Below are positions 1 through 64,000 of a DNA stretch of 64,000 bases, one piece after another. Both the position numbers and the translations under genes were made by a program. Where the stretch lies: positions 96,001 through 160,000 of the forward strand of contig JBNGBT010000003.1 in NCBI GenBank assembly GCA_049903315.1, written 5' to 3'. The stretch is from Candidatus Cloacimonadota bacterium (lineage in GTDB: Bacteria > Cloacimonadota > Cloacimonadia > JGIOTU-2). Under the pieces are notes generated by a model that was not told where the DNA came from, made no database searches, and was given only the letters and a program-made list of their open reading frames with translations. Positions within the stretch are counted from its first letter, which is position 1. Every line of letters begins with the position of its first letter.

Positions 1-933
1 ATATGCGATTACAAGCCCGTCCGCAGTTGCGCCGTAATGATTGGTCGTTTCAAATCCCTTCACATGAAGGCGCCCAAAGCCACCAGTTGCAATGATAGTA
101 GCTTTGGCTTTAACTGTGTAATAGTTCCTATTTTCGAGATGGTACAGCACTGCACCTGCGACATTTCCCTTATCGTCTTTAATCAGTTCAACTGCTGGCT
201 GATGCTCGAGAATCTTAATTTTATCAGGCCTGTTAAGTATCTCATCACGGATAGTTCTGCAAATCGCTGCGCCAGTGTAGTCCCGGGCAGAATGCATACG
301 GGGACGGCATGTGCCGCCGCCTGGTTTTGTGAGCATTGTTCCTTCTTCAGTCCTGTCAAACATAACACCGAGATCCTGAAGCCAGTGTATCGCATCTGGA
401 GCTTCTGAGACCAATGCTTTGACCAGTGCGGGGACATTATCAAAGTGTCCGCCACCCATCACATCGAGATAATGAAGGATAGGATTGTCATCAGGAAGAA
501 CTGCTGCCTGGATTCCACCCTGAGCCATCATTGAGTTGGAATCCCCGATTCGAAGCTTTGTAACGAGAAGGACATCCGCTCCGTTTTCTGCTGCGAGAAG
601 TGATGCGGAAAAACCAGCAGAACCTGCCCCAATAACGAGGACATCGGTTTCATAGTCAGGATGTTTCAGGTCGAAAAAGTTCGGCTTGATCCTCGAATAA
701 GCCTCGAGTTGATCAACGACTTCGGTCGTAATAGTCTCGCCTTTGTTCGGTCCGATACGCACTTTTTTGCGTGCATCTTTCTTATAGTCAGGATGGAAAT
801 TATCAAGCACTTCCTGCCGTTCTTCCGCAGACATCATCGGGAAGATCGATTTACCTGAACGTGCGAGTTTCAATCGCTCCGGTCGTGTTTTTTCGACTTT
901 TCTGATCGATTTGCGCATATATTCTGGATACAT
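1..933 (-). CDS. FAD-dependent succinate dehydrogenase/fumarate reductase-family flavoprotein subunit (5' part; runs off the left edge)
   Basis: Not in the ORF track. Manual translation from ATG at 933 (AGGAG upstream) gives MYPEYMRKSIRK..., Rossmann motif ETDVLVIGAGSAG, DSNSMMAQGGIQAA, GGGHFDN and IIATGGFGRLH...TTNHYGATADG, typical of the SdhA/FrdA/TfrA/NadB family. Confidence 0.85.
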   Translation of the reverse strand, partial: MYPEYMRKSIRKVEKTRPERLKLARSGKSIFPMMSAEERQEVLDNFHPDYKKDARKKVRIGPNKGETITTEVVDQLEAYSRIKPNFFDLKHPDYETDVLVIGAGSAGFSASLLAAENGADVLLVTKLRIGDSNSMMAQGGIQAAVLPDDNPILHYLDVMGGGHFDNVPALVKALVSEAPDAIHWLQDLGVMFDRTEEGTMLTKPGGGTCRPRMHSARDYTGAAICRTIRDEILNRPDKIKILEHQPAVELIKDDKGNVAGAVLYHLENRNYYTVKAKATIIATGGFGRLHVKGFETTNHYGATADGLVIAY

Positions 934-957
934 ATCTATTCTCCTAAACTTTTAAAT

Positions 958-1644
958 TTATCCTGTTTTAATATCGCGATCATAATATCGCTTTTTTATG
1001 GTTTCTGCATCAGATTTCTCGAGTTTTTGAAGTTCATCTTCATACAGTCCCTCTGCAATTTCTTTAACTCGATTTTCAAGGTCTGGGCTTTTGGGAAGAA
1101 GATACTTTCCTGTAAGACGGCGAGCAAGGATGGCTGCATTATATTGTACGATTTCTGCAGGGCATCTCAGCGCACATAATCCACAGCGGATACAGTCAAA
1201 TGAAAGATCTGCTGCTCTGGCAACATCACCCCGGATAAGTGCCTGCACATAATCCATCACTTCGATATCCTGAGGGCATATCTTCGTACAAGTATTGCAT
1301 CCCACACATCTGAACAGTGTCGGATAAAGTGTTTTGAAAGCATCGATATCAGGATCAACTTTATTAATATCGTAAATGGACTTTTCGGCAGGAACAAACG
1401 GAATCTGAGCGATGTTCATTCCGTCTGTGACAACAGTCTGGCATGCAAGACCTGCCTGCAATTTATAGTCACCCTTTTCTCTATACAAGGTTCCGCATGC
1501 ACCACAAAAACCTTCTCGACAACCGACACCAACCGTCAGCTGAAAGCCTGCATACTCCAATGCACCGATTATGGTTGACCCTTCTGGCACATCAAAACCT
1601 TCCCCTAAAATATATACTTTCACCATGGGAACGTTCTTAGGCAT
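958..1644 (-). CDS. Sdh/Frd-type iron-sulfur subunit (2Fe-2S plus 4Fe-4S dicluster)
   Basis: GCREGFCGAC...LACQT 2Fe-2S motif; CVGCNTCTKICP and CIRCGLCALRCP; directly upstream of the flavoprotein. Confidence 0.85.
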   Translation of the reverse strand: MPKNVPMVKVYILGEGFDVPEGSTIIGALEYAGFQLTVGVGCREGFCGACGTLYREKGDYKLQAGLACQTVVTDGMNIAQIPFVPAEKSIYDINKVDPDIDAFKTLYPTLFRCVGCNTCTKICPQDIEVMDYVQALIRGDVARAADLSFDCIRCGLCALRCPAEIVQYNAAILARRLTGKYLLPKSPDLENRVKEIAEGLYEDELQKLEKSDAETIKKRYYDRDIKTG

Positions 1645-1749
1645 TATGATTCCTCCTGCTATTTATAATAATCGTTGAAACATAAAAACTGCACATTGCA
1701 AAGTCTACATTCATTTATTCAGTCCTTTCGATATCATGACTAATTTTGT

Positions 1750-2166
1750 TCATGTACAATCAATCTTAGGAATTGGACCTAATTTCTTGATTTGTTCAGT
1801 AAATTCTTTCATGCTGTTTGCAAATTTTTTTCCTTCGCTTGCAGATATCCATTCCAGTCGAAGACGATTGGGATTCAACCCGAGTTGTTCCAGTACTTTT
1901 TTCAGCAATATCACTCTTCTTTTCGTTTTATAATTACCACTTTGATAATGACAGTCACCGGGATGACATCCGCCTATGAATACACCGTCGCATCCTTTGC
2001 TGAATGCAAGGAGTACATGCTGCGGATCTACACGTGACGAGCAGAGTGTTTTTATCACCACGCCATTTGGCGGATATTTCATGCGTGATGTGCCGGCAAG
2101 GTCTGCACCGGAATAGGTACACCATTTACATAAGAAACAGACAATTTTTGGTTCAAAATCTTTCAT
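1750..2166 (-). CDS. mvhD: MvhD-type 2Fe-2S adaptor (methyl-viologen-reducing hydrogenase delta subunit family)
   Basis: FLCKWCTYSGADLAGTSR, CSSRVDP, GCHPGDCHY, WISASEG; start refined to MKDFEPKI at 2166. Confidence 0.92.
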   Translation of the reverse strand: MKDFEPKIVCFLCKWCTYSGADLAGTSRMKYPPNGVVIKTLCSSRVDPQHVLLAFSKGCDGVFIGGCHPGDCHYQSGNYKTKRRVILLKKVLEQLGLNPNRLRLEWISASEGKKFANSMKEFTEQIKKLGPIPKIDCT

Positions 2167-2200
2167 GAGATTTCCTACCCCACATGTATATTGGGCGAGC

Positions 2201-4156
2201 TTAAATGCCGCTCGCAATTATCTTGATCATATTATCAATCTGATTATCAGTAAGATTTTTCTGCTGCGCAGCGCCGGAAGGACATGCGCTGATACACGCG
2301 CCGCAACCTTCACAGAGTATTTCGTTCACTTCCACGATTTTGGAAACTTGGTTCAATTTTCGTGCGCCGTACGGGCAGGTTCCCACACAAATCGTACAAC
2401 CGGAGCAAAGGTCTTCATCAACAGATGCTATTATTGGCGAGTGATAGATCTTGTCGCTAGACAACAGAATAAGGGCTTTCGCAGCAGCACCAGAAGCCTG
2501 TGATACAGAATCGGGAATGTCACGAGGTCCCTGCGAAGTCCCTGCAAAATAAAATCCAGCTTGCAGACTTTCTACAGGACGCAATTTCGGATGAGCTTCA
2601 GTTAGGAATCCCTTATCATCAGTGTTGATCTTCAGATTTTTTACGAGATCATGAGAACCCTCGCTTGGCACGATTCCCATTGCAAGAACAACGAGATCGG
2701 CTTTTACTTCGATCTTTTTTCCGCTGAGCGTATCCATACCCATTACGATCATTTTGTCGCCTTCTTTATATATCTTAGCTACTTTACCACGGATATAGAG
2801 GATACCTTCTTCGGACACTGCCTGCTGGACAAATTCCTCATAACGTTTACCTCCTGCCCTGATATCAATGTAAAAGATATAGGGCTGTCCGTTGTGGATC
2901 TTGTGTTTATAAAGTTTCGCATGCTTGAGCGTGTACATGCAGCAAATTTTCGAGCAATAGGAAAGATGATGTTCCGGATCGCGGGAACCGGAGCATTGGA
3001 CAAAGACTATCTCTTTCGGAACTTTGCCGTCAGAGGGTCGATATATTTCACCGCCTGTTGGACCCGTTGCAGAGAGGATTCTCTCGAACTGCAAACTTGT
3101 AATTACATCCGGATATTTTCCATATCCATATTCTGGGATTTTTTCGACAGGATAAAGGTCAAAACCGGTTGCTACAATTACTGCACCTATTTCTTCTTCA
3201 ATAATAGTCTCTTTTGCATCATAATTTATTGCTTCCGCAGTACATTTCTCACGACATTTTCCGCATGCAATAGGTTCTAAGCCGAGGCAATTTTCCACAT
3301 CAAGTGTATAGGTTGCAGGGATTGCTTGCGGGAATGGAATATAAATTGCCTTACGCCATTCGAGTCCTTCCTCTTGCTCGCTTGGAACGAGCACGGGGCA
3401 CACCTCAGTGCAATCGTCACAGAGATTGCATTTAGCAGGATCAACATATAGTGCTTTACGCTTGATCTTTACATTAAAATTACCAATATATCCGTTAATG
3501 CTTTCCACTTCGCTATTTACATAGAGTTTGATATTTTTATGTTTGCTCAATGCCACCATTTTCGGAGTAAGAATGCACTGGGAGCAGTCGAGTGTGGGGA
3601 AGGTTTCAGAAAGCTGTATCATGTGCCCGCCGATTGAAGGCTTCTTTTCGACCATTATTACTTTGAAGCCTGCATCTGCAATATCAAGTGCTGCTTGGAT
3701 ACCGGAAATACCTCCGCCTATAACAAGAGCTTTCTTTGTAACAGGAGCAGAAACAGGATAAAGGGATTCATTCAGTTTAAGTTTTTCAATACCTGTTTTA
3801 ATGATCAATTTTGCTTTATGTGTTCCCTGCTCGATGTCGTTATGGACCCAACTGCATTGCTCGCGGATATTCGCGATCTCCATCTGGTATTCATTAAGAC
3901 CGGATTCCTTCATTACAGTCTGGAACGTGGATTCGTGTAAGGTCGGGGAGCATGCAGCAACGACCACACCGCCCAGTTTGTGTTCTTGGATTGCATTCTT
4001 AATATGATTCTGTCCGGGATCTGAGCACATGAACATATAGTTTTCAATATAGGTAACTCCCGGATAATCAAGCAGTTCTTCGGTGAGTCTTTCGACATCA
4101 ACTGTATCTTTAATGTTTATACCGCAATGGCAAATAAAAACGCCGATTCTTTTCAT
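2201..4156 (-). CDS. hdrA: Heterodisulfide reductase subunit A (FAD, Fe-S)
   Basis: RIGVFICHCG, VAACSP, ANIREQCSW, VIGGGISG, TFPTLDCSQC, inserted ferredoxin, QFER, YCSKICCMYTLK, C-terminal ferredoxin. Confidence 0.95.
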   Translation of the reverse strand: MKRIGVFICHCGINIKDTVDVERLTEELLDYPGVTYIENYMFMCSDPGQNHIKNAIQEHKLGGVVVAACSPTLHESTFQTVMKESGLNEYQMEIANIREQCSWVHNDIEQGTHKAKLIIKTGIEKLKLNESLYPVSAPVTKKALVIGGGISGIQAALDIADAGFKVIMVEKKPSIGGHMIQLSETFPTLDCSQCILTPKMVALSKHKNIKLYVNSEVESINGYIGNFNVKIKRKALYVDPAKCNLCDDCTEVCPVLVPSEQEEGLEWRKAIYIPFPQAIPATYTLDVENCLGLEPIACGKCREKCTAEAINYDAKETIIEEEIGAVIVATGFDLYPVEKIPEYGYGKYPDVITSLQFERILSATGPTGGEIYRPSDGKVPKEIVFVQCSGSRDPEHHLSYCSKICCMYTLKHAKLYKHKIHNGQPYIFYIDIRAGGKRYEEFVQQAVSEEGILYIRGKVAKIYKEGDKMIVMGMDTLSGKKIEVKADLVVLAMGIVPSEGSHDLVKNLKINTDDKGFLTEAHPKLRPVESLQAGFYFAGTSQGPRDIPDSVSQASGAAAKALILLSSDKIYHSPIIASVDEDLCSGCTICVGTCPYGARKLNQVSKIVEVNEILCEGCGACISACPSGAAQQKNLTDNQIDNMIKIIASGI

Positions 4157-4165
4157 TATAATCCT

Positions 4166-5044
4166 TTACATTAAACCTTTTTCTTTAAGCAGGGGCTCGG
4201 GATTGACATAATGTAGTTTCTTCCAGTCCTTATTCCATTTCTGCCCAAGTGCAATTGCCATGAGTTCTGTAAAATAGAAAACAGGCATGGGTGTAAATTC
4301 CAAAAATTCTTTAGATGTTTCTTTCTGTCGCTGATCGAGGTTGAATGCACATAGCGGACAGCTTGTGATAAGTGCTTCACAACCAGCATCGCGTGCGGAG
4401 TTTATGATCTCATAAGTCCTTTTTACCGTCACATCTGTTTCGATAATGGTTTGATATGCTCCGCAGCATTCCAGCCGGTAAGGAAATACAACACCCTCGC
4501 CGCCAAGTGTATTCACAAGCTCTTCCATAATAGTGGGATCTTCATAATCATCTATTGCAAGTTCTTTCGGGCGTACAAGAAGGCATCCGTAATATGCGCC
4601 GATCTTCATATCTTTAAGGGGTTTTGTAATCTTTTCCTTGATTCCCTCAAAAGTAATTCTATTCTTGAGAATGCTCAGAAGATGCACAACATCTGTCGTC
4701 CCCTTGAATTTTGAATCTTCTTTGTACATGAAGTCATTGACTTTACGCAGATTTTCTTCATCATTAAGAATGAATTCCTTTGCCCTTTTCAGTGTATTAT
4801 AGCACATACTGCACAAAGTTACAAGTTCATCATATCCCTGATTCTCAGCGCGGAGAAGATTTCTGATCGAAGAAAGCTGAAGCATGAGGTCATCTGTCGT
4901 CATTGAGAATACAGTGCCGCAACAGATCCAATTTTCCATCTCTTCTAACGGTTGTCCGAGCACTTCCATGACTTGCATAGCGGATTCTTCAAAATGCTTG
5001 GCATTTGTCTTCAGAGTGCAACCCGGGAAATATCCAAGTTTCAT
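4166..5044 (-). CDS. hdrB: Heterodisulfide reductase subunit B (two CCG domains)
   Basis: YFPGC, WICCG, CSMC, YYGC, ECCG, SCPLC. Confidence 0.93.
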   Translation of the reverse strand: MKLGYFPGCTLKTNAKHFEESAMQVMEVLGQPLEEMENWICCGTVFSMTTDDLMLQLSSIRNLLRAENQGYDELVTLCSMCYNTLKRAKEFILNDEENLRKVNDFMYKEDSKFKGTTDVVHLLSILKNRITFEGIKEKITKPLKDMKIGAYYGCLLVRPKELAIDDYEDPTIMEELVNTLGGEGVVFPYRLECCGAYQTIIETDVTVKRTYEIINSARDAGCEALITSCPLCAFNLDQRQKETSKEFLEFTPMPVFYFTELMAIALGQKWNKDWKKLHYVNPEPLLKEKGLM

Positions 5045-5110
5045 ACGTTTGTTCCTTTAATAATTTTCATACAAACTAATATAATTATTTTTAATATTCA
5101 TCATCAACTT

Positions 5111-5518
5111 CTAACCTGTAAGTTTGCGAAATGCGCTGACCAATGCAATTTGCGGAAGGTCTTTCAGCTCTTTTGATGAAAGGTCTTCGGGTTTAAGTGT
5201 ACCCCCCCGCTGGCGAAGATTGATAGTGCGAAGCGCTTCCATAACTTGTGCAACCTCTATGCCTTTTGGACAGCGTGTCGAGCACTGCAGGCATGTCGAG
5301 CATATCCAGATAGTTTTTGAGTTAAGTAATTCATCGACGCAGCCGAGTTGAGCAAGACGAATAACCTGGTTGGGAGGTAAGTCCATGTAATCAGTAACAG
5401 GGCAGCCGGACGAACAAATTCCGCATTGATAACAATCAAATACATTCTGTCCGGAGATTTCTTCAATTTTATCAACAAGAGAATTCTTTATATTTTCGCG
5501 GGTGATCTTTAAACTCAT
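5111..5518 (-). CDS. hdrC: Heterodisulfide reductase subunit C (4Fe-4S dicluster)
   Basis: CYQCGICSSGCP and WICSTCLQCSTRCP; adjacent to hdrB. Confidence 0.92.
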   Translation of the reverse strand: MSLKITRENIKNSLVDKIEEISGQNVFDCYQCGICSSGCPVTDYMDLPPNQVIRLAQLGCVDELLNSKTIWICSTCLQCSTRCPKGIEVAQVMEALRTINLRQRGGTLKPEDLSSKELKDLPQIALVSAFRKLTG

Positions 5519-6057
5519 TATTGTTCCTCATTATAATCATAACCTGCCTGAAATGCTTTCATGTTCAGGTCTTTGAATTTACTGGGTACAGAATCAGAGA
5601 TAGCTTCCTTCATTGCATCAGGAGATACTATCTTTGCCTGTTTTGTTGCGAATCCCAGCATAACTATGTTTGCCACGATCTTTTTACCAAGTTCTTCAGC
5701 AAGACGGGTTGCAGGAATTCCTTTTGCAATAAAATCTTTATGTGACTGTATCTTCTCCACAAGATCAGTATCATACAAAAGGATACCGCCATTTTTCAGG
5801 ATCGGAAGAAAGGTATCATATCCTTCCTGGGACATTGCAAGGAGAACATCGGCACTATCAACAAGCGGGTATTCAACATTTTGGGATGAAATGACAACCT
5901 GCGAGCTACAAGCGCCACCACGAGCTTCCGGTCCGTATGCCTGGGTCATGGAAGAGTGTTTCTGATCATATATTGAAGCTGCTTTTCCAACAATGAAGGC
6001 TGAGAGGATAATGCCCTGTCCGCCAAATCCTGATATTTTAACTCTGAGTTCGCTCAT
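5518..6057 (-). CDS. korC: 2-oxoacid:ferredoxin oxidoreductase gamma subunit
   Basis: SGFGGQG, QAYGPEARGG, ANIVMLG. 2-oxoglutarate specificity is inferred from the sucCD/fum context. Confidence 0.88.
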   Translation of the reverse strand: MSELRVKISGFGGQGIILSAFIVGKAASIYDQKHSSMTQAYGPEARGGACSSQVVISSQNVEYPLVDSADVLLAMSQEGYDTFLPILKNGGILLYDTDLVEKIQSHKDFIAKGIPATRLAEELGKKIVANIVMLGFATKQAKIVSPDAMKEAISDSVPSKFKDLNMKAFQAGYDYNEEQ

Positions 6058-6074
6058 GTATTGCTCCTGACAAA

Positions 6075-7007
6075 TTAAAAATCTCTACTTGCTGTATATT
6101 TTCGATCTTTTCTATGTGTAATTTTTCTGGAATTGCTTTGCATCTCTTCCCAGTTTGAAAACTTTGCTAACCGGGTTTTAATACCAGCCTGGACATTTTC
6201 CCAGAAAGTGGGTCTGTCTTCATTTACAAATTCACCACACACGATCTCATTATCCATGCTGAGAGGTATTTGTGTTGGGTCAGCTTCATGGTTTATAATA
6301 GCTCGTGTCTGGAATTCTTTAAGCAGATCCAGCCCTGTTCCACCCTTATTTTTACGCGCAAAAACCGTTGCACAGGGAGAGACTATCTCTATAAAGCAGA
6401 AACCTTTTTTGTTGGCAGCCCTCGCAATTGAATCTGTCAAACGACGGGCATGCATTGTGGTCCAGCGAGCTACATAACTTGCGCCTGCAGCAGCTGCAAG
6501 CCCAACCAGATTAAAGGGCATCTCATAGTTGCCGTATGGAGCGGTCGAACTATAAGCGCCAAGTGGAGTAGTAGGGGCGTTTTGCCCACCGGTCATGCCA
6601 TATATGAAATTGTTCACACAGATCACATTAATATCTACATTTCTTCTTGCTGCATGGATGAGATGGTTTCCACCGATTGCAAAGAGGTCACCGTCCCCAG
6701 AAAATACAAATACTGTAAGATCGCGATTTGCGAGTTTCAGCCCTGTCGCAAAAGGTATTGCTCGACCGTGAGTCGTATGATAAGAATCAAGCCGAAGATA
6801 GCCGGCAACTCGACCGGTACAGCCGATGCCCGACACTATTGCTGTTTTATCATAAGACACGCCTGCTTTTTTCAAACCTTCTATAAAGGTTGTCACTGCT
6901 GAGCCAAGCCCACACCCGGAGCACCAGATATGAGGCATTCTATCCATTCTCAGGAGATCTTCCATTGGATGGGATATTTCTTGTATTTGAGCTGTATTAT
7001 TTGCCAT
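6075..7007 (-). CDS. korB: 2-oxoacid:ferredoxin oxidoreductase beta subunit (TPP-binding)
   Basis: WCSGCG, SGIGC, HTTHGRA, GDGD...NN, YGMTGGQ; start refined to MANNTAQ at 7007. Confidence 0.9.
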   Translation of the reverse strand: MANNTAQIQEISHPMEDLLRMDRMPHIWCSGCGLGSAVTTFIEGLKKAGVSYDKTAIVSGIGCTGRVAGYLRLDSYHTTHGRAIPFATGLKLANRDLTVFVFSGDGDLFAIGGNHLIHAARRNVDINVICVNNFIYGMTGGQNAPTTPLGAYSSTAPYGNYEMPFNLVGLAAAAGASYVARWTTMHARRLTDSIARAANKKGFCFIEIVSPCATVFARKNKGGTGLDLLKEFQTRAIINHEADPTQIPLSMDNEIVCGEFVNEDRPTFWENVQAGIKTRLAKFSNWEEMQSNSRKITHRKDRKYTASRDF

Positions 7008-8154
7008 GTGCGACCTCTTCAATTGCGTGCAGCACGTCTTCAAATTTATGTATGCCGCCACCGGGATGTGGAACAAGTTTGACGTGTGAATTGTCATGTG
7101 AGCATCGTTCTACTTCGAGTGATATTTGCCCGAGATTCATTTCGGGAACGATAAAACCAGCCACTTTTCCTGAAAGTTTGCGTATTTTTTCTTCGGGGAA
7201 AGGCCATACTGTTTTTAAGCGTAAATATCCAACTTTAATTCCCTTTTTCTTTGCCATAGTTATCGCAGGGAGAACAGTGCGGGATGTAATTCCATAGGAA
7301 ATCACGATCACATCTGCACCTTTGATATCATATTCTTCAGTTAGAGAAATATCATTTATATTATTTTTGATTTTATTCACAAGCCTGGGCACGAGTTCTT
7401 CCTGGCATTCAACGGACATGTCTGGATAACCACGTCTGTCATGAGTGAGTCCTGTTGTATGATAGCGATATCCGTCACCAGCTTTTGCAAAATCAGGGAT
7501 TAGATTTTTACCATAATCATATGCGAGATAATCTGCTGGTTTTTTATTTGTATATTTCCTATTAATAATCTCAAGTTCTTCAATTGGGGGAATGATAACT
7601 TTCTCTGTCATGTGTCCTACGAGTGCGTCTGCCATAAGGAAAACTGGTAGTCTGTACTTTTCAGAAAAATTGAAAGCAGTTACTGTGAGATCAAAGAATT
7701 CCTGGGGTGAGTTCGGTACAAGAGAGATACTTCCGTAGTCACCATGTGAACCCCATCGAGCCTGCATCATATCTGATTGTCCCCAGGTGGTTGGAAGTCC
7801 TGTGGAAGGCGAACCTCTTTGTACATTGACCACTACGCATGGAGCTTCCATCATCATACCAAGACCGATGTTCTCGTTCATGAGCGAGATGCCCGGTCCA
7901 GATGTTGCGGTCATGGATTTCATGCCAGCCCACGAAGCGCCGAGTATTCCTGCCATTGATGCAATTTCGTCTTCATACTGTATAAATACTCCCTGAAGAA
8001 GCGGGAGTCTCATTGCCATACGTTCTGCAATTTCTGATGCGGGAGTTATAGGATAGCCCCCAAAGAAACGGCACCCGGCAGCAAGTGCACCTTCAGCACA
8101 GGCGATATCGCCCTGCATGAAAAATTCACCATGTAATCGTGATTCTTGGAACAC
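6997..8154 (-). CDS. korA: 2-oxoacid:ferredoxin oxidoreductase alpha subunit
   Basis: GYPITPASE, EDEIAS, TATSGPG, QRGSPSTGLPT; GTG start. Confidence 0.9.
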   Translation of the reverse strand: MFQESRLHGEFFMQGDIACAEGALAAGCRFFGGYPITPASEIAERMAMRLPLLQGVFIQYEDEIASMAGILGASWAGMKSMTATSGPGISLMNENIGLGMMMEAPCVVVNVQRGSPSTGLPTTWGQSDMMQARWGSHGDYGSISLVPNSPQEFFDLTVTAFNFSEKYRLPVFLMADALVGHMTEKVIIPPIEELEIINRKYTNKKPADYLAYDYGKNLIPDFAKAGDGYRYHTTGLTHDRRGYPDMSVECQEELVPRLVNKIKNNINDISLTEEYDIKGADVIVISYGITSRTVLPAITMAKKKGIKVGYLRLKTVWPFPEEKIRKLSGKVAGFIVPEMNLGQISLEVERCSHDNSHVKLVPHPGGGIHKFEDVLHAIEEVAHGK

Positions 8155-8414
8155 TATTCCTCCTTCTCAGTAACAAATATTGCAAAATCAGGACAGATCA
8201 TTTCACATAAGCCACAAAAAGTACACTTGTCCGGTTTTGCGACAACAGGAGGATGATATCCCTTTTTGTTAAAATCCTTGGAGAGTTCAAGTACATCTCT
8301 GGGACAGTACTCGATACAGAAGGAGCATCCTTTACATCGATCGGTGATGATATGGATTTCTCCGCATATTGTTTTGGGTTTTTCTTTCCCAAATGGCTTT
8401 TCCCAATATCTCAT
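8154..8414 (-). CDS. korD: 2-oxoacid:ferredoxin oxidoreductase delta subunit (2x4Fe-4S ferredoxin-like)
   Basis: CKGCSFCIEYCP and CTFCGLCEMICPDFAI. Confidence 0.88.
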   Translation of the reverse strand: MRYWEKPFGKEKPKTICGEIHIITDRCKGCSFCIEYCPRDVLELSKDFNKKGYHPPVVAKPDKCTFCGLCEMICPDFAIFVTEKEE

Positions 8415-8429
8415 TCAAAACTCCTTGGA

Positions 8430-8615
8430 GTTGATAATCGGAATTTGAAATTCTTCAATAGGCCGTAAAAATTTATATTTTCTTGAAACAAATACATTTA
8501 TTGAATCCTTTTTCAAGATTTTCAACCTGCTGTTCTTCGATAAATTATAATTTCTAATTTCAAAAATTTCTTTCGTATTTTATCTAGTTTCAAATTTCGA
8601 GTTTCAAGTTTCAAT
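8430..8615. repeat. Decayed element bounded by inverted arrays of ~7-bp repeats (GAAAYTY)
   Basis: Minus strand reads GAAACTT-GAAACTC-GAAATTT-GAAACTA at the fumarase-beta stop, and a complementary AATTTCAAATTCCGATTATC before korD. Confidence 0.55.
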
Positions 8616-9164
8616 TTTATATTTCTCGACACCTTCCTGATAGATGTCATTTCCATAAATATCATTTGCGACAATGCACGGAAAATCCTCGACTTTGAGT
8701 TCGCGAATTGCTTCAGTTCCGAGATCATCGTAAGCAATCACTTTTGCAGCAGTAATGGATTTGGCAACGACCACTGCAGCTCCGCCGATCGCAGCGAGAT
8801 ACACTGCCTTGTTCTTTTTCATGGAATCGATAACTGCCTGACTGCGAGGACCTTTGCCGATCATGCCTTTGAGTCCGACATCCATAAGTGCAGGTGCATA
8901 GGGGTCCATTCTATAGCTTGTGGTAGGACCTGCAGAACCGATCGGTTTTCCGGGAGGAGCCGGAGCAGGACCAACGTAATATATTATTTGCCCTTTTATA
9001 TCAAAGGGAAGTTCTTTTCCTGCTTCAACAAGATCGACCAACCGCTTGTGTGCTGCATCCCGCCCTGTGTAGATCGTTCCGGAAATAAGCACTTTGTCGC
9101 CGATAGAAAGTTTGGAAACATCTTCATCTGTCAAAGGAGTCTGCAATTTTACTGTCTGTGCCAT
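8604..9164 (-). CDS. Class I Fe-S fumarate hydratase, beta subunit
   Basis: GRDAAHKR, GPTTSYRMD, GMIGKG, DLGTEAI. Confidence 0.92.
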   Translation of the reverse strand: MAQTVKLQTPLTDEDVSKLSIGDKVLISGTIYTGRDAAHKRLVDLVEAGKELPFDIKGQIIYYVGPAPAPPGKPIGSAGPTTSYRMDPYAPALMDVGLKGMIGKGPRSQAVIDSMKKNKAVYLAAIGGAAVVVAKSITAAKVIAYDDLGTEAIRELKVEDFPCIVANDIYGNDIYQEGVEKYKIET

Positions 9165-9176
9165 GTGATTTCCTCC

Positions 9177-10022
9177 TTAAATGACTGCTGTTTTATGCCG
9201 TGCTGCATGACATTGAATGTTCACTGCTACAGGCATTGAAGCAATGTGACAAGGTTTGTACATGATGGACACAGCGAGAGCAGTTGTTCTGCCACCGAAT
9301 CCCTGGGGACCGATCCCGAGCTTGTTCACTTTTTCCAGAATTTCCGCTTCTACTTTTGCCCATTTTTTTTCAGGATGAGATTCATTGAGGGGGCGGAGCA
9401 GTGATTTTTTGGCAAGAAGTGCACTCTGCTCAAAGTTCCCGCCAAGACCGACACCTACAACTATTGGAGGACAAGGATTTCCACCGGAACGTCTTACGCG
9501 GTCAACGACAAAATTCACCACGCCCTCGATGCCGTCCGCAGCTTTCATCATTTTCACTTCGCTCATGTTCTCGGAACCACCGCCTTTAGGTGCAACGGTG
9601 ATCTTTATTTTCTCGCCGGGCACAATATCAGTATAAATGAGTCCGGGAGTGTTATCTTTTGTGTTCACACGACCGATGATAGGGTCATCAACAAGAGACT
9701 TACGTAAATAGCCATCTTTATAACCCTGACGGATGCCTTCATGGATCGCTTCATAAAAATCTCCACCCACGAGATGAACATCCTGTCCGAGCTCGACAAA
9801 AACAACTGCCACACCGGTATCCTGGCAGGATGGCATTTTTTCTTTGGCTGCCAGTTCATAATTTTCCAGAAGGATAGCAAGCACTTCCTTTGCTGTTGGA
9901 GACTCTTCTTTTTCGTAAAATTCCTTGATCTTATCTAGCACATCTTCACCAATGTAATAGTTGGCATCGATACACAGTTTTTTGACAACAGGAATAATTT
10001 CTTTTACATCGATTTCTCTCAC
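9177..10022 (-). CDS. Class I Fe-S fumarate hydratase, alpha subunit
   Basis: CQDTG, KGGGSEN, NPCPP, GIGPQGFGG, CHIAS, QCHAARH. Confidence 0.92.
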   Translation of the reverse strand: MREIDVKEIIPVVKKLCIDANYYIGEDVLDKIKEFYEKEESPTAKEVLAILLENYELAAKEKMPSCQDTGVAVVFVELGQDVHLVGGDFYEAIHEGIRQGYKDGYLRKSLVDDPIIGRVNTKDNTPGLIYTDIVPGEKIKITVAPKGGGSENMSEVKMMKAADGIEGVVNFVVDRVRRSGGNPCPPIVVGVGLGGNFEQSALLAKKSLLRPLNESHPEKKWAKVEAEILEKVNKLGIGPQGFGGRTTALAVSIMYKPCHIASMPVAVNIQCHAARHKTAVI

Positions 10023-10031
10023 GAAAACTCC

Positions 10032-10901
10032 TTATGATAAAACTTCTATGGTTGCTTGTCCGATATCAGCAGGTGATTTGCAAACACGTACACTGGCCTG
10101 TTCAAGGGCGGTCATCTTTTCCTGAGCAGTACCCTTGCTGCCTGCAATGATAGCGCCTGCATGTCCCATCCGCTTTCCTTTGGGCGCGGTCTGCCCAGCG
10201 ATGAAAGCAACAACGGGTTTTTTCATATGATTTTTTATATAATGAGCTGCCTGGATTTCAAGGTCGCCACCGATCTCGCCTATGATAACCACCGCATGAG
10301 TTTCGGGATCGTCTTCAAAACGTTTCAGCAGATCGATAAATGTCGAGCCTATGATCGGGTCACCGCCGATACCGATGGCAGTAGTAACACCCAATCCTGC
10401 TTTCACAACCTGATTTGCAGCTTCGTAGGTTAGGGTGCCGGATTTCGATATGACACCGACATGCCCTTTTTTGAAAATACTTCCCGGCATAATGCCGATC
10501 TTTGCTTCACCTGCCGTGATGATGCCCGGACAGTTCGGTCCGATGAGTACTGAGCCCTTTTTTGTGACGTACATTTTTGCATACATAACATCAAGTGTGG
10601 GAATGCCTTCGGAAATACACACGATAACTTTAATGCCTGCATCGGCAGCTTCCATGATTGCATCTGCAGCAAAAGATGGCGGAACGAGAATGAGTGAGGT
10701 GTCAGCTCCGGTATGATCAACCGCATCTTTGACTGTGCTGAACACAGGTCTGCCAAGATGGATCTGACCTCCTTTACCGGGGGTTACACCACCAACTATA
10801 TTCGTGCCGTATTCAATACACTGCTCTGCATGAAAGGTAGCTTCTTTGCCCGTAAAACCCTGCACTATAACTTTCGAATTTTTATTTACTAATATTCCCA
10901 T
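10032..10901 (-). CDS. sucD: Succinyl-CoA synthetase alpha subunit
   Basis: [33 protein letters not shown]. Confidence 0.96.
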
Positions 10902-10903
10902 GA

Positions 10904-12073
10904 TCACACTCCCTTTGCCGCTTCAACTGCTTTTTGAGCTCCATCAGCGAGACTGCTGGCAGAAATAATATTTGGAATGTGTGCTTTTTGGAGAATTTCC
11001 TGCGCGATTTCAGCATTCGTTCCATCCAGCCGGACAATGACAGGAACAGAAACATTAGTCTCTTTTGCAGCATCGAGTATGCCGTTTGCAATCCTGTCAC
11101 AGCGAACGATCCCGCCGAAAATGTTCACAAAGATCGCTTTTACATTTTTATCTCTGAGAATGATTTCGAAGCCCTTTGCTACAGTTTCTGCCGAAGCATC
11201 TCCGCCGACATCGAGGAAATTTGCTGGTTCGCCGCCTTTGATTTTAATAATATCCATCGTGGACATCGCAAGCCCAGCGCCGTTTACCATGCATCCTACA
11301 TTGCCGTCGAGTTTGATGTAATTCAGGTTGAAATTACTCGCTTCCAGTTCAGTTGGTTCTTCTTCGGAAAGATCACGCATCTCAAGAATATCCGGATGTC
11401 TGAACAGGGCGTTATCATCAAAATTTATTTTTGCATCGAGTGCAATAAAGGTGTCATCATCTTTCAGTACAAGGGGATTAATTTCGATAAGACTCGCGTC
11501 TTTTTCTTTATAGAGTTTATACAAAGCACGGGCAAATTGTGCAAAATTACGGGATTGCAATTTATCCAACCCAAGCCCGTTCGCAAGCATCACACCATGA
11601 AAATTCCTAAAGCCGATCAGGGGATCGATGCGTACTTTAATTATCTTTTCCGGAGATTCCGCAGCGACTTTTTCGATTTCCATTCCGCCTTCGGTCGATA
11701 CGATCATCACAGGCATTTCTGATCCGCGGTCAAGCACCAGCCCAAGATAATATTCTTTCTTGATTGGTGCAACTTCTTCGATATAGATTTTCTGAACGAG
11801 TTTGCCTTTGGGACCTGTCTGGTGAGTGACCAATTTCATGCCCAGCATATTCTCTGCAATGGTTTTTACATCTTCAATCGAGGATGCGATTTTAACTCCG
11901 CCGCCCTTTCCTCTGCCGCCTGCATGCACTTGTGCTTTAACTACCCATTTTTTGCTGTCGATCTCTCGGGCTGCTTCTATTGCTTGCTCAGGAGTCTCGG
12001 CCATCGTGCCGTGTGGGATTGTCACACCATAATGTTTGAAAAGCTGTTTCGCTTGATATTCATGAATATTCAT
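10904..12073 (-). CDS. sucC: Succinyl-CoA synthetase beta subunit
   Basis: [41 protein letters not shown]. Confidence 0.96.
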
Positions 12074-12267
12074 ATGATTTTATCAATCTAAAAAATTTAG
12101 TGTGCTCGTAAGAACACGGCATGTTGCTTGTCAAGTGAAATCGGATTTTTCTCGAAAATTTTGGGGAATTTGTTTATTTGCAATTAATTGAGATAAAGTT
12201 CAAGCTTATATATAGTGTAAAAGAGTAATAATTTTTGCAATTTAATTACGGCGTTAAATCCCAATAT

Positions 12268-12299
12268 AAAAAAAGAGACGCACTCTCGTACGTCTCTTT
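12268..12299 (-). terminator. Rho-independent terminator of the carboxypeptidase gene
   Basis: AAAGAGACG...CGTCTCTTT stem with an A run on the left, i.e. a U tract on the minus strand. Confidence 0.7.
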
Positions 12300-12322
12300 A
12301 TGTATAAGTAGCTCGCGTTGAG

Positions 12323-14818
12323 TTACTTCATTAAAACCATCTTTTTAATTGTTTCATTCTTCTCAGTTGAGAGCTTATAAAAATACACGCCAGAGGGTAC
12401 ATCATTTCCCTTGGTATCCCAGACGATATTTCTGCTTAAAATGTCTTCGGGAGTTAATTCAATACGATCTACAAGCTGACCAAGAAGATTATAAATTGAT
12501 ATTTCTGCATGTTCTGTATTGGAAGGAAGTGAGAAAGCAAACTGTGTTGAATGTCTGAATGGATTCGGGTAGTTCTGATAGAGAGCAAAGGTATTTTGTG
12601 GAGCTGGGTCATCGTTTGAGTAATTATTCTCAAATTTATAAATCTTGAAATCATCAATATAAATACCGTCATCAGTTACATATGTATCAGTATCAAATTT
12701 GAATCTGAAATATACTGTTTGCCCGAGGTAATTAATAAGATCAAACGATTGAGTTTCCCAGGAAGTATGACTCCCTGTGTAGCTCTCGAGATCGGTCCAG
12801 TTTGTGCCATTGGTGGAGATCTGGAAATACGCAAAATCATAACCGGATTCTATAGAATATTTTGTCATAAACTCGACATGTGCAGATAGAGCGCTTGTTA
12901 GATCAATCGTTTCATTCAGAGTTGCGTAGGAGAGTTCATTGTTGCCATATTCTCCATCCGGACTGTCCGCAAGTGAGAATAAGCCGCTATAACTTTGCGT
13001 GGTGCTCAAACCCCAATCACCTGTAGTGTTCCATTTTCCTGAACCGAGTTCAAGATCATCAATAAAGAAGGGCTCAACCATGACGAATGTGTAGGTGTTT
13101 ACGAATTGCGATACGTCCATGACATAGGTAAAAGTGCCGTATGAAGTGGCAGTGATCTCTACTTCGTAACTGCCAAAGGGAACATTATCGATCTGGGCGT
13201 AGCCCGTTGTATTTGTCGCAACTGTGTCCAGCGGGGTGTCAAGCACACAAATATCTGCATTTGGGATCGCAAAGCCGTCCTCATTTTTGAGGTTGATATG
13301 AACATTGACCGTTGCTGCAGGGATAAGCTCAACATCGAGTTCTGTTTGAAAACCAGTAACGACCTGCACATCCTCGATCGTTTTCGGAATGTAACCGAAG
13401 GCAGAGAATGTGAGATCATACATTCCAGGGAGTAGAATTCTGTAATAACGTCCGAAATCAGGTCCGCTCATGTATGGTTCGACCTCAGTTCCTGTATCAT
13501 CAATGCTGTGGACAAAAACCTCAGCATCGAGAAAATCACCGGACAGACTGTCAGTAATATTACCTGTGATAACTCGGTCAAAAATTCTATCGATGAGTAT
13601 CAATCCTGCAGAAAGGTTATTATTAATGATTGAATTCATTGTTGTTGCACTGGGGATGAAACTTGTGCCGAGTTCTGTAATAAAATAAAAAATTCTTTCT
13701 ACACCATACCCATAATCGGTTGTGGTTCCCGAGCATGGATAGAGAGCATTTGTCTGCTGGGGAGTGTAGTGTCCACCATATTGAGACGGAACTGTCACAG
13801 CCATTTCCTGACCGAGATTTGCTAGAGCGCTCTGGTCGGGTGCCTGGCATGTCATACTGAAGCCAAGAGGCCACATTATGAGTTCGCTATAACTGTGGTA
13901 AGACATACCCAGATCAAACCTGTATTGCGCAAGAAGGTTTCTCAATGCACTGGTTTCAGGCTCAGAGAAAGGTTCTGGACCGCAGTATGTTTCACCGGTA
14001 GGTCCGCTTGTTCCTTCTCCACCAAACCACTCAAGTGGTCCGTAATTCCTGTTGCAGTCAACCCCATCAGGATATTGATAACCGCCCCAGGTGATCTGGC
14101 CGTTAAGATCATTATCTCTAATATTTTTTCTCCACGAAGTATCATCCTGACTGATCACGATCTTATGACCATCGGGATTAACAAGTGGGACGAACCAAAT
14201 CTGTGCATTATCAATCCAGAAAGTCACATCCGGGTCAGTGCCGTAGTTATCCACGAGGTAGTTCAGGATAAGCATTGTCAATTCCATACCAATGGGTTCA
14301 CGGGCATGGTGTCCGCCATCAAAAATAATATTGGGTTCATCTTCGTTGGATGTGACATTATCCGAAAGTTTAAGGCACCATATATCGTGCTGATAATCAT
14401 CATAATTTGTATTACCCCATGTGGAATAATACTTTCCTCGAGATTCGCCGATTGTGGTAAGAGTAATAAGACCTGGATTGCTGAAGGCAAGCTGGAGAAG
14501 CTCTGTTTTCATGTCATCGTAAGTGCGGTAGCCGTAAATATCTTTTGCCCTTGTGACGATATTTTCTTTCATTTTTGTTTCGGAATCCACAATGCGGAAG
14601 CGGTAACCAAGTTTGGAAATTTCAGGAAGTCTTTCCTCGTGGATGAAAATATCAATATATTTTTCCGGGAAATATGATGCGATATCATAATCGTTTTCCA
14701 AAAAGTATGAAGCGATTGCTCTCCCCGGGTTGTCAATACGGATTATAACTTTCTCGGCAAGAAGGGGAACAGAAAACAGGAGGGTAAAAACTAAAAGTGT
14801 AAAAATTGTCTTTTTCAT
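12323..14818 (-). CDS. Secreted M14 zinc carboxypeptidase with regulatory-like Ig domains, a jelly-roll domain and a C-terminal sorting (T9SS/FlgD-like) domain
   Basis: Signal peptide MKKTIF...; HHARE, NPDG, GVDCNRN, FSEPE, SYHSYSE; C-terminus QNYPNPF...IYNLLGQLV...SGVYFYKL...KKMVLMK. Confidence 0.88.
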   Translation of the reverse strand: MKKTIFTLLVFTLLFSVPLLAEKVIIRIDNPGRAIASYFLENDYDIASYFPEKYIDIFIHEERLPEISKLGYRFRIVDSETKMKENIVTRAKDIYGYRTYDDMKTELLQLAFSNPGLITLTTIGESRGKYYSTWGNTNYDDYQHDIWCLKLSDNVTSNEDEPNIIFDGGHHAREPIGMELTMLILNYLVDNYGTDPDVTFWIDNAQIWFVPLVNPDGHKIVISQDDTSWRKNIRDNDLNGQITWGGYQYPDGVDCNRNYGPLEWFGGEGTSGPTGETYCGPEPFSEPETSALRNLLAQYRFDLGMSYHSYSELIMWPLGFSMTCQAPDQSALANLGQEMAVTVPSQYGGHYTPQQTNALYPCSGTTTDYGYGVERIFYFITELGTSFIPSATTMNSIINNNLSAGLILIDRIFDRVITGNITDSLSGDFLDAEVFVHSIDDTGTEVEPYMSGPDFGRYYRILLPGMYDLTFSAFGYIPKTIEDVQVVTGFQTELDVELIPAATVNVHINLKNEDGFAIPNADICVLDTPLDTVATNTTGYAQIDNVPFGSYEVEITATSYGTFTYVMDVSQFVNTYTFVMVEPFFIDDLELGSGKWNTTGDWGLSTTQSYSGLFSLADSPDGEYGNNELSYATLNETIDLTSALSAHVEFMTKYSIESGYDFAYFQISTNGTNWTDLESYTGSHTSWETQSFDLINYLGQTVYFRFKFDTDTYVTDDGIYIDDFKIYKFENNYSNDDPAPQNTFALYQNYPNPFRHSTQFAFSLPSNTEHAEISIYNLLGQLVDRIELTPEDILSRNIVWDTKGNDVPSGVYFYKLSTEKNETIKKMVLMK

Positions 14819-14961
14819 ATCTATGTCTCCGATCATTTTTTCTTCTATGAATATAATTTATAGTGAAATTTTGCAATGGCAATTTATTGTCAAATTTATT
14901 TGAATAAACTTTCGGGGGGTTTCAATTGACAAAAAATTTGAACAATTTTCTTTCTATGCTC

Positions 14962-15939
14962 ATGAAAAAGAAGGCATTGGTAACCGGAGCAAATGGATTT
15001 GTCGGCAGTAATCTTGTACGCGGGTTGCTGAAAAAAGGTTATCACGTTACCTGCATGGTAAGGCGTACGTCGAATCTCAGCTCGATCGATGGGCTTTCCG
15101 TATCATATAAATATGTGGACTATAACTCAATTCCTTCATTGCAGGAGGCATGTAAAGATCAGCAAATTGTTTTTCATATTGCTGCAAAAGTGCGGGAACT
15201 CACAGAAAAGCGATATTTTAATGCCAATGTAGAAGTAACAAGAAAACTACTCGAAGCAGTAAAAGGGAGTAGCGTTGAAAAATTCAATTTTCTAAGCACC
15301 CAAGCTGCCGCAGGACCTGCTCGAGGACTCAAACCCAAAAAAGAAACCTGTGAGTGTAATCCTATTTCATATTACGGGAAAAGTAAACTTGCAGCAGAAG
15401 AATTAGTTCGCGAAGAATGCCCGGTTCCATGGATCATTATTCGTCCTCCAAGCGTATATGGGCCGTACGACAGAGACTTTTTACAATATTTTAAACTCGT
15501 GAATAAACATCTCGCTCCGCTGGCTGGTTTCAAGAAAAAATATCTCAGTCTTGTCTATGTGGAAGATCTTGTGCGGATGATACTCCTTGCTGCAGAAAGC
15601 AAGCCTGCGCACAACCAAACGTTTTTTGCTGGAGATGGAAATATTTATAAACTTGAGAATTTTATTGATGCAGTAAAAAAAGCAATGGGGAAAAAAGTAA
15701 TAAATTTACACATACCGATTTTCCTAAGCTATCTTCTCGCACTTTTCAATGAAGGAATGAAACACTTCACAAAAAAGCAAGCAATAATAAATGTTCAGAA
15801 GGTCAAAGAAATGAAACAGTGCCATTGGCTTTGCAGTATTGAAAAAGCACAAAAATTACTCAATTACCAACCACATCATTCTCTGCAAGAGGGAGTGAAT
15901 GAAACCTATCAATGGTATAAGGAACATAAATGGTTATGA
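14962..15939 (+). CDS. NAD-dependent epimerase/dehydratase (extended SDR)
   Basis: LVTGANGFVG, YGKSK, RPPSVYGP. Confidence 0.88.
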   Translation: MKKKALVTGANGFVGSNLVRGLLKKGYHVTCMVRRTSNLSSIDGLSVSYKYVDYNSIPSLQEACKDQQIVFHIAAKVRELTEKRYFNANVEVTRKLLEAVKGSSVEKFNFLSTQAAAGPARGLKPKKETCECNPISYYGKSKLAAEELVREECPVPWIIIRPPSVYGPYDRDFLQYFKLVNKHLAPLAGFKKKYLSLVYVEDLVRMILLAAESKPAHNQTFFAGDGNIYKLENFIDAVKKAMGKKVINLHIPIFLSYLLALFNEGMKHFTKKQAIINVQKVKEMKQCHWLCSIEKAQKLLNYQPHHSLQEGVNETYQWYKEHKWL

Positions 15940-17726
15940 AAAAATATATTTTAGTGCTTCTTTCAGTATTTCTTATGAGCATACTTCATGCGCAGAAAGC
16001 CGGTCCTTCAAAAGAAAAACTTATTTATAAACCGGACTCACTCCTTATTGATTCACTTGCCACTGTGATAACTGAACCAGAATTGGACACAAGCATAGTA
16101 GTGATGCCGATCGAGGAGCTGGAAGAATATATAGTTTCTTTGCAGGACACTTTTTTTTCTTATGAAGCAAAATCATTTCTGACCGATGAGTATTACTCTT
16201 TTGGGAATTCGCATTATGTAGTACCCGACCACAATGGTTCGATTGGAATATTAGGATCTAAACTGGATAATATCACGCAGCCCAAAGATCTGTTTTATCC
16301 TTTAATGAATTATTATGTGCTTCAAAATGATGATGGCAGAGATGAGCTCACTCCTTTGAACAATTCATTCCGGGCACTCTTAACTGATGTGCAATATTCG
16401 AATGGCGACTTCAATAATGAGAACAAGAGCATCGGTTTCATCAAGAATGAATTTGCCAACATAATTGATTTTCAGCTCTATTCTCAAAGCGGAGAGCATA
16501 CGAGCCCGTGGGGAAATAAATGCTACTTTGATAATTTTGTCTTTCAATTGCATAAAAATATTCTCACGGAATCTTACACAACGCATCGATTTAATTACAA
16601 TTTCATTAAATTATTCTCGGCCAAGGAAACATATAATGTATTCAATCCGGATTACGGAATTTCTCCTGATGCGCAGTATTTTCAAAAAAATGAAACGATC
16701 ATTAATCAATTTGATGCCTTCCTTTTCGATGAAATCCTTCATTTTTCCTACCTGAACCAGTACGGCAAAGAGCATATTTATAGTAATTCCGCACACAGAC
16801 CAAAAAATACGATCATGCGCCATCAGTTCAACATCGGTATAGATCTTCCGCTTGAGGAATATGCAACGGAGATTTTACTCCGCGCAGATTTGCAGGGCAT
16901 TGACCACTTTTACTGGAAAGGATTTCTGCATGATTATCTCATACATGTTTCTATGAATTCACCCGGCATTTTTGCGGATTTCTACTCAATAAAAATCATC
17001 AATGATGTGATATTTTCTGAAAAGCCGGATACGGTTTTCATTATGCCGGAGCTTGTTTTTGATATTCCGATCACGGAAAAGATCAATTCCGAGCTGTCTG
17101 TAGGTGCTCGAAGAAAAGAGAATAATTTCTATTATAATGGAGTGTATGCACTTGATAATAGAACGAAAGTAATTTTCAGCAATGCAGAAATTTCCTACTC
17201 AAATGAAAATACGAAGATTTCTCTTAATGCATTTTATGATGAGATCAGAAATGACGGGCAATGGATCTTATCCAATGATCAGAGTTCGTCTGCATATGAG
17301 AGTCTTGATGATTTCAAACTATTTGGGGTAGGTGCTGATACCGAACTTCATTCAAAAATATTAGGAATAGATAATACATACAACTTATCCGCCACCTATA
17401 CACATTGCCCTGATGATATTGTAAACTACCCTTCATATAAAGCGAAATTCCAATGGAAAAACAAGAAGCAGCTCCCTCATATGAATTTTATATTTCTTAA
17501 TGCCGAAGCATCCTATCTTGGCAGTTTTCTCGATATTACTGGAAATAAAGTCGATCATCAACTCTTTTGTTCTACTGAGGTCGGCGTGAGTATTAAACGG
17601 TTTTTGCTCTATTTGAAATTGACAAACATATTCAATATTCTTGACTCAAATTATTTCATGTACACACTCAATGAAGTAAATCCATTTGGTATCGCTTTTG
17701 GTGTGCAATGGAATTTCATAAATTAA
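15936..17726 (+). CDS. Putative outer-membrane beta-barrel protein, function unknown
   Basis: Signal peptide; aromatic/alternating strands; C-terminal FGVQWNFIN. Confidence 0.55.
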   Translation: MKKYILVLLSVFLMSILHAQKAGPSKEKLIYKPDSLLIDSLATVITEPELDTSIVVMPIEELEEYIVSLQDTFFSYEAKSFLTDEYYSFGNSHYVVPDHNGSIGILGSKLDNITQPKDLFYPLMNYYVLQNDDGRDELTPLNNSFRALLTDVQYSNGDFNNENKSIGFIKNEFANIIDFQLYSQSGEHTSPWGNKCYFDNFVFQLHKNILTESYTTHRFNYNFIKLFSAKETYNVFNPDYGISPDAQYFQKNETIINQFDAFLFDEILHFSYLNQYGKEHIYSNSAHRPKNTIMRHQFNIGIDLPLEEYATEILLRADLQGIDHFYWKGFLHDYLIHVSMNSPGIFADFYSIKIINDVIFSEKPDTVFIMPELVFDIPITEKINSELSVGARRKENNFYYNGVYALDNRTKVIFSNAEISYSNENTKISLNAFYDEIRNDGQWILSNDQSSSAYESLDDFKLFGVGADTELHSKILGIDNTYNLSATYTHCPDDIVNYPSYKAKFQWKNKKQLPHMNFIFLNAEASYLGSFLDITGNKVDHQLFCSTEVGVSIKRFLLYLKLTNIFNILDSNYFMYTLNEVNPFGIAFGVQWNFIN

Positions 17727-17733
17727 ATGCGGA

Positions 17734-17828
17734 ACCACGAAACACACGAAATGCACGAAAAAATAGAGTGTGAGTAAAGATTTAAAAACTAAAAATCTAT
17801 GTTCGTGTTTTTTAGTGCTTTTCGTGCT
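17734..17828. repeat. Inverted array of 9-bp repeats (CACGAAA x3 ... TTCGTG)
   Basis: ACCACGAAA-CACACGAAA-TGCACGAAA followed by TTCGTGTTT-TTTAGTGCT-TTTCGTGCT. Confidence 0.7.
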
Positions 17829-17854
17829 AAGAATATTCTGATTACGGAGTGTCT

Positions 17855-18046
17855 ATGGAATGTAAAAAAACTGTAAATATGCACATGTGCAATTGCACCT
17901 ATCCATGCGATAAAAAGGGTATGTGCTGCGAGTGCATTGCATATCACAGAAAAAGGGGAGAGCTCCCAGCCTGTTATTTTACTGAAGCTCAGGAGAAAAC
18001 GTATGACAGAAGTATTGAATATTTTATTCAAGTAAACACACGGTAA
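17855..18046 (+). CDS. Small cysteine-rich protein (DUF6485-like)
   Basis: [31 protein letters not shown]...EKTYDRS; GGAG upstream of ATG 17855. Confidence 0.75.
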
Positions 18047-18066
18047 TGAACAAGAGGAGGCAACTC

Positions 18067-20139
18067 ATGCAAAAAATTACCATTTCTTTATTTATGCTGC
18101 TTCTTATCTTTGCAGCAAGCGCCGGCGCAACTGATTTTATGAAAGCCGGTGAAAACCAACCTCAGTCTGTCCAAAATTATGACATTTCAAAAATGAAAAT
18201 GTATCAGGGACAGATGAGAGACAATACCCCTGTGCCCGATTACAACATGGTCGTCAATCCTTTTAGCATTATGACTTCCTATTATGATTACATGCCGGGA
18301 AGTTATGTCAGCTATCCTATCCGACCGCAGAGCGATTATGGCGGCGGCACCTACATGACGTTTTTCGGCACGGCATCGACCACTACAAACCGCCGTCAGT
18401 ACTGGGCATATGCAGATGCTGCCGGAAACGTCGGTGGAAACTGGGCAACCATCAGCACCTATGATTACTGGCAGGGCTATGGCAGCATGGCAGTTCATCC
18501 TGCCACCGGCAACCCCTTTGCTTCGTGGCACGAGGATTTCGGTGCAGATCCAAAACTTCCCTTTAACTATGATGACTACCACCTGCTCTCGATTCCCGGA
18601 TTCTGGGCTACACCTATCGTGTTTCTCAACACCCCGCCAAATCAATATTGCTGGCCCTATATTCATGTGGGAGCTTCTCCGGACGGAGCCAACTATTTAA
18701 GGATCTATCATTTGTCCAACAATAATAACACTGATTCTTTTGGAAATTTCTGTGAAGATGTGCGCATTCTCTATACTGATATTGAGAATTCTGAGTGGGT
18801 AGATTTTTCTACCATCATGAATACTGCCAATTGGGATGAAGTCACTGTGTTCACAGACTGGCGCGCAAAATCCTGCCGACCTTTCCAATCCTTTGCTGTT
18901 GATCCCAATTTAGACGGACATGTCGCATTCATCGGATGTGCAGCTTGGCTGGAAGGTGACCTTGGAGATATGCCAGTAGAACAAGGAGCATTCATGTGGG
19001 AATCCTTTGATTACGGAGAGACCTGGGATTATGCAAACTTGCACTCAGATGGTCCGACCGATTACTTCTACACAGTTGCAAATCTTCCTCAGTTTGAGGA
19101 TAATAACCTGCAAATTCTGCCGGAGCTTCAAGTCGGAGCGTTTGGCTATCACAGCACCGCAACCTTTGATAATTATGGATTGCATTTTCCCTATATTCAA
19201 TATTATGGATTTGATGACGCAGGTACTTATTACTTCAACCACTTTCTTCCCTCTGCAGAATTAGTATGGAATGGCACTGATTTTGAATATCATAATGTGC
19301 CAGGTTTCCCATGGATGGATACCGGGACCTCGGGTCATGATGTACCATGGGGTGTCGAAGGTGATGATACACTCTATGTGTACAGCGTGGCGTATTCAAA
19401 ATATGAACCTGCCGGAGGAGCAGCCCTCTTTCATGAAAGTACTCAAAAACAAGCAGTAAATGTTGAGAATAACTGGATGCTCCAGATGTGGGTGGACGGA
19501 ACATATGTACAGCTTGCTGAAGATGGCGATCCTGCATATGCTGCCTATGCACAGCATCCATTGATCTATATTTCGGTCTCCAGCAATAATGGTCAAACCT
19601 GGTCTGAACCTCTTGAATTTACTGATATTTACAATCCTAATTTCAACTTCTCCGACCAGATCACGGTCTATCCCTACATCTCCCAGAACATTAAAGATAT
19701 TGGTGATGATTGGGGTGAGATCATGTATTACTATTTCAATGATAATTCCTTTGGCTCTTTTGTTCAGGGACAGGGAGCACAAACCGGCGGTGAGATCACT
19801 CAGGGTGTTCTTCAGATAAAATTTCCTGAAGTGGGTGTCGATGACGAACCAATTCCCAATATGATACTATCCAGGAATACGCCAAATCCTTTCTGGAACT
19901 CAACGAAGATATCCTTCACGAGCAAGAAGGTATTGAACGAAGGAACTAACGTCGCGATTTACAATGCTAAAGGTCAACTCGTCCGCACTTTGCCATTAAC
20001 TCTTGAGACTCCTCAAAATGGTTATACAGATTGGGACGGCAAAGATGATGAGGGTCACAATGTTACAAATGGGATTTACTTCTATAAACTGCAAGGATCT
20101 GTTGATTCACCGGCTGGTAAAATGCTCTTAACCCGATAA
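18067..20139 (+). CDS. Secreted Asp-box (BNR-like) beta-propeller protein with FlgD-Ig/T9SS-like C-terminal domain, paralog 1
   Basis: GAGGAGG RBS; signal peptide; SFDYGETW, SSNNGQTW; NTPNPF...IYNAKGQLVR...WDGKD...GIYFYKL. Confidence 0.78.
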   Translation: MQKITISLFMLLLIFAASAGATDFMKAGENQPQSVQNYDISKMKMYQGQMRDNTPVPDYNMVVNPFSIMTSYYDYMPGSYVSYPIRPQSDYGGGTYMTFFGTASTTTNRRQYWAYADAAGNVGGNWATISTYDYWQGYGSMAVHPATGNPFASWHEDFGADPKLPFNYDDYHLLSIPGFWATPIVFLNTPPNQYCWPYIHVGASPDGANYLRIYHLSNNNNTDSFGNFCEDVRILYTDIENSEWVDFSTIMNTANWDEVTVFTDWRAKSCRPFQSFAVDPNLDGHVAFIGCAAWLEGDLGDMPVEQGAFMWESFDYGETWDYANLHSDGPTDYFYTVANLPQFEDNNLQILPELQVGAFGYHSTATFDNYGLHFPYIQYYGFDDAGTYYFNHFLPSAELVWNGTDFEYHNVPGFPWMDTGTSGHDVPWGVEGDDTLYVYSVAYSKYEPAGGAALFHESTQKQAVNVENNWMLQMWVDGTYVQLAEDGDPAYAAYAQHPLIYISVSSNNGQTWSEPLEFTDIYNPNFNFSDQITVYPYISQNIKDIGDDWGEIMYYYFNDNSFGSFVQGQGAQTGGEITQGVLQIKFPEVGVDDEPIPNMILSRNTPNPFWNSTKISFTSKKVLNEGTNVAIYNAKGQLVRTLPLTLETPQNGYTDWDGKDDEGHNVTNGIYFYKLQGSVDSPAGKMLLTR

Positions 20140-20160
20140 ACTTCAATAATAATTAAGTAC

Positions 20161-20193
20161 AAAGTCCGTGTCTTTTGATGCGGACTTTTTTTA
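20161..20193 (+). terminator. Rho-independent terminator
   Basis: AAAGTCCGTGTC-TTTT-GATGCGGACTTT followed by a T run. Confidence 0.8.
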
Positions 20194-20270
20194 TTGACAA
20201 AAATTTTGAAATAATACCTAATGCGTATGCACAAATATGTTTTGGGAATATATTTCTCAAAGGAGGAACA

Positions 20271-22250
20271 ATGAAAAGTGTGATTTTTATGCTGGTTGTG
20301 ATCTTATTTGTAAGTTCGCAGCAATTAATAGCTGAGAATAATCCTGTTCCTGAATACGACTTCCTTACCTACCCTACCACAATAATGACTTCTTATTATG
20401 ACTATTTACCCGGCGGCTTGAATACATACCCAATAGCACATCAAACAGATCTTGGAGATGGAACGTATTTGATTTTTATGGCACAAGATGAGTCCTCATC
20501 AAATCGTAGGGTTTATGATGCATATTTGAACTCTGATGGTACTGTATCCTATTATGGCCCCATTACCTGGCAAGACCGCTCGCAAGGTTATGGTGATATC
20601 GAAGTTCATCCAGCCACAGGTGATGGCGTTGCAACATGGCATGAATTTTTAACAACAGAGTATGCATGTGCAATTGCATTGTATGATTATGGATTGACTT
20701 ATCCACCGTGGGGTTGGATGATAGGATATATACATTCAATCCCTCCCGACGAATATCTTTGGCCCCAGATCCATAAAGGACCGTCACCGCTTGGAGATGA
20801 TTGGATAAGATTTTACCATGTATCATATAATGGTGCATCCGATCCTTTTGATCATCCATGTGAAGACATGCGCATTCTCTATATTGATATAGAAAATACA
20901 CCCACTGCTGATTTGACCCCAATTCTTATTGAGAGCAATTGGACTGCAGTATATCCTCTATATAGCTGGCGTGACGTATCTTGTCGTCCCAGCGCTTCAT
21001 TTGCAATAGATTATATGAATCCCGGACATGTAGCAATTATCGGGCTGGCTTCCTGGTTGGAAGGTGATCTTGGGAACATGCCGGTCGAGGAAGGCGCATT
21101 TGTGTGGGAGTCATTCGATTATGGTGCTACCTGGGATACTTCAAACCTACATGACGATGGTCCCGGATCAGCATTTTACGACGTTGATAATCTACCCCAG
21201 TTCGAGCTGCCCGGTGGAGATATTCCTGATAAACTCTACACACGAGCCGGAGGATATAAGAGCACTGCGGTCATAGATAATGAAGGAAATGTTCATTTTC
21301 CATATTTGCAGGAATATACTATGGAAGATGTGGATGGATACTACTATTTCCAGACAGAATTTCTCCCACAGGCAGAATTTGTATGGGATGGCGATGATTT
21401 TATTTTCAGAAATGTACCTGCTTTTCCGTGGATGGACAATGGCGGATCAGGACATGATGTACCCTGGGGGATCGATCCGGCAACGGGAGATACTCTTTTT
21501 CAATATGCTCAAGCACTCTATTATTATGACGATCTTAGCCCATGGAGTAGTGTACAGGCACAATCCTTTTCTGTGGACAACGAGTGGATGATACAGTTAT
21601 GGACTGATTGTACATACATGTATTATGCTATAATTGGAGAGCCTGGTTATTATGAATATGGTATCCATCCCCTTATTGCAATTTCTGCATCTAAGGATAA
21701 TGGGGAGACCTGGTCGGAACCGCTCTATCTTACTGATATATATAATCCGAATTATAACTTTGCAGACCAGATCACCGTGTATCCTTATACTCAAAAGATC
21801 ATCGAGGATGTGGATGGCAGTGATGGGAAATTTGTCATTATGTATATGGATGATAATGATTTCGGTTCATACATCCTTGGACAGGGACCTAATACCGGAG
21901 GTCAGATCAACGAATTAATTATTCAAATGGATTTCAGTTTTCTCGATGCAGGTGAGGAACCTGTTCCCGATATTGTTTTTTCGCAAAATCAACCAAATCC
22001 TTTCCGGCACACAACGAAGATTTCTTTCAGTAGCAAGAAGGCATTGAAAGAAGGAACTGAAGTAGCAATTTACAATGCAAAAGGGCAGCTTGTCCGCGCG
22101 TTGCTCTTAACTCTTGAAACTCCTCAAAACGGCTATGCAGATTGGGACGGGAAAGATGCCGAAGGTTATCAAGTTGCGAGTGGGATATATTTCTATAAAC
22201 TGCAAGGATCAGTTGACTCACCTGCAGGAAAGATGCTTTTAGCTCGATAA
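20271..22250 (+). CDS. Secreted Asp-box beta-propeller protein with FlgD-Ig/T9SS-like C-terminal domain, paralog 2
   Basis: AGGAGG RBS before ATG 20271; shares MTSYYDY, HPATG, WLEGDLG.MPVE.GAF.WESFDYG.TWD, DQITVYPY and a near-identical C-terminus with paralog 1. Confidence 0.78.
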   Translation: MKSVIFMLVVILFVSSQQLIAENNPVPEYDFLTYPTTIMTSYYDYLPGGLNTYPIAHQTDLGDGTYLIFMAQDESSSNRRVYDAYLNSDGTVSYYGPITWQDRSQGYGDIEVHPATGDGVATWHEFLTTEYACAIALYDYGLTYPPWGWMIGYIHSIPPDEYLWPQIHKGPSPLGDDWIRFYHVSYNGASDPFDHPCEDMRILYIDIENTPTADLTPILIESNWTAVYPLYSWRDVSCRPSASFAIDYMNPGHVAIIGLASWLEGDLGNMPVEEGAFVWESFDYGATWDTSNLHDDGPGSAFYDVDNLPQFELPGGDIPDKLYTRAGGYKSTAVIDNEGNVHFPYLQEYTMEDVDGYYYFQTEFLPQAEFVWDGDDFIFRNVPAFPWMDNGGSGHDVPWGIDPATGDTLFQYAQALYYYDDLSPWSSVQAQSFSVDNEWMIQLWTDCTYMYYAIIGEPGYYEYGIHPLIAISASKDNGETWSEPLYLTDIYNPNYNFADQITVYPYTQKIIEDVDGSDGKFVIMYMDDNDFGSYILGQGPNTGGQINELIIQMDFSFLDAGEEPVPDIVFSQNQPNPFRHTTKISFSSKKALKEGTEVAIYNAKGQLVRALLLTLETPQNGYADWDGKDAEGYQVASGIYFYKLQGSVDSPAGKMLLAR

Positions 22251-22270
22251 ACTTCTCCTAATTCGATTCG

Positions 22271-22302
22271 AAAGTCCGTGTCTTTTGATGCGGACTTTTT
22301 TT
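22271..22302 (+). terminator. Rho-independent terminator, identical to the one at 20161
   Basis: AAAGTCCGTGTCTTTTGATGCGGACTTTTTTT. Confidence 0.8.
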
Positions 22303-22358
22303 ATGAGTCGTTTTAAGGAGCTGGCATCCTGACTATATCATATGATGATTGCAATAGC

Positions 22359-22417
22359 TAAATCCAAAATAATAGTTGACGTAAATTTTTCAGCTTCATT
22401 TTTGTAAAACCAAATTA
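22359..22417 (+). repeat. Direct repeat copy 1 (promoter-like, TTGACG)
   Basis: Matches 23622-23681 with one substitution and one T indel. Confidence 0.9.
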
Positions 22418-22492
22418 GTGAAAAAATATGTAAGTGTTAATGAAAAACGGATAGAAGATCGAGATTTTGTAGAGTGCGAAAGAGGTGTCTGT

Positions 22493-23524
22493 ATGGCTTC
22501 CATTGGTGCAATAATTAAAAAATATCAGTTGATATCCTATTTTATTCTAACTTATATTATTACATGGATTATTTTTTTCATACCATTATTCATTACAATC
22601 GCGGACTGGCCAACCAAGATTCTTGTAATGGCAATAGGTGGAACCGGACCTGCATTTGCTGCAATAATCCTATCACATATTTTAAAGCCCAGCAAAATTA
22701 AGACAAACACAAAAAAATATCTGACTGTTCTCATTATTGCAACGCTGATAACTGCTGCTCTGATAGTAAATTACCTACAGATTTCGACCTCAGCATCCTT
22801 CCTGCTCCTGCTCCTTGTATTCGTAAATGCAGTTATCGCAGCTTTTATAATAAGCGGCGGTTTATCTCCCCGTAAGGGGATTAAGGAATTGCTGAGTAAA
22901 CTCTACATCTGGAAAGTCAGCTGGAAATATTATGTGATGGCACTCGTCTTCATTCCAGCCCTGACATTTATCACCGCAATTTACTGCACCATGAATGCTG
23001 GAATTTCCCTACGTGAAATTTCACCCCATTTATCATTGAGTGTTGTATTTTCGGTAATCATCACATGTGGATATGTAACTCTCGTCAGGGGGCCATTAAG
23101 GGAAGAAATAGGATGGAGAGGTTTTGCACTTCCACGACTACAGTATCGATATTCCCCGCTTTTTGCATCACTTATCCTGGGAATTATATGGACTGTCTGG
23201 CACCTGCCACTGCATTTAAGCGGAATTTACGGTGGTGGAATTGGGGGATTCATTGAGAGATTCTACTATAATATCGGAATTACATTCCTCATTACCTGGA
23301 TCTATAATCATTCAAAAGGGAGTCTCCTGTTGACTACTTTCTTTCATACATCTTTCAATTCTACCGCCACGGTGATATCTCTTCCCGCAGGAATAGACGG
23401 ATCACTTTTCATGCTGATCTACGGTGGTCTGATCAATATTGCAGCCATAGTTGTTATCTTCACTGACAGGATGTGGATAAAACTCCCCAAAGACCACAAG
23501 GCTGTGTACAAATATTATGACTAA
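22493..23524 (+). CDS. CPBP family (CAAX/Abi) intramembrane glutamic endopeptidase
   Basis: REEIGWRG, WTVWHLPLH, FFHTSFN; multiple TM helices. Confidence 0.9.
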   Translation: MASIGAIIKKYQLISYFILTYIITWIIFFIPLFITIADWPTKILVMAIGGTGPAFAAIILSHILKPSKIKTNTKKYLTVLIIATLITAALIVNYLQISTSASFLLLLLVFVNAVIAAFIISGGLSPRKGIKELLSKLYIWKVSWKYYVMALVFIPALTFITAIYCTMNAGISLREISPHLSLSVVFSVIITCGYVTLVRGPLREEIGWRGFALPRLQYRYSPLFASLILGIIWTVWHLPLHLSGIYGGGIGGFIERFYYNIGITFLITWIYNHSKGSLLLTTFFHTSFNSTATVISLPAGIDGSLFMLIYGGLINIAAIVVIFTDRMWIKLPKDHKAVYKYYD

Positions 23525-23621
23525 CTGGAAATAAGTATATTTCCTCTTTTATATTCAAAAAATACCTTCAAATTATTTTCTGTAACTTTCCTGGACTCGT
23601 TTTGATTTATATAGAGGACTG

Positions 23622-23681
23622 TAAATCCGAAATAATAGTTGACGTAAATTTTTCAGCTTCATTTTTTGTAAAACCAAATTA
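23622..23681 (+). repeat. Direct repeat copy 2 (promoter-like, upstream of the TPM gene)
   Basis: See 22359-22417. Confidence 0.9.
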
Positions 23682-23703
23682 TTAAAAAAGTATGTACGTT
23701 TAA

Positions 23704-24453
23704 ATGAAAAAAAGAATAATAGTTCTCGTTGGGTTACTGCTTCTCATACCCCTCCTGCTTTCTGCGAAAGTCACGTATCCCAAACCTACGCAATGGGTGA
23801 ATGATTTTGCAGGTGTACTTTCCAGCAGCACAGTCAGCCAACTGAATAGACTTGCGCTCGAGATCAAACAGAAGACTGGTTTCGAACTTGCTGTGGCGGT
23901 TGTCAAAGATATGCAGGGAGAAGACTATTACACCTACGCAAATAAATTGTATGCGACATGGGGAGTAGGAACCAAAGATGATGAGGGCTGCCTTATACTT
24001 ATCGCAGTTGATGAACGAAAACTGAAGATCGAAGTCGGCTATGGAGCAGAGGGCTTCATCACAGATGGGCTTGCTGGTGAGATCGCAGATACCTACATGG
24101 TCCCATATCTCAAAAATAACAACTGGGATGAGGGATTGATTCAAGGTTACCTTGCACTTGCTTCTGTCGTTGGCAGGAATTATGGAGTGCAGTTCGACGG
24201 CGTTCCTGAAGAAGTATATCAAATTGATGAGAAACCAGATGCCAGAAGTATTATTAAATTCATTATTGGATTTATTATCTTCTTGCTGATCTTCGGTGGT
24301 CGCATGGGATTTTTTCCATTCCTTTTCCTTGGTGGAATGGGGGGGGGGAGAAGCTCAGGTGGAAGTTGGAGCAGTGGTAGTGGAGGATTTGGCGGTTTTG
24401 GTGGCTTCGGCGGAGGCATGAGTGGAGGCGGAGGAGTAGGTCGAGGTTTCTAA
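23704..24453 (+). CDS. TPM-domain (YgcG-like) protein
   Basis: VNDFAGVL, IEVGYGAEGFITD, TM helix, Gly-rich tail ending GGGMSGGGGVGRGF. Confidence 0.88.
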   Translation: MKKRIIVLVGLLLLIPLLLSAKVTYPKPTQWVNDFAGVLSSSTVSQLNRLALEIKQKTGFELAVAVVKDMQGEDYYTYANKLYATWGVGTKDDEGCLILIAVDERKLKIEVGYGAEGFITDGLAGEIADTYMVPYLKNNNWDEGLIQGYLALASVVGRNYGVQFDGVPEEVYQIDEKPDARSIIKFIIGFIIFLLIFGGRMGFFPFLFLGGMGGGRSSGGSWSSGSGGFGGFGGFGGGMSGGGGVGRGF

Positions 24454-25025
24454 TGCCGTGGTATTTGATCATTATAATTTTTATACTTAATATTCTCTGG
24501 GGAATCGGATTTTTCTATTTTCTTCTCCTTATTTTCTTTCATCCGAGAAAGAAGCTGAAACTTTTTGGTAAAGAACTGCCTATTGTTGGAATTCTCATAT
24601 TCTTACGGAATAAGGTCGCCGGGATCATCAAAGAGAAATATGAAACATTCATAGAACGCTTCCCGGGTGGTGCGGTAAATGTGAAAAAAGAGGAGTTCAT
24701 TCGGAGCATTTACGAAAAGATCCAGCAATGGACAGAAGAGAAGTTGTCGGTGCAGAACCTTCCACCCTTCATCCAAAAACCGCTTCTCTCCTTTGTACAG
24801 GTTGTTTCAGACCATTTTTTAAAAGAACTATTCAGGAATTTTATTCCCAATCTTGCAGAAAAATATCAGATCAAAGAAAAAATATTCAATTTGTTGTCAG
24901 ATGAAAATATGAAATTTATTGAAGATAAAGCAAAATATTATCTCACGAAACCATTGGTGATCATAGGGGCTCTTTTCGGATTGCTCTTTGGTTTTTTAAA
25001 CCTAATTTTGCTGATTATCTTCTAA
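24453..25025 (+). CDS. Hypothetical membrane protein
   Basis: Hydrophobic N- and C-terminal helices; start overlaps the upstream stop (TAATG). Confidence 0.65.
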   Translation: MPWYLIIIIFILNILWGIGFFYFLLLIFFHPRKKLKLFGKELPIVGILIFLRNKVAGIIKEKYETFIERFPGGAVNVKKEEFIRSIYEKIQQWTEEKLSVQNLPPFIQKPLLSFVQVVSDHFLKELFRNFIPNLAEKYQIKEKIFNLLSDENMKFIEDKAKYYLTKPLVIIGALFGLLFGFLNLILLIIF

Positions 25026-25048
25026 ATGAAATAAAGAGAGAGGTCTCC

Positions 25049-26290
25049 ATGAAAAAAATATTCCTTATTGCACTTATACTATTATGTGCAGGCATGTCTT
25101 ATGCTGAAACCTTTAACATTGATAAGGTAATTCAGCTCGGTCTGGAAAATTCTTACGATATCACAAACCAGATCTACACACTGAAGAAATCAAAGCAAAG
25201 TCTCTACTCATCGTTTCTTGACGTCTTACCCAATGCATACTACTCGATTTCAAATACAGAAACTGCCAACTCAACTTCAAAATCCGGAAGTATCAGTATT
25301 ACTGAAACTGTGTACAGCGATGATTACCGTTATTTCAATATCACGGGTAATCTTTCGTCTCTGAGAAAAAGTAAGATCGATCTTGAGATCACAAGAAAAA
25401 ATCTCATCTATAATATCATCTCATCCTATCTGGATGTGCTTCTCAAGGAAAAACTATATGATGTTTCTAAAATGGCGCTGAAAATCGCAAAGATGAATTA
25501 TGATGAGACAAAAACTCTGCGAACGTACGGCAAAGTTTCCGAACTCGATATGCAGCAGGCAGAAATTGATCTTTCAAGTGCTCAGATCGATTCATTGAAA
25601 TCCGAATATAATTACGAGAACAGTAAGATGGATCTGTGCTTTCTATTGAGCATTGATTATGATGAAAACGACACATTTGCAGAGCTTGATTATGCGTTTA
25701 CTGAAAACCAGACATTCAATCTTGAAATTGATAAAAATCTTACGGTTAATTCATATAAAGAAAGCTTGAAGCAGTCTAAGCTGAATTATGTTCAGAATTG
25801 GTTGGAGTTCATTCCTACACTGAGTTTTTCTGTGAATAAAACACTGCCCTGGGAAAAGAGCGGCCTTTTTGATTTTGATTCGAAAAGTTCTCCTATTCAG
25901 TATACACTTGCACTCTCTTATCCTCTGCTTAATCCATTGACAAATCTACCCACAAACAAATCATCACACTATAGTTATAAGCAGGCAAAACTTTTGTATG
26001 AGCACAAAAAGAAGGGAGAACAGCAGGATTTTATGCAGGCAGTAAAGAATTTCAACCAGCTTCAAAAGAGCTATGAACTTGCTAAAAAGCAGGAAAATCT
26101 TTCCGAGATGCATTTCAATCTTGTAAATGAAAAGTACCGACTCGGGCAAGCAGACCTGACCGAGTTGGAAAACGCCCGACAGGAAAGATTTAAAAGTATG
26201 AGTTCTACGATAAGCCATTATTATTCTCTCATTATGGCTCAGGAAAATATTCATCTTATTACAAACGAAAAATTGTTAAATAGATATTAA
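25049..26290 (+). CDS. TolC-family outer-membrane efflux protein
   Basis: Signal peptide; repeated helical OEP-like segments (YGKVSELD, YRLGQADLTEL); next to an MFP gene. Confidence 0.75.
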   Translation: MKKIFLIALILLCAGMSYAETFNIDKVIQLGLENSYDITNQIYTLKKSKQSLYSSFLDVLPNAYYSISNTETANSTSKSGSISITETVYSDDYRYFNITGNLSSLRKSKIDLEITRKNLIYNIISSYLDVLLKEKLYDVSKMALKIAKMNYDETKTLRTYGKVSELDMQQAEIDLSSAQIDSLKSEYNYENSKMDLCFLLSIDYDENDTFAELDYAFTENQTFNLEIDKNLTVNSYKESLKQSKLNYVQNWLEFIPTLSFSVNKTLPWEKSGLFDFDSKSSPIQYTLALSYPLLNPLTNLPTNKSSHYSYKQAKLLYEHKKKGEQQDFMQAVKNFNQLQKSYELAKKQENLSEMHFNLVNEKYRLGQADLTELENARQERFKSMSSTISHYYSLIMAQENIHLITNEKLLNRY

Positions 26291-26301
26291 GGCAGGTAAG
26301 T

Positions 26302-27432
26302 ATGAAAAAATTTGTATGGATCATAATCATTGTTGTCATCATTGTAGTAGTAGTTGTATCTGTGACAGGTAAAAAGAAGACAACTCAGCAGGAAGGCGGC
26401 AAAAAAACGCCAACTGCAGTTGCTAAGATAGATGATATCTCAATTGTGCTTGATGAAGTGGGAGAGATTAGACCGGTTAAGGAAGTCAATGTAAAATCAA
26501 AACTGAGTGGACGCATCAGTAAAATGTTCGTGGAAGAGGGTGAGAATATAAAAGTGGGTGATATCATCGCAGAAATAGAACCCGATATGGCTCAGGCACA
26601 GACCCTTTCACGCATTAAAAGCACTCTCAAAACAACTGAGATCAATCTAGAGAATGCCCAGAAAGATTATGATTCCAGCAAAGAGCTTTACAATAAAAGT
26701 CTTATCTCCGATGAAGAGTGGCGTGATGCACAGAATGCACTTAAGCTTTCGCAGATCAGCTATGATTCTGCACTGGAACAATATAAACTCGTTGAAGAGA
26801 TCGGGATAACAGAAACCAACATGAAAGTCACCGCCCCTGTTTCAGGAATGATAATTCATAAGGATGTAGAAGAAGGTGAGATGGTCGTTTCCAGCGAGTC
26901 TTATTCCGGCGGGACAGTGCTCATAACCATTGCAGATCTTTCTCAAATGATCATTCTCACGGATATCAATGAAGTGGATATTGGCAAGATCTCTCTTGGA
27001 AGAGAGGCAAAGATCACTATCGATGCTTTTCCGGATAAGAAATTTAATGGTGAGATCATACATATATCACCAATGGCAGCGATTGGGAATAATAATATTC
27101 GGACATTTGAAGTGAAGGTTTCTATCGAAGATAATTTGAAAGAACTTCGTCCGGGTATGAGTGCAAACGTCACCATTATCGGTAAAACAAGAAAACAAGT
27201 TGTGACAATCCCCATACAGGCAATATTCCAGGATGAGAACGGCAATGATGTTGTCTATATAGTAAAATCAGACACACTTATCTCATCTGCTATTGTAAAA
27301 ACCGGCATCAATGATCTACAGAAAGTAGAAATTCTTGAAGGTATTGCTGAAGGTGATACAATCTCTTTAGTAGAAAAGTATGATCCAAGCCAGAATAGTG
27401 CAAACACGAGACGAAGATTTGGAATTCATTAA
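26302..27432 (+). CDS. Efflux periplasmic adaptor (MacA-like MFP)
   Basis: N-terminal TM; VKSKLSGRI...VEEG...VKVGD, APVSG, EVDIGKI, LRPGMSA. Confidence 0.88.
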   Translation: MKKFVWIIIIVVIIVVVVVSVTGKKKTTQQEGGKKTPTAVAKIDDISIVLDEVGEIRPVKEVNVKSKLSGRISKMFVEEGENIKVGDIIAEIEPDMAQAQTLSRIKSTLKTTEINLENAQKDYDSSKELYNKSLISDEEWRDAQNALKLSQISYDSALEQYKLVEEIGITETNMKVTAPVSGMIIHKDVEEGEMVVSSESYSGGTVLITIADLSQMIILTDINEVDIGKISLGREAKITIDAFPDKKFNGEIIHISPMAAIGNNNIRTFEVKVSIEDNLKELRPGMSANVTIIGKTRKQVVTIPIQAIFQDENGNDVVYIVKSDTLISSAIVKTGINDLQKVEILEGIAEGDTISLVEKYDPSQNSANTRRRFGIH

Positions 27433-27467
27433 TAATTCACACATATAAATGTAGAGGAAAAAAACTG

Positions 27468-28922
27468 ATGAAAAAAGTCGAATTCACTTTGAATAATCTA
27501 GATGAAGTCTTCCCCGACGACTTCACTGAAGAACAGAAAGCTCGGGCGAAAACAATTTTTCTAAAAAAACTCGCTGAATTATCCCACCGTTTTTATAATG
27601 GTAAAATACAGACTGTGCCGAAAGCCGCAGTTTTTGGTTTCAACTGGTTCAATGTGTGGTACACCCCAGGCGTGTCTAAAATATCAACAGCTATTCGTGA
27701 TGATAATGACACTTCTTTTGAGCTTTCAAACAGAGGTAATCTCGTTGCAGTGGTGAGTGATTCAACACGTGTGCTGGGAGATGGTGACTGTACTCCTCCG
27801 GGAGGGCTCGGAGTTATGGAAGGAAAAGCATTTCTGATGAAATATCTCGGCGGTGTTGATGCTGTGGCACTTTGCGTGGATAGTTATAATGACAAAGGTG
27901 AGCACGATCCAGACAAGATCATCGAATTTGTCAAGATGTGCCAGCCCAGCTTTGGAGCGATCAATCTGGAAGATATTTCTCAGCCGAATTGTTACAAAGT
28001 GCTTGATACACTTCGTGAAGAATGCTACATTCCTGTATGGCATGATGATGCCCAGGGTACTGCCTGCGTAACGCTCGCGGGTCTTATCAATGCACTGAAA
28101 CTTGCGGGCAAGAAGATCGGAGATGTCCGAATTACTATGCTCGGCGCAGGTGCTTCCAATACAACGATCGCCCGAATAATCATTGCTGCCGGCGGCGACC
28201 CGAAGAAGATGATTATGTTCGATTCCAAGGGCGGACTGCACACAAACAGAGAAGATATCAAAGCCGATAAACGGTTCTACCGCAAATGGGAACTCTGTGA
28301 AAAAACTAATCCCGGCAAGATAAATGATATTGCGGAAGCCTGCAAGGGCGCTGATGTGCTTATTGCTCTTTCCAAACCGGGTCCCGACACAGTAAAGCCC
28401 GAGTGGATCAGGTCGATGGCTGAGAAATCAATCGTCTTTACCTGCGCGAATCCAGTGCCGGAAATATACCCCTACGCTGCGAAAGAAGCAGGAGCATTCA
28501 TCGTCGCAACAGGGCGTGGTGATTTTCCGAACCAGGTGAATAATTCAATCGGATTCCCCGGTATTTTAAAGGGTGCGCTCATGGTTCGTGCACGAAAGGT
28601 GACAGATGAGATGGCGATCGCTGCAGCATATTCTCTTGCAAACTATGCGGAGAAACGCGGCATTGATCCAGAAAATATTGTTCCTACAATGGATGAAGCG
28701 AATGTCTTTCCGGAAGAAGCCGCCGATGTCGCAATGCAGGCTATTAAAGATGGTGTTGCCAGAGTAACAATGACCCGGGAAGAAGCCTTCAATATAGCAA
28801 AAAGAGATATTGAACATGCCCGAAAACTCACAGCTTCACTTACTGAGAATGGTTTTATCAAATCCCCTGACCAGGACATGCTTCAGGATGCGCTCAAATG
28901 GGCTATTGGGCAGGTTCAGTAA
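27468..28922 (+). CDS. NAD(P)-dependent malic enzyme
   Basis: YTPGVS, VMEGKA, INLEDI, HDDAQGTA, GAGAS, ANPVPEI, ATGRGDFPNQVNN. Confidence 0.93.
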   Translation: MKKVEFTLNNLDEVFPDDFTEEQKARAKTIFLKKLAELSHRFYNGKIQTVPKAAVFGFNWFNVWYTPGVSKISTAIRDDNDTSFELSNRGNLVAVVSDSTRVLGDGDCTPPGGLGVMEGKAFLMKYLGGVDAVALCVDSYNDKGEHDPDKIIEFVKMCQPSFGAINLEDISQPNCYKVLDTLREECYIPVWHDDAQGTACVTLAGLINALKLAGKKIGDVRITMLGAGASNTTIARIIIAAGGDPKKMIMFDSKGGLHTNREDIKADKRFYRKWELCEKTNPGKINDIAEACKGADVLIALSKPGPDTVKPEWIRSMAEKSIVFTCANPVPEIYPYAAKEAGAFIVATGRGDFPNQVNNSIGFPGILKGALMVRARKVTDEMAIAAAYSLANYAEKRGIDPENIVPTMDEANVFPEEAADVAMQAIKDGVARVTMTREEAFNIAKRDIEHARKLTASLTENGFIKSPDQDMLQDALKWAIGQVQ

Positions 28923-29066
28923 AACACTTACTCAGATTTCGCGGTAGATATCATTAAAGATTAATATAATGTTTTGTGTAATACTCAAACTGAAATTGAA
29001 TTTCTAATTACAAATATCTAATTTCTAATAGAATATCAAATAAGAAATGACAAATGTTAAATAGAA

Positions 29067-29243
29067 AAGGATTTCGAATATAAAATAGGTATTTGCAAAA
29101 AGTGGGCTAAAGATTCAATACATTTGTTAGGGATGTTTTTAAAAGCAGTTCAACAATTACAGGAAGAAGCAAAAATTTATTGGTAAAAAGCTAACGGGGT
29201 AAATTTAATTTTTTCATCAATTGTAATTAAATCAAGGAAGAAT
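29067..29243 (+). pseudogene. Remnant (C-terminal half) of a four-helix-bundle / 23S-IVP-like protein gene
   Basis: Manual translation KDFEYKIGICKKWAKDSIHLLGMFLKAVQQLQEEAKIYW*KANGVNLIFSSIVIK (TAA at 29184-29186), flanked by ATTTCTA and complementary heptamer arrays. Confidence 0.7.
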
Positions 29244-29316
29244 TTTTTTTTTTTTGGCATTTAAGTTTTAGTTTTAATTTGTAATTAGAAATTTGGATTT
29301 AGGAATTATTTTATGT

Positions 29317-29733
29317 TTATTCTTCCTTCACAACAACAGTTCCTGCAATAAGGTCATGAAATCCCTGGTGCTTTTTTGTAAAAAGAATGAGAAGTATTCC
29401 CAGTCCTCCAAAAAGGATGGAAAATATTTTCACAAAAAATCGAACAAAAGCTCTCATAAAAGTAATCCTTGCGTCGTCATGACTGTCCTGCACCCGGATG
29501 CCAATGAGCATTTTTCCAAAAGTACCCTGAAGAGGAGAGCATTCTAACGTACATTCATAAAGGATGATAATGATTATGTACATAATAATGTGTGTGTCAA
29601 ATATAAAACCCCAAGCATCTTGAAAGAAGATGCAGAATTCATCACACAAATAATAGAGTATTATAAGGAAGGGGAGATCAAGTACGAATGCGGCGAATCT
29701 TCGAAATATGCTTGCGTAAATTACTGTGCTCAT
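29317..29733 (-). CDS. RDD family membrane protein
   Basis: YASIFRRFAAFVLD, GTFGKMLIGIRV, QGFHDLIAGTVVV. Confidence 0.88.
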   Translation of the reverse strand: MSTVIYASIFRRFAAFVLDLPFLIILYYLCDEFCIFFQDAWGFIFDTHIIMYIIIIILYECTLECSPLQGTFGKMLIGIRVQDSHDDARITFMRAFVRFFVKIFSILFGGLGILLILFTKKHQGFHDLIAGTVVVKEE

Positions 29734-29840
29734 TCTCTCTCCATAAAATCAAACTCATATTATTTTCCTTTTAGACCACCGTCAATCATTGCTTTATTGT
29801 TTATATACCAGATAGATAAAGTTTAAATTCTTTGTCAAAT

Positions 29841-29871
29841 AAAAAACGGCTCGAGGATGAACCCGAGCCGT
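29841..29871 (-). terminator. Rho-independent terminator of the FadL-like gene
   Basis: ACGGCTCG...CGAGCCGT stem with a left A run. Confidence 0.75.
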
Positions 29872-29893
29872 AGAGACAGAATTAAATTTTAAA

Positions 29894-31168
29894 TTACATT
29901 AAGCCCATTCCAATAGCAAGATTGAAAGCAAAGATGTCGAGTTTGTGCTTACCGGGCATATTATGTGTGGATAAGGTTACATCACGTTCTTTACCCATAA
30001 GATATTCAAAACCGAGATCAATATCAAATTTACCAGCGCAGAAACCAAGTCCGCCAGTTACAACATTGTTTGTGGAGGAAGGGAAAAGGATTGTAAGAGT
30101 TTCATCCGGAGCCGGTGCGGGATCATAATAATAACCTGCACGAACGGCTAATTTCTCACTCGCCATGTATTCAAGACCGAAGCGTAACTGAGTACAATCT
30201 TTCCAGTCAAGAACAAAAGTGTCGTCACCTGTTGCTGCAGTTACAGCTTTCCAAACTGGATCTTTGAAATCAGTGTGGAATTCTTTTTCGCTTTTTGCCC
30301 ATTGACTATATTGTGCATCAGCAGTAATGGTCAATTTATCCATTGGCTTTACCGCGATACCAAAAGCTGCCCAAAGAGGCCATGCAACATCGCGATCAAA
30401 ATCAGTAGTTGCGAGTCCACCCTGTGCTTGCATGAGTGCATTTTCAGCTTCACCACTCATGGTAACTTTGATTTCCGTACGTGCACTCACGCCAAATTGG
30501 ATCATGTCTGATAGTTTGCAGAGCAATCCACCGGAAACACCAAAGCCAGTACCGGTTGAAGATTCTGTATATTGAACCCCATGAAGACCAGTAGAGTCAG
30601 TATAGGTGGAAGGTCTTTTCATATCAAACATACCATAGAAGATATTACCTGTGAGTCCAAATGAGAACATGTCGTTGATCTTGTAGGCAACTGTGGGTGC
30701 AATGTCAATCACGGCGATCTTGGACATCCATTCGAGATCTCCACCGGAGATGGGAATAAGATCTGCGCCCTTATACTCGGCACCGAGACCAGCGGGAACA
30801 AAGATACCCAGACCGAGAGCAAGTTTGCCCATATTATAATTTGCGAAGAGATTCGGGCTTGCATAGTTATTTGCTTTAGTTTTTGCGTCAATAACGAAGT
30901 AATCAGGGGGATATCCGAAATCGGATGAATTTGCTTTGTAAGTACCGAATGGAATAATATCGGTACCAAAGGCATAGAGTGAGGAATTTTGTCCTGCCAA
31001 ACCTGCTGGATTCCAATAGATTGCAGTCGGGTCATCTGCAAGACCCACCATTGCTCCACCCATTCCTAATGCTCTTGGTCCTATGCTGTTCAGGCTGAGA
31101 CCATTTGCAAAGAGTGAAGTTACTGAGAAGATAGTAACGAGAAAGAGAACTAATAGTCCTTTTTTCAT
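29894..31168 (-). CDS. OmpP1/FadL family outer-membrane transporter
   Basis: NGLSLNSIGPRALGMGGA..ADDPTAIYWNPAGL; LRFGLEY, VRAGYYYDPAPAP. Confidence 0.88.
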   Translation of the reverse strand: MKKGLLVLFLVTIFSVTSLFANGLSLNSIGPRALGMGGAMVGLADDPTAIYWNPAGLAGQNSSLYAFGTDIIPFGTYKANSSDFGYPPDYFVIDAKTKANNYASPNLFANYNMGKLALGLGIFVPAGLGAEYKGADLIPISGGDLEWMSKIAVIDIAPTVAYKINDMFSFGLTGNIFYGMFDMKRPSTYTDSTGLHGVQYTESSTGTGFGVSGGLLCKLSDMIQFGVSARTEIKVTMSGEAENALMQAQGGLATTDFDRDVAWPLWAAFGIAVKPMDKLTITADAQYSQWAKSEKEFHTDFKDPVWKAVTAATGDDTFVLDWKDCTQLRFGLEYMASEKLAVRAGYYYDPAPAPDETLTILFPSSTNNVVTGGLGFCAGKFDIDLGFEYLMGKERDVTLSTHNMPGKHKLDIFAFNLAIGMGLM

Positions 31169-31397
31169 ACCTACTCCTTTCATTATTTTGATATAGGTTA
31201 TTCGAAAGAAAAATTCCCTAAAAATTTGTCAATAAATTTAGTTTCATTAAATTTCTGCTTATGTGTAAAATAGCTGAATATTATACCAAGAATGCAATAG
31301 ACGAAAAAAAGAGCTAATATTTGACAAGCAAAAAGCTGTTTCTTTAGGTATCAAAGGTGTCCAAAAATTTATAATTGAAAGAGGATAGGATAAAACT

Positions 31398-31796
31398 ATG
31401 ATAACAAAAATAAATCATATAGGAATTGCTGCTCGAAATCTTGATGAAGCGATAGAAACGTATAAAAATCTTGGATTTTCCATCATAAACAGAGAAATTG
31501 TTTCATCTCAGAAAGTGGAAGTGGCAATGATACAAATTGGAAAAAACTACATTGAGCTTCTCCAACCTACTGCGGAAGACAGCCCTATTGCAAAATTCCT
31601 TGAGCACAATGGACCCGGTATCCATCATCTCGCAGTGAGAGTCGATGATATTGAGAAAACATTACTCGAGTATGAGAAAAAGGGAATTCTAATGATCGAT
31701 ACGGTTCCACGCGAGGGTGCACACGGCACCAAAATTGCCTTTGTTCATCCAAAATCTACCAATGGAGTTTTACTCGAACTTTGTATGAAAGCTTAA
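31398..31796 (+). CDS. mce: Methylmalonyl-CoA epimerase
   Basis: INHIGIA, IELLQP...SPIAKFL..GPGIHHLA, PREGAHG.KIAFVHPKSTNGVLLEL. Confidence 0.92.
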   Translation: MITKINHIGIAARNLDEAIETYKNLGFSIINREIVSSQKVEVAMIQIGKNYIELLQPTAEDSPIAKFLEHNGPGIHHLAVRVDDIEKTLLEYEKKGILMIDTVPREGAHGTKIAFVHPKSTNGVLLELCMKA

Positions 31797-31840
31797 GAGT
31801 GAGGAAAGAAGAGGGGATGCATTTCGTTTCAAATGTATTA

Positions 31841-32012
31841 TAGCACACAGATTCGCGCTGATGAAGCAGATGAACGCTAAAAAATTTTATCTACGTTTAG
31901 TAGATAATGTTCCTGTTGATAAATCTCATTTCTTAATAAAAGTTGAAATATTTTAAAAAGCAAATTTATTATCGGCGGGAATCAGTTCTATCTGTGCTTA
32001 TCTGCGTTCTAT
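31841..32012. repeat. Inverted array of ~9-bp repeats (CGCAGAT/CGCTGAT-like) enclosing a degenerate core
   Basis: TAGCACACAGATTCGCGCTGATGAAGCAGATGAACGCT ... ATCGGCGGGAATCAGTTCTATCTGTGCTTATCTGCGTTCTA. Confidence 0.65.
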
Positions 32013-32048
32013 TCGCAGTTGTTCTTATCTGAAGGATAATTTGAGGAA

Positions 32049-32507
32049 TTACTCCAACCCGAGCAAGTACGCTATCTTATCCCAGGCTGCTTGACGTTTT
32101 TCTTCATAGCGGGTAAGATAACTTTCTTCACCTGTTTCTATATAATCTATTGCTGCATCACCTTCATCAATAAGAATATCGAACGCATCGATTATTTCGG
32201 TCACAAAGGTAATATCTTCACTGTTCATGATATTAGAATCGAGCAGTACATCGAGCTGGTATGATACTGCTTCGCACATACCCACGTATTCCAGGATCAT
32301 ATCTACAGTTTCAGTGTCTGTGTAAGCTTCAAAGTACCACGCATCGAGCGTTGAACCTATAGAGCTATAGGTAAGATACAAACCTTGAGCCGCTAACGCC
32401 CCAACGGACTCTAGTAATACCTGTGTGTCGTCATCATACGCGCTGAGCGAGGACGAAAAGGAAACAAGCAGTAGAACTGCTAATAAAGTGGTAAGAATTT
32501 TTTTCAT
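32049..32507 (-). CDS. Hypothetical secreted acidic alpha-helical protein
   Basis: Signal peptide MKKILTTLLAV...; GGGAGA RBS. Confidence 0.7.
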   Translation of the reverse strand: MKKILTTLLAVLLLVSFSSSLSAYDDDTQVLLESVGALAAQGLYLTYSSIGSTLDAWYFEAYTDTETVDMILEYVGMCEAVSYQLDVLLDSNIMNSEDITFVTEIIDAFDILIDEGDAAIDYIETGEESYLTRYEEKRQAAWDKIAYLLGLE

Positions 32508-32918
32508 GGCTTCTCCCGTGTTATAATTACTATTTAAGTATCATCATTGATGGAGTTATTTTTATGAACTCCCTGAGGATAATACGTTATTTTGGAATAA
32601 TAGTTTTTTACGTGTCAATGAAATAAAGCCTCAATAATCGGGGAATTTTAATAAACTTGATCACATGTAATTATACGGGTAATATTTTTATTGACATGTA
32701 AGTGCGGGTGAAATTGAAAAAATAGTGTAGGATCACTCAAAAAGAAAAATATAAGTGAGCACTCATAATCCAAGTCCATTATTCTACATAATTCACAGGT
32801 CAATCCTATTTAGGCAAAATGAAAGAACAGTAAATGGGCGATCGGTAATCCAAATGATTACGAATTCGATAGTTTCAGGAATTCGTGATAATCATTTATT
32901 ATAAGAAGAGGTCAAAAC

Positions 32919-34439
32919 ATGATACTTCATTACGAGTTTATAAAAAAGGCAAAGAAGCTTGGCAAAAAGGTCGCAATAAAAGACAGAACCCTGAATAAAG
33001 AAGTTACCTATGAGAAAGCGCTGATCGGGTCATTGATCCTGGCTAAAAAGTTCAACCAGTATGATGACGGTGACATCGGGGTGATGATCCCGACTTCAGC
33101 AGGTTGCGCTCTTACAGTTATCGGTATTCTCATGGCAGGGAAAGTACCAGTCATGATCAACTATTCCACAGGTGCTGCACACAATTGCAAATATGCACAA
33201 AAAAAATGCGGTTTCAAGACGATCATTACTTCACGAGCGCTTCTCGACAAAATCAAATGCCCTATGGTTCCAGGCATGGTCTGCCTTGAAGACATTATGA
33301 AAGGGATTACGCTCAAAGAAAAACTTGGTTCTGCCCTCAGGTCAAAACTCCCTGCATCAGCCATCATTGCCCGGCTACCAAGGAAGTTGCCGGATGACAA
33401 TATCGTGATCCTCTTTACAAGCGGCAGTGAAAAAGACCCAAAAGCCGTACAGCTGACACATAAAAATCTTGGGGCTAATATCAAAGCTCTGCGAGAAGTT
33501 TTTTCTCTGACCGAAGAAGATGTTTTTATGTCAATCCTTCCTCTTTTTCATGTCTTTGGCTTCAATGCAAATCTCTGGATGCCTTTAATGGTCGGCTGTA
33601 AGTCTGTAACATATGCGAATCCATTGGACTACAAGAAAATTCCTGCTATGATAAAAGAAGAGCAAGCAACGCTCATCGCAGCAACTCCAATCTTTTTTGC
33701 GGGATATTTAAAGGAGTCAAAACCGGGTGATTTTTTTTCACTTCGGATAGTGCTTCCGGGTGCGGATAAGACACCGGACTGGCTGCGGCAGGAATACCGA
33801 AATAAACACAATATTGAACTATACGAAGCTTATGGAACTACCGAAACAAGTCCGGGCATCTCTGCTAATACACCTGATGAAAACCGTCCCGGCAGTATCG
33901 GTAAACCTCTTCCCGGTGTTCAGGTAAGGATCGTGGATCTGAATACAGGAAAAATCCTGCCCTTTGGAAAAGAGGGGAAAATCCTGGTCAAAGGGGATAT
34001 GGTTATGAAGGGATATCTCAACGATATAGAAGAAACATCCCTGCGCATTGAAGATGGGTGGTACGATACCGGTGATATGGGTATGATGGACGAAGACAGA
34101 TACCTGTGGCATATGGGTCGGCTCCGACGCTTTGTGAAGATCGGTGGCGAGATGATCTCCCTGGTCCGGACGGAAAAAGTAATGGAAACACTTCTTCCAG
34201 AAGGCGTGGACTGCTGTGTGGTAGATGTGCCCGATTCCAGAAAAGGTGCAAGGATCATTGCTGCTGTCACAGAGAAGGTCGGGGAGAGAGCACTCATTCG
34301 TGAAATGGGTAAAAAGCTCCCCAAAATTGCGATACCTAAAACATTTGTAGTAATACCGGAACTGCCCAAAATGGGAACAGGTAAGATCAACTTCAGGGCT
34401 ATCACAGAAATGGTGAGAAGTTACGAAATAGAAAAATAA
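32919..34439 (+). CDS. AMP-forming acyl-ACP/CoA synthetase (resembles the stand-alone Aas synthetase domain)
   Basis: LFTSGSEKDPK, YGTTETSP, WYDTGD, RFVKIGGEMISL, PKMGTGK. Confidence 0.87.
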   Translation: MILHYEFIKKAKKLGKKVAIKDRTLNKEVTYEKALIGSLILAKKFNQYDDGDIGVMIPTSAGCALTVIGILMAGKVPVMINYSTGAAHNCKYAQKKCGFKTIITSRALLDKIKCPMVPGMVCLEDIMKGITLKEKLGSALRSKLPASAIIARLPRKLPDDNIVILFTSGSEKDPKAVQLTHKNLGANIKALREVFSLTEEDVFMSILPLFHVFGFNANLWMPLMVGCKSVTYANPLDYKKIPAMIKEEQATLIAATPIFFAGYLKESKPGDFFSLRIVLPGADKTPDWLRQEYRNKHNIELYEAYGTTETSPGISANTPDENRPGSIGKPLPGVQVRIVDLNTGKILPFGKEGKILVKGDMVMKGYLNDIEETSLRIEDGWYDTGDMGMMDEDRYLWHMGRLRRFVKIGGEMISLVRTEKVMETLLPEGVDCCVVDVPDSRKGARIIAAVTEKVGERALIREMGKKLPKIAIPKTFVVIPELPKMGTGKINFRAITEMVRSYEIEK

Positions 34440-34516
34440 AAAATATAAAATTACAAATTAAAAATGGAAGATTCGATTGGCTTATCACCAGCTCATCTTA
34501 ACAATCCATCGCACTA

Positions 34517-34545
34517 AAGGAGCACGACCAACGTCATGCTCCCTT
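34517..34545. terminator. Stem-loop between convergent genes (bidirectional terminator or decayed REP)
   Basis: AAGGAGCACGAC-CAAC-GTCATGCTCCCTT. Confidence 0.5.
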
Positions 34546-34571
34546 GAATAGTTATTTATTTTACAGGTTTC

Positions 34572-37253
34572 TTATTTGGGTTCGTTAACAACCTTCTCCG
34601 CATAGAAGCTGTCTTCAACCTTCTTCATGGTGAATCCCCGTGATCTGAACATGTGCAGCATGATATGATTATCTGCAAGGATGTTTGCATATATTTTCTG
34701 AATTCCTCTAGACTTTGCCAAATCAATAATATAATCGGTGAACTTATTACCAAGTCCCATATTTTGCCATGGGTCGGCAATGACAATAGCAAACTCAGCC
34801 GTTTCGTTGTATTGATCAGCGATCAGTCTCACAACGCCTGCCATCTTCTTCTTGCCGTTTTCTGTAACTTCAGCGATGATAGCTATTTCTCGGTCATAAT
34901 CAATCTGAGTATATCTTACAAGTTGATCATGAGAGATATCTTTAATAAGCTGGAAGAATCTGAACCGCTGTGTTCTCTCTGAAAAATTGGAAAACATCTC
35001 TTTTTCCAGAAACTCATCTTCGGGCTTGATAGGTCGGAGAACTGCCTTCTCCCCATTTTTCATGGTGAACTCTGTAATATATTCCGAAGGATAAGGAGAT
35101 ATCACCAGGTGCTTGTTGGGATATTCTTCTGTGACCTTGATGGAATCATCCAATATAACTTTGGCATCGAGGACAACACCTCCGCGTTCATCCACTCCAA
35201 AGGGATTAATATCTACTTCTTTGATCTGAGGGAAATCCATGAGCATGTAGGCAAATTTATAGAGAAGGAATTGGATGGAGGTTATGTCCGCTCCTGGCAT
35301 TCCTCTGTAGCCTTTGATCAGTTTATAAATCTTCGTGTCTTCTATGATCCTCATAGCAAGTGCCATGTTGAGTGGTGGCAAACCAATGGTCGTATCTTTA
35401 AATACTTCAACTGCTACACCACCCATACCAAAGACAATGGTTGGACCGAAGATCGGATCTTTCTTGCAGCCGATGAGCAACTCATATTTTCTCTTGAGCA
35501 TCTGCTCGACGAAGACCCCTCGAATATCAGCATCGGGAACCTTTTCTTTCGATGATTTTAATATTTTATTATATGCTTTACGCGCTTCTTCTTTATTTAC
35601 AATATTGAGTATCACTCCACCGACATCGGTTTTGTGCAGAATATCCGGGGACGCAATTTTCATAACAAGTGGATACCCGATCTTCTCAGCTAATTTGATT
35701 GCTTCTTCTTCTGTGTGTGCAAGCCCATTCTTTATTACGGGAATGTAATAATAATCCAGTAGCTGCTTTGCTTCAAACTCAGTCATCACAGTTCGATGAT
35801 CTGCAAGCACCTGTTCGATCAGTTTTTTGCTTTCTGCTCTTCTCGGCTTGAACTCATGAGGTATTTGTGAAGGTGTTTCATGCAGTATATCCAGATTCCG
35901 GGAATAGTTATACATATACATAAAGCATTTTACTGCGTCTTCCGGTGTCTGATAAACTGGGACTTGATTGTTTTCCAGGATTTGCCGTCCTTTTTCAATA
36001 TCATCAGCGCCCATCCAGGATGCCAGAACGGTTTTTCGACATTTTTTTGCTATTGCTGCAACTTTCATTGCAACGCCTGTCGGATCTGTCATTTCCTGTG
36101 GAGTAAGAATTACCAAGACTCCATCGACATTTTTGTCATTTGAGCATAGCTCGACAGCTTTTTCATATTGCTCGGGTCCTGCATCTCCAAGAACGTCAAC
36201 CGGGTTTCCCTTGCTCCAATTTGGTGAGAGGTGCTGGTTGAGTTCATTTATGGTATCATCAGATAGTTGAGCGATCTTACCGCCTTTTTCAATGAGAGTA
36301 TCTGTCGCGATAACGCCGGGACCGCCTGCATTCGTTATAATTGCGAGTCTATTACCGGCAGGTTTGTTCTGCGTGGCTAAGGATTGTGCTATATGGAATA
36401 ATTCATCAATTGTATTGACCCTGACGACGCCTGCTCTTTTGAATGCGGCATCAAACACAAAATCATTTCCTGCAAGACTTCCGGTGTGTGACATTGCTGC
36501 CTGCGCACCCTCAGAGCTTTTCCCTGCCTTGAGGACAATGATCGGTTTGTTACGTGCAAATGCTCTTGCTGCACTCATAAAACTTCGGGCATCTGTGAGC
36601 GACTCCATATAAATGACAATACTTGTCGTGAGCGGATCGCTGCCGAAGTAGTCTATCAGGTCATGAAAACTTACATCGATCATCGAGCCGATAGAAACGA
36701 AATGGCTGAATCCGACATTCTGATTTACAGACCAGTCCAGAATTGCAGTACAAAGTGCACCACTCTGTGAAATGAATGCAATTTTGCCCGGCAAAGCCAT
36801 CTTATTTGCAAAGCTCGCATTGAGATGGATCGAGGGTTTGATAAAACCAAGACAGTTCGGACCGATCAATCTCATGCCGTATTTTCTTAAACATTCAGTA
36901 ATTTGTTTTGTGAGTACTTTACCTTGTTTGCCTATTTCTGTGAAACCTGCGGAGATCAGAACGATGCCGGAAACTCCTGCTTGCCCGCATGCTTCGACGA
37001 TTGCCGGAACTGTTTTTGCGGGAGTTGCAATAATGGCAAGATCAACCTTGTCCGGAACCTCATCTATGCTTGCGTATGCCTTTACCCCAATAACGTTCGT
37101 ACGCTTTGGATTTATTGGATACACGATGCCGTCAAATCCTGATCCGATAATGTTGTTCATCAGAGAATATCCAACAGTATGCTCACGGGCAGTTGCCCCG
37201 ATCACAGCGATTACTTTTGGATTAAAAAGTTTGTCTAATTTCTTTGTAATCAT
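34572..37253 (-). CDS. NDP-forming acyl-CoA ligase-like domains fused to a C-terminal GNAT (Pat/YfiQ-type)
   Basis: IAVIGA, GPNCLG, SQSGA, SHTGSLAG, NPVDVLGDA, ATP-grasp HKTDVGGV, GNAT LRPIKPED...WQNMGLG. Confidence 0.9.
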   Translation of the reverse strand: MITKKLDKLFNPKVIAVIGATAREHTVGYSLMNNIIGSGFDGIVYPINPKRTNVIGVKAYASIDEVPDKVDLAIIATPAKTVPAIVEACGQAGVSGIVLISAGFTEIGKQGKVLTKQITECLRKYGMRLIGPNCLGFIKPSIHLNASFANKMALPGKIAFISQSGALCTAILDWSVNQNVGFSHFVSIGSMIDVSFHDLIDYFGSDPLTTSIVIYMESLTDARSFMSAARAFARNKPIIVLKAGKSSEGAQAAMSHTGSLAGNDFVFDAAFKRAGVVRVNTIDELFHIAQSLATQNKPAGNRLAIITNAGGPGVIATDTLIEKGGKIAQLSDDTINELNQHLSPNWSKGNPVDVLGDAGPEQYEKAVELCSNDKNVDGVLVILTPQEMTDPTGVAMKVAAIAKKCRKTVLASWMGADDIEKGRQILENNQVPVYQTPEDAVKCFMYMYNYSRNLDILHETPSQIPHEFKPRRAESKKLIEQVLADHRTVMTEFEAKQLLDYYYIPVIKNGLAHTEEEAIKLAEKIGYPLVMKIASPDILHKTDVGGVILNIVNKEEARKAYNKILKSSKEKVPDADIRGVFVEQMLKRKYELLIGCKKDPIFGPTIVFGMGGVAVEVFKDTTIGLPPLNMALAMRIIEDTKIYKLIKGYRGMPGADITSIQFLLYKFAYMLMDFPQIKEVDINPFGVDERGGVVLDAKVILDDSIKVTEEYPNKHLVISPYPSEYITEFTMKNGEKAVLRPIKPEDEFLEKEMFSNFSERTQRFRFFQLIKDISHDQLVRYTQIDYDREIAIIAEVTENGKKKMAGVVRLIADQYNETAEFAIVIADPWQNMGLGNKFTDYIIDLAKSRGIQKIYANILADNHIMLHMFRSRGFTMKKVEDSFYAEKVVNEPK

Positions 37254-37267
37254 AACTATTTTCCTTT

Positions 37268-38242
37268 TTATATAGATTTCCAATATTTTGCAAGCGCCTG
37301 CAGCGCCAATGCTTTCCTGCCCTCATACTCATAGTAGGTTTGTATGGTTGAGTCGGTTTCCCGCTCCTGGAATCTCATCTCATCATGGTTTATGCCATCG
37401 AGAAAACTGAACAGGCATTTGGGGAACATCTCAATATTATAACCGCCCTCAAGCGTGGCAAATACATTCTCGAAGTTATCAGTAAGCAATCTGCCGATTT
37501 TATAATATGAATTCAATGAAAAGCGGAGGTCGAGAAGGAGGTCATACTGATGTGAGTCAAATCCTGCTGAGACAGCAACGATTTCGGGATTGAATTCTTT
37601 TGCAATCGGAAGGAAGCTCTCGACTGCGTCCATAAAAATTTCATCTCCACTACCTGGAGGAAGGGGAACATTTATTGTGTATCCTTCACCTTTCCCAACT
37701 CCGATTTCATGCGCATCTCCGCCGCCCGGAAATGCAGGATACTGATGAAGCGACCAATACATTACCTGGTCTGAAGTATTGAAGAATTTCACTGTGCCAT
37801 CTCCAAGGTGTCCATCAAAGTCAAAGATGAGTACTCGCTTGCTGTTGTTTGCATGATATTGAGCAGCAATTGCAATATTATTAAACAGGCAGAATCCGCT
37901 TGATCTGTCTATGTGCGCATGGTGACCCGGAGGGCGTGTTAAGGCAAAATCTCCTGTTTGGGATGCCATGATCGTCGCTCCCACTGCATATATGGCAGCT
38001 TTATAACTGCCCGGTGATACGATCGTGTCATTATCAATATGACCCCCGACCATGCATGCTTTTTTGATGCGCTGAATATATTGGTGAGTATGCACAAGCG
38101 TAAGATATTTCTCGCCATTCTCAACCTCTGTGATAGGCAGGTTGCCAAGCGAGGTGAGCCTTTTTTTATTTTCCGGATGCATACCCGTATCATGCTCCAA
38201 AAATACAGGATTATAGATTAATTGCATTTTGTAGCCTTTCAT
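37268..38242 (-). CDS. Zn-dependent histone-deacetylase-family (AcuC-like) deacetylase
   Basis: HPEN..RL, RPPGHHA, GFCLFNN, DFDGHLGDGT, SLHQ, SAGFD, LEGGY. Confidence 0.92.
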   Translation of the reverse strand: MKGYKMQLIYNPVFLEHDTGMHPENKKRLTSLGNLPITEVENGEKYLTLVHTHQYIQRIKKACMVGGHIDNDTIVSPGSYKAAIYAVGATIMASQTGDFALTRPPGHHAHIDRSSGFCLFNNIAIAAQYHANNSKRVLIFDFDGHLGDGTVKFFNTSDQVMYWSLHQYPAFPGGGDAHEIGVGKGEGYTINVPLPPGSGDEIFMDAVESFLPIAKEFNPEIVAVSAGFDSHQYDLLLDLRFSLNSYYKIGRLLTDNFENVFATLEGGYNIEMFPKCLFSFLDGINHDEMRFQERETDSTIQTYYEYEGRKALALQALAKYWKSI

Positions 38243-38465
38243 AAAGTTAAATAAATATGTATTTTAAGAATTTTTTTATAATATATCGACTTTAATGTGC
38301 TTCTTTGATACCCGGCAAAAGCTGTCAAGTAGAAAGCGAAATATTGTTTCAGATTGTGAACCCGAACCCGGATCTTTTCATTAGTGAAAAAAGTAAAGTA
38401 TACGAAGTTATATTTCAGGAAAAAATAACTTTCATTTCTAAAGAACTGTGGAGTGCCGGATAATT

Positions 38466-41400
38466 TTATTTGAACAATAACATCTTTTTAACTTTTGAGT
38501 AAGAGCCTGTGTCAATTTTATATAAATACACACCTGAAGGCATGTTTTTTGCATTCCAGGTGACTGAATAATTACCCTGTTCTTTTTCTTCATTCACAAG
38601 TGTTTGTACCAGCCGACCGGTTATATCAAATATTCTCAATGATATTTTAGCTTGTTGAGGTAACGTATAATGTATTGTTGTTATAGGATTGAAGGGATTG
38701 GGATAATTCTGGCTGAGCACGGAGAGATGTGGTTCATTAAATTGGTTGCCACCTGGTATACTATAACCTCCCTGAATCCCTTTGATATTGCTCCAATCAC
38801 TTTCCAGGCCAGTGCCATCGGATGCTATTACTCGATAATAGCTGTCATACTGGGATAATTCGTTAATATGAAAAGTAGTATCCTGGATTTCGCTGACGAT
38901 ATTTTGTTCCTCAAACCAGTGAGCAGGATAGATATCATCCACATAAAATCCGGAGCCGCTTATAACGAAATCGCTTTTATATCTGAACCGGATATAAACA
39001 GACTGACCTTCATATGCACTTAAGTTAATGGTTGTATGTGTCCAGGAATCGCTGATACCAGTATAGGTTTTCAAAACCGTATATTCTTCACCGTCTTCAG
39101 AAATTTCCACATATACATAGTCCCAATCTGGTTCCATAATGTGCCTTTTCCAAAAGCTGAGATCTTCATTTTCTTCAATTAAGATTGGGGCAATTGTCGT
39201 AATAGAAGTGATGAGGTCCGGACCTCCTCCTGAATTAAAGCAGTAGAGACTATTTGGTCCACCAGTAACAACCGAGAATCCTTTATTATCCCAATTCTCC
39301 AGATCAACACACTCTTCGGTGACTTTTAAAGGATTTCTCATCTCCTTGAGCGTATAAGATACTGATCCTCCACCGTAGTCCGAAGAAGGCGACCAGAATA
39401 TATCATAGCTGCCATCATTACATTGGATGTCATAAAGTTCAGGTTTCGTAGGTGGAATGTTTGCAACTGTTTGAGTTCGGAAATATAATCGGGTTTCTTG
39501 GGCATCTTGTGTGTCGAATCGTGTAAGATACCTGCAATCAGCATCCGGTTCAAATGGCAGCTCAAACGGAGGATTATAATCAACGATATCAATTAACTCT
39601 TGCACATTTCCACCTCCCAGCATTTTATAAAGACTCATGCCGACTGTCGGAGAATCAGTTTGACCCGAAATTGTGATGTTTGGTGAGTAATCCGAAGAGA
39701 AGAAATAGGTCGGTTCAGCAAATCCATAACCCTGCTGCGGGGGAGTTGGTGAAATATCCATGCTTACCTTTTCGTATGAATTCGAAGGTATTTGCGGAGG
39801 CATTGAAAAAGCCGGATCACCCAGAAAAACGTATTCATAGATCGTCAGATGATCTACTTCATTGTCTTCATCCAGATAAAGTACGTAATCCTCAATTGCT
39901 TTCTTTGAGATTTCCCCAAAACTCAAATATCCTTCAGAATATGCTTGTGCACAATTTATCAGAATTCCTGCTAGATAGGTAGAGCCGGCGATTATCATTT
40001 CTCCATCTTCATCAAACATATAATCATATCCGACAAATGCAGGTCTTACAGAACCCCAGAACACAATTGAGCCGGCATCCGAAAACAGGCATTTTTCCCC
40101 AAAACCATCATATTGGTTCCCGAGCAATTCGTTGTCGAACCTTCCATTATGACATGCGATCATGAGCAATACAGGGGGGTTCGTCGTCGGGATCATATTT
40201 GAGATATCATTTGATGAGATCGATGAAGTTGTCATAATAAATGATGTTCCACTTCCATGACCGCTGCAGAAAAGAATTCCAGTGTTATTATCACAGAAAT
40301 GCGGCAACAAATGAGATCGATTTTCTTTCCCGTTTGTATGAAAATTCTTCTCTATATTCATCCCGTAAAATGATTCCTTATTTACTGCATCTACCATGCC
40401 GATCTCACCCATAAGGTAGCGAGATCCGAAAGTTGCTCCACCAAAAAGCTGCACATTATCAAACCAGTCTTCATCCAGATTATTTTTCCACATTTCATAC
40501 TTGTCGACGATCCATTCCGCTTCCACAGCATCAGTTGCTGGCAAGCGCCCGATTTCGTAATTCATTATTAAATCGTAATCTGGGGATGCATAAAAAATAT
40601 CAGATACGATCCAATTATTAGAAGCGGTGTGATAGGGAATATAGAAATAGTAACTCGGAGGTACGATAAGGGCATCTCCAAAGAGTGTAATGCTCTTTAA
40701 GTTCGGATGAGCACTTTCATGTCTCAGATATGCAATTATCTTTTTCGCTAGCTCATAATCGTACTCATCCGAAACAGGACTTCCGGTCATATTGGCATAC
40801 CCAGCTTGAACTGGTCCTTCTACTGGTAAATAATTGTTGTCAATCCATTGTGTGGTGATCACCTCAGACTGCACTTTTTCAAGAGTTTCATGCAGCGTCT
40901 CAAGTTCCTGTGCATGGCTTAGAAAAGCTGTGCTTGTGATGATTATATTTTCAGCATCAGTTCGAGTACTCAGCTTTTGCATTTTTACAGAATTTTCTAA
41001 GTTATAATTTACTTCAAAAGTGGCAGAGGTTATCAGGTTTGTTTGTTTATTCACTGGATTGTATTGCACTGGATAGAATTGGACATATGTTACAGTATTA
41101 TCAGCATCTTTTCCTGAGATATAGGATACAATCTTTCCGGGGAAGAGTTCATTTTTACTATAAATATTTTCGTCTTTGCTCAAATTAAACTCACATACCC
41201 CATTGTTAAAAAGAGCCAACGGCTTTGGTCGTGGAGCAAGATTGATCTCATTCTGTATTTCAATATACTCACCATCGATAAGTCTGATGCCTGTAACAAT
41301 AGCATTTTTGGGTAAAAGCAATTTTTGGGATGTGATATAAGTGGTGGGTGTCCCTTCTTTTCCGGTTTGTTTTAAATCTTGAATGTGAAGTATATCAAAG

Positions 41401-41606
41401 CCCTTTTCCTTGCGGTACATTTTTGCTTGTGATACATCAACCGTCATTGTGATTTTTGTTGAGAATTGACCTGTTGAAAACGAAGTTGTTTTATCTTCAA
41501 TTCCCATATTGTTAATGTTTTTTAATTCGCCAATGTGTAATTCATTTGCATAAGCAAGGAGTGTAACGAGAGTGATCAATATGAGTAGTACTACTACATA
41601 TTTCAT
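38466..41606 (-). CDS. Gingipain-like C25 cysteine peptidase with propeptide, jelly-roll domain and T9SS-type C-terminal domain
   Basis: Start MKYVVV after GGAGG; LFGD...VP, SDIFYA, IGRLP, SGHGS (His), IACHNG (Cys), FLGDPA; QNYPNPFNP...KKMLLFK. Confidence 0.85.
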   Translation of the reverse strand: MKYVVVLLILITLVTLLAYANELHIGELKNINNMGIEDKTTSFSTGQFSTKITMTVDVSQAKMYRKEKGFDILHIQDLKQTGKEGTPTTYITSQKLLLPKNAIVTGIRLIDGEYIEIQNEINLAPRPKPLALFNNGVCEFNLSKDENIYSKNELFPGKIVSYISGKDADNTVTYVQFYPVQYNPVNKQTNLITSATFEVNYNLENSVKMQKLSTRTDAENIIITSTAFLSHAQELETLHETLEKVQSEVITTQWIDNNYLPVEGPVQAGYANMTGSPVSDEYDYELAKKIIAYLRHESAHPNLKSITLFGDALIVPPSYYFYIPYHTASNNWIVSDIFYASPDYDLIMNYEIGRLPATDAVEAEWIVDKYEMWKNNLDEDWFDNVQLFGGATFGSRYLMGEIGMVDAVNKESFYGMNIEKNFHTNGKENRSHLLPHFCDNNTGILFCSGHGSGTSFIMTTSSISSNDISNMIPTTNPPVLLMIACHNGRFDNELLGNQYDGFGEKCLFSDAGSIVFWGSVRPAFVGYDYMFDEDGEMIIAGSTYLAGILINCAQAYSEGYLSFGEISKKAIEDYVLYLDEDNEVDHLTIYEYVFLGDPAFSMPPQIPSNSYEKVSMDISPTPPQQGYGFAEPTYFFSSDYSPNITISGQTDSPTVGMSLYKMLGGGNVQELIDIVDYNPPFELPFEPDADCRYLTRFDTQDAQETRLYFRTQTVANIPPTKPELYDIQCNDGSYDIFWSPSSDYGGGSVSYTLKEMRNPLKVTEECVDLENWDNKGFSVVTGGPNSLYCFNSGGGPDLITSITTIAPILIEENEDLSFWKRHIMEPDWDYVYVEISEDGEEYTVLKTYTGISDSWTHTTINLSAYEGQSVYIRFRYKSDFVISGSGFYVDDIYPAHWFEEQNIVSEIQDTTFHINELSQYDSYYRVIASDGTGLESDWSNIKGIQGGYSIPGGNQFNEPHLSVLSQNYPNPFNPITTIHYTLPQQAKISLRIFDITGRLVQTLVNEEKEQGNYSVTWNAKNMPSGVYLYKIDTGSYSKVKKMLLFK

Positions 41607-41895
41607 TTGAAGACCTCCGGATCTTATATTGATAGCAATTGGAATTAGTTTTACCAATGTATGGTTAGAACCTGCGTAAAATATAGTATGTGCCACCCCT
41701 GAAACGTTATATTTTACTGCTTCACAAAATTGCTTACTTTTTATATGCAGATTCAATTTTTCCTGTCAATAAAATCATACAGATACTTTTCGTTTCACCG
41801 TGTTTGTATAGTACAATCGTCAGATAAATCTTGCCAGAAAACTTTGGAATATCCTCCTTGAGCTCATATAAAAAATGTAGTAATGGTTTGATAAT

Positions 41896-43554
41896 ATGGA
41901 ATACACTTTTCTTACGTTATGGCTGAAGCAAAATAAAAATCACCTGATCGGCCGGACGGTGCGGGAAGTGAATTGTCATAATTCGACCTATATTTTTGAT
42001 CTTTCTTCATCACATTTTGTCATTTCCATTAATGGGCAAAACCCGCTTTGTTTTATGTCTGAAAATCTGAAATTAAACGAGAATACTGATAATCCGCTTT
42101 CACTTATTCTTAAACAGCATCTTGCGAAGAGTGTGATCAATGATGCTTCGATAAGAGACAACGATAGGGTGCTTATTCTTACTTTTGAGAAAGAGTCCTT
42201 TTATGGAGAAACATCAACCTACAAGCTTTTCATCGAGTTAATGCCGAGATATGAGAATCTGATCCTTACGAGAGTGGAAAAAAAGAGTGATGTCATTTTG
42301 GACTGCCATCGTCGGATACATGTTTCTGACAGTAGGTTTCGGCAATTGTATCCGGGAATTTCTTATAATTTTCCGCCGGCAGTTGAAAAACCTTATATTT
42401 TTTCTGTGAACAGAGCACAATTCGAGGATTTATTTCCTGAAATAGTTCCCGATTCATGGAAAGAGTTTGTCACGCATTTCAGCAATGCACCGAAATTTTT
42501 AAAAGATTTTTTCAAACCCGGCATGAAAACCGAAGAAATGTGGGAATTCCTGAATATAATCCGCACAACCTGCGACAAGTGGTCGGATAAAAATTCTGTA
42601 TTTTACAATGCGAAGAAAAAGCATCTCAACCTTTTCCAGGTTGCAAACTGCCTTGAAATGAAGACTGTGAATGATGCTCTTGCGTATGTGTATGAGCATG
42701 AGATAACGCAAAATAGGTTCATACAAATAAAGGAAAATGCAATACGTTCTCACGCCCCTAAAAAGAAGAAATTGCTTCGAACCCTCACACAACAGAGAAA
42801 AGATCTCGATGAATTGAAAAATGCTGAACACTGGCATAAGATGGGTGAGCTCCTGAAAACAAATCTTCATAAAATTAAATTCGGAATGAACGCAATAGCG
42901 GTTACGGATTATTATGATGAAGAAAATCCTGAAATTGTGATCCCTCTAAAAACAGACTGCACTCCGCAGCAAAATATGGCGCATTATTTCAAAAAATATA
43001 AAAAAACACGTTCCGGTAAAGAGAAGCTAATTAAGAATATTGCAATTCATGAAAAGAAACTGGAAGAGCTCGAAAAACAAATTGCAGAAATCGAAGAGTG
43101 CCAGAGTATAGAAATTCTTGAGCATATGCTGAAGGATCAAAAATCAATTTCAAAAACTCGGAAGAATATGACCCCTTTCAGGAAATTTTCACTTTCGATA
43201 GAAGGCAGACAATGGGATATTTTTGTCGGGCGTTCCAGCAAAAAGAATGATGAACTCACCCTTCATTTCGCAAAACCCAATGACTGGTTTTTTCATACAA
43301 GAATTTATCACGGTTCTCATATAATTGTAAAGAATCCGACTAAACTCGAGCACCTCCCCGAGCAACTCAAAGAAGTTGCCGCAGGTATTGCTGCGTATTA
43401 CAGCAAAGCTAAGCATTCTACAAAAGTACCTGTGGACTATACACTCGTACGATATGTAACAAAGCCCAGGAAAAGTGCTCCCGGGCTTGTTGTATATAAA
43501 ATTCACAAAACAGTGTTCGTGGACCCGATCGATCCAAGAACTCTGAAGTTATGA
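41896..43554 (+). CDS. rqcH: NFACT/Rqc2-family ribosome quality-control protein
   Basis: DRVL, IELMPRYENLIL, GELL, N...YFKKYKK, VGRSSKKNDEL, WFFH...GSH, YYSK, VPVDYT. Confidence 0.85.
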   Translation: MEYTFLTLWLKQNKNHLIGRTVREVNCHNSTYIFDLSSSHFVISINGQNPLCFMSENLKLNENTDNPLSLILKQHLAKSVINDASIRDNDRVLILTFEKESFYGETSTYKLFIELMPRYENLILTRVEKKSDVILDCHRRIHVSDSRFRQLYPGISYNFPPAVEKPYIFSVNRAQFEDLFPEIVPDSWKEFVTHFSNAPKFLKDFFKPGMKTEEMWEFLNIIRTTCDKWSDKNSVFYNAKKKHLNLFQVANCLEMKTVNDALAYVYEHEITQNRFIQIKENAIRSHAPKKKKLLRTLTQQRKDLDELKNAEHWHKMGELLKTNLHKIKFGMNAIAVTDYYDEENPEIVIPLKTDCTPQQNMAHYFKKYKKTRSGKEKLIKNIAIHEKKLEELEKQIAEIEECQSIEILEHMLKDQKSISKTRKNMTPFRKFSLSIEGRQWDIFVGRSSKKNDELTLHFAKPNDWFFHTRIYHGSHIIVKNPTKLEHLPEQLKEVAAGIAAYYSKAKHSTKVPVDYTLVRYVTKPRKSAPGLVVYKIHKTVFVDPIDPRTLKL

Positions 43555-43555
43555 C

Positions 43556-44449
43556 CTAATCTTCTCCATCGGCATCCTCAGAAATATCATGAAAAGTAAG
43601 GAGTGGCTGACCCGTGGAATAAAATAATTTTTTTGCAATATTTGGATGGAATAAATGTGAGAGCAAACCGCGCTTATGATGAAGCAGAGCAACCAATTCG
43701 ATCTCTTTTTCCGAAACGTATTCCTCGACTGCTTTGAGTACATCCTTATCCTGAACAACCTCAAAGAACATAATGCCTTTTTTAAACTCATCTTCAAAAT
43801 GTTCCTTTAGATAGTCCATGAGCATGTTGTCGATGAGATCCTTTTTTGAATGCTCGACATGGAGGCAATGAATCTTCACTTTGAAGGGATCGAGTATTTT
43901 AATAAGATTCTCAACAGCGGTTATATCGGATTCGTCAAAGTCTGTGATGTATAAAACATTGCGAATTTTCTGATATTCCGTATTCTCCGGTATTGTGAGT
44001 ACGGGAATTGGTGCATGTTCAAGGATTTTGAGTGCAATGCTTCCCAGGAGTCTGCCCGATTTATGCCCCTGTCCGGTTGAACTCATGATGACCATATCCG
44101 GGTGGTATGTGTCGCAGAGATCAATAATCTCATATTCTACCATACCGTTCGTTACTTTTGTCTTGAGTTGAATTGTCTTTATATCTTCATCATTAAGCTT
44201 TTTTTCGAGCTTATCTTTCAGGCGTTTCATTCCCGCTTTAGCAGCTCTTTCAATGCTATCCATAATTTCCGGAGTGACAAGTGTCGAACTGTCCACCACA
44301 TCATCTGTCATGTCTGCTGTGGCGATAGGGTACATATATGCGTGGAAAAGCATAATCTCCGCATCTTCTTTTTCTGCAAAATGAATTGCATAATTACATG
44401 CGCATTCTGTATTTTCAGAAAAATCTACAGGTACAAGTATTTTTTTCAT
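43556..44449 (-). CDS. Tandem-domain universal stress protein
   Basis: KKILVPVDFSE, LLGSIA, PVLTIP. Confidence 0.9.
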   Translation of the reverse strand: MKKILVPVDFSENTECACNYAIHFAEKEDAEIMLFHAYMYPIATADMTDDVVDSSTLVTPEIMDSIERAAKAGMKRLKDKLEKKLNDEDIKTIQLKTKVTNGMVEYEIIDLCDTYHPDMVIMSSTGQGHKSGRLLGSIALKILEHAPIPVLTIPENTEYQKIRNVLYITDFDESDITAVENLIKILDPFKVKIHCLHVEHSKKDLIDNMLMDYLKEHFEDEFKKGIMFFEVVQDKDVLKAVEEYVSEKEIELVALLHHKRGLLSHLFHPNIAKKLFYSTGQPLLTFHDISEDADGED

Positions 44450-44467
44450 CAGAACCTCTTAGATTAT

Positions 44468-45010
44468 TTATTTCTTCAGGTTTTTAAAAGGCAAATATGT
44501 CATGAAATCAGCATGATGTATGATGAGCCCTTCTGTCGTTCGCGTAAAGGAGTCACCTTCTTTTGAATGAACTGCGATCACGTGGCATACTTCATCAGGC
44601 ATGTCACACGCCTGAGCAAGCGACACACCGGTAAAAGCGTGACGAAGAAGCTGCCCGGATTTGCTGAATTTTATCGTATCACCATCTTTTTCATATTCAA
44701 GGAGTTTGCCCACATCAGCGAGTATCGCACCTGCGACGACGACATCGAGATCGATGGGAAGTTCATCTCCAAAGAATTTCTGCATGATCTTTGCTGATTC
44801 ATAGGCGACATGCACGACTGCTCGCTTATGTGCCATGAAACTCACCTTGCAGTCTTCAACCAGAAGTGTAAATGGAATTCTCTGAAGATCTTCGGGAGTG
44901 AGGACACCTTTTTCAAATGCCAATTCCCATGTTGTAGCGGTTTTCTCGCGAAGGTCTTCATTTTTTATCCAGTCGAGTTCCGGCCATAGTTTTTTGATTT
45001 CTTTATTCAT
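44468..45010 (-). CDS. HD-superfamily metal-dependent phosphohydrolase-like protein
   Basis: H..AV, GAILADVGK (AD in place of HD), RH...G, H..AVHS, HHAD. Confidence 0.75.
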   Translation of the reverse strand: MNKEIKKLWPELDWIKNEDLREKTATTWELAFEKGVLTPEDLQRIPFTLLVEDCKVSFMAHKRAVVHVAYESAKIMQKFFGDELPIDLDVVVAGAILADVGKLLEYEKDGDTIKFSKSGQLLRHAFTGVSLAQACDMPDEVCHVIAVHSKEGDSFTRTTEGLIIHHADFMTYLPFKNLKK

Positions 45011-45455
45011 TTTTCTTCACCTTTAACTTGGTGTCTATTAATGTTTTATGGGGTAAGCGGAGAAGGTTTGCGATCTTATGAGCAAGATAATCCTCATACG
45101 TGTCGAGTATCTCATCAGTATAAATGATCCTCCAAAGATTTTCGAGGATCTTCGCCTTATCTTCATCGGAGAAATGCTTGTTTATCAGATTCGTAAACTG
45201 CCACAGGTCAATGCTTTCATCGAGTGTATGCTCTGTTTTTTTTATCAGGTTTTGGACTTCATCTTCAGTAAGTGAGAACTCATTTTTTAGAATTTCAATA
45301 ATCGTTTGACGCTCCTCATCAGAAAAGTGTTCGTCACTGTTTGCAATTTCCAGAAAAAGTGCGCAGGTAGCGATTTGGATCATTTTTTCCGGAGATTCAT
45401 TATCAACCCGATCTTGGGTATCTGGAGTCTGAAAAAAATTCTTCACATTAAACAT
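45003..45455 (-). CDS. TerB-family protein
   Basis: ALFLEIANSDEHFSDEE, LWRIIYTD.ILD.YE..L.HKIANLL. Confidence 0.85.
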   Translation of the reverse strand: MFNVKNFFQTPDTQDRVDNESPEKMIQIATCALFLEIANSDEHFSDEERQTIIEILKNEFSLTEDEVQNLIKKTEHTLDESIDLWQFTNLINKHFSDEDKAKILENLWRIIYTDEILDTYEDYLAHKIANLLRLPHKTLIDTKLKVKKNE

Positions 45456-45456
45456 A

Positions 45457-47343
45457 TCACTTCTTTAAAGACGCCATTCGTTCTGTAAAGATTTTGTTTG
45501 TCGGATCGATCTTTCCTGCATTTCCATATGCCTGTCTCGCTCGTTCCAAATTATCCTGTGCTTTAAAGATATCACCAAGGAGAATATACTGGTCAAAACT
45601 GAAACCATTCAGATTGATCGCCTGATTTAATGCATCACCTGCTTCAGTATATCTCTGGAGATTATAAAGTGCTTTTGCCTTCAGATAATAGAAAAACCAG
45701 ATAGGATTGGATTCGAGTGCGTTATTCGTCTTCTCAAGCGCTTGTTCGTAATTCTCATCCTCAATAAGAAAATCAATGGTGTATTTCATAGGAGAGATAT
45801 AGGTCGGGGAAATTGCAAGTGCCCGATCAAAATAGATTTCCGCAGTGTATTTTTCATCCTTTTGATGATAAATACGTCCCAGATAGAATTGCGGCGGTGC
45901 ATAATTGCTTGCAAGCATGGATGCTTTGGTATATTGCTGTTCTGCTTCTGCGATATTACCCTCGTTCTCGAGCATCAGACCTTTATTGATCGCTTCTATG
46001 ACGATTCCGGTAACATTATTTTCTGTTGCGAGATAGGAGAGATATTGGAGTTCGAGAAGCCCCAGCAGGTTCTCGTCAGTACACTTGACGAAGGCATCTG
46101 AGATTTTCTGTGCAAAACCTTCGATAGATTTTGAGCCAAGCGCATTGAATGCTCCTATTATTTCATAATAGGGCTGCTTCTCGATCATAACCTGGTTTTC
46201 AAGATTGGTCATTGCACTATCATTGAGCACATAATGATCTCTTTCAATGATGATATTGATGAGATTGATCCCAGCAAGAAAATCGTCGAGCCATTCGAGG
46301 AGTGCAAGCCGATCTTTTTGTTCAGGAAAAAAATTCACAGTATTGGGATTTATCATATGAAGACTATCAACTGCATGTATGCTATCGGTAGAGCAGAGCA
46401 TTCTGCAGAGAAGATCGATATAAAATGCAAAACGGTTATCAGAGTAGTGCCCGTTGTTAAAAATGGAGAGTTTCTGAAGTTTGAATTCTTCGCTATATTT
46501 TTGCAGTAGACTATTTGATTCTGTCACAAGTTGAGAGAGTTTATCTTTCAGGGCGCTGCTTTCATTTGTTTGCACATAATCAAAATAAATCTGAAAACTG
46601 TCCTGCGCAGCAGTAGTTTCTTCACATATCACACTCAAGTTTTCGAGATTTTCTTGAGAAAGTGATCTTATAAATTCCAATTTCAGTAAATTGAAGGCAG
46701 ATTGGTTCGAATCGATCGTAATTTTAACATCGTTCTTTAGTAATTGCATTACCAGACGATAAAAGGAAAGTCCCTCAACTTCCGGTTTGTTGTTCAGAAA
46801 GCATTTTAGCACATCAAAGGATTCGAGGTACTTTTGCTGGTCCGCAAGTTCAGCACCCAGAGTATAGCATTGTCCGTATTTTTCATAATCAGGCCAGAAT
46901 TTTTCCGGGAGTGTAAGAGATTGAGAAATTCCGAGTTCATTTGAAAACGAAAAAGGCATCGCGAGTACTAATTCATTTCGTGGAAATGCTGCGATAATCT
47001 CCGTAAGTTTATTTTCGGTACTATATTTCGGGATGATGTTCAATGGCTGGATGATTTTTCCATTTTGTATGATATGGATAGCAGTAATATCATTATCGAG
47101 TTCCTTCTCTTTAAAATCCCATGTACCCATTGGCAGATAGCAGAAGTAAAGGGTATCGACATTTTGAAATTCTTCCACAGAGAGTGATTCCATTCCCTCA
47201 ATATCACAGAGATAAATTGAGATGATCTTTTCCTTGGAAGGCGGAAAAGTTTTTTTCTCTTTGTACAGGAGATTTGTCCCCTGAGCAAAAAGAGCACAGG
47301 TACAAAAAACGAAAATAAAAATCAAAGCTAATATTTTTTTCAT
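45457..47343 (-). CDS. Secreted TPR-repeat protein
   Basis: Signal peptide; several C-terminal TPR motifs (YLGRIY, YFDRALAISP, YILLGDIF). Confidence 0.75.
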   Translation of the reverse strand: MKKILALIFIFVFCTCALFAQGTNLLYKEKKTFPPSKEKIISIYLCDIEGMESLSVEEFQNVDTLYFCYLPMGTWDFKEKELDNDITAIHIIQNGKIIQPLNIIPKYSTENKLTEIIAAFPRNELVLAMPFSFSNELGISQSLTLPEKFWPDYEKYGQCYTLGAELADQQKYLESFDVLKCFLNNKPEVEGLSFYRLVMQLLKNDVKITIDSNQSAFNLLKLEFIRSLSQENLENLSVICEETTAAQDSFQIYFDYVQTNESSALKDKLSQLVTESNSLLQKYSEEFKLQKLSIFNNGHYSDNRFAFYIDLLCRMLCSTDSIHAVDSLHMINPNTVNFFPEQKDRLALLEWLDDFLAGINLINIIIERDHYVLNDSAMTNLENQVMIEKQPYYEIIGAFNALGSKSIEGFAQKISDAFVKCTDENLLGLLELQYLSYLATENNVTGIVIEAINKGLMLENEGNIAEAEQQYTKASMLASNYAPPQFYLGRIYHQKDEKYTAEIYFDRALAISPTYISPMKYTIDFLIEDENYEQALEKTNNALESNPIWFFYYLKAKALYNLQRYTEAGDALNQAINLNGFSFDQYILLGDIFKAQDNLERARQAYGNAGKIDPTNKIFTERMASLKK

Positions 47344-47402
47344 AGAACCCCCATGGTTGGATGAATATGAAAGCTTTATTTTGTCCAATTAGATGTCAAT
47401 TT

Positions 47403-48509
47403 TTATTTTTCCTTATCGATTAATGTTTCCACATATTCTGCGATTGCCAGACAACTTGTAAGCCCGGGTGACTCGATGCCGACAAGGTTTACAAAATTTG
47501 GAAATCCTTTATCCGTTTCATTTATTATAACAAAATCTCTGAAGCCTTCACCTTTTTTTTGCAGCTTGGGACGTATGCCGGAATCATCCTGCCACATCTC
47601 ATCAAACTCGATATCAAGATATTCGGATACGGATTCGTGGAATTGTTTATGATATGTTTCATCCATACTGTAATCCAGCTTATCAATATAATATGCATTT
47701 GGACCGAATGAGAGCTCCCCATTCAGGTTTATACGAATATGTATTCCCAGCGACATTCCGGTCGGATCGGGAACAGGATATACGAGATGCTCAATATTTT
47801 TGTATTTTGTTGTTTTGTAATATTCTCCCTTGCAGAGATGGATGGTGTAGTTGTGTTTTTCTGCAGTAATGCCCACCATTTCTGCTACTTTATCAGCCCA
47901 TAGTCCCGCGGAATTGATCACAATTGGGGATTTGACCTTGAAGCCGTCATTAAAAGTGACAATATACCCGTCATCAGCTTTTTCGATACCCACAACTTCA
48001 GTATTGTATGATATCATCGCACCGTTATCCTCAGCGAGGAAATCGAGCTTTTTCATCACCGCATGTGTGTCCATGATACCTGTTGACGGAACCCAGAGTG
48101 CGCCCTTTGTTTTGAAGAGAGGTTCCAGTTCTTTTACTTTTTCTTCAGTAAGAATTTCTAATCCCTTCACGCCATTTCTTGTTCCGTTTTTTAGGAGTTC
48201 TTCGAGTACTGCGATTTCTTCCTCTTTGGTAGAAATAATAAGCTTACCGCAATTTTTATGATCTATCTCGTATTCGTTCAGAAATGCATACAGCATATCT
48301 AAACCTTTCACACAGAGTGTGGCTTTCAGGGAATTTTGCGGATAGTAAATTCCGGAATGCATAACTTCGCTGTTCCTGCTGGAAGTATGCCTTCCAAAGG
48401 ATTGTTCCTTTTCTGCCACAATTACACAATCATATTCTTGGGAGAGTCGCTGTGCAATTGCCAGTCCGACAATACCTGCTCCAATTATAAGTACTTCAAC
48501 TTCTTCCAT
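47403..48509 (-). CDS. FAD-dependent oxidoreductase, L-2-hydroxyglutarate oxidase (LhgO)-like
   Basis: IIGAGIVG, TSSRNSEVMHSGIYY, KGEYY, LVYPVP, GIRPKL, GIESPGLTS. Confidence 0.85.
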   Translation of the reverse strand: MEEVEVLIIGAGIVGLAIAQRLSQEYDCVIVAEKEQSFGRHTSSRNSEVMHSGIYYPQNSLKATLCVKGLDMLYAFLNEYEIDHKNCGKLIISTKEEEIAVLEELLKNGTRNGVKGLEILTEEKVKELEPLFKTKGALWVPSTGIMDTHAVMKKLDFLAEDNGAMISYNTEVVGIEKADDGYIVTFNDGFKVKSPIVINSAGLWADKVAEMVGITAEKHNYTIHLCKGEYYKTTKYKNIEHLVYPVPDPTGMSLGIHIRINLNGELSFGPNAYYIDKLDYSMDETYHKQFHESVSEYLDIEFDEMWQDDSGIRPKLQKKGEGFRDFVIINETDKGFPNFVNLVGIESPGLTSCLAIAEYVETLIDKEK

Positions 48510-48517
48510 CGTGCTCC

Positions 48518-49834
48518 TCAAGGATGCTGAATTTGTTTTCCTTTTAGCGTCCAGCCGGTTGCGTCAATAATTTCAATATCAACAAAAGTACTAATAAGCT
48601 TTTTGTCACCAGGGAAAACTGCAATTTTGTTATCCCTGGTTCTACCCGAGAGTTCCTTATCGCTTTTTTTACTGGTCTGTTCAACGTACACCTGCACGTG
48701 TCTTCCTATTTGTTCCTGGTACTTTTCATAGGTGATGCGTTCCTGTTGATCAATAAGTTTTCGCAAACGTTCAAGACGAATTTCTTCGGGAATCTGATCC
48801 GGATATTCTGCTGCCGCAGTGCCCGTGCGTGGAGAATATTTGAACATGAAAGCATAGTCGAAATGTATTTCTTTCATGAGATTGTAGGTTTCGAGGAAAT
48901 CTTCTTCGGTTTCTCCCGGGAATCCAACCATGACGTCTGTCGTTACTGCTATTTTGGGCATTGCAGTTCGTAGTTTGCGGATAATGTTCCGATATTTATC
49001 TGATGTATAATTTCTGTTCATTTTTTCAAGAATTCTATCTGATCCTGACTGCATAGGCAGATGGAGATGCTCGCACAACTTGGGTTCTTCTGCCATAACT
49101 TTAATGACTTCATCTGAAATGTCCTTTGGATGAGAGGTGACAAAGCGAAGACGCTCTATTGAGTCAATATGAGCAGTGTCCTTTAAAAGCATATGGAAAA
49201 TATACTTTCCATCATTATATGAATTTACATTTTGTCCAAGTAGTGTTACATCCTTGAATCCACCATTTCCTGCTTTCTCAATTTCCAAAAGAATTTCTTT
49301 GTGGCTACGTGAACGTTCCCGTCCACGCACATAGGGAACGATACAGTATGAGCAGAAATTATTGCATCCGCGCATGATCGTGACAAAGGCATTCACTCCT
49401 TTATTTCTTACAGGATAGATATTCTCATAATTTTCAATATTGTTTTGCACATCTGCGAATAGGGATTCTTTCTTGTTTGCACATGCTGATATGATTTCGG
49501 GAAGATTACGATATTGGTCTGTTCCGACAACGAAATCCAGACTTCTTATCTCGTTGAGAAGTTCATTCCCTTTTCTCTGTGCCACACAGCCGATCAGCCC
49601 GATAAGCATATTCGGATTTTGTTCTTTTCTTGTTCCTTCAGCAGTGATCCTTCCAAGTACTCTATCCTCAGCATGCTGCCGTACAGTGCAGCTATTAAAA
49701 ATGAGAATATCTGCCGAGTCAATGCTCTCTGCTTTTTGATAACCTGCGCTGACGAGAATGCCAGCAACGAGTTCGCTGTCTGCCACATTCATCTGGCATC
49801 CATAGGTTTTGATGTAGAATGTATTATTTTTCAT
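48518..49834 (-). CDS. miaB: tRNA methylthiotransferase MiaB
   Basis: TYGCQMN, NSCTVR, GCVAQ, GCNNFCSYCIVP, TRAM domain. Confidence 0.95.
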   Translation of the reverse strand: MKNNTFYIKTYGCQMNVADSELVAGILVSAGYQKAESIDSADILIFNSCTVRQHAEDRVLGRITAEGTRKEQNPNMLIGLIGCVAQRKGNELLNEIRSLDFVVGTDQYRNLPEIISACANKKESLFADVQNNIENYENIYPVRNKGVNAFVTIMRGCNNFCSYCIVPYVRGRERSRSHKEILLEIEKAGNGGFKDVTLLGQNVNSYNDGKYIFHMLLKDTAHIDSIERLRFVTSHPKDISDEVIKVMAEEPKLCEHLHLPMQSGSDRILEKMNRNYTSDKYRNIIRKLRTAMPKIAVTTDVMVGFPGETEEDFLETYNLMKEIHFDYAFMFKYSPRTGTAAAEYPDQIPEEIRLERLRKLIDQQERITYEKYQEQIGRHVQVYVEQTSKKSDKELSGRTRDNKIAVFPGDKKLISTFVDIEIIDATGWTLKGKQIQHP

Positions 49835-49896
49835 ATTAGGGTAAAATTTATTTTTTGTTTATCAAAATTGAAACATATGTATCAGATTCGAGACAA

Positions 49897-51438
49897 TCAA
49901 TTGTCCTTATACTCTATCTTTTTCAAACCTATTCCCTTAAAATAGTGTTTTAAAATATCCTCATAGGTATAGCCCTGCTTTGCCATATTGATTGCTCCGA
50001 TCTGGCACATGCCCACTCCGTGTCCGCTTCCTCTGCCTATGATTCTGATGTATTGTGAATCCTTTATAATATAGAAAAGTGAGGAACGCAAGCCGCCAAG
50101 AGTCTGCCTTATAAGAAGTTCGTTATCGAGTAGCAAATCTCCCTGAGAACCCTTAAGCTTCATTTTAATAATGCGCCCGGATTCACCACGCTCAAGCACC
50201 TCATAGTCAACATAAGAACCAAAATTTGCTTTATCTTCCATCATACGGGTAAAACCATCCCGAGAAAATTTCTTTTCCCATGTATAGGTGTTCCTTACCC
50301 ATCCCTTTTCATCTTCAGTGTTACAAAAGACGGGCTGTGGATCTTTGATCCATTTTTCTGCATAATAATTCTCAGTCAGATCGGATGAATTTGAGCCCTT
50401 CCCATCATAGACGCTTGTGAGATAGGGAACTTCATTCCCACCCCAGGCATTTGAGCACGTTTCTGTTTTGCCTCCGCAACTTGTGGAATACACTGCATTG
50501 ATGATCTTCCCCTTATGTGCCCCAACGATGCCGCGTGTGTTTTCTACAGCGCTTTCTGTTACTGCGTTTATATCGGTAATGCCAGAGAAAACCTGACAAT
50601 GCACACTGGCGCACAGATCAAAACCATCATCTTTATGAACGCCGTTCAATACTTTAAAAAGCGCTTCTGAGCGTGCTGCGACTGCCTGTGCCTTCATTGC
50701 TTCCATTGGGGAATCTGTACCTATTTCATTTGGGATGACACCTGCAACATAGTTTTCAAAATCTGAATGTGCGATTAAATTCATTTTACCGATTTGATTG
50801 ATAATAACTCGCAGATCTGATTCGTATTCTCGTGTAACAAATTCATGAGGATTCCAAAAATTCGATCGCGGCACATTTTCCACAGTAATAGGAGTTGAGC
50901 TTTCAATCCGAATCGGAGCATGCAGGTAGTAGTCCTTCTGCTGCCCAACATCATAGATCAAAAGATCGCTGTAGGAATATTCGTATTCTTCTTCGATCCA
51001 GGAGTCGATCTCCGCATTGAGCTTTGCCTCTTCATATGATGAAAAAGTGTTATTCAAATACACGGCAAATTCCGTTTCTATTGAGAAGTTCTTCCCGTCA
51101 AAGGAAATTACAGGAATTTCCTGCACATAGCATTCCGGAAATGTGATAATAAATGCATCTGCTTTTTTCTGAGTTGTGAATTTCTTAATACCGATTCTCC
51201 AATAAGGAATAATCTCGATCCCATCGGGAATCTGTATTGATAGTGACGTGTTTGAGAATTCGAGCTGGAAAGGTGAGTCCTCCTCAGTAATAATAATTGT
51301 ACCTGCAGATGAAAGGTCTATCGTATGGGCATTCGGCACGATCTCGACATCAACATACAGCACATCATCTATGATCTCAGCAGCATTGAGAGAAGAAATG
51401 AAGAAAAAAATTATAACGATCAGCCGAATAAATTTCAC
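49897..51438 (-). CDS. SpoIID/LytB-domain lytic transglycosylase
   Basis: YVAGVIPNE, EAMKAQAVAARS, CQVF, YSTSCGG, GHGVGMCQ.GA. Confidence 0.9.
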   Translation of the reverse strand: MKFIRLIVIIFFFISSLNAAEIIDDVLYVDVEIVPNAHTIDLSSAGTIIITEEDSPFQLEFSNTSLSIQIPDGIEIIPYWRIGIKKFTTQKKADAFIITFPECYVQEIPVISFDGKNFSIETEFAVYLNNTFSSYEEAKLNAEIDSWIEEEYEYSYSDLLIYDVGQQKDYYLHAPIRIESSTPITVENVPRSNFWNPHEFVTREYESDLRVIINQIGKMNLIAHSDFENYVAGVIPNEIGTDSPMEAMKAQAVAARSEALFKVLNGVHKDDGFDLCASVHCQVFSGITDINAVTESAVENTRGIVGAHKGKIINAVYSTSCGGKTETCSNAWGGNEVPYLTSVYDGKGSNSSDLTENYYAEKWIKDPQPVFCNTEDEKGWVRNTYTWEKKFSRDGFTRMMEDKANFGSYVDYEVLERGESGRIIKMKLKGSQGDLLLDNELLIRQTLGGLRSSLFYIIKDSQYIRIIGRGSGHGVGMCQIGAINMAKQGYTYEDILKHYFKGIGLKKIEYKDN

Positions 51439-53453
51439 AGCACTTCACTTCCTTCAGGGACTTCTTTTTCGGGTATGACAACTGCGATACCTTCTTTAGA
51501 ATTTGCAGCAAGGATCATTCCGTTGGATTCCAGACCCATGAGCTTTCTCGGTTTCAGATTCATGAGCATGACGACATGTTTCCCGATCAGATCTTCCGGT
51601 TTATAATATTGAGATATACCTGCAATAATCTGTCTCTTTTCCCCTGCACATCCGACTTTGAGTTTGAGAAGTTTATTGGCTTTAGGGATTGCCTCTGCTG
51701 CAATCACCTTTACGACGCGCAGTTCGATCTTCGCAAAATCATCATATTCTATTTCGGGCTTATGCTCGAGTGCAGGAGCTGTGCCGGACTGCTTTTCAAG
51801 AAGCTCATTATGCAATTTCACCTCCTTGTCCGTGATCTTTCTGAAGAGGGGCTCAATTTCACCGAGTTGAGTTTTTTCAAGAGGATTATCGATCTCTTTC
51901 CATGCGAGTGGTCGATCAAGATTCATCATTTTTCTTAGTTTCCTCATGCTCTTAGGGAGAACAGGAGAGAGTATGATCGAGATGATGCGAAGCAATTCCC
52001 CACACACATAGAGAGTTTCTGCCGCATTTTCTTTATTTTCTTTCACCGCTTTCCACGGACTGGTCTCATCAAAATATTTGTTGCCCGAGCGTGCAATATC
52101 CATAATGAGTTTTACTGCTTTGCGCACTCTGTAATTCTCGTAACATTCTTTTATTTCCGAAACAAGTTTATGGGCATCCTGAAGAGTTTCCTGAGAGAGC
52201 GTTGTGAGGTGTTCTGGTTTTTCTATTTTTCCATCAAAATATTTATTTACAAAAGTAAAAACACGGTTTGCAAGATTGCCGAGGATATTCGCAAGCTCGT
52301 TATTGACCTTTGCCTGAAAATCTTCCCATGTGAAGTCACTGTCCTTATTTTCCGGGGCAATTGCAGCAAGGTAGTAACGCAGAAATTCCGGGTTGAAATA
52401 TTTCACAACATCCTTCACCCAAATTGCATAATTTTTGCTGGTTGATGATTTCTGCCCTTTGATATTGAGATATTCATTCGCCGGCACATCATAAGGAAGT
52501 ACAAAATTCTCTTCCTGCTCCATAAGCACTGAGGGGAAGATGATCGTGTGGAATGGTATGTTATCTTTGCCGATAAAATGGATGAGCTTTGTGTCCTGAT
52601 TAAGCCAGTAATCTTTCCAGCGGTCAGGTGTTCCAAGGTTCTTTGCCCATTCCACTGTGGAAGAAATGTAACCGATCGGTGCATCGAACCACACATAGAG
52701 CACTTTTCCTTCTGCGTTTTCCAGAGGTACTGGAATTCCCCAGTCCAGATCGCGGGTGATTGAGCGCTCGATAAGTCCTTCATTCAGCCAACTCAGGATG
52801 AAATTGAGTACATTCTCTTTCCAGTAGGTTTTTGTTTCTAACCATTTGCGGAGCGGTTCTTCAAATTTGGGCAGTTCAAGATACCAGTTTGTCGTTTCTT
52901 TGATGACTGGTGTGTTCCCGCAAATTTTACATTTAGGATCGATCAATTTTGTGGCATCGATCAGTTTTCCACAGGAATCACACTGATCGCCGCGAGCGCC
53001 TTCTGCACCGCAGTATGGACAGGTTCCTTCGATATATCTGTCTGCCAGAAAACGTTTGTCATGTTCGCAATAATGCTGTTGTGTGGTTTTCTGTATCACA
53101 TAACCTGCATTGAAAAGACTCAGGAAGAATTTTTGTGAGATCTCTGTATGAACAGGGCGCGCAGTCCCCGAGAAATTATCAAAATTTATGTCAAGATCCT
53201 GAAAACTTTTTACAATGCTATCATGATAATAATCAACGATTTCGCGTGGAGTTTTACCTTCAGCTTCCGCTTTGATGGAGATGGGAGCGCCGTTTTCATC
53301 CGAGCCGCATATATAGATCACATCATTGCCGAGCAGCTTCTGAAATCGAACAAAAATGTCTGCAGGAAGGTATGCTCCTGCAACGTGCCCGATATGGAGA
53401 TGTCCGTTTGCATAGGGAAGAGCACTGGTTACCAAGTATTTTTCTTTTTTCAT
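51435..53453 (-). CDS. metG: Methionine--tRNA ligase with C-terminal tRNA-binding domain
   Basis: ALPYANG.LHIGH, Zn knuckles, YVWFDA, GKDNIPFH, C-terminal OB fold. Confidence 0.97.
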   Translation of the reverse strand: MKKEKYLVTSALPYANGHLHIGHVAGAYLPADIFVRFQKLLGNDVIYICGSDENGAPISIKAEAEGKTPREIVDYYHDSIVKSFQDLDINFDNFSGTARPVHTEISQKFFLSLFNAGYVIQKTTQQHYCEHDKRFLADRYIEGTCPYCGAEGARGDQCDSCGKLIDATKLIDPKCKICGNTPVIKETTNWYLELPKFEEPLRKWLETKTYWKENVLNFILSWLNEGLIERSITRDLDWGIPVPLENAEGKVLYVWFDAPIGYISSTVEWAKNLGTPDRWKDYWLNQDTKLIHFIGKDNIPFHTIIFPSVLMEQEENFVLPYDVPANEYLNIKGQKSSTSKNYAIWVKDVVKYFNPEFLRYYLAAIAPENKDSDFTWEDFQAKVNNELANILGNLANRVFTFVNKYFDGKIEKPEHLTTLSQETLQDAHKLVSEIKECYENYRVRKAVKLIMDIARSGNKYFDETSPWKAVKENKENAAETLYVCGELLRIISIILSPVLPKSMRKLRKMMNLDRPLAWKEIDNPLEKTQLGEIEPLFRKITDKEVKLHNELLEKQSGTAPALEHKPEIEYDDFAKIELRVVKVIAAEAIPKANKLLKLKVGCAGEKRQIIAGISQYYKPEDLIGKHVVMLMNLKPRKLMGLESNGMILAANSKEGIAVVIPEKEVPEGSEVL

Positions 53454-54199
53454 TACTTTTTCCTGATTTGATTTTTTACAGAATCTATTGCCTGCTGCAC
53501 CTTTTCCTGGTCACCGAGATAATAGTGAGTCTGAGCTTTCAGCTCATTATCGAGTTCATAGATCAGCGGAATGCCTGTAGGAATATTGAGTCCAACTATC
53601 TCTTCATCGGAAATATTGTCCAAATATTTTACAAGCGCTCTCAAACTGTTTCCATGTGCTACGATGATAACTTTCTTATCCTGCCTTATCGCAGGAATTA
53701 TCGTATTTTTCCAATAGGGAAGAAATCTCGCAACTGTATCTTTCAGGCATTCGGTCAAAGGAAGGTCTTTTTTGGACACATTGGCGTACATCGGATTATT
53801 GCCCGGGTAACGAGGATCGTCCTCCGTGAGTGCAGGAGGACGTGTGTCATAACTTCTGCGCCAGATGAGTACTTGCTTCTCGCCATATTTATCAGCGGTC
53901 TCTTTTTTATTGAGTCCTTGCAGCGCGCCATAATGCCTTTCGTTCAGACGCCATGACCGCTCCACAGGAAGCCACATCATATCCATGTCATCCATCACGA
54001 TCCACAACGTTCTGATCGCGCGTTTGAGCACAGAAGTGAACACAATATCAAAGGTGAATCCTTCTTTCTGCAGCAGTTCTGCGGATTCATGTGCTTCCAG
54101 AATTCCTTTTTCAGAAAGATCGACATCTGTCCAGCCGGTGAACTTATTTTCCTTATTCCAGATGCTTTCGCCATGACGCAAGAGAACGAGTTTATGCAT
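53453..54199 (-). CDS. gpmA: 2,3-BPG-dependent phosphoglycerate mutase
   Basis: [23 protein letters not shown]; start refined to 54199. Confidence 0.96.
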
Positions 54200-55103
54200 A
54201 CTGACTGCCTTTGTAAATACTGAGTGCATCTTCGGGTGTTCTCCCTTCCACTGTGATGGCAAAGATTGCTCTGCACAAACGGACAGCTTCGGGTAATGTT
54301 TTCTGATGGATGTTCCTGCCGGTTGCATTTCCTGCTGCACCTGCCTGTATCTGGTCATACATTCGAGTGAGAAATTCACCCACATCGACCGATGACCCAC
54401 CTGCGCATATCACGCCTGTTCTTCCGGCAGCTCTTATTGCTTCTTTAAAATCTTCCTTTGCCTGATACGTATCGGGATAGTTCACCTTCACGAAATCTGC
54501 ACCAAGGCATGCCGCAACACCAGTCGCACCTGCAATGAGGTGCGGATCTTTTTCATTGGCTACTGCTTTTCCGCGCGGGTATATCCAGAGTATTGCAATG
54601 AGTGCGTTTTCATGCGCATTGCGTATTACTTGCGCCGCAGTCTGAAGCATAATGTCCTCGAATTCACTGCCAAGGTATACTGTATAACCTACACCGAGGA
54701 TCTTCAAATCGCTGATATTCTTGAAATGGACTACCTGCTGAACAGTAGTGAGCAGTGGACTTAATGGGTCGCGCTGCGAGGTTTTGACCAGGTTGGTCTT
54801 GGAGTTGAGCTTCACCACATAGGGGATATTGCGATAACTGTCGCCATATCTGGAGATCAAACCAAGTTGCGTGGCAAATGCACCGATCGGAGATTGTGCA
54901 GCGATCTTGAAAAGATGCTCAGGATCGGAGTCCTCAGGAGCAATTCCTTCTCCATAGAAGTCATCGTTGAGGTGCTCGATTTTTTGATCTCCGGCAAAAA
55001 GCATCAACCGTCCGCTTTTGCGCGTGATCTCCTGATAATTAAAAATAAAGGTGCCCTTCACCTCATTAGGAATATCAACAGGTACGCATATTTTGTCTTG
55101 CAT
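54192..55103 (-). CDS. Class I (DhnA-type) fructose-bisphosphate aldolase
   Basis: [36 protein letters not shown]. Confidence 0.85.
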
Positions 55104-55125
55104 ATGTCATCCAATATTTTTTGAT

Positions 55126-55162
55126 AAAAAGGAGTGCCCCTTCACAAGAAGAACACTCCTTT
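55126..55162 (-). terminator. Terminator-like hairpin after the SPFH gene
   Basis: Minus strand GGAGTGTTCT...AGGGGCACTCC followed by TTTTT. Confidence 0.65.
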
Positions 55163-55175
55163 ATAAAGTAATGTT

Positions 55176-55922
55176 TTATTTGCCTATTTTATCGAGAAAG
55201 CCCTGAATAAGGTCGATTGGGAGAGGAAATACGATGGTAGAATTCTTTTCTGCAGCGATCTCATTGAGCGTTTGCAGGTAACGGAGCTGGATGGAAGCGG
55301 GATTTTGAGCGAGTACTTTTGCTGCTTCTGCGAGCTGTTTGGAAGCTTGAAGTTCACCTTCGGCATGGATGATCTTGGCGCGGCGCTCACGCTCTGCTTC
55401 TGCCTGGCGTGCCATCGCCCTCTGCATTGTGGAAGGAAGCTCCACGTCTTTGACCTCGACCACGCTCACTTTAATACCCCACGGATCGGTCTGTTCGTCG
55501 ATCACTTTCTGGAGTTCTATGCTGATCTTATCTCTTTCGGAAAGGAGTTCATCGAGTTCTGATTTACCGAGAATATTCCTCAAAGTGGTTTGAGCGATCT
55601 GCGAAGTCGCCTGTACGTAGTTCTCAATTTTGACAACTGCATCTTCCGGGTTGATCACACGGAAATACACGACTGCATTGACTTTCACCGGTACATTATC
55701 GCGTGTGATAATATCCTGCGGCGGCACGTCCATGGTAACGGTACGAAGTTCGACCTTTACCATTCTGTCGATAAAGGGAATGAGCAGGAACAGTCCGGGA
55801 CCCTTTGCCCGAAGAAGTCTCCCAAGGCGGAACACAACACCGCGTTCATATTCACGAACGACGCGTATTGCCTTGAACAATATAATAAGCCCGAGCGCAA
55901 CTATTATAATAATTGTTTGCAT
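55176..55922 (-). CDS. Slipin/stomatin (SPFH) family protein
   Basis: [41 protein letters not shown]. Confidence 0.93.
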
Positions 55923-56010
55923 ACGAACCTCCTATTTTAAGCTTTAAATGAAATACTTATTTGTAAAATGAGCTGTCAATTTATTTGGGAAATTTGTGAA
56001 AATAGAATAA

Positions 56011-56412
56011 TTATCTAAGCATTTTTTTCCATTTTGAATATATCTTCCTTGATAAGTTTATTGTGTGACATGATAAACCCAATGTTGTAATAAATATTGC
56101 AAAATACATTAGTTTTACAGCATTATAGTTTTTATAGGATTTTAGACCAATTGATATAAGACTATCTATAGCTTCTATTAAAATTTTTATAAAATCTGGT
56201 AAAAGTATGAGAGTTAAAATGGAGGTAGCTAACGCTAAAGGTAAAGCACGAGTATGATACACCGTCGATGCGGTCTTGATTGATTTTTTTCTGTCCTCTA
56301 AATGCTCTTCAGGTATTAAATCTATCGTTTTTTTGATTTCATTATACCAAGAACTATATAAAAGACCAATAACCGCTAAAAATAAACTTGAAGCAGATAA
56401 TAGATCATTCAT
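56011..56412 (-). CDS. Hypothetical membrane protein (~3 TM)
   Basis: Three hydrophobic segments; 1 bp from the upstream stop. Confidence 0.7.
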   Translation of the reverse strand: MNDLLSASSLFLAVIGLLYSSWYNEIKKTIDLIPEEHLEDRKKSIKTASTVYHTRALPLALATSILTLILLPDFIKILIEAIDSLISIGLKSYKNYNAVKLMYFAIFITTLGLSCHTINLSRKIYSKWKKMLR

Positions 56413-56413
56413 T

Positions 56414-56998
56414 TCATCCTTTCAATTTAGATTTCACTCCAAACTCCTTACATAATTCATTATATGATGACGGCTTAAATGTGTAGACGGATACGCTGCC
56501 TTGTTTTTTTCGAACAGGTGGAAGGCTTGAATTAATCTGAATAAGTCTTTTGTTGAACTCATCGACAAGATTTACATTATGAATACCTACTGATAATTCA
56601 TTCTTCTCATTATTAATTTTAACTGATTCAATCAACAACTTTAAAGTATTATTTATTTCGTCTTGTAATAAATACTGATACTTGGACATAACTGCACGAA
56701 TAAGAGATCTGCTATTAGTAGATGTCATTTGAAATAAACGACAAACTCTTTGTTCGTCTGGAATTAGTCCAGAACAAACATTTTTAACAAGTAAATAAAG
56801 TCTATATTCAAGAATGTCGGAACCTCGACTAAAGACTTTTTGACCTAAAAACATTGTAACAAATTCAGTTAAGGCAGTTTTAGAATATTGTTTTAATCTG
56901 TTCTCTAATTCAGATTCTTGACAACCAATTATTTTTGATAACTCTATAATGTCTACTCCATTTAGATTAAGTTTAGTTTCGATTGTTAATTCAGGCAT
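56414..56998 (-). CDS. Hypothetical protein (possible HTH-like core)
   Basis: GGAGGAG RBS; the segment IPDEQRVCRLFQMTSTNSRSLIR is HTH-like. Confidence 0.7.
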   Translation of the reverse strand: MPELTIETKLNLNGVDIIELSKIIGCQESELENRLKQYSKTALTEFVTMFLGQKVFSRGSDILEYRLYLLVKNVCSGLIPDEQRVCRLFQMTSTNSRSLIRAVMSKYQYLLQDEINNTLKLLIESVKINNEKNELSVGIHNVNLVDEFNKRLIQINSSLPPVRKKQGSVSVYTFKPSSYNELCKEFGVKSKLKG

Positions 56999-57009
56999 AT
57001 CTCCTCCAA

Positions 57010-57906
57010 TTATTTATTTTCTCTTTTTATTAAACCCTTAAAACTTAATAGAACAAATTGCGATAAAGTTAATGCTAAGTTCCTTAATAGTCTTGCTTGA
57101 TCACTTTTAGCCATATAAGGATGACCACCTGTATGACTAAGCAGACCATATAACTTTGCTATTGCTTCTTTTTCTTTGGTTTCAATTATTTTTTTTGCTT
57201 CAAGATAATCTCTTACTTTTTGCGGTTTTTCGAACAGAGTATTGGGTATTATTCCTTTTTCATTCTCATATATTACTTTTACAGTTTCTCTTAATACTGA
57301 TTCAAAAAATTTCCTCGAATTGGATATTGAATCATCCCACTTTTGATCAATAAAGTGTTGTTCAGATAAATCTAAATGATGAAAAGCAGTTTTTTGATTA
57401 CCTAGATTTAATTCTTCATATAAATTTTTTAATACTCCCTTAGCTTCTTTTATATCAATGGCATCAGATTCGGGTTTTTGTAATTTGCCATTCTGGAATA
57501 TATAACCATCCAATTCCAATGTTCTTTTCAAGCTATTAATTTGTTTATTATAAATAGTTTTTTCGGTTGAATTAAAAGTCGATATCTCTACTAAAGCATC
57601 TTCAGCAAGTTTTTCTAAATATTTAATGCCCAATAATTGTTTTTCTGATTCAGGATAATTTGGATACGCATCAGATATAGTCTCACCTGTGTGCAATCTC
57701 ATTACCCATTCTTGTATTGCCCTTTCACCATATAAATCTTTAATAGAGTTAAGAAACCACTCTTCGTAATCTGCCTTGTACAAAAAATCATAAAAATTCC
57801 CCTTATCAATTACTATTCTGTCATAATAAAAGCCGGTCGTATCTTTAGTGGTATATTTTTTCTCATAAAATTCAGCAATAGCAATGGCAGTTATTCTTGA
57901 TATCAT
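57010..57906 (-). CDS. Hypothetical protein with Abi_C/HEPN-like C-terminal domain
   Basis: C-terminal helical region: SISNSRKFFESVL ... LSHTGGH ... QARL..NLA..LSQF. Confidence 0.55.
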   Translation of the reverse strand: MISRITAIAIAEFYEKKYTTKDTTGFYYDRIVIDKGNFYDFLYKADYEEWFLNSIKDLYGERAIQEWVMRLHTGETISDAYPNYPESEKQLLGIKYLEKLAEDALVEISTFNSTEKTIYNKQINSLKRTLELDGYIFQNGKLQKPESDAIDIKEAKGVLKNLYEELNLGNQKTAFHHLDLSEQHFIDQKWDDSISNSRKFFESVLRETVKVIYENEKGIIPNTLFEKPQKVRDYLEAKKIIETKEKEAIAKLYGLLSHTGGHPYMAKSDQARLLRNLALTLSQFVLLSFKGLIKRENK

Positions 57907-57961
57907 TTTAACTCCACGTTTTATTTTAACACATTCTATTAATTATGATATGTCACTAGAT

Positions 57962-58468
57962 TTATGATTCATTAAATAGTACACTTGGAACCTCTTCACA
58001 GAAAATTGGAAATAAAACATTAATAATTGTTTCAGCAGATAATGAACGAAGCTGAGGACTGAATCCCATTTCACCATAGTCAAGCCCCAACATAAATTTG
58101 CAAATTATAACAAATCTTTCTTGTAATTTCATCAACTCCCAACATATTTCTTCATTTGATGTGATTTCATCCAATATCATATTTGGAGTAATATATTTAT
58201 ATCTAATATTCAAACGTAATCTAGAAAATATTAAGGTAATCCAAAAATCATCATCTGATGTTTTAAACTTTTTTGAGATATCTTGCATCGTGTCGTACAT
58301 TGCAATGAGGAAACCTATATGATGGGATAATATTTTGATTATTATTCTTTTACTCATATCTTCAATTCCAAGTGTTTCACAAATTATTTTATCTTTATAA
58401 TATTTTGATGCAATTTTTCTTGGCAAAAAAACTGTACGCTTTAGATTGTTAAATAAACCTTTCATCAT
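57962..58468 (-). CDS. Hypothetical protein
   Basis: 168-aa ORF with an AGGA RBS and a leader homologous to that of the 59888-60565 gene. Confidence 0.55.
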   Translation of the reverse strand: MMKGLFNNLKRTVFLPRKIASKYYKDKIICETLGIEDMSKRIIIKILSHHIGFLIAMYDTMQDISKKFKTSDDDFWITLIFSRLRLNIRYKYITPNMILDEITSNEEICWELMKLQERFVIICKFMLGLDYGEMGFSPQLRSLSAETIINVLFPIFCEEVPSVLFNES

Positions 58469-58779
58469 TCAGTCCTGTTTAAAAAATAAATCACTAATTG
58501 TTGCCGAAAAATTTATTTGAAATATTTCCATTTCTTTTTCACCTCAGTTTTTCCAATCATGGCATGTGTACGTTATGTAGAAAATTATATCACATGCGTC
58601 AAGAATTTTTATTGGTCATATTCTATGACATATATCCTATTCATAATAAGTGCTCTTCTTTTTTTAGTTTTTCATGAAAATATGTTTAGAAACAAAATCA
58701 TCCAGATTACGTAATGCTGTTCGATCAGAGATATTGCTAAGCCTTTGATATCTTGAGTTACATCAAATTTCCTAAAATA

Positions 58780-59901
58780 TTATAGAAATTCATAATGCAA
58801 TGGTTTATTATTTAAATCAATCTTAGAAAGCACCTCCTCTCTTTCACTATTCTCCATTTTATTAAAATTGTACAGCAGCTTATTTATAACATGATTTCTA
58901 CACTGTAGTTGACATTCATCATAATTACAACTTTTAATTATCTCCTTCCTAGCAGATGATGATAAGATTTCTTTCAAAGAGCTTTTATTTAGATTGCCAA
59001 TTAGAAAATTCTTATTGCCAATATGAGTACAACAGAAGTAAACATTAAAATCATGACCGATAGAAGCAGTAAAATTGCCACCTGGGCAACCAGTATATTG
59101 CTTATAAACTTTATTTAAATAATATTCATTAAATTTATTAATATTTGGAACAACATTAAAAGTAGAGTTACTATAACATCTTTTTAGATGTTCCAAAAAA
59201 GATTTTTGTTTTTGATAAAATGAATAGTTGGGTTTGAACGGTTCATTGGGTACATTATCAACTGGTCTTATTTGTAAAAAATCAATACCCAATTTTGAAA
59301 AGATCTTAACTGTATTTTCAATATCCTTCCTTGTTTGGTCGTACCATACAATGTGCAGTCCTATTAGTATTGATGATTTTTGTTGCTTTTTCATATCAAC
59401 TATTTTTTCAATGTTTCTTAGTATTTTAGGCAAATCTATTTTCCCAGGTTTTCTAATTTGTTTAAATACTTCAGGATTAACCGAATCAAGGCTTATCCTA
59501 CAAAATTTTGCATTATTAATAATAGCCCGGGTATTGTCTTCTGAAAAATTTGATCCATTAGTTAAGACACCAACAGACAACCCCTTTTTCTTAGCATGGG
59601 TAATTGCATAAGGTAGCCAAGGATTTAATAGTGGTTCACCTCCACCAGTAAAAGTTATTGCCATAGATATTTCAGCGATTTGATTTATCACAGAGGTTAT
59701 TTGAGCCCTACTCAGGCTGGCTTTACTCTGGAATGGCTTGCTACAACAATATACACAGTTTTGATTACAAAATCCCGTCAGGGATATTTCAAAAACAATA
59801 GGGTATACTAATTCATTATTCAAGAACTTTCTCAATCTATCAGTATGATAAAATATTTTTTCTTGAGAAAATTGATTTTTCGATAATCTAACTTCTTCCA
59901 T
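58780..59901 (-). CDS. Radical SAM protein with C-terminal SPASM/twitch-like Cys cluster
   Basis: CNQNCVYC, TGGGEPL, LTNG, RISLDS; C-terminal CPGG...YFCC...IGNL...C...CQLQC. Confidence 0.88.
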   Translation of the reverse strand: MEEVRLSKNQFSQEKIFYHTDRLRKFLNNELVYPIVFEISLTGFCNQNCVYCCSKPFQSKASLSRAQITSVINQIAEISMAITFTGGGEPLLNPWLPYAITHAKKKGLSVGVLTNGSNFSEDNTRAIINNAKFCRISLDSVNPEVFKQIRKPGKIDLPKILRNIEKIVDMKKQQKSSILIGLHIVWYDQTRKDIENTVKIFSKLGIDFLQIRPVDNVPNEPFKPNYSFYQKQKSFLEHLKRCYSNSTFNVVPNINKFNEYYLNKVYKQYTGCPGGNFTASIGHDFNVYFCCTHIGNKNFLIGNLNKSSLKEILSSSARKEIIKSCNYDECQLQCRNHVINKLLYNFNKMENSEREEVLSKIDLNNKPLHYEFL

Positions 59902-60565
59902 TCGTCTCTATTTTCCAACTATTATCAATTGCTTTGTTTGCTTTCATATCATATTTTATAGTATAAAATCTATGTAGTAAAAGAATAATAATGGGCGGAA
60001 AAGATAATATATATATATATAAATCTTTAAAACTAATAGTATTTAATAAAAAATATGATAATATAATTAGTAAAACATATATATATAAAATGATAGTAAA
60101 TAATATAAAGAAGTTCAATATGGTACCCATTCCAACCTTTGTCGCTAATTTATTTGCATAAAAAAAATTTTCAATTTTATCAGTAGATACTTCATTTATT
60201 TCTAAGATAACACGCCGCAGAAAATTCATTCTGCTAATGTATAGCCTGTGAGTATAATTACCTCTTACATTATAAAAGTAAACACATGATGCAAATCCTA
60301 TTAAAAAAATAACCGTTATAAAAAAAATGGGGAAAATAATGTTATTTGTTTGAATTACATCTTTACTATTTAAAATATCTTCAATCTTACTAAATTGATT
60401 TGCTAAAAAAAATAGAGATGCAGATAATATTGCCGCTACTAAGGCTGTGTAAATCTGAACTATAAATTGTATCTTTTTATCTGTTGATTCTAATTTGGCT
60501 GATGTATCCTTGAAATCTTCAATTAAAAAATCTATAATACCTTGCCCAGTATCTGTTCTATTCAT
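59888..60565 (-). CDS. Hypothetical 4-TM membrane protein
   Basis: GGAGG RBS before ATG 60565; four hydrophobic helices; overlaps the radical SAM start by 14 bp. Confidence 0.75.
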   Translation of the reverse strand: MNRTDTGQGIIDFLIEDFKDTSAKLESTDKKIQFIVQIYTALVAAILSASLFFLANQFSKIEDILNSKDVIQTNNIIFPIFFITVIFLIGFASCVYFYNVRGNYTHRLYISRMNFLRRVILEINEVSTDKIENFFYANKLATKVGMGTILNFFILFTIILYIYVLLIILSYFLLNTISFKDLYIYILSFPPIIILLLHRFYTIKYDMKANKAIDNSWKIETNGRS

Positions 60566-60740
60566 TGTATCCTCCATTTTTTATCGCTATTGTACAATAA
60601 ATTTGAATGATAAAACATTTTTCATCTTAATTATTCCAATCATTGCATATAGAGAGTTTTTATAAAATCATATCACATACGTCAAGAATTTTTTTAGCAA
60701 AGAGAAACTTGAAATTTGAAATTCGAAATTGGAAATAAGT

Positions 60741-61547
60741 TCAGTTGTTGTCTTTACAATACTTTTCAGTATATTTTTTTGCTGTCTGTTCAACCCACTT
60801 TCGTGAAGGATCGCACACAATCATGAGAACAGGAAATAGCAATATCGAAAGCCCTGCGAGTATTTTGCTGAATGTGTTTGAAGCATAATCCGAGAACGGA
60901 TTGTAACCACGCGTATATAGGAAAAGGAAAATGAGGAAAAGCGAAACACCCAGCAGGATCCTCCTCATGTGAATTGTTCTGATGGGCGCCAGGACATAAA
61001 ATTTGATGATCACTTTTCGAAACAATGTGTAAAGGCAGAAGGTAACCATGATCGACCCGGGTATAAAAACCAGCCATGGTGAAATGTTCAAACCGTGTAC
61101 AAATCTCCCGATATCTCCCCACTTCGTGAACGTATCCAAAGGGATGTAACCGAAAATCGCCATCATGTTCAGCACACATGACCAGAACAAAATGCAAAGA
61201 ATCCACAATGAGCGCATTGCGAATCTTTTGGTAAAGAGAAATAATGACAGAAAGAACAGCACTGTGTTCACAGTAAAACCGCTGATGCCTATGAGTGCTG
61301 CCTGGATGCCGTGCCCGGCTTTGAGTATACTGTCGTATGGAACAGCTTCGTCGCAATTAAGGACCAACCAGCCGCCATAATGAATGTCGAAAGGACTGCT
61401 TTTATATCCTAATATCCAGGAAGTTAAGCCATGTCCCCATTCGTGGAAAAGGACAACAACGTAATACATAAGCGGCAAAGTGAGTGCCAAAGCAAGAAAA
61501 ACAATCAGGGGATTCCGTTCTTTTATTTCCAAAATTGAGTCTATCAT
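60741..61547 (-). CDS. Membrane protein with HExxH motif (M50-like zinc metalloprotease)
   Basis: FHEWGHG in a TM segment; GD..RF motif; multiple TMs. Confidence 0.65.
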   Translation of the reverse strand: MIDSILEIKERNPLIVFLALALTLPLMYYVVVLFHEWGHGLTSWILGYKSSPFDIHYGGWLVLNCDEAVPYDSILKAGHGIQAALIGISGFTVNTVLFFLSLFLFTKRFAMRSLWILCILFWSCVLNMMAIFGYIPLDTFTKWGDIGRFVHGLNISPWLVFIPGSIMVTFCLYTLFRKVIIKFYVLAPIRTIHMRRILLGVSLFLIFLFLYTRGYNPFSDYASNTFSKILAGLSILLFPVLMIVCDPSRKWVEQTAKKYTEKYCKDNN

Positions 61548-61717
61548 GTGCACACCCGATTCATTTTTTTATTCATAACAATTAGCATTGCTGTTCTTCT
61601 TCAGAGTTGCTTCTTATGCGTTAAGAATTTTTATAAAGAGAAATTTGAAACTTGAAATTCGAAACTGGAGAGAGGATTGAAAGGAATCAGGTTATTCTAA
61701 AATTATGTCCCGATATG

Positions 61718-63166
61718 TTACATCAATCCAAGGGCTTTTGCAATGCCGTCACCGTAGGCGGTATCAGCTTTTCGGAAATGGACGACCATCTTTTGCTGGA
61801 TTTCTTTTGGAACTTTCTTCAGGGTACCGGTAATATTGTCAATCAGCTCCTTCTGCTGCTTTGGGGACATCAATCTGTAGAGATTGCCGGGCTGCTTGTA
61901 ATCATCATCCACACCACGCTTTTGCTCGTAGCGGTCAGCGTCACCGGAAATCTTCAGCGGCGGTTCGTTATATGCGTGGTCTTCTGTAGGACCGCCGAAG
62001 CTGTTCGGCTCGTAGTTCGGACCAGGTCCGCCATTGTCATCAAACCGCATGTGCCCATCCCGCTGGTAGGGATTCTCTACTTTTGTTGCATGGGGTGCGT
62101 TCACAGGCAGGCGTTCGTAGTTGACGCCCAAACGGTAGCGGTGAGCATCCGCATATGAGAAGATGCGCGCCTGCAGCATTTTGCATGGAGAGAAGGATAT
62201 TCCCGGCACTACATTCGCCGGTGAGAAGGCAGCTTGCTCGATTTCTGCAAAGTAGTTTTCGGGATTTCGGTTCATTTCCATTACGCCAACTTCGATAAGG
62301 GGATAGTCGCCATGGGGCCACACCTTGGTAAGATCAAAGGGATTCCATTTGTAATTTTTGGCTTCCTCTTCGGGCATGATCTGGACGTATAAGGTCCACT
62401 TCGGGTACTCGCCGCGCTCGATTGCATCGAACAATTGGATTGTGTGATAGTCCGGACTTTCTCCTGCAATTCTGCTGGCTTCTTTCGGTGGTAGGCACTG
62501 GATTCCCTGCTGGGTCTTAAAATGAAACTTAACCCAGAACCTCTCATTCTTGGCATTGATGAAGCTGAATGTATGGCTTCCGTAGCCGTTCATGTAGGGA
62601 ATGCCTTTTGGTATTCCTCGCTCTGAGAACAGAATGGTTACCTGGTGCAGTGATTCCGGAACTTGGGACCAGAAATCCCATTGCATTGTGTCGTTCTTGG
62701 CGTTTGTTTGAGGATCGCGTTTCTGGGTGTGGATGAAATCAGGAAATTTGATGGCATCCCGGATGAAAAATACCGGCGTGTTGTTTCCGACCAGATCCCA
62801 GTTCCCTTCTTCTGTGTAAAATTTCAGTGCAAAGCCGCGAACATCCCTCACTGTGTCTGCAGATCCTTTCTCACCTGCTACGGTAGAAAATCGTCCCAAA
62901 ACCTCAGTCTTCTTGCCGACTTCTGAGAAAATTTTTGCTTTCGTGTATTTGGTGATATCGTGAGTTACGGTGAAAGTTCCATGCGCCCCAGCCGCTTTAG
63001 CGTGTACGACGCGTTCGGGAATTCGCTCGCGGTTGAAGTGTGCCAGTTTTTCCAGCAGATAATGGTCCTGCAGGAGTGTGGGACCGCGTTTTCCGGCTGT
63101 CAGGGATGTCTGGTTGTCAGGAACGGGAATCCCGGCAGCAGTTGTGAGTATCTTTTTTTTACCCAT
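61718..63166 (-). CDS. katA: Monofunctional heme catalase (small subunit)
   Basis: [42 protein letters not shown]; start refined to 63166. Confidence 0.96.
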
Positions 63167-63331
63167 GTGTTCTCCTTTTATTGGTTTTAACGTTTTCATC
63201 TTTATAAGCCTACAATATTTTTCTACTCTCAGTATATTTTAAGTCAATATATTTTTTGGAAAGAAGTAGGATGGTGTAGAGTGATACTCTTAATTTAATA
63301 TTTGAAATTTAAAATTGGTTGAAGGATTGTC

Positions 63332-63901
63332 TTACAGTTTTACTATCCACATCAACTCTATCTCGTTAGGAAATTCTTTGTAGGCAAATCTATTTATTTT
63401 TTCTAGCCGGCATCCCTGCTTTTGGTAAAATTTACATGCAGATACGTTAATATTTTGAGTTTCAATTTTAAGTTCTGTACACTTCCTGCCTTTTGACCAT
63501 TTAATTGCTGATTCGAATAACTTTTTACCAATCCCTTTTCTGCGGAAATCCGGGTGGACTCGCAAATCCCACAAAACAGCAATATCGTCCTGCCCTTCGA
63601 GCTTATGCACGCCATCAGTATTGTAGGCAAGTACACACCCGCCGATCCAGCGTTCGTCCATGTGTGCAACGAGCATTCCCCAGTTGGAAATATCCCATTG
63701 CTCAGCCCATCGAACAGGTTCCTCACCTTTTATCGCATCTTAATTTTTAATCCAAGGTTCAGCTACATGTTTCTCAATGAGTTTCGCAGTAGCAGGATCT
63801 TTTCCACAGACTTCGTACACACTTTTCACCTCGAAACGGATCGGAATTTTTCCGTATTCGGAGAGCATGCTCATAGGCTTTTCATCAATTTTGATATTCA
63901 T
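63332..63901 (-). pseudogene. GNAT acetyltransferase (streptothricin-acetyltransferase-like) with an in-frame TAA
   Basis: From ATG 63901: MNIKIDEKP...EPWIKN*DAIKGEEPVRW...LWDLRVHPDFRRKGIG...IETQNINVSACKFY; stop at 63740-63742. Confidence 0.8.
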
Positions 63902-63919
63902 GTTGGTTTCTTATGCAGA

Positions 63920-64000
63920 TTACATCACTTCTTCCAGTGGTCTACCAGCAATATACCACCTGTTCCGATATTCTCCGGTGGATTTTCTTTTATCTGTACT
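63920..64000 (-). CDS. 3' end of an unidentified CDS entering from the right edge
   Basis: Open frame STDKRKSTGEYRNRWYIAGRPLEEVM* ending at 63920. Confidence 0.45.
   Translation of the reverse strand, partial: STDKRKSTGEYRNRWYIAGRPLEEVM

Follow-up and report, generated by a model that had tools for sequence, protein, structure and literature searches.

A gene cluster of a Cloacimonadota bacterium, which begins in the window (the whole stretch of 64,000 nucleotides that was analysed) and continues beyond its left edge, probably encodes one electron-bifurcating H2:fumarate/ferredoxin oxidoreductase, in which MvhAGD and HdrABC are wired directly to a soluble Fe-S subunit and flavoprotein. We give this reading a probability of about 0.6. 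The reaction would be 2 H2 + fumarate + oxidised ferredoxin -> succinate + reduced ferredoxin, for which we compute about -70 to -79 kJ/mol with H2 and ferredoxin potentials taken from general knowledge.

By analogy with the methanogen complex, electrons from H2 would pass through MvhA, MvhG and MvhD to the flavin of HdrA, where the pairs would be split. The high-potential electron is predicted to move through HdrC, HdrB and the Fe-S subunit to a non-covalent FAD and on to fumarate, with the CCG clusters of HdrB serving as a wire that reduces no free disulfide. The gene context suggests that the low-potential electron would go to ferredoxin or KorD and drive the carboxylation of succinyl-CoA by KorABCD, or alternatively that it would feed Rnf or a membrane hydrogenase. 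The subunits and their cofactor motifs are all encoded together in the cluster; no biochemistry on any cluster member was found in the literature searched.

Gene cluster across the window edge

Position 1 of the window is C33:96001 on the contig, and the flavoprotein gene crosses this left end, with the rest of the cluster lying further left. Within the window the cluster has 14 tightly spaced ORFs, all on the minus strand, in the order sucC-sucD-fumA-fumB-korDABC-hdrCBA-mvhD-FeS-flavoprotein. The family matches agree with this order, which the initial annotation had read correctly, including the overlap of the korC stop and the hdrC start at base 5518. The full unit is sucCD-fumAB-korDABC-hdrCBA-mvhD-FeS-flavoprotein-mvhGA, and its features are:

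12272..12299, minus strand: 12-pair terminator-like hairpin with T-run, after the gene upstream of sucC
10904..12073, minus strand: sucC, succinate-CoA ligase beta, 389 aa, first cluster gene; NF001913 583.9 bits (cut-off 370)
10032..10907, minus strand: sucD, succinate-CoA ligase alpha; NF004230 438.7 bits (cut-off 336)
9177..10022, minus strand: fumA, Fe-S fumarate hydratase alpha; NF004885 413 bits (cut-off 276)
8604..9164, minus strand: fumB, Fe-S fumarate hydratase beta; NF005310 286 bits (cut-off 238)
8154..8414, minus strand: korD, ferredoxin-like delta subunit of a 2-oxoacid:ferredoxin oxidoreductase; top match OGOR_delta 76.8 bits, below the cut-off of 125
6997..8154, minus strand: korA, alpha subunit; NF006412 553 bits (cut-off 411)
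6075..7097, minus strand: korB, TPP-binding beta subunit; TPP_enzyme_C, top match NF007207 below its cut-off
5518..6057, minus strand: korC, gamma subunit; Pfam POR
5111..5518, minus strand: hdrC, short form, 135 aa, two [4Fe-4S] motifs; TIGR03290 71.9 bits, below its cut-off
4166..5044, minus strand: hdrB, two CCG domains, all ten Cys, Leu in place of His154; domain matches and alignment
2201..4156, minus strand: hdrA, 651 aa, E358/K411; 5ODC_A E 8e-206
1750..2217, minus strand: mvhD, [2Fe-2S] adaptor; Pfam FlpD E 3.6e-54
958..1644, minus strand: FeS subunit of 228 aa without a CCG domain; carries a single [2Fe-2S] motif and a pair of full [4Fe-4S] motifs
1..933, minus strand: 5' part of the fumarate-reductase-like flavoprotein gene, 555 aa; whole gene C33:95266-96933
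C33:94855-95244, minus strand: GxxExxY gene; TIGR04256
C33:93793-94806, minus strand: mvhG, 337 aa; VhuG E 5e-52, below its cut-off
C33:92323-93786, minus strand: mvhA, 487 aa, with the two Ni-binding motifs present (positions 60 and 453); VhuA E 1.4e-125, below its cut-off
C33:91859-92320, minus strand: hydrogenase maturation protease; TIGR00072 106 bits (cut-off 47.45)

The widest gaps between ORFs are fumB-korD (189 nt), mvhD-FeS (105 nt) and hdrC-hdrB (66 nt), while those from the flavoprotein through GxxExxY, mvhG and mvhA to the protease, on the same strand, are 21, 48, 6 and 2 nt. Judged from start context, korB probably begins 30-44 codons inside its ORF and mvhD at Met18, and the 2-oxoglutarate specificity of KorA is suggested by the gene context. 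The hairpin at 12272..12299 probably separates the upstream gene from sucC; terminator-like sites across the region are no more frequent than expected by chance (14 vs 10.6 +/- 3.6), and the promoter and terminator scans were near chance. Two RNA runs contained 0.06 of the words, and the flavoprotein-mvhG junction was absent from the RNA contig pieces listed (16 of 31), all of them short fragments of relatives.

The initial annotation had reported that no MvhAG hydrogenase occurs. This is true of the part it saw but is an effect of the window edge: mvhG, mvhA and the protease gene lie just to the left, downstream of the flavoprotein, an arrangement that the annotation itself had named as counting against its proposal. 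The mid-potential partner, which it left unassigned, is thereby identifiable, because a MvhAG hydrogenase is encoded next door.

All six MvhAGD-HdrABC subunits are thus encoded, their top matches being Hdr/Mvh/Vhu models below the methanogen-specific cut-offs. MvhA has a cleavable tail besides its Ni-binding motifs, and maturation genes are present (the adjoining protease, and HypD in the genome). The flxABC genes that stand beside mvhD/flxD in FlxABCD-HdrABC are absent from the cluster, also left of the window. In HdrA, the QFER motif begins at residue 356 and the CCMYTLK motif at residue 405, and the Glu and Lys singled out in them earlier indeed align with E356/K409 of HdrA in the methanogen complex (PDB 5ODC), at the bifurcating FAD; their roles are treated in the passages available from PMC12054007.

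Besides the six subunit types and these two residues, the ten HdrB cysteines, in two complete five-Cys CCG motifs, are common to the cluster and 5ODC. The differences are an HdrC that is some 50 aa shorter and ends in an unrelated tail, altered loops behind both CC motifs of HdrB, a predicted fumarate as terminal acceptor, and the loss of HdrB His154, the proposed proton donor of methanogens. This position is Leu155 here and is replaced in 37/37 linked HdrB. Its loss would favour the direct wire but is weak evidence, because His154 is missing from 10 of the 17 unlinked paralogues too.

Reductase pair and predicted docking

The flavoprotein has an N-terminal extension of about 93 aa and lacks the Succ_DH_flav_C domain. 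Its structure model (pLDDT 84.5) is closest in fold to E. coli FrdA (TM 0.68), and H326, T342, E343, R367, H440 and R474 are invariant among 53 sequences. Catalytic dicarboxylate residues and fold are thus those of Complex II (Sdh/Frd), whereas the covalent-FAD His and the membrane anchor are missing. The His position is Asn133, with Asn in 53/53 sequences, the same residue as in Shewanella flavocytochrome c3; homologues with non-covalent FAD cannot oxidise succinate, according to the available part of PMC9557727, so that this Asn is evidence against succinate oxidation. Gly205 (Gly in 52/53) replaces the Sdh1 Phe, and the substrate pocket therefore differs.

As the initial annotation had noted for the part it saw, there is no sign of a membrane anchor: Sdh_cyt was not found in the genome (96.4% complete), and hydropathy in a 19-residue window is at most 1.73 in every cluster protein. 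Its view that the parts of TfrB are split between the Fe-S protein and HdrB, giving a soluble, Hdr-linked fumarate-reductase-like pair, is supported by synteny, co-occurrence and complex prediction. The same evidence makes its forward reading, in which fumarate reduction pulls ferredoxin reduction, likely.

Twelve cysteines of the FeS subunit are invariant among 51 sequences. Fusions were considered as evidence and set aside: the 14 longer FeS homologues are mostly FlxA-FeS joins, along with a handful that include parts of the flavoprotein or of HdrA, and are likely assembly or frameshift artefacts, because in the nine that were read the junctions vary and often truncate the C-terminus of the upstream protein, and the clusters mostly have 1-5 members. 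In this weak search none of the 14 was a CCG fusion.

The complex prediction for HdrB, HdrC and FeS scored 0.85 in three runs, compared to 0.01 for the best of three controls; the score mark is reached by 116/157 solved complexes and 2/215 mismatched pairs, a calibration only roughly valid for a three-chain job. The runs share at least 94% of contacts, with partner pLDDT of at least 78. The predicted contacts join FeS 111-117 (ligands C113 and C116) to HdrB 38-43 and 54-61 and to the HdrC C-terminal helix 110-134, and include HdrB C41, a ligand of the N-terminal, distal cluster. The model thus suggests that FeS docks on this cluster and on a family-specific HdrC tail. The tail after the last cluster is 49-53 aa in 21/21 linked-type HdrC and 74-111 aa in 16/16 paralogues, and methanogen HdrC is alignable only through residue 104. 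A tail motif was found in 2/2 held-out linked HdrC and in 0/16 paralogues, its 19/19 in the linked set being by construction.

It is important to point out that interface conservation is only modestly above background (0.78 vs 0.70 for HdrB, 0.81 vs 0.72 for FeS, 0.57 vs 0.62 for HdrC). The score expresses the confidence of the model; weak matches also relate FeS to HdrC-type ferredoxin domains, and the high score may stem from this likeness.

Distribution and alternative readings

The flavoprotein family is large, with at least 7878 members at E <= 1e-150 among 8000 scored candidates (the query being a 59%-identical relative), and close homologues occur also in sulfur-oxidising proteobacteria such as Thiodictyon. 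The association of hdr, FeS and kor genes recurs in the synteny survey that had been proposed earlier: among the best 80 of 580 related loci, 75 have FeS, 59 any hdr gene, 38 kor, 35 flxA with flxB, 15 mvhG/A and none flxA with mvhG/A. Fumarase and/or succinyl-CoA ligase genes occur in 11 of these 80, and the neighbour of the FeS gene in related loci is often mvhD or flxA. Six loci without an input module (L030, L054, L058, L074, L077, L078) have an MvhA, 66-71% identical, elsewhere in their genomes; no close MvhA was found for L010, L012, L013 and L014, which have a fused HdrA. Among 151 Cloacimonadota genomes, whose kin are not independent, the flavoprotein is present in 39, HdrB in 40, both in 37 and neither in 109.

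ATP citrate lyase was found in 6 of these 39 carriers and not in the other 33, so the cluster is no marker of autotrophy, and a reductive branch from malate is more likely in most of them. The source genome has ATP citrate lyase, aconitase and isocitrate dehydrogenase in a separate cluster, which makes a reductive TCA cycle possible there, as well as a Mrp-linked membrane hydrogenase. NAD-type malate dehydrogenase was not found in it; an Ldh_2-family protein and malic enzyme are putative candidates for the malate step.

We now turn to other explanations. In a thiol shuttle, HdrB would reduce a disulfide, and the thiols would be re-oxidised for fumarate reduction by the same HdrB working both ways or at an unrecognised thiol site. 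The published name 'thiol:fumarate reductase' implies this, the portion seen of Rubin-Blum 2019 (Text S1 Note 3, PMC6315080) puts it forward, and TfrA is the best NCBIfam match of the flavoprotein. Both CCG motifs of HdrB are complete, and since all ten cysteines are kept, the catalytic bridging ones included, disulfide turnover is still possible. We nevertheless regard the shuttle as unlikely. HdrB is the sole CCG gene found in the source genome and in 22 of 38 other carriers (one a single-contig genome), so that a second thiol-oxidising site is unavailable; FeS lacks a CCG domain, neither DsrC nor ComA (a single CoM-synthesis marker) was found in the genome, and the docking is predicted at the terminal cluster of HdrB. 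Co-regulated genes for separate enzymes are quite improbable. Mvh-Hdr would here reduce a disulfide and ferredoxin for Kor, with the reductase pair fed by free ferredoxin, MvhD, HdrA or FlxA, as the frequent mvhD or flxA neighbour might suggest. The pair is indeed unlinked from hdr in G053 (more than 1 Mb from the hdr-mvh-kor block), L011 and others, and this, like the differing substrate pocket, counts against the main reading, as does the divergence of tfrAB expression from the remaining cluster in Riftia symbionts, reported in the part consulted of PMC11636981. However, the co-occurrence with HdrB in 37/39 carriers, the short HdrC tail of the linked type and the docking prediction speak against separate enzymes.

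The initial annotation had also offered the reverse direction, in which Kor-reduced ferredoxin and succinate would give fumarate and H2, a membrane-free succinate step in glutamate or propionate oxidation. Methylmalonyl-CoA mutase, epimerase and malic enzyme are present in the genome, Kor, succinyl-CoA ligase and fumarase are all reversible, and the scarcity of ATP citrate lyase in carriers fits as well. We consider this direction improbable, given the Asn at the covalent-FAD position and the energies: with H2 as partner, dG is +1 to +45 kJ/mol in 17 of 18 computed conditions, and only -2.7 kJ/mol at ferredoxin -520 mV, 1e-5 atm H2 and fumarate/succinate 0.01. It seems highly improbable that the flavoprotein is an L-aspartate oxidase, or that its substrate is another one, for instance a fumarate with substituents. 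All Sdh/Frd/Tfr/NadB models shown are below their cut-offs on it and the pocket Phe is replaced, but fumarase and succinyl-CoA ligase are encoded in the same cluster, and a Glu at the position of NadB E121, which we take to be the substrate residue of L-aspartate oxidase, occurs in 0/53 flavoproteins in either register.

Known systems and implications

The pair resembles the methanogen thiol:fumarate reductase TfrAB, reportedly described by Heim in 1998 and said to be a soluble, anchor-free Frd-type flavoprotein with an Fe-S subunit. We rejected identity with TfrAB: FeS lacks the CCG domain (TfrB model 40, cut-off 385), and the flavoprotein, without the C-terminal domain, scores 327 bits against the TfrA cut-off of 718, with a match that spans positions 6-427 of the 546 in the profile.

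The cluster is already in print, and so is the idea of bifurcation (PMC8542988, PMC6315080), so that novelty is not supported; what we describe is a known cluster with a sharper mechanism. The accessible text of Williams 2021 (PMC8542988) reports a TFR-OGOR-fumarase-succinyl-CoA synthetase-Mvh(group 3c)-Hdr cluster in Ca. Celaenobacter, identical in gene set to the present one, with the same separate ACL-aconitase-IDH cluster and Mrp-linked membrane hydrogenase. The FeS protein falls in one 90% cluster with the Ca. Celaenobacter antarcticus and polaris proteins. That text names the pair TFR and gives the generic CoM-S-S-CoB reaction for Mvh-Hdr, whereas the pair here lacks the TfrB CCG domains, ComA was not found in the genome and an HdrBC-FeS contact is predicted. 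The excerpt of Rubin-Blum 2019 (PMC6315080) describes flxABCD-hdrABC-korABCD-tfrAB in tubeworm symbionts and Thioflavicoccus and proposes direct bifurcation for this Flx version; compared without protein alignment, the input there is NADH through Flx, and here H2 through MvhAG. A precedent for HdrBC-like CCG clusters as a non-catalytic wire is mycobacterial EtfD which, in the sections seen of PMC13083937, is membrane-bound with altered cluster ligands, whereas HdrB here keeps its ten cysteines. What we add is a defined interface that mutations could target, a prediction of the direction of the reaction, and the scarcity of ATP citrate lyase in carriers.

HdrABC occurs in many bacteria that have neither CoM/CoB nor DsrC. 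We lean slightly towards a widespread Hdr-family bifurcating enzyme without any disulfide substrate, in which the distal CCG cluster of HdrB and a remodelled HdrC tail would dock a dedicated anchor-free fumarate reductase, the input being swappable between H2 (MvhAG) and NADH (Flx). If so, fumarate reduction would store energy in reduced ferredoxin with no need for a membrane or quinone, and a large class of Hdr complexes in bacteria would have a named acceptor. The predicted wire, if correct, would add a reaction to those known for flavin-based bifurcation, and a single soluble step would rid the reductive TCA route of two bottlenecks, that of ferredoxin and that of fumarate reductase.

The gene cluster and its hydrogenase genes

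The genes considered here, in a genome (G000) of 2.96 Mb that is 96.4% complete and whose stretch C33:96001-160000 is the window, are the following:

Window, minus strand: sucC-sucD-fumA-fumB-korD-korA-korB-korC-hdrC-hdrB-hdrA-mvhD-Fe-S protein (228 aa)-flavoprotein, fourteen ORFs in that order
Outside the window, after the flavoprotein gene, same strand, 2-48 nt spacing: GxxExxY gene, mvhG, mvhA and maturation protease gene

All fourteen ORFs of the co-oriented, tight cluster described in the initial annotation were recovered; they are closely packed, and korC and hdrC overlap by one base. The bifurcation-type Glu and Lys noted for HdrA also hold up: in the alignment to the Methanothermococcus enzyme, E358 and K411 match E356 and K409, residues of a type reported to mark bifurcating HdrA (available text of PMC12054007). 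The Kor subunits are securely assigned to a four-subunit 2-oxoacid:ferredoxin oxidoreductase; the name Kor, with its 2-oxoglutarate specificity, comes from gene context.

The flavoprotein gene extends beyond the window edge, the full-length protein having 555 aa. The initial annotation had relied on the absence of a hydrogenase and named mvhAG immediately downstream as counting against its proposal. Reading the sequence to the left of the window removes this premise: mvhG, mvhA and the protease gene adjoin the flavoprotein gene, so that the partner missed there is, judged from its genes, a hydrogenase. MvhA has both Ni-binding motifs and the C-terminal extension, and a HypD gene is located elsewhere in the genome. 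GxxExxY genes sit at varying places inside the cluster in several Cloacimonadota-type loci (L001:16855-17244, L002-L005, L018, L020).

Conservation and genomic surroundings

The synteny survey proposed earlier was run on the best 80 of 580 related stretches, many of which end at contig ends. The Fe-S protein is present in 75 of these 80, an hdr gene in 59 and kor in 38. In the single-contig genome G053 the reductase pair (Fe-S protein and flavoprotein) lies beside malic enzyme, distant from kor-hdr-mvh. In the same 80, flxA plus flxB occur in 35 and mvhG or mvhA in 15, never flxA together with mvhG/A; the Flx labels follow NCBIfam likeness for two subunits and position for the third. Over 151 Cloacimonadota genomes, which as relatives are not independent, the flavoprotein is found in 39, HdrB in 40, both in 37 and neither in 109. 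An MvhA-like protein occurs in 29 of the 38 other flavoprotein carriers, and a FlxA-like protein in 6 of the remaining 9.

A compact locus, L086 (G088:C175:2658-13833), reads hdrA (about 800 aa)-hdrC-hdrB-Fe-S protein-flavoprotein-sucCD-fumAB-malic enzyme; MvhA and FlxA were both not found in this 97%-complete genome with the queries used. A GlcD-like FAD protein follows the flavoprotein in four of the best 80 of 580 loci (L008, L009, L016, L020), three of which add Fe-S and mvhD-like genes; this is possibly a hydroxy-acid input module.

Further loci of the genome are:

Window 27468-28922, plus strand: malic enzyme, with the same family matches as the cluster-internal gene of relatives
Window 31398-31796, plus strand: methylmalonyl-CoA epimerase
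G000:C69:32687-34228: methylmalonyl-CoA mutase
L082:9843-17235 (G000:C33:171843-179235): aconitase, ATP citrate lyase subunits and monomeric isocitrate dehydrogenase, all in a single operon some 64 kb away from the cluster
L083:6107-16247 (G000:C1): Mrp-linked membrane [NiFe] hydrogenase operon
Window 56011-60577, minus strand: low-GC stretch (0.29), radical SAM/SPASM gene and four ORFs

Of the 39 carriers, just 6 yielded an ATP citrate lyase subunit, G000 among them. Relatives such as L010, L015, L018 and L086 have the malic enzyme gene within the cluster; in G000 it is displaced by 15 kb. With the epimerase and mutase, succinyl-CoA could also be exchanged with propionyl-CoA in either direction. 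The Mrp-linked operon opens with sulfhydrogenase beta/gamma-like (NAD(P)-binding) genes and is adjoined by a Na+-pumping pyrophosphatase. The four ORFs of the low-GC stretch, a possible acquired island, gave no Pfam or NCBIfam match at the thresholds used.

Substrate and direction of the reductase pair

The flavoprotein has a predicted Frd/Sdh fold (pLDDT 84.5; top structural match E. coli FrdA, TM 0.68); it carries about 93 extra residues at the N-terminus and lacks the C-terminal Sdh domain. Six catalytic-site residues, whose roles we presume from alignments, are invariant across 53 aligned sequences. Because Gly205 stands in place of a pocket Phe, we infer fumarate as the substrate from gene context only; action on another substrate seems very improbable. 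Publications call the pair TFR or TfrAB, an assignment that we rejected: scores are far under the cut-off, and the Fe-S protein is without a CCG (five-Cys cluster-binding) domain, whereas TfrAB has such domains in its Fe-S subunit.

The initial annotation had offered succinate-oxidising confurcation as an alternative direction. Where the FAD-attachment motif of M. smegmatis Sdh1 has its His, the aligned flavoprotein residue is Asn133, invariant in 53 of 53 sequences and the same as an Asn in Shewanella flavocytochrome c3, and for homologues with non-covalent FAD the available text of PMC9557727 describes fumarate reduction, with succinate oxidation impossible. With potentials of +33 mV for fumarate and assumed ones for H2 and ferredoxin, the forward reaction was computed at -70 to -79 kJ/mol and the reverse as endergonic in 17 of 18 settings. 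Both results speak against confurcation, which we consider improbable.

Electron path to the reductase pair

The most likely working mode, at a probability of roughly 0.6, is electron-bifurcating fumarate reduction driven by H2, with HdrBC wired directly to the Fe-S protein. The Mvh hydrogenase would supply electrons from H2, and fumarate would be reduced through HdrBC, the Fe-S protein and the flavoprotein. A complex prediction was made by folding HdrB, HdrC and the Fe-S protein jointly, HdrC being included so that the Fe-S protein could not merely occupy its place. It scored 0.85 in three runs versus 0.01 for the best control, with at least 94% contact agreement between runs and a partner pLDDT no lower than 78. 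Among solved complexes 116 of 157 attain the mark used, among mismatched pairs 2 of 215, counts that apply only roughly here. Residues 111-117 of the Fe-S protein are predicted to contact HdrB 38-43 and 54-61, next to the N-terminal CCG cluster. This cluster is the distal chain end, because Cys234 ligates the proximal one (available text of bioRxiv 10.64898/2026.08.25.746951). The Fe-S protein is also predicted to touch HdrC 110-134, which falls outside the alignment with methanogen HdrC. The predicted interface includes HdrC 120-135, HdrB K12 and R61, and R112 and D131 of the Fe-S protein. The HdrC tail is 49-53 aa long in 21 of 21 proteins of the linked type and 74-111 aa in 16 of 16 paralogues from carrier genomes; this may reflect a single origin. 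Plain-wire use of CCG clusters has a precedent in EtfD (available text of PMC13083937).

Several findings count against the wire. HdrB retains all ten Cys and so could still act on a disulfide, the loss of His154 is also seen in 10 of 17 HdrB paralogues, and conservation of the predicted interface is just over background, that of HdrC being below it. A docking prediction is, besides, no proof of binding. A methanogen-style shuttle requires one CCG site reducing the disulfide and another oxidising thiols. In G000, hdrB is the only CCG gene found, and the 38 other carriers have a single one in 22 cases, more in 13, none in 2 and an ambiguous count in 1; searches for DsrC, ComA and a membrane anchor found none. 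We regard the shuttle as unlikely. That the reductase pair and Hdr are separate enzymes, to be weighed with the remote pair of G053 on one side and the predicted docking on the other, is hardly probable.

The nearest related loci are from Cloacimonadota, and the Fe-S protein shares one 90% cluster with proteins of Ca. Celaenobacter antarcticus and polaris. In the available text of Williams et al. 2021 (PMC8542988), the TFR and OGOR genes of Ca. Celaenobacter cluster with those for fumarate hydratase, succinyl-CoA synthetase, Mvh and Hdr, interpreted as H2-driven rTCA. For a flx-hdr-kor-tfr cluster, Rubin-Blum et al. 2019 (PMC6315080, available text) proposed a thiol shuttle, or a complex bifurcating directly to OGOR and the reductase. 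Partial texts further report operon-like co-expression of the cluster, tfrAB excepted, in Riftia symbionts (2024 study, PMC11636981) and MvhADG-HdrABC in 11 of 19 clade B genomes (2025 survey, PMC12590816). The openly readable literature searched yielded no biochemical study of the system. The cluster is real and its gene-level description is already published, in the same genus; what the present analysis contributes is a sharper, testable mechanism for an already known cluster.
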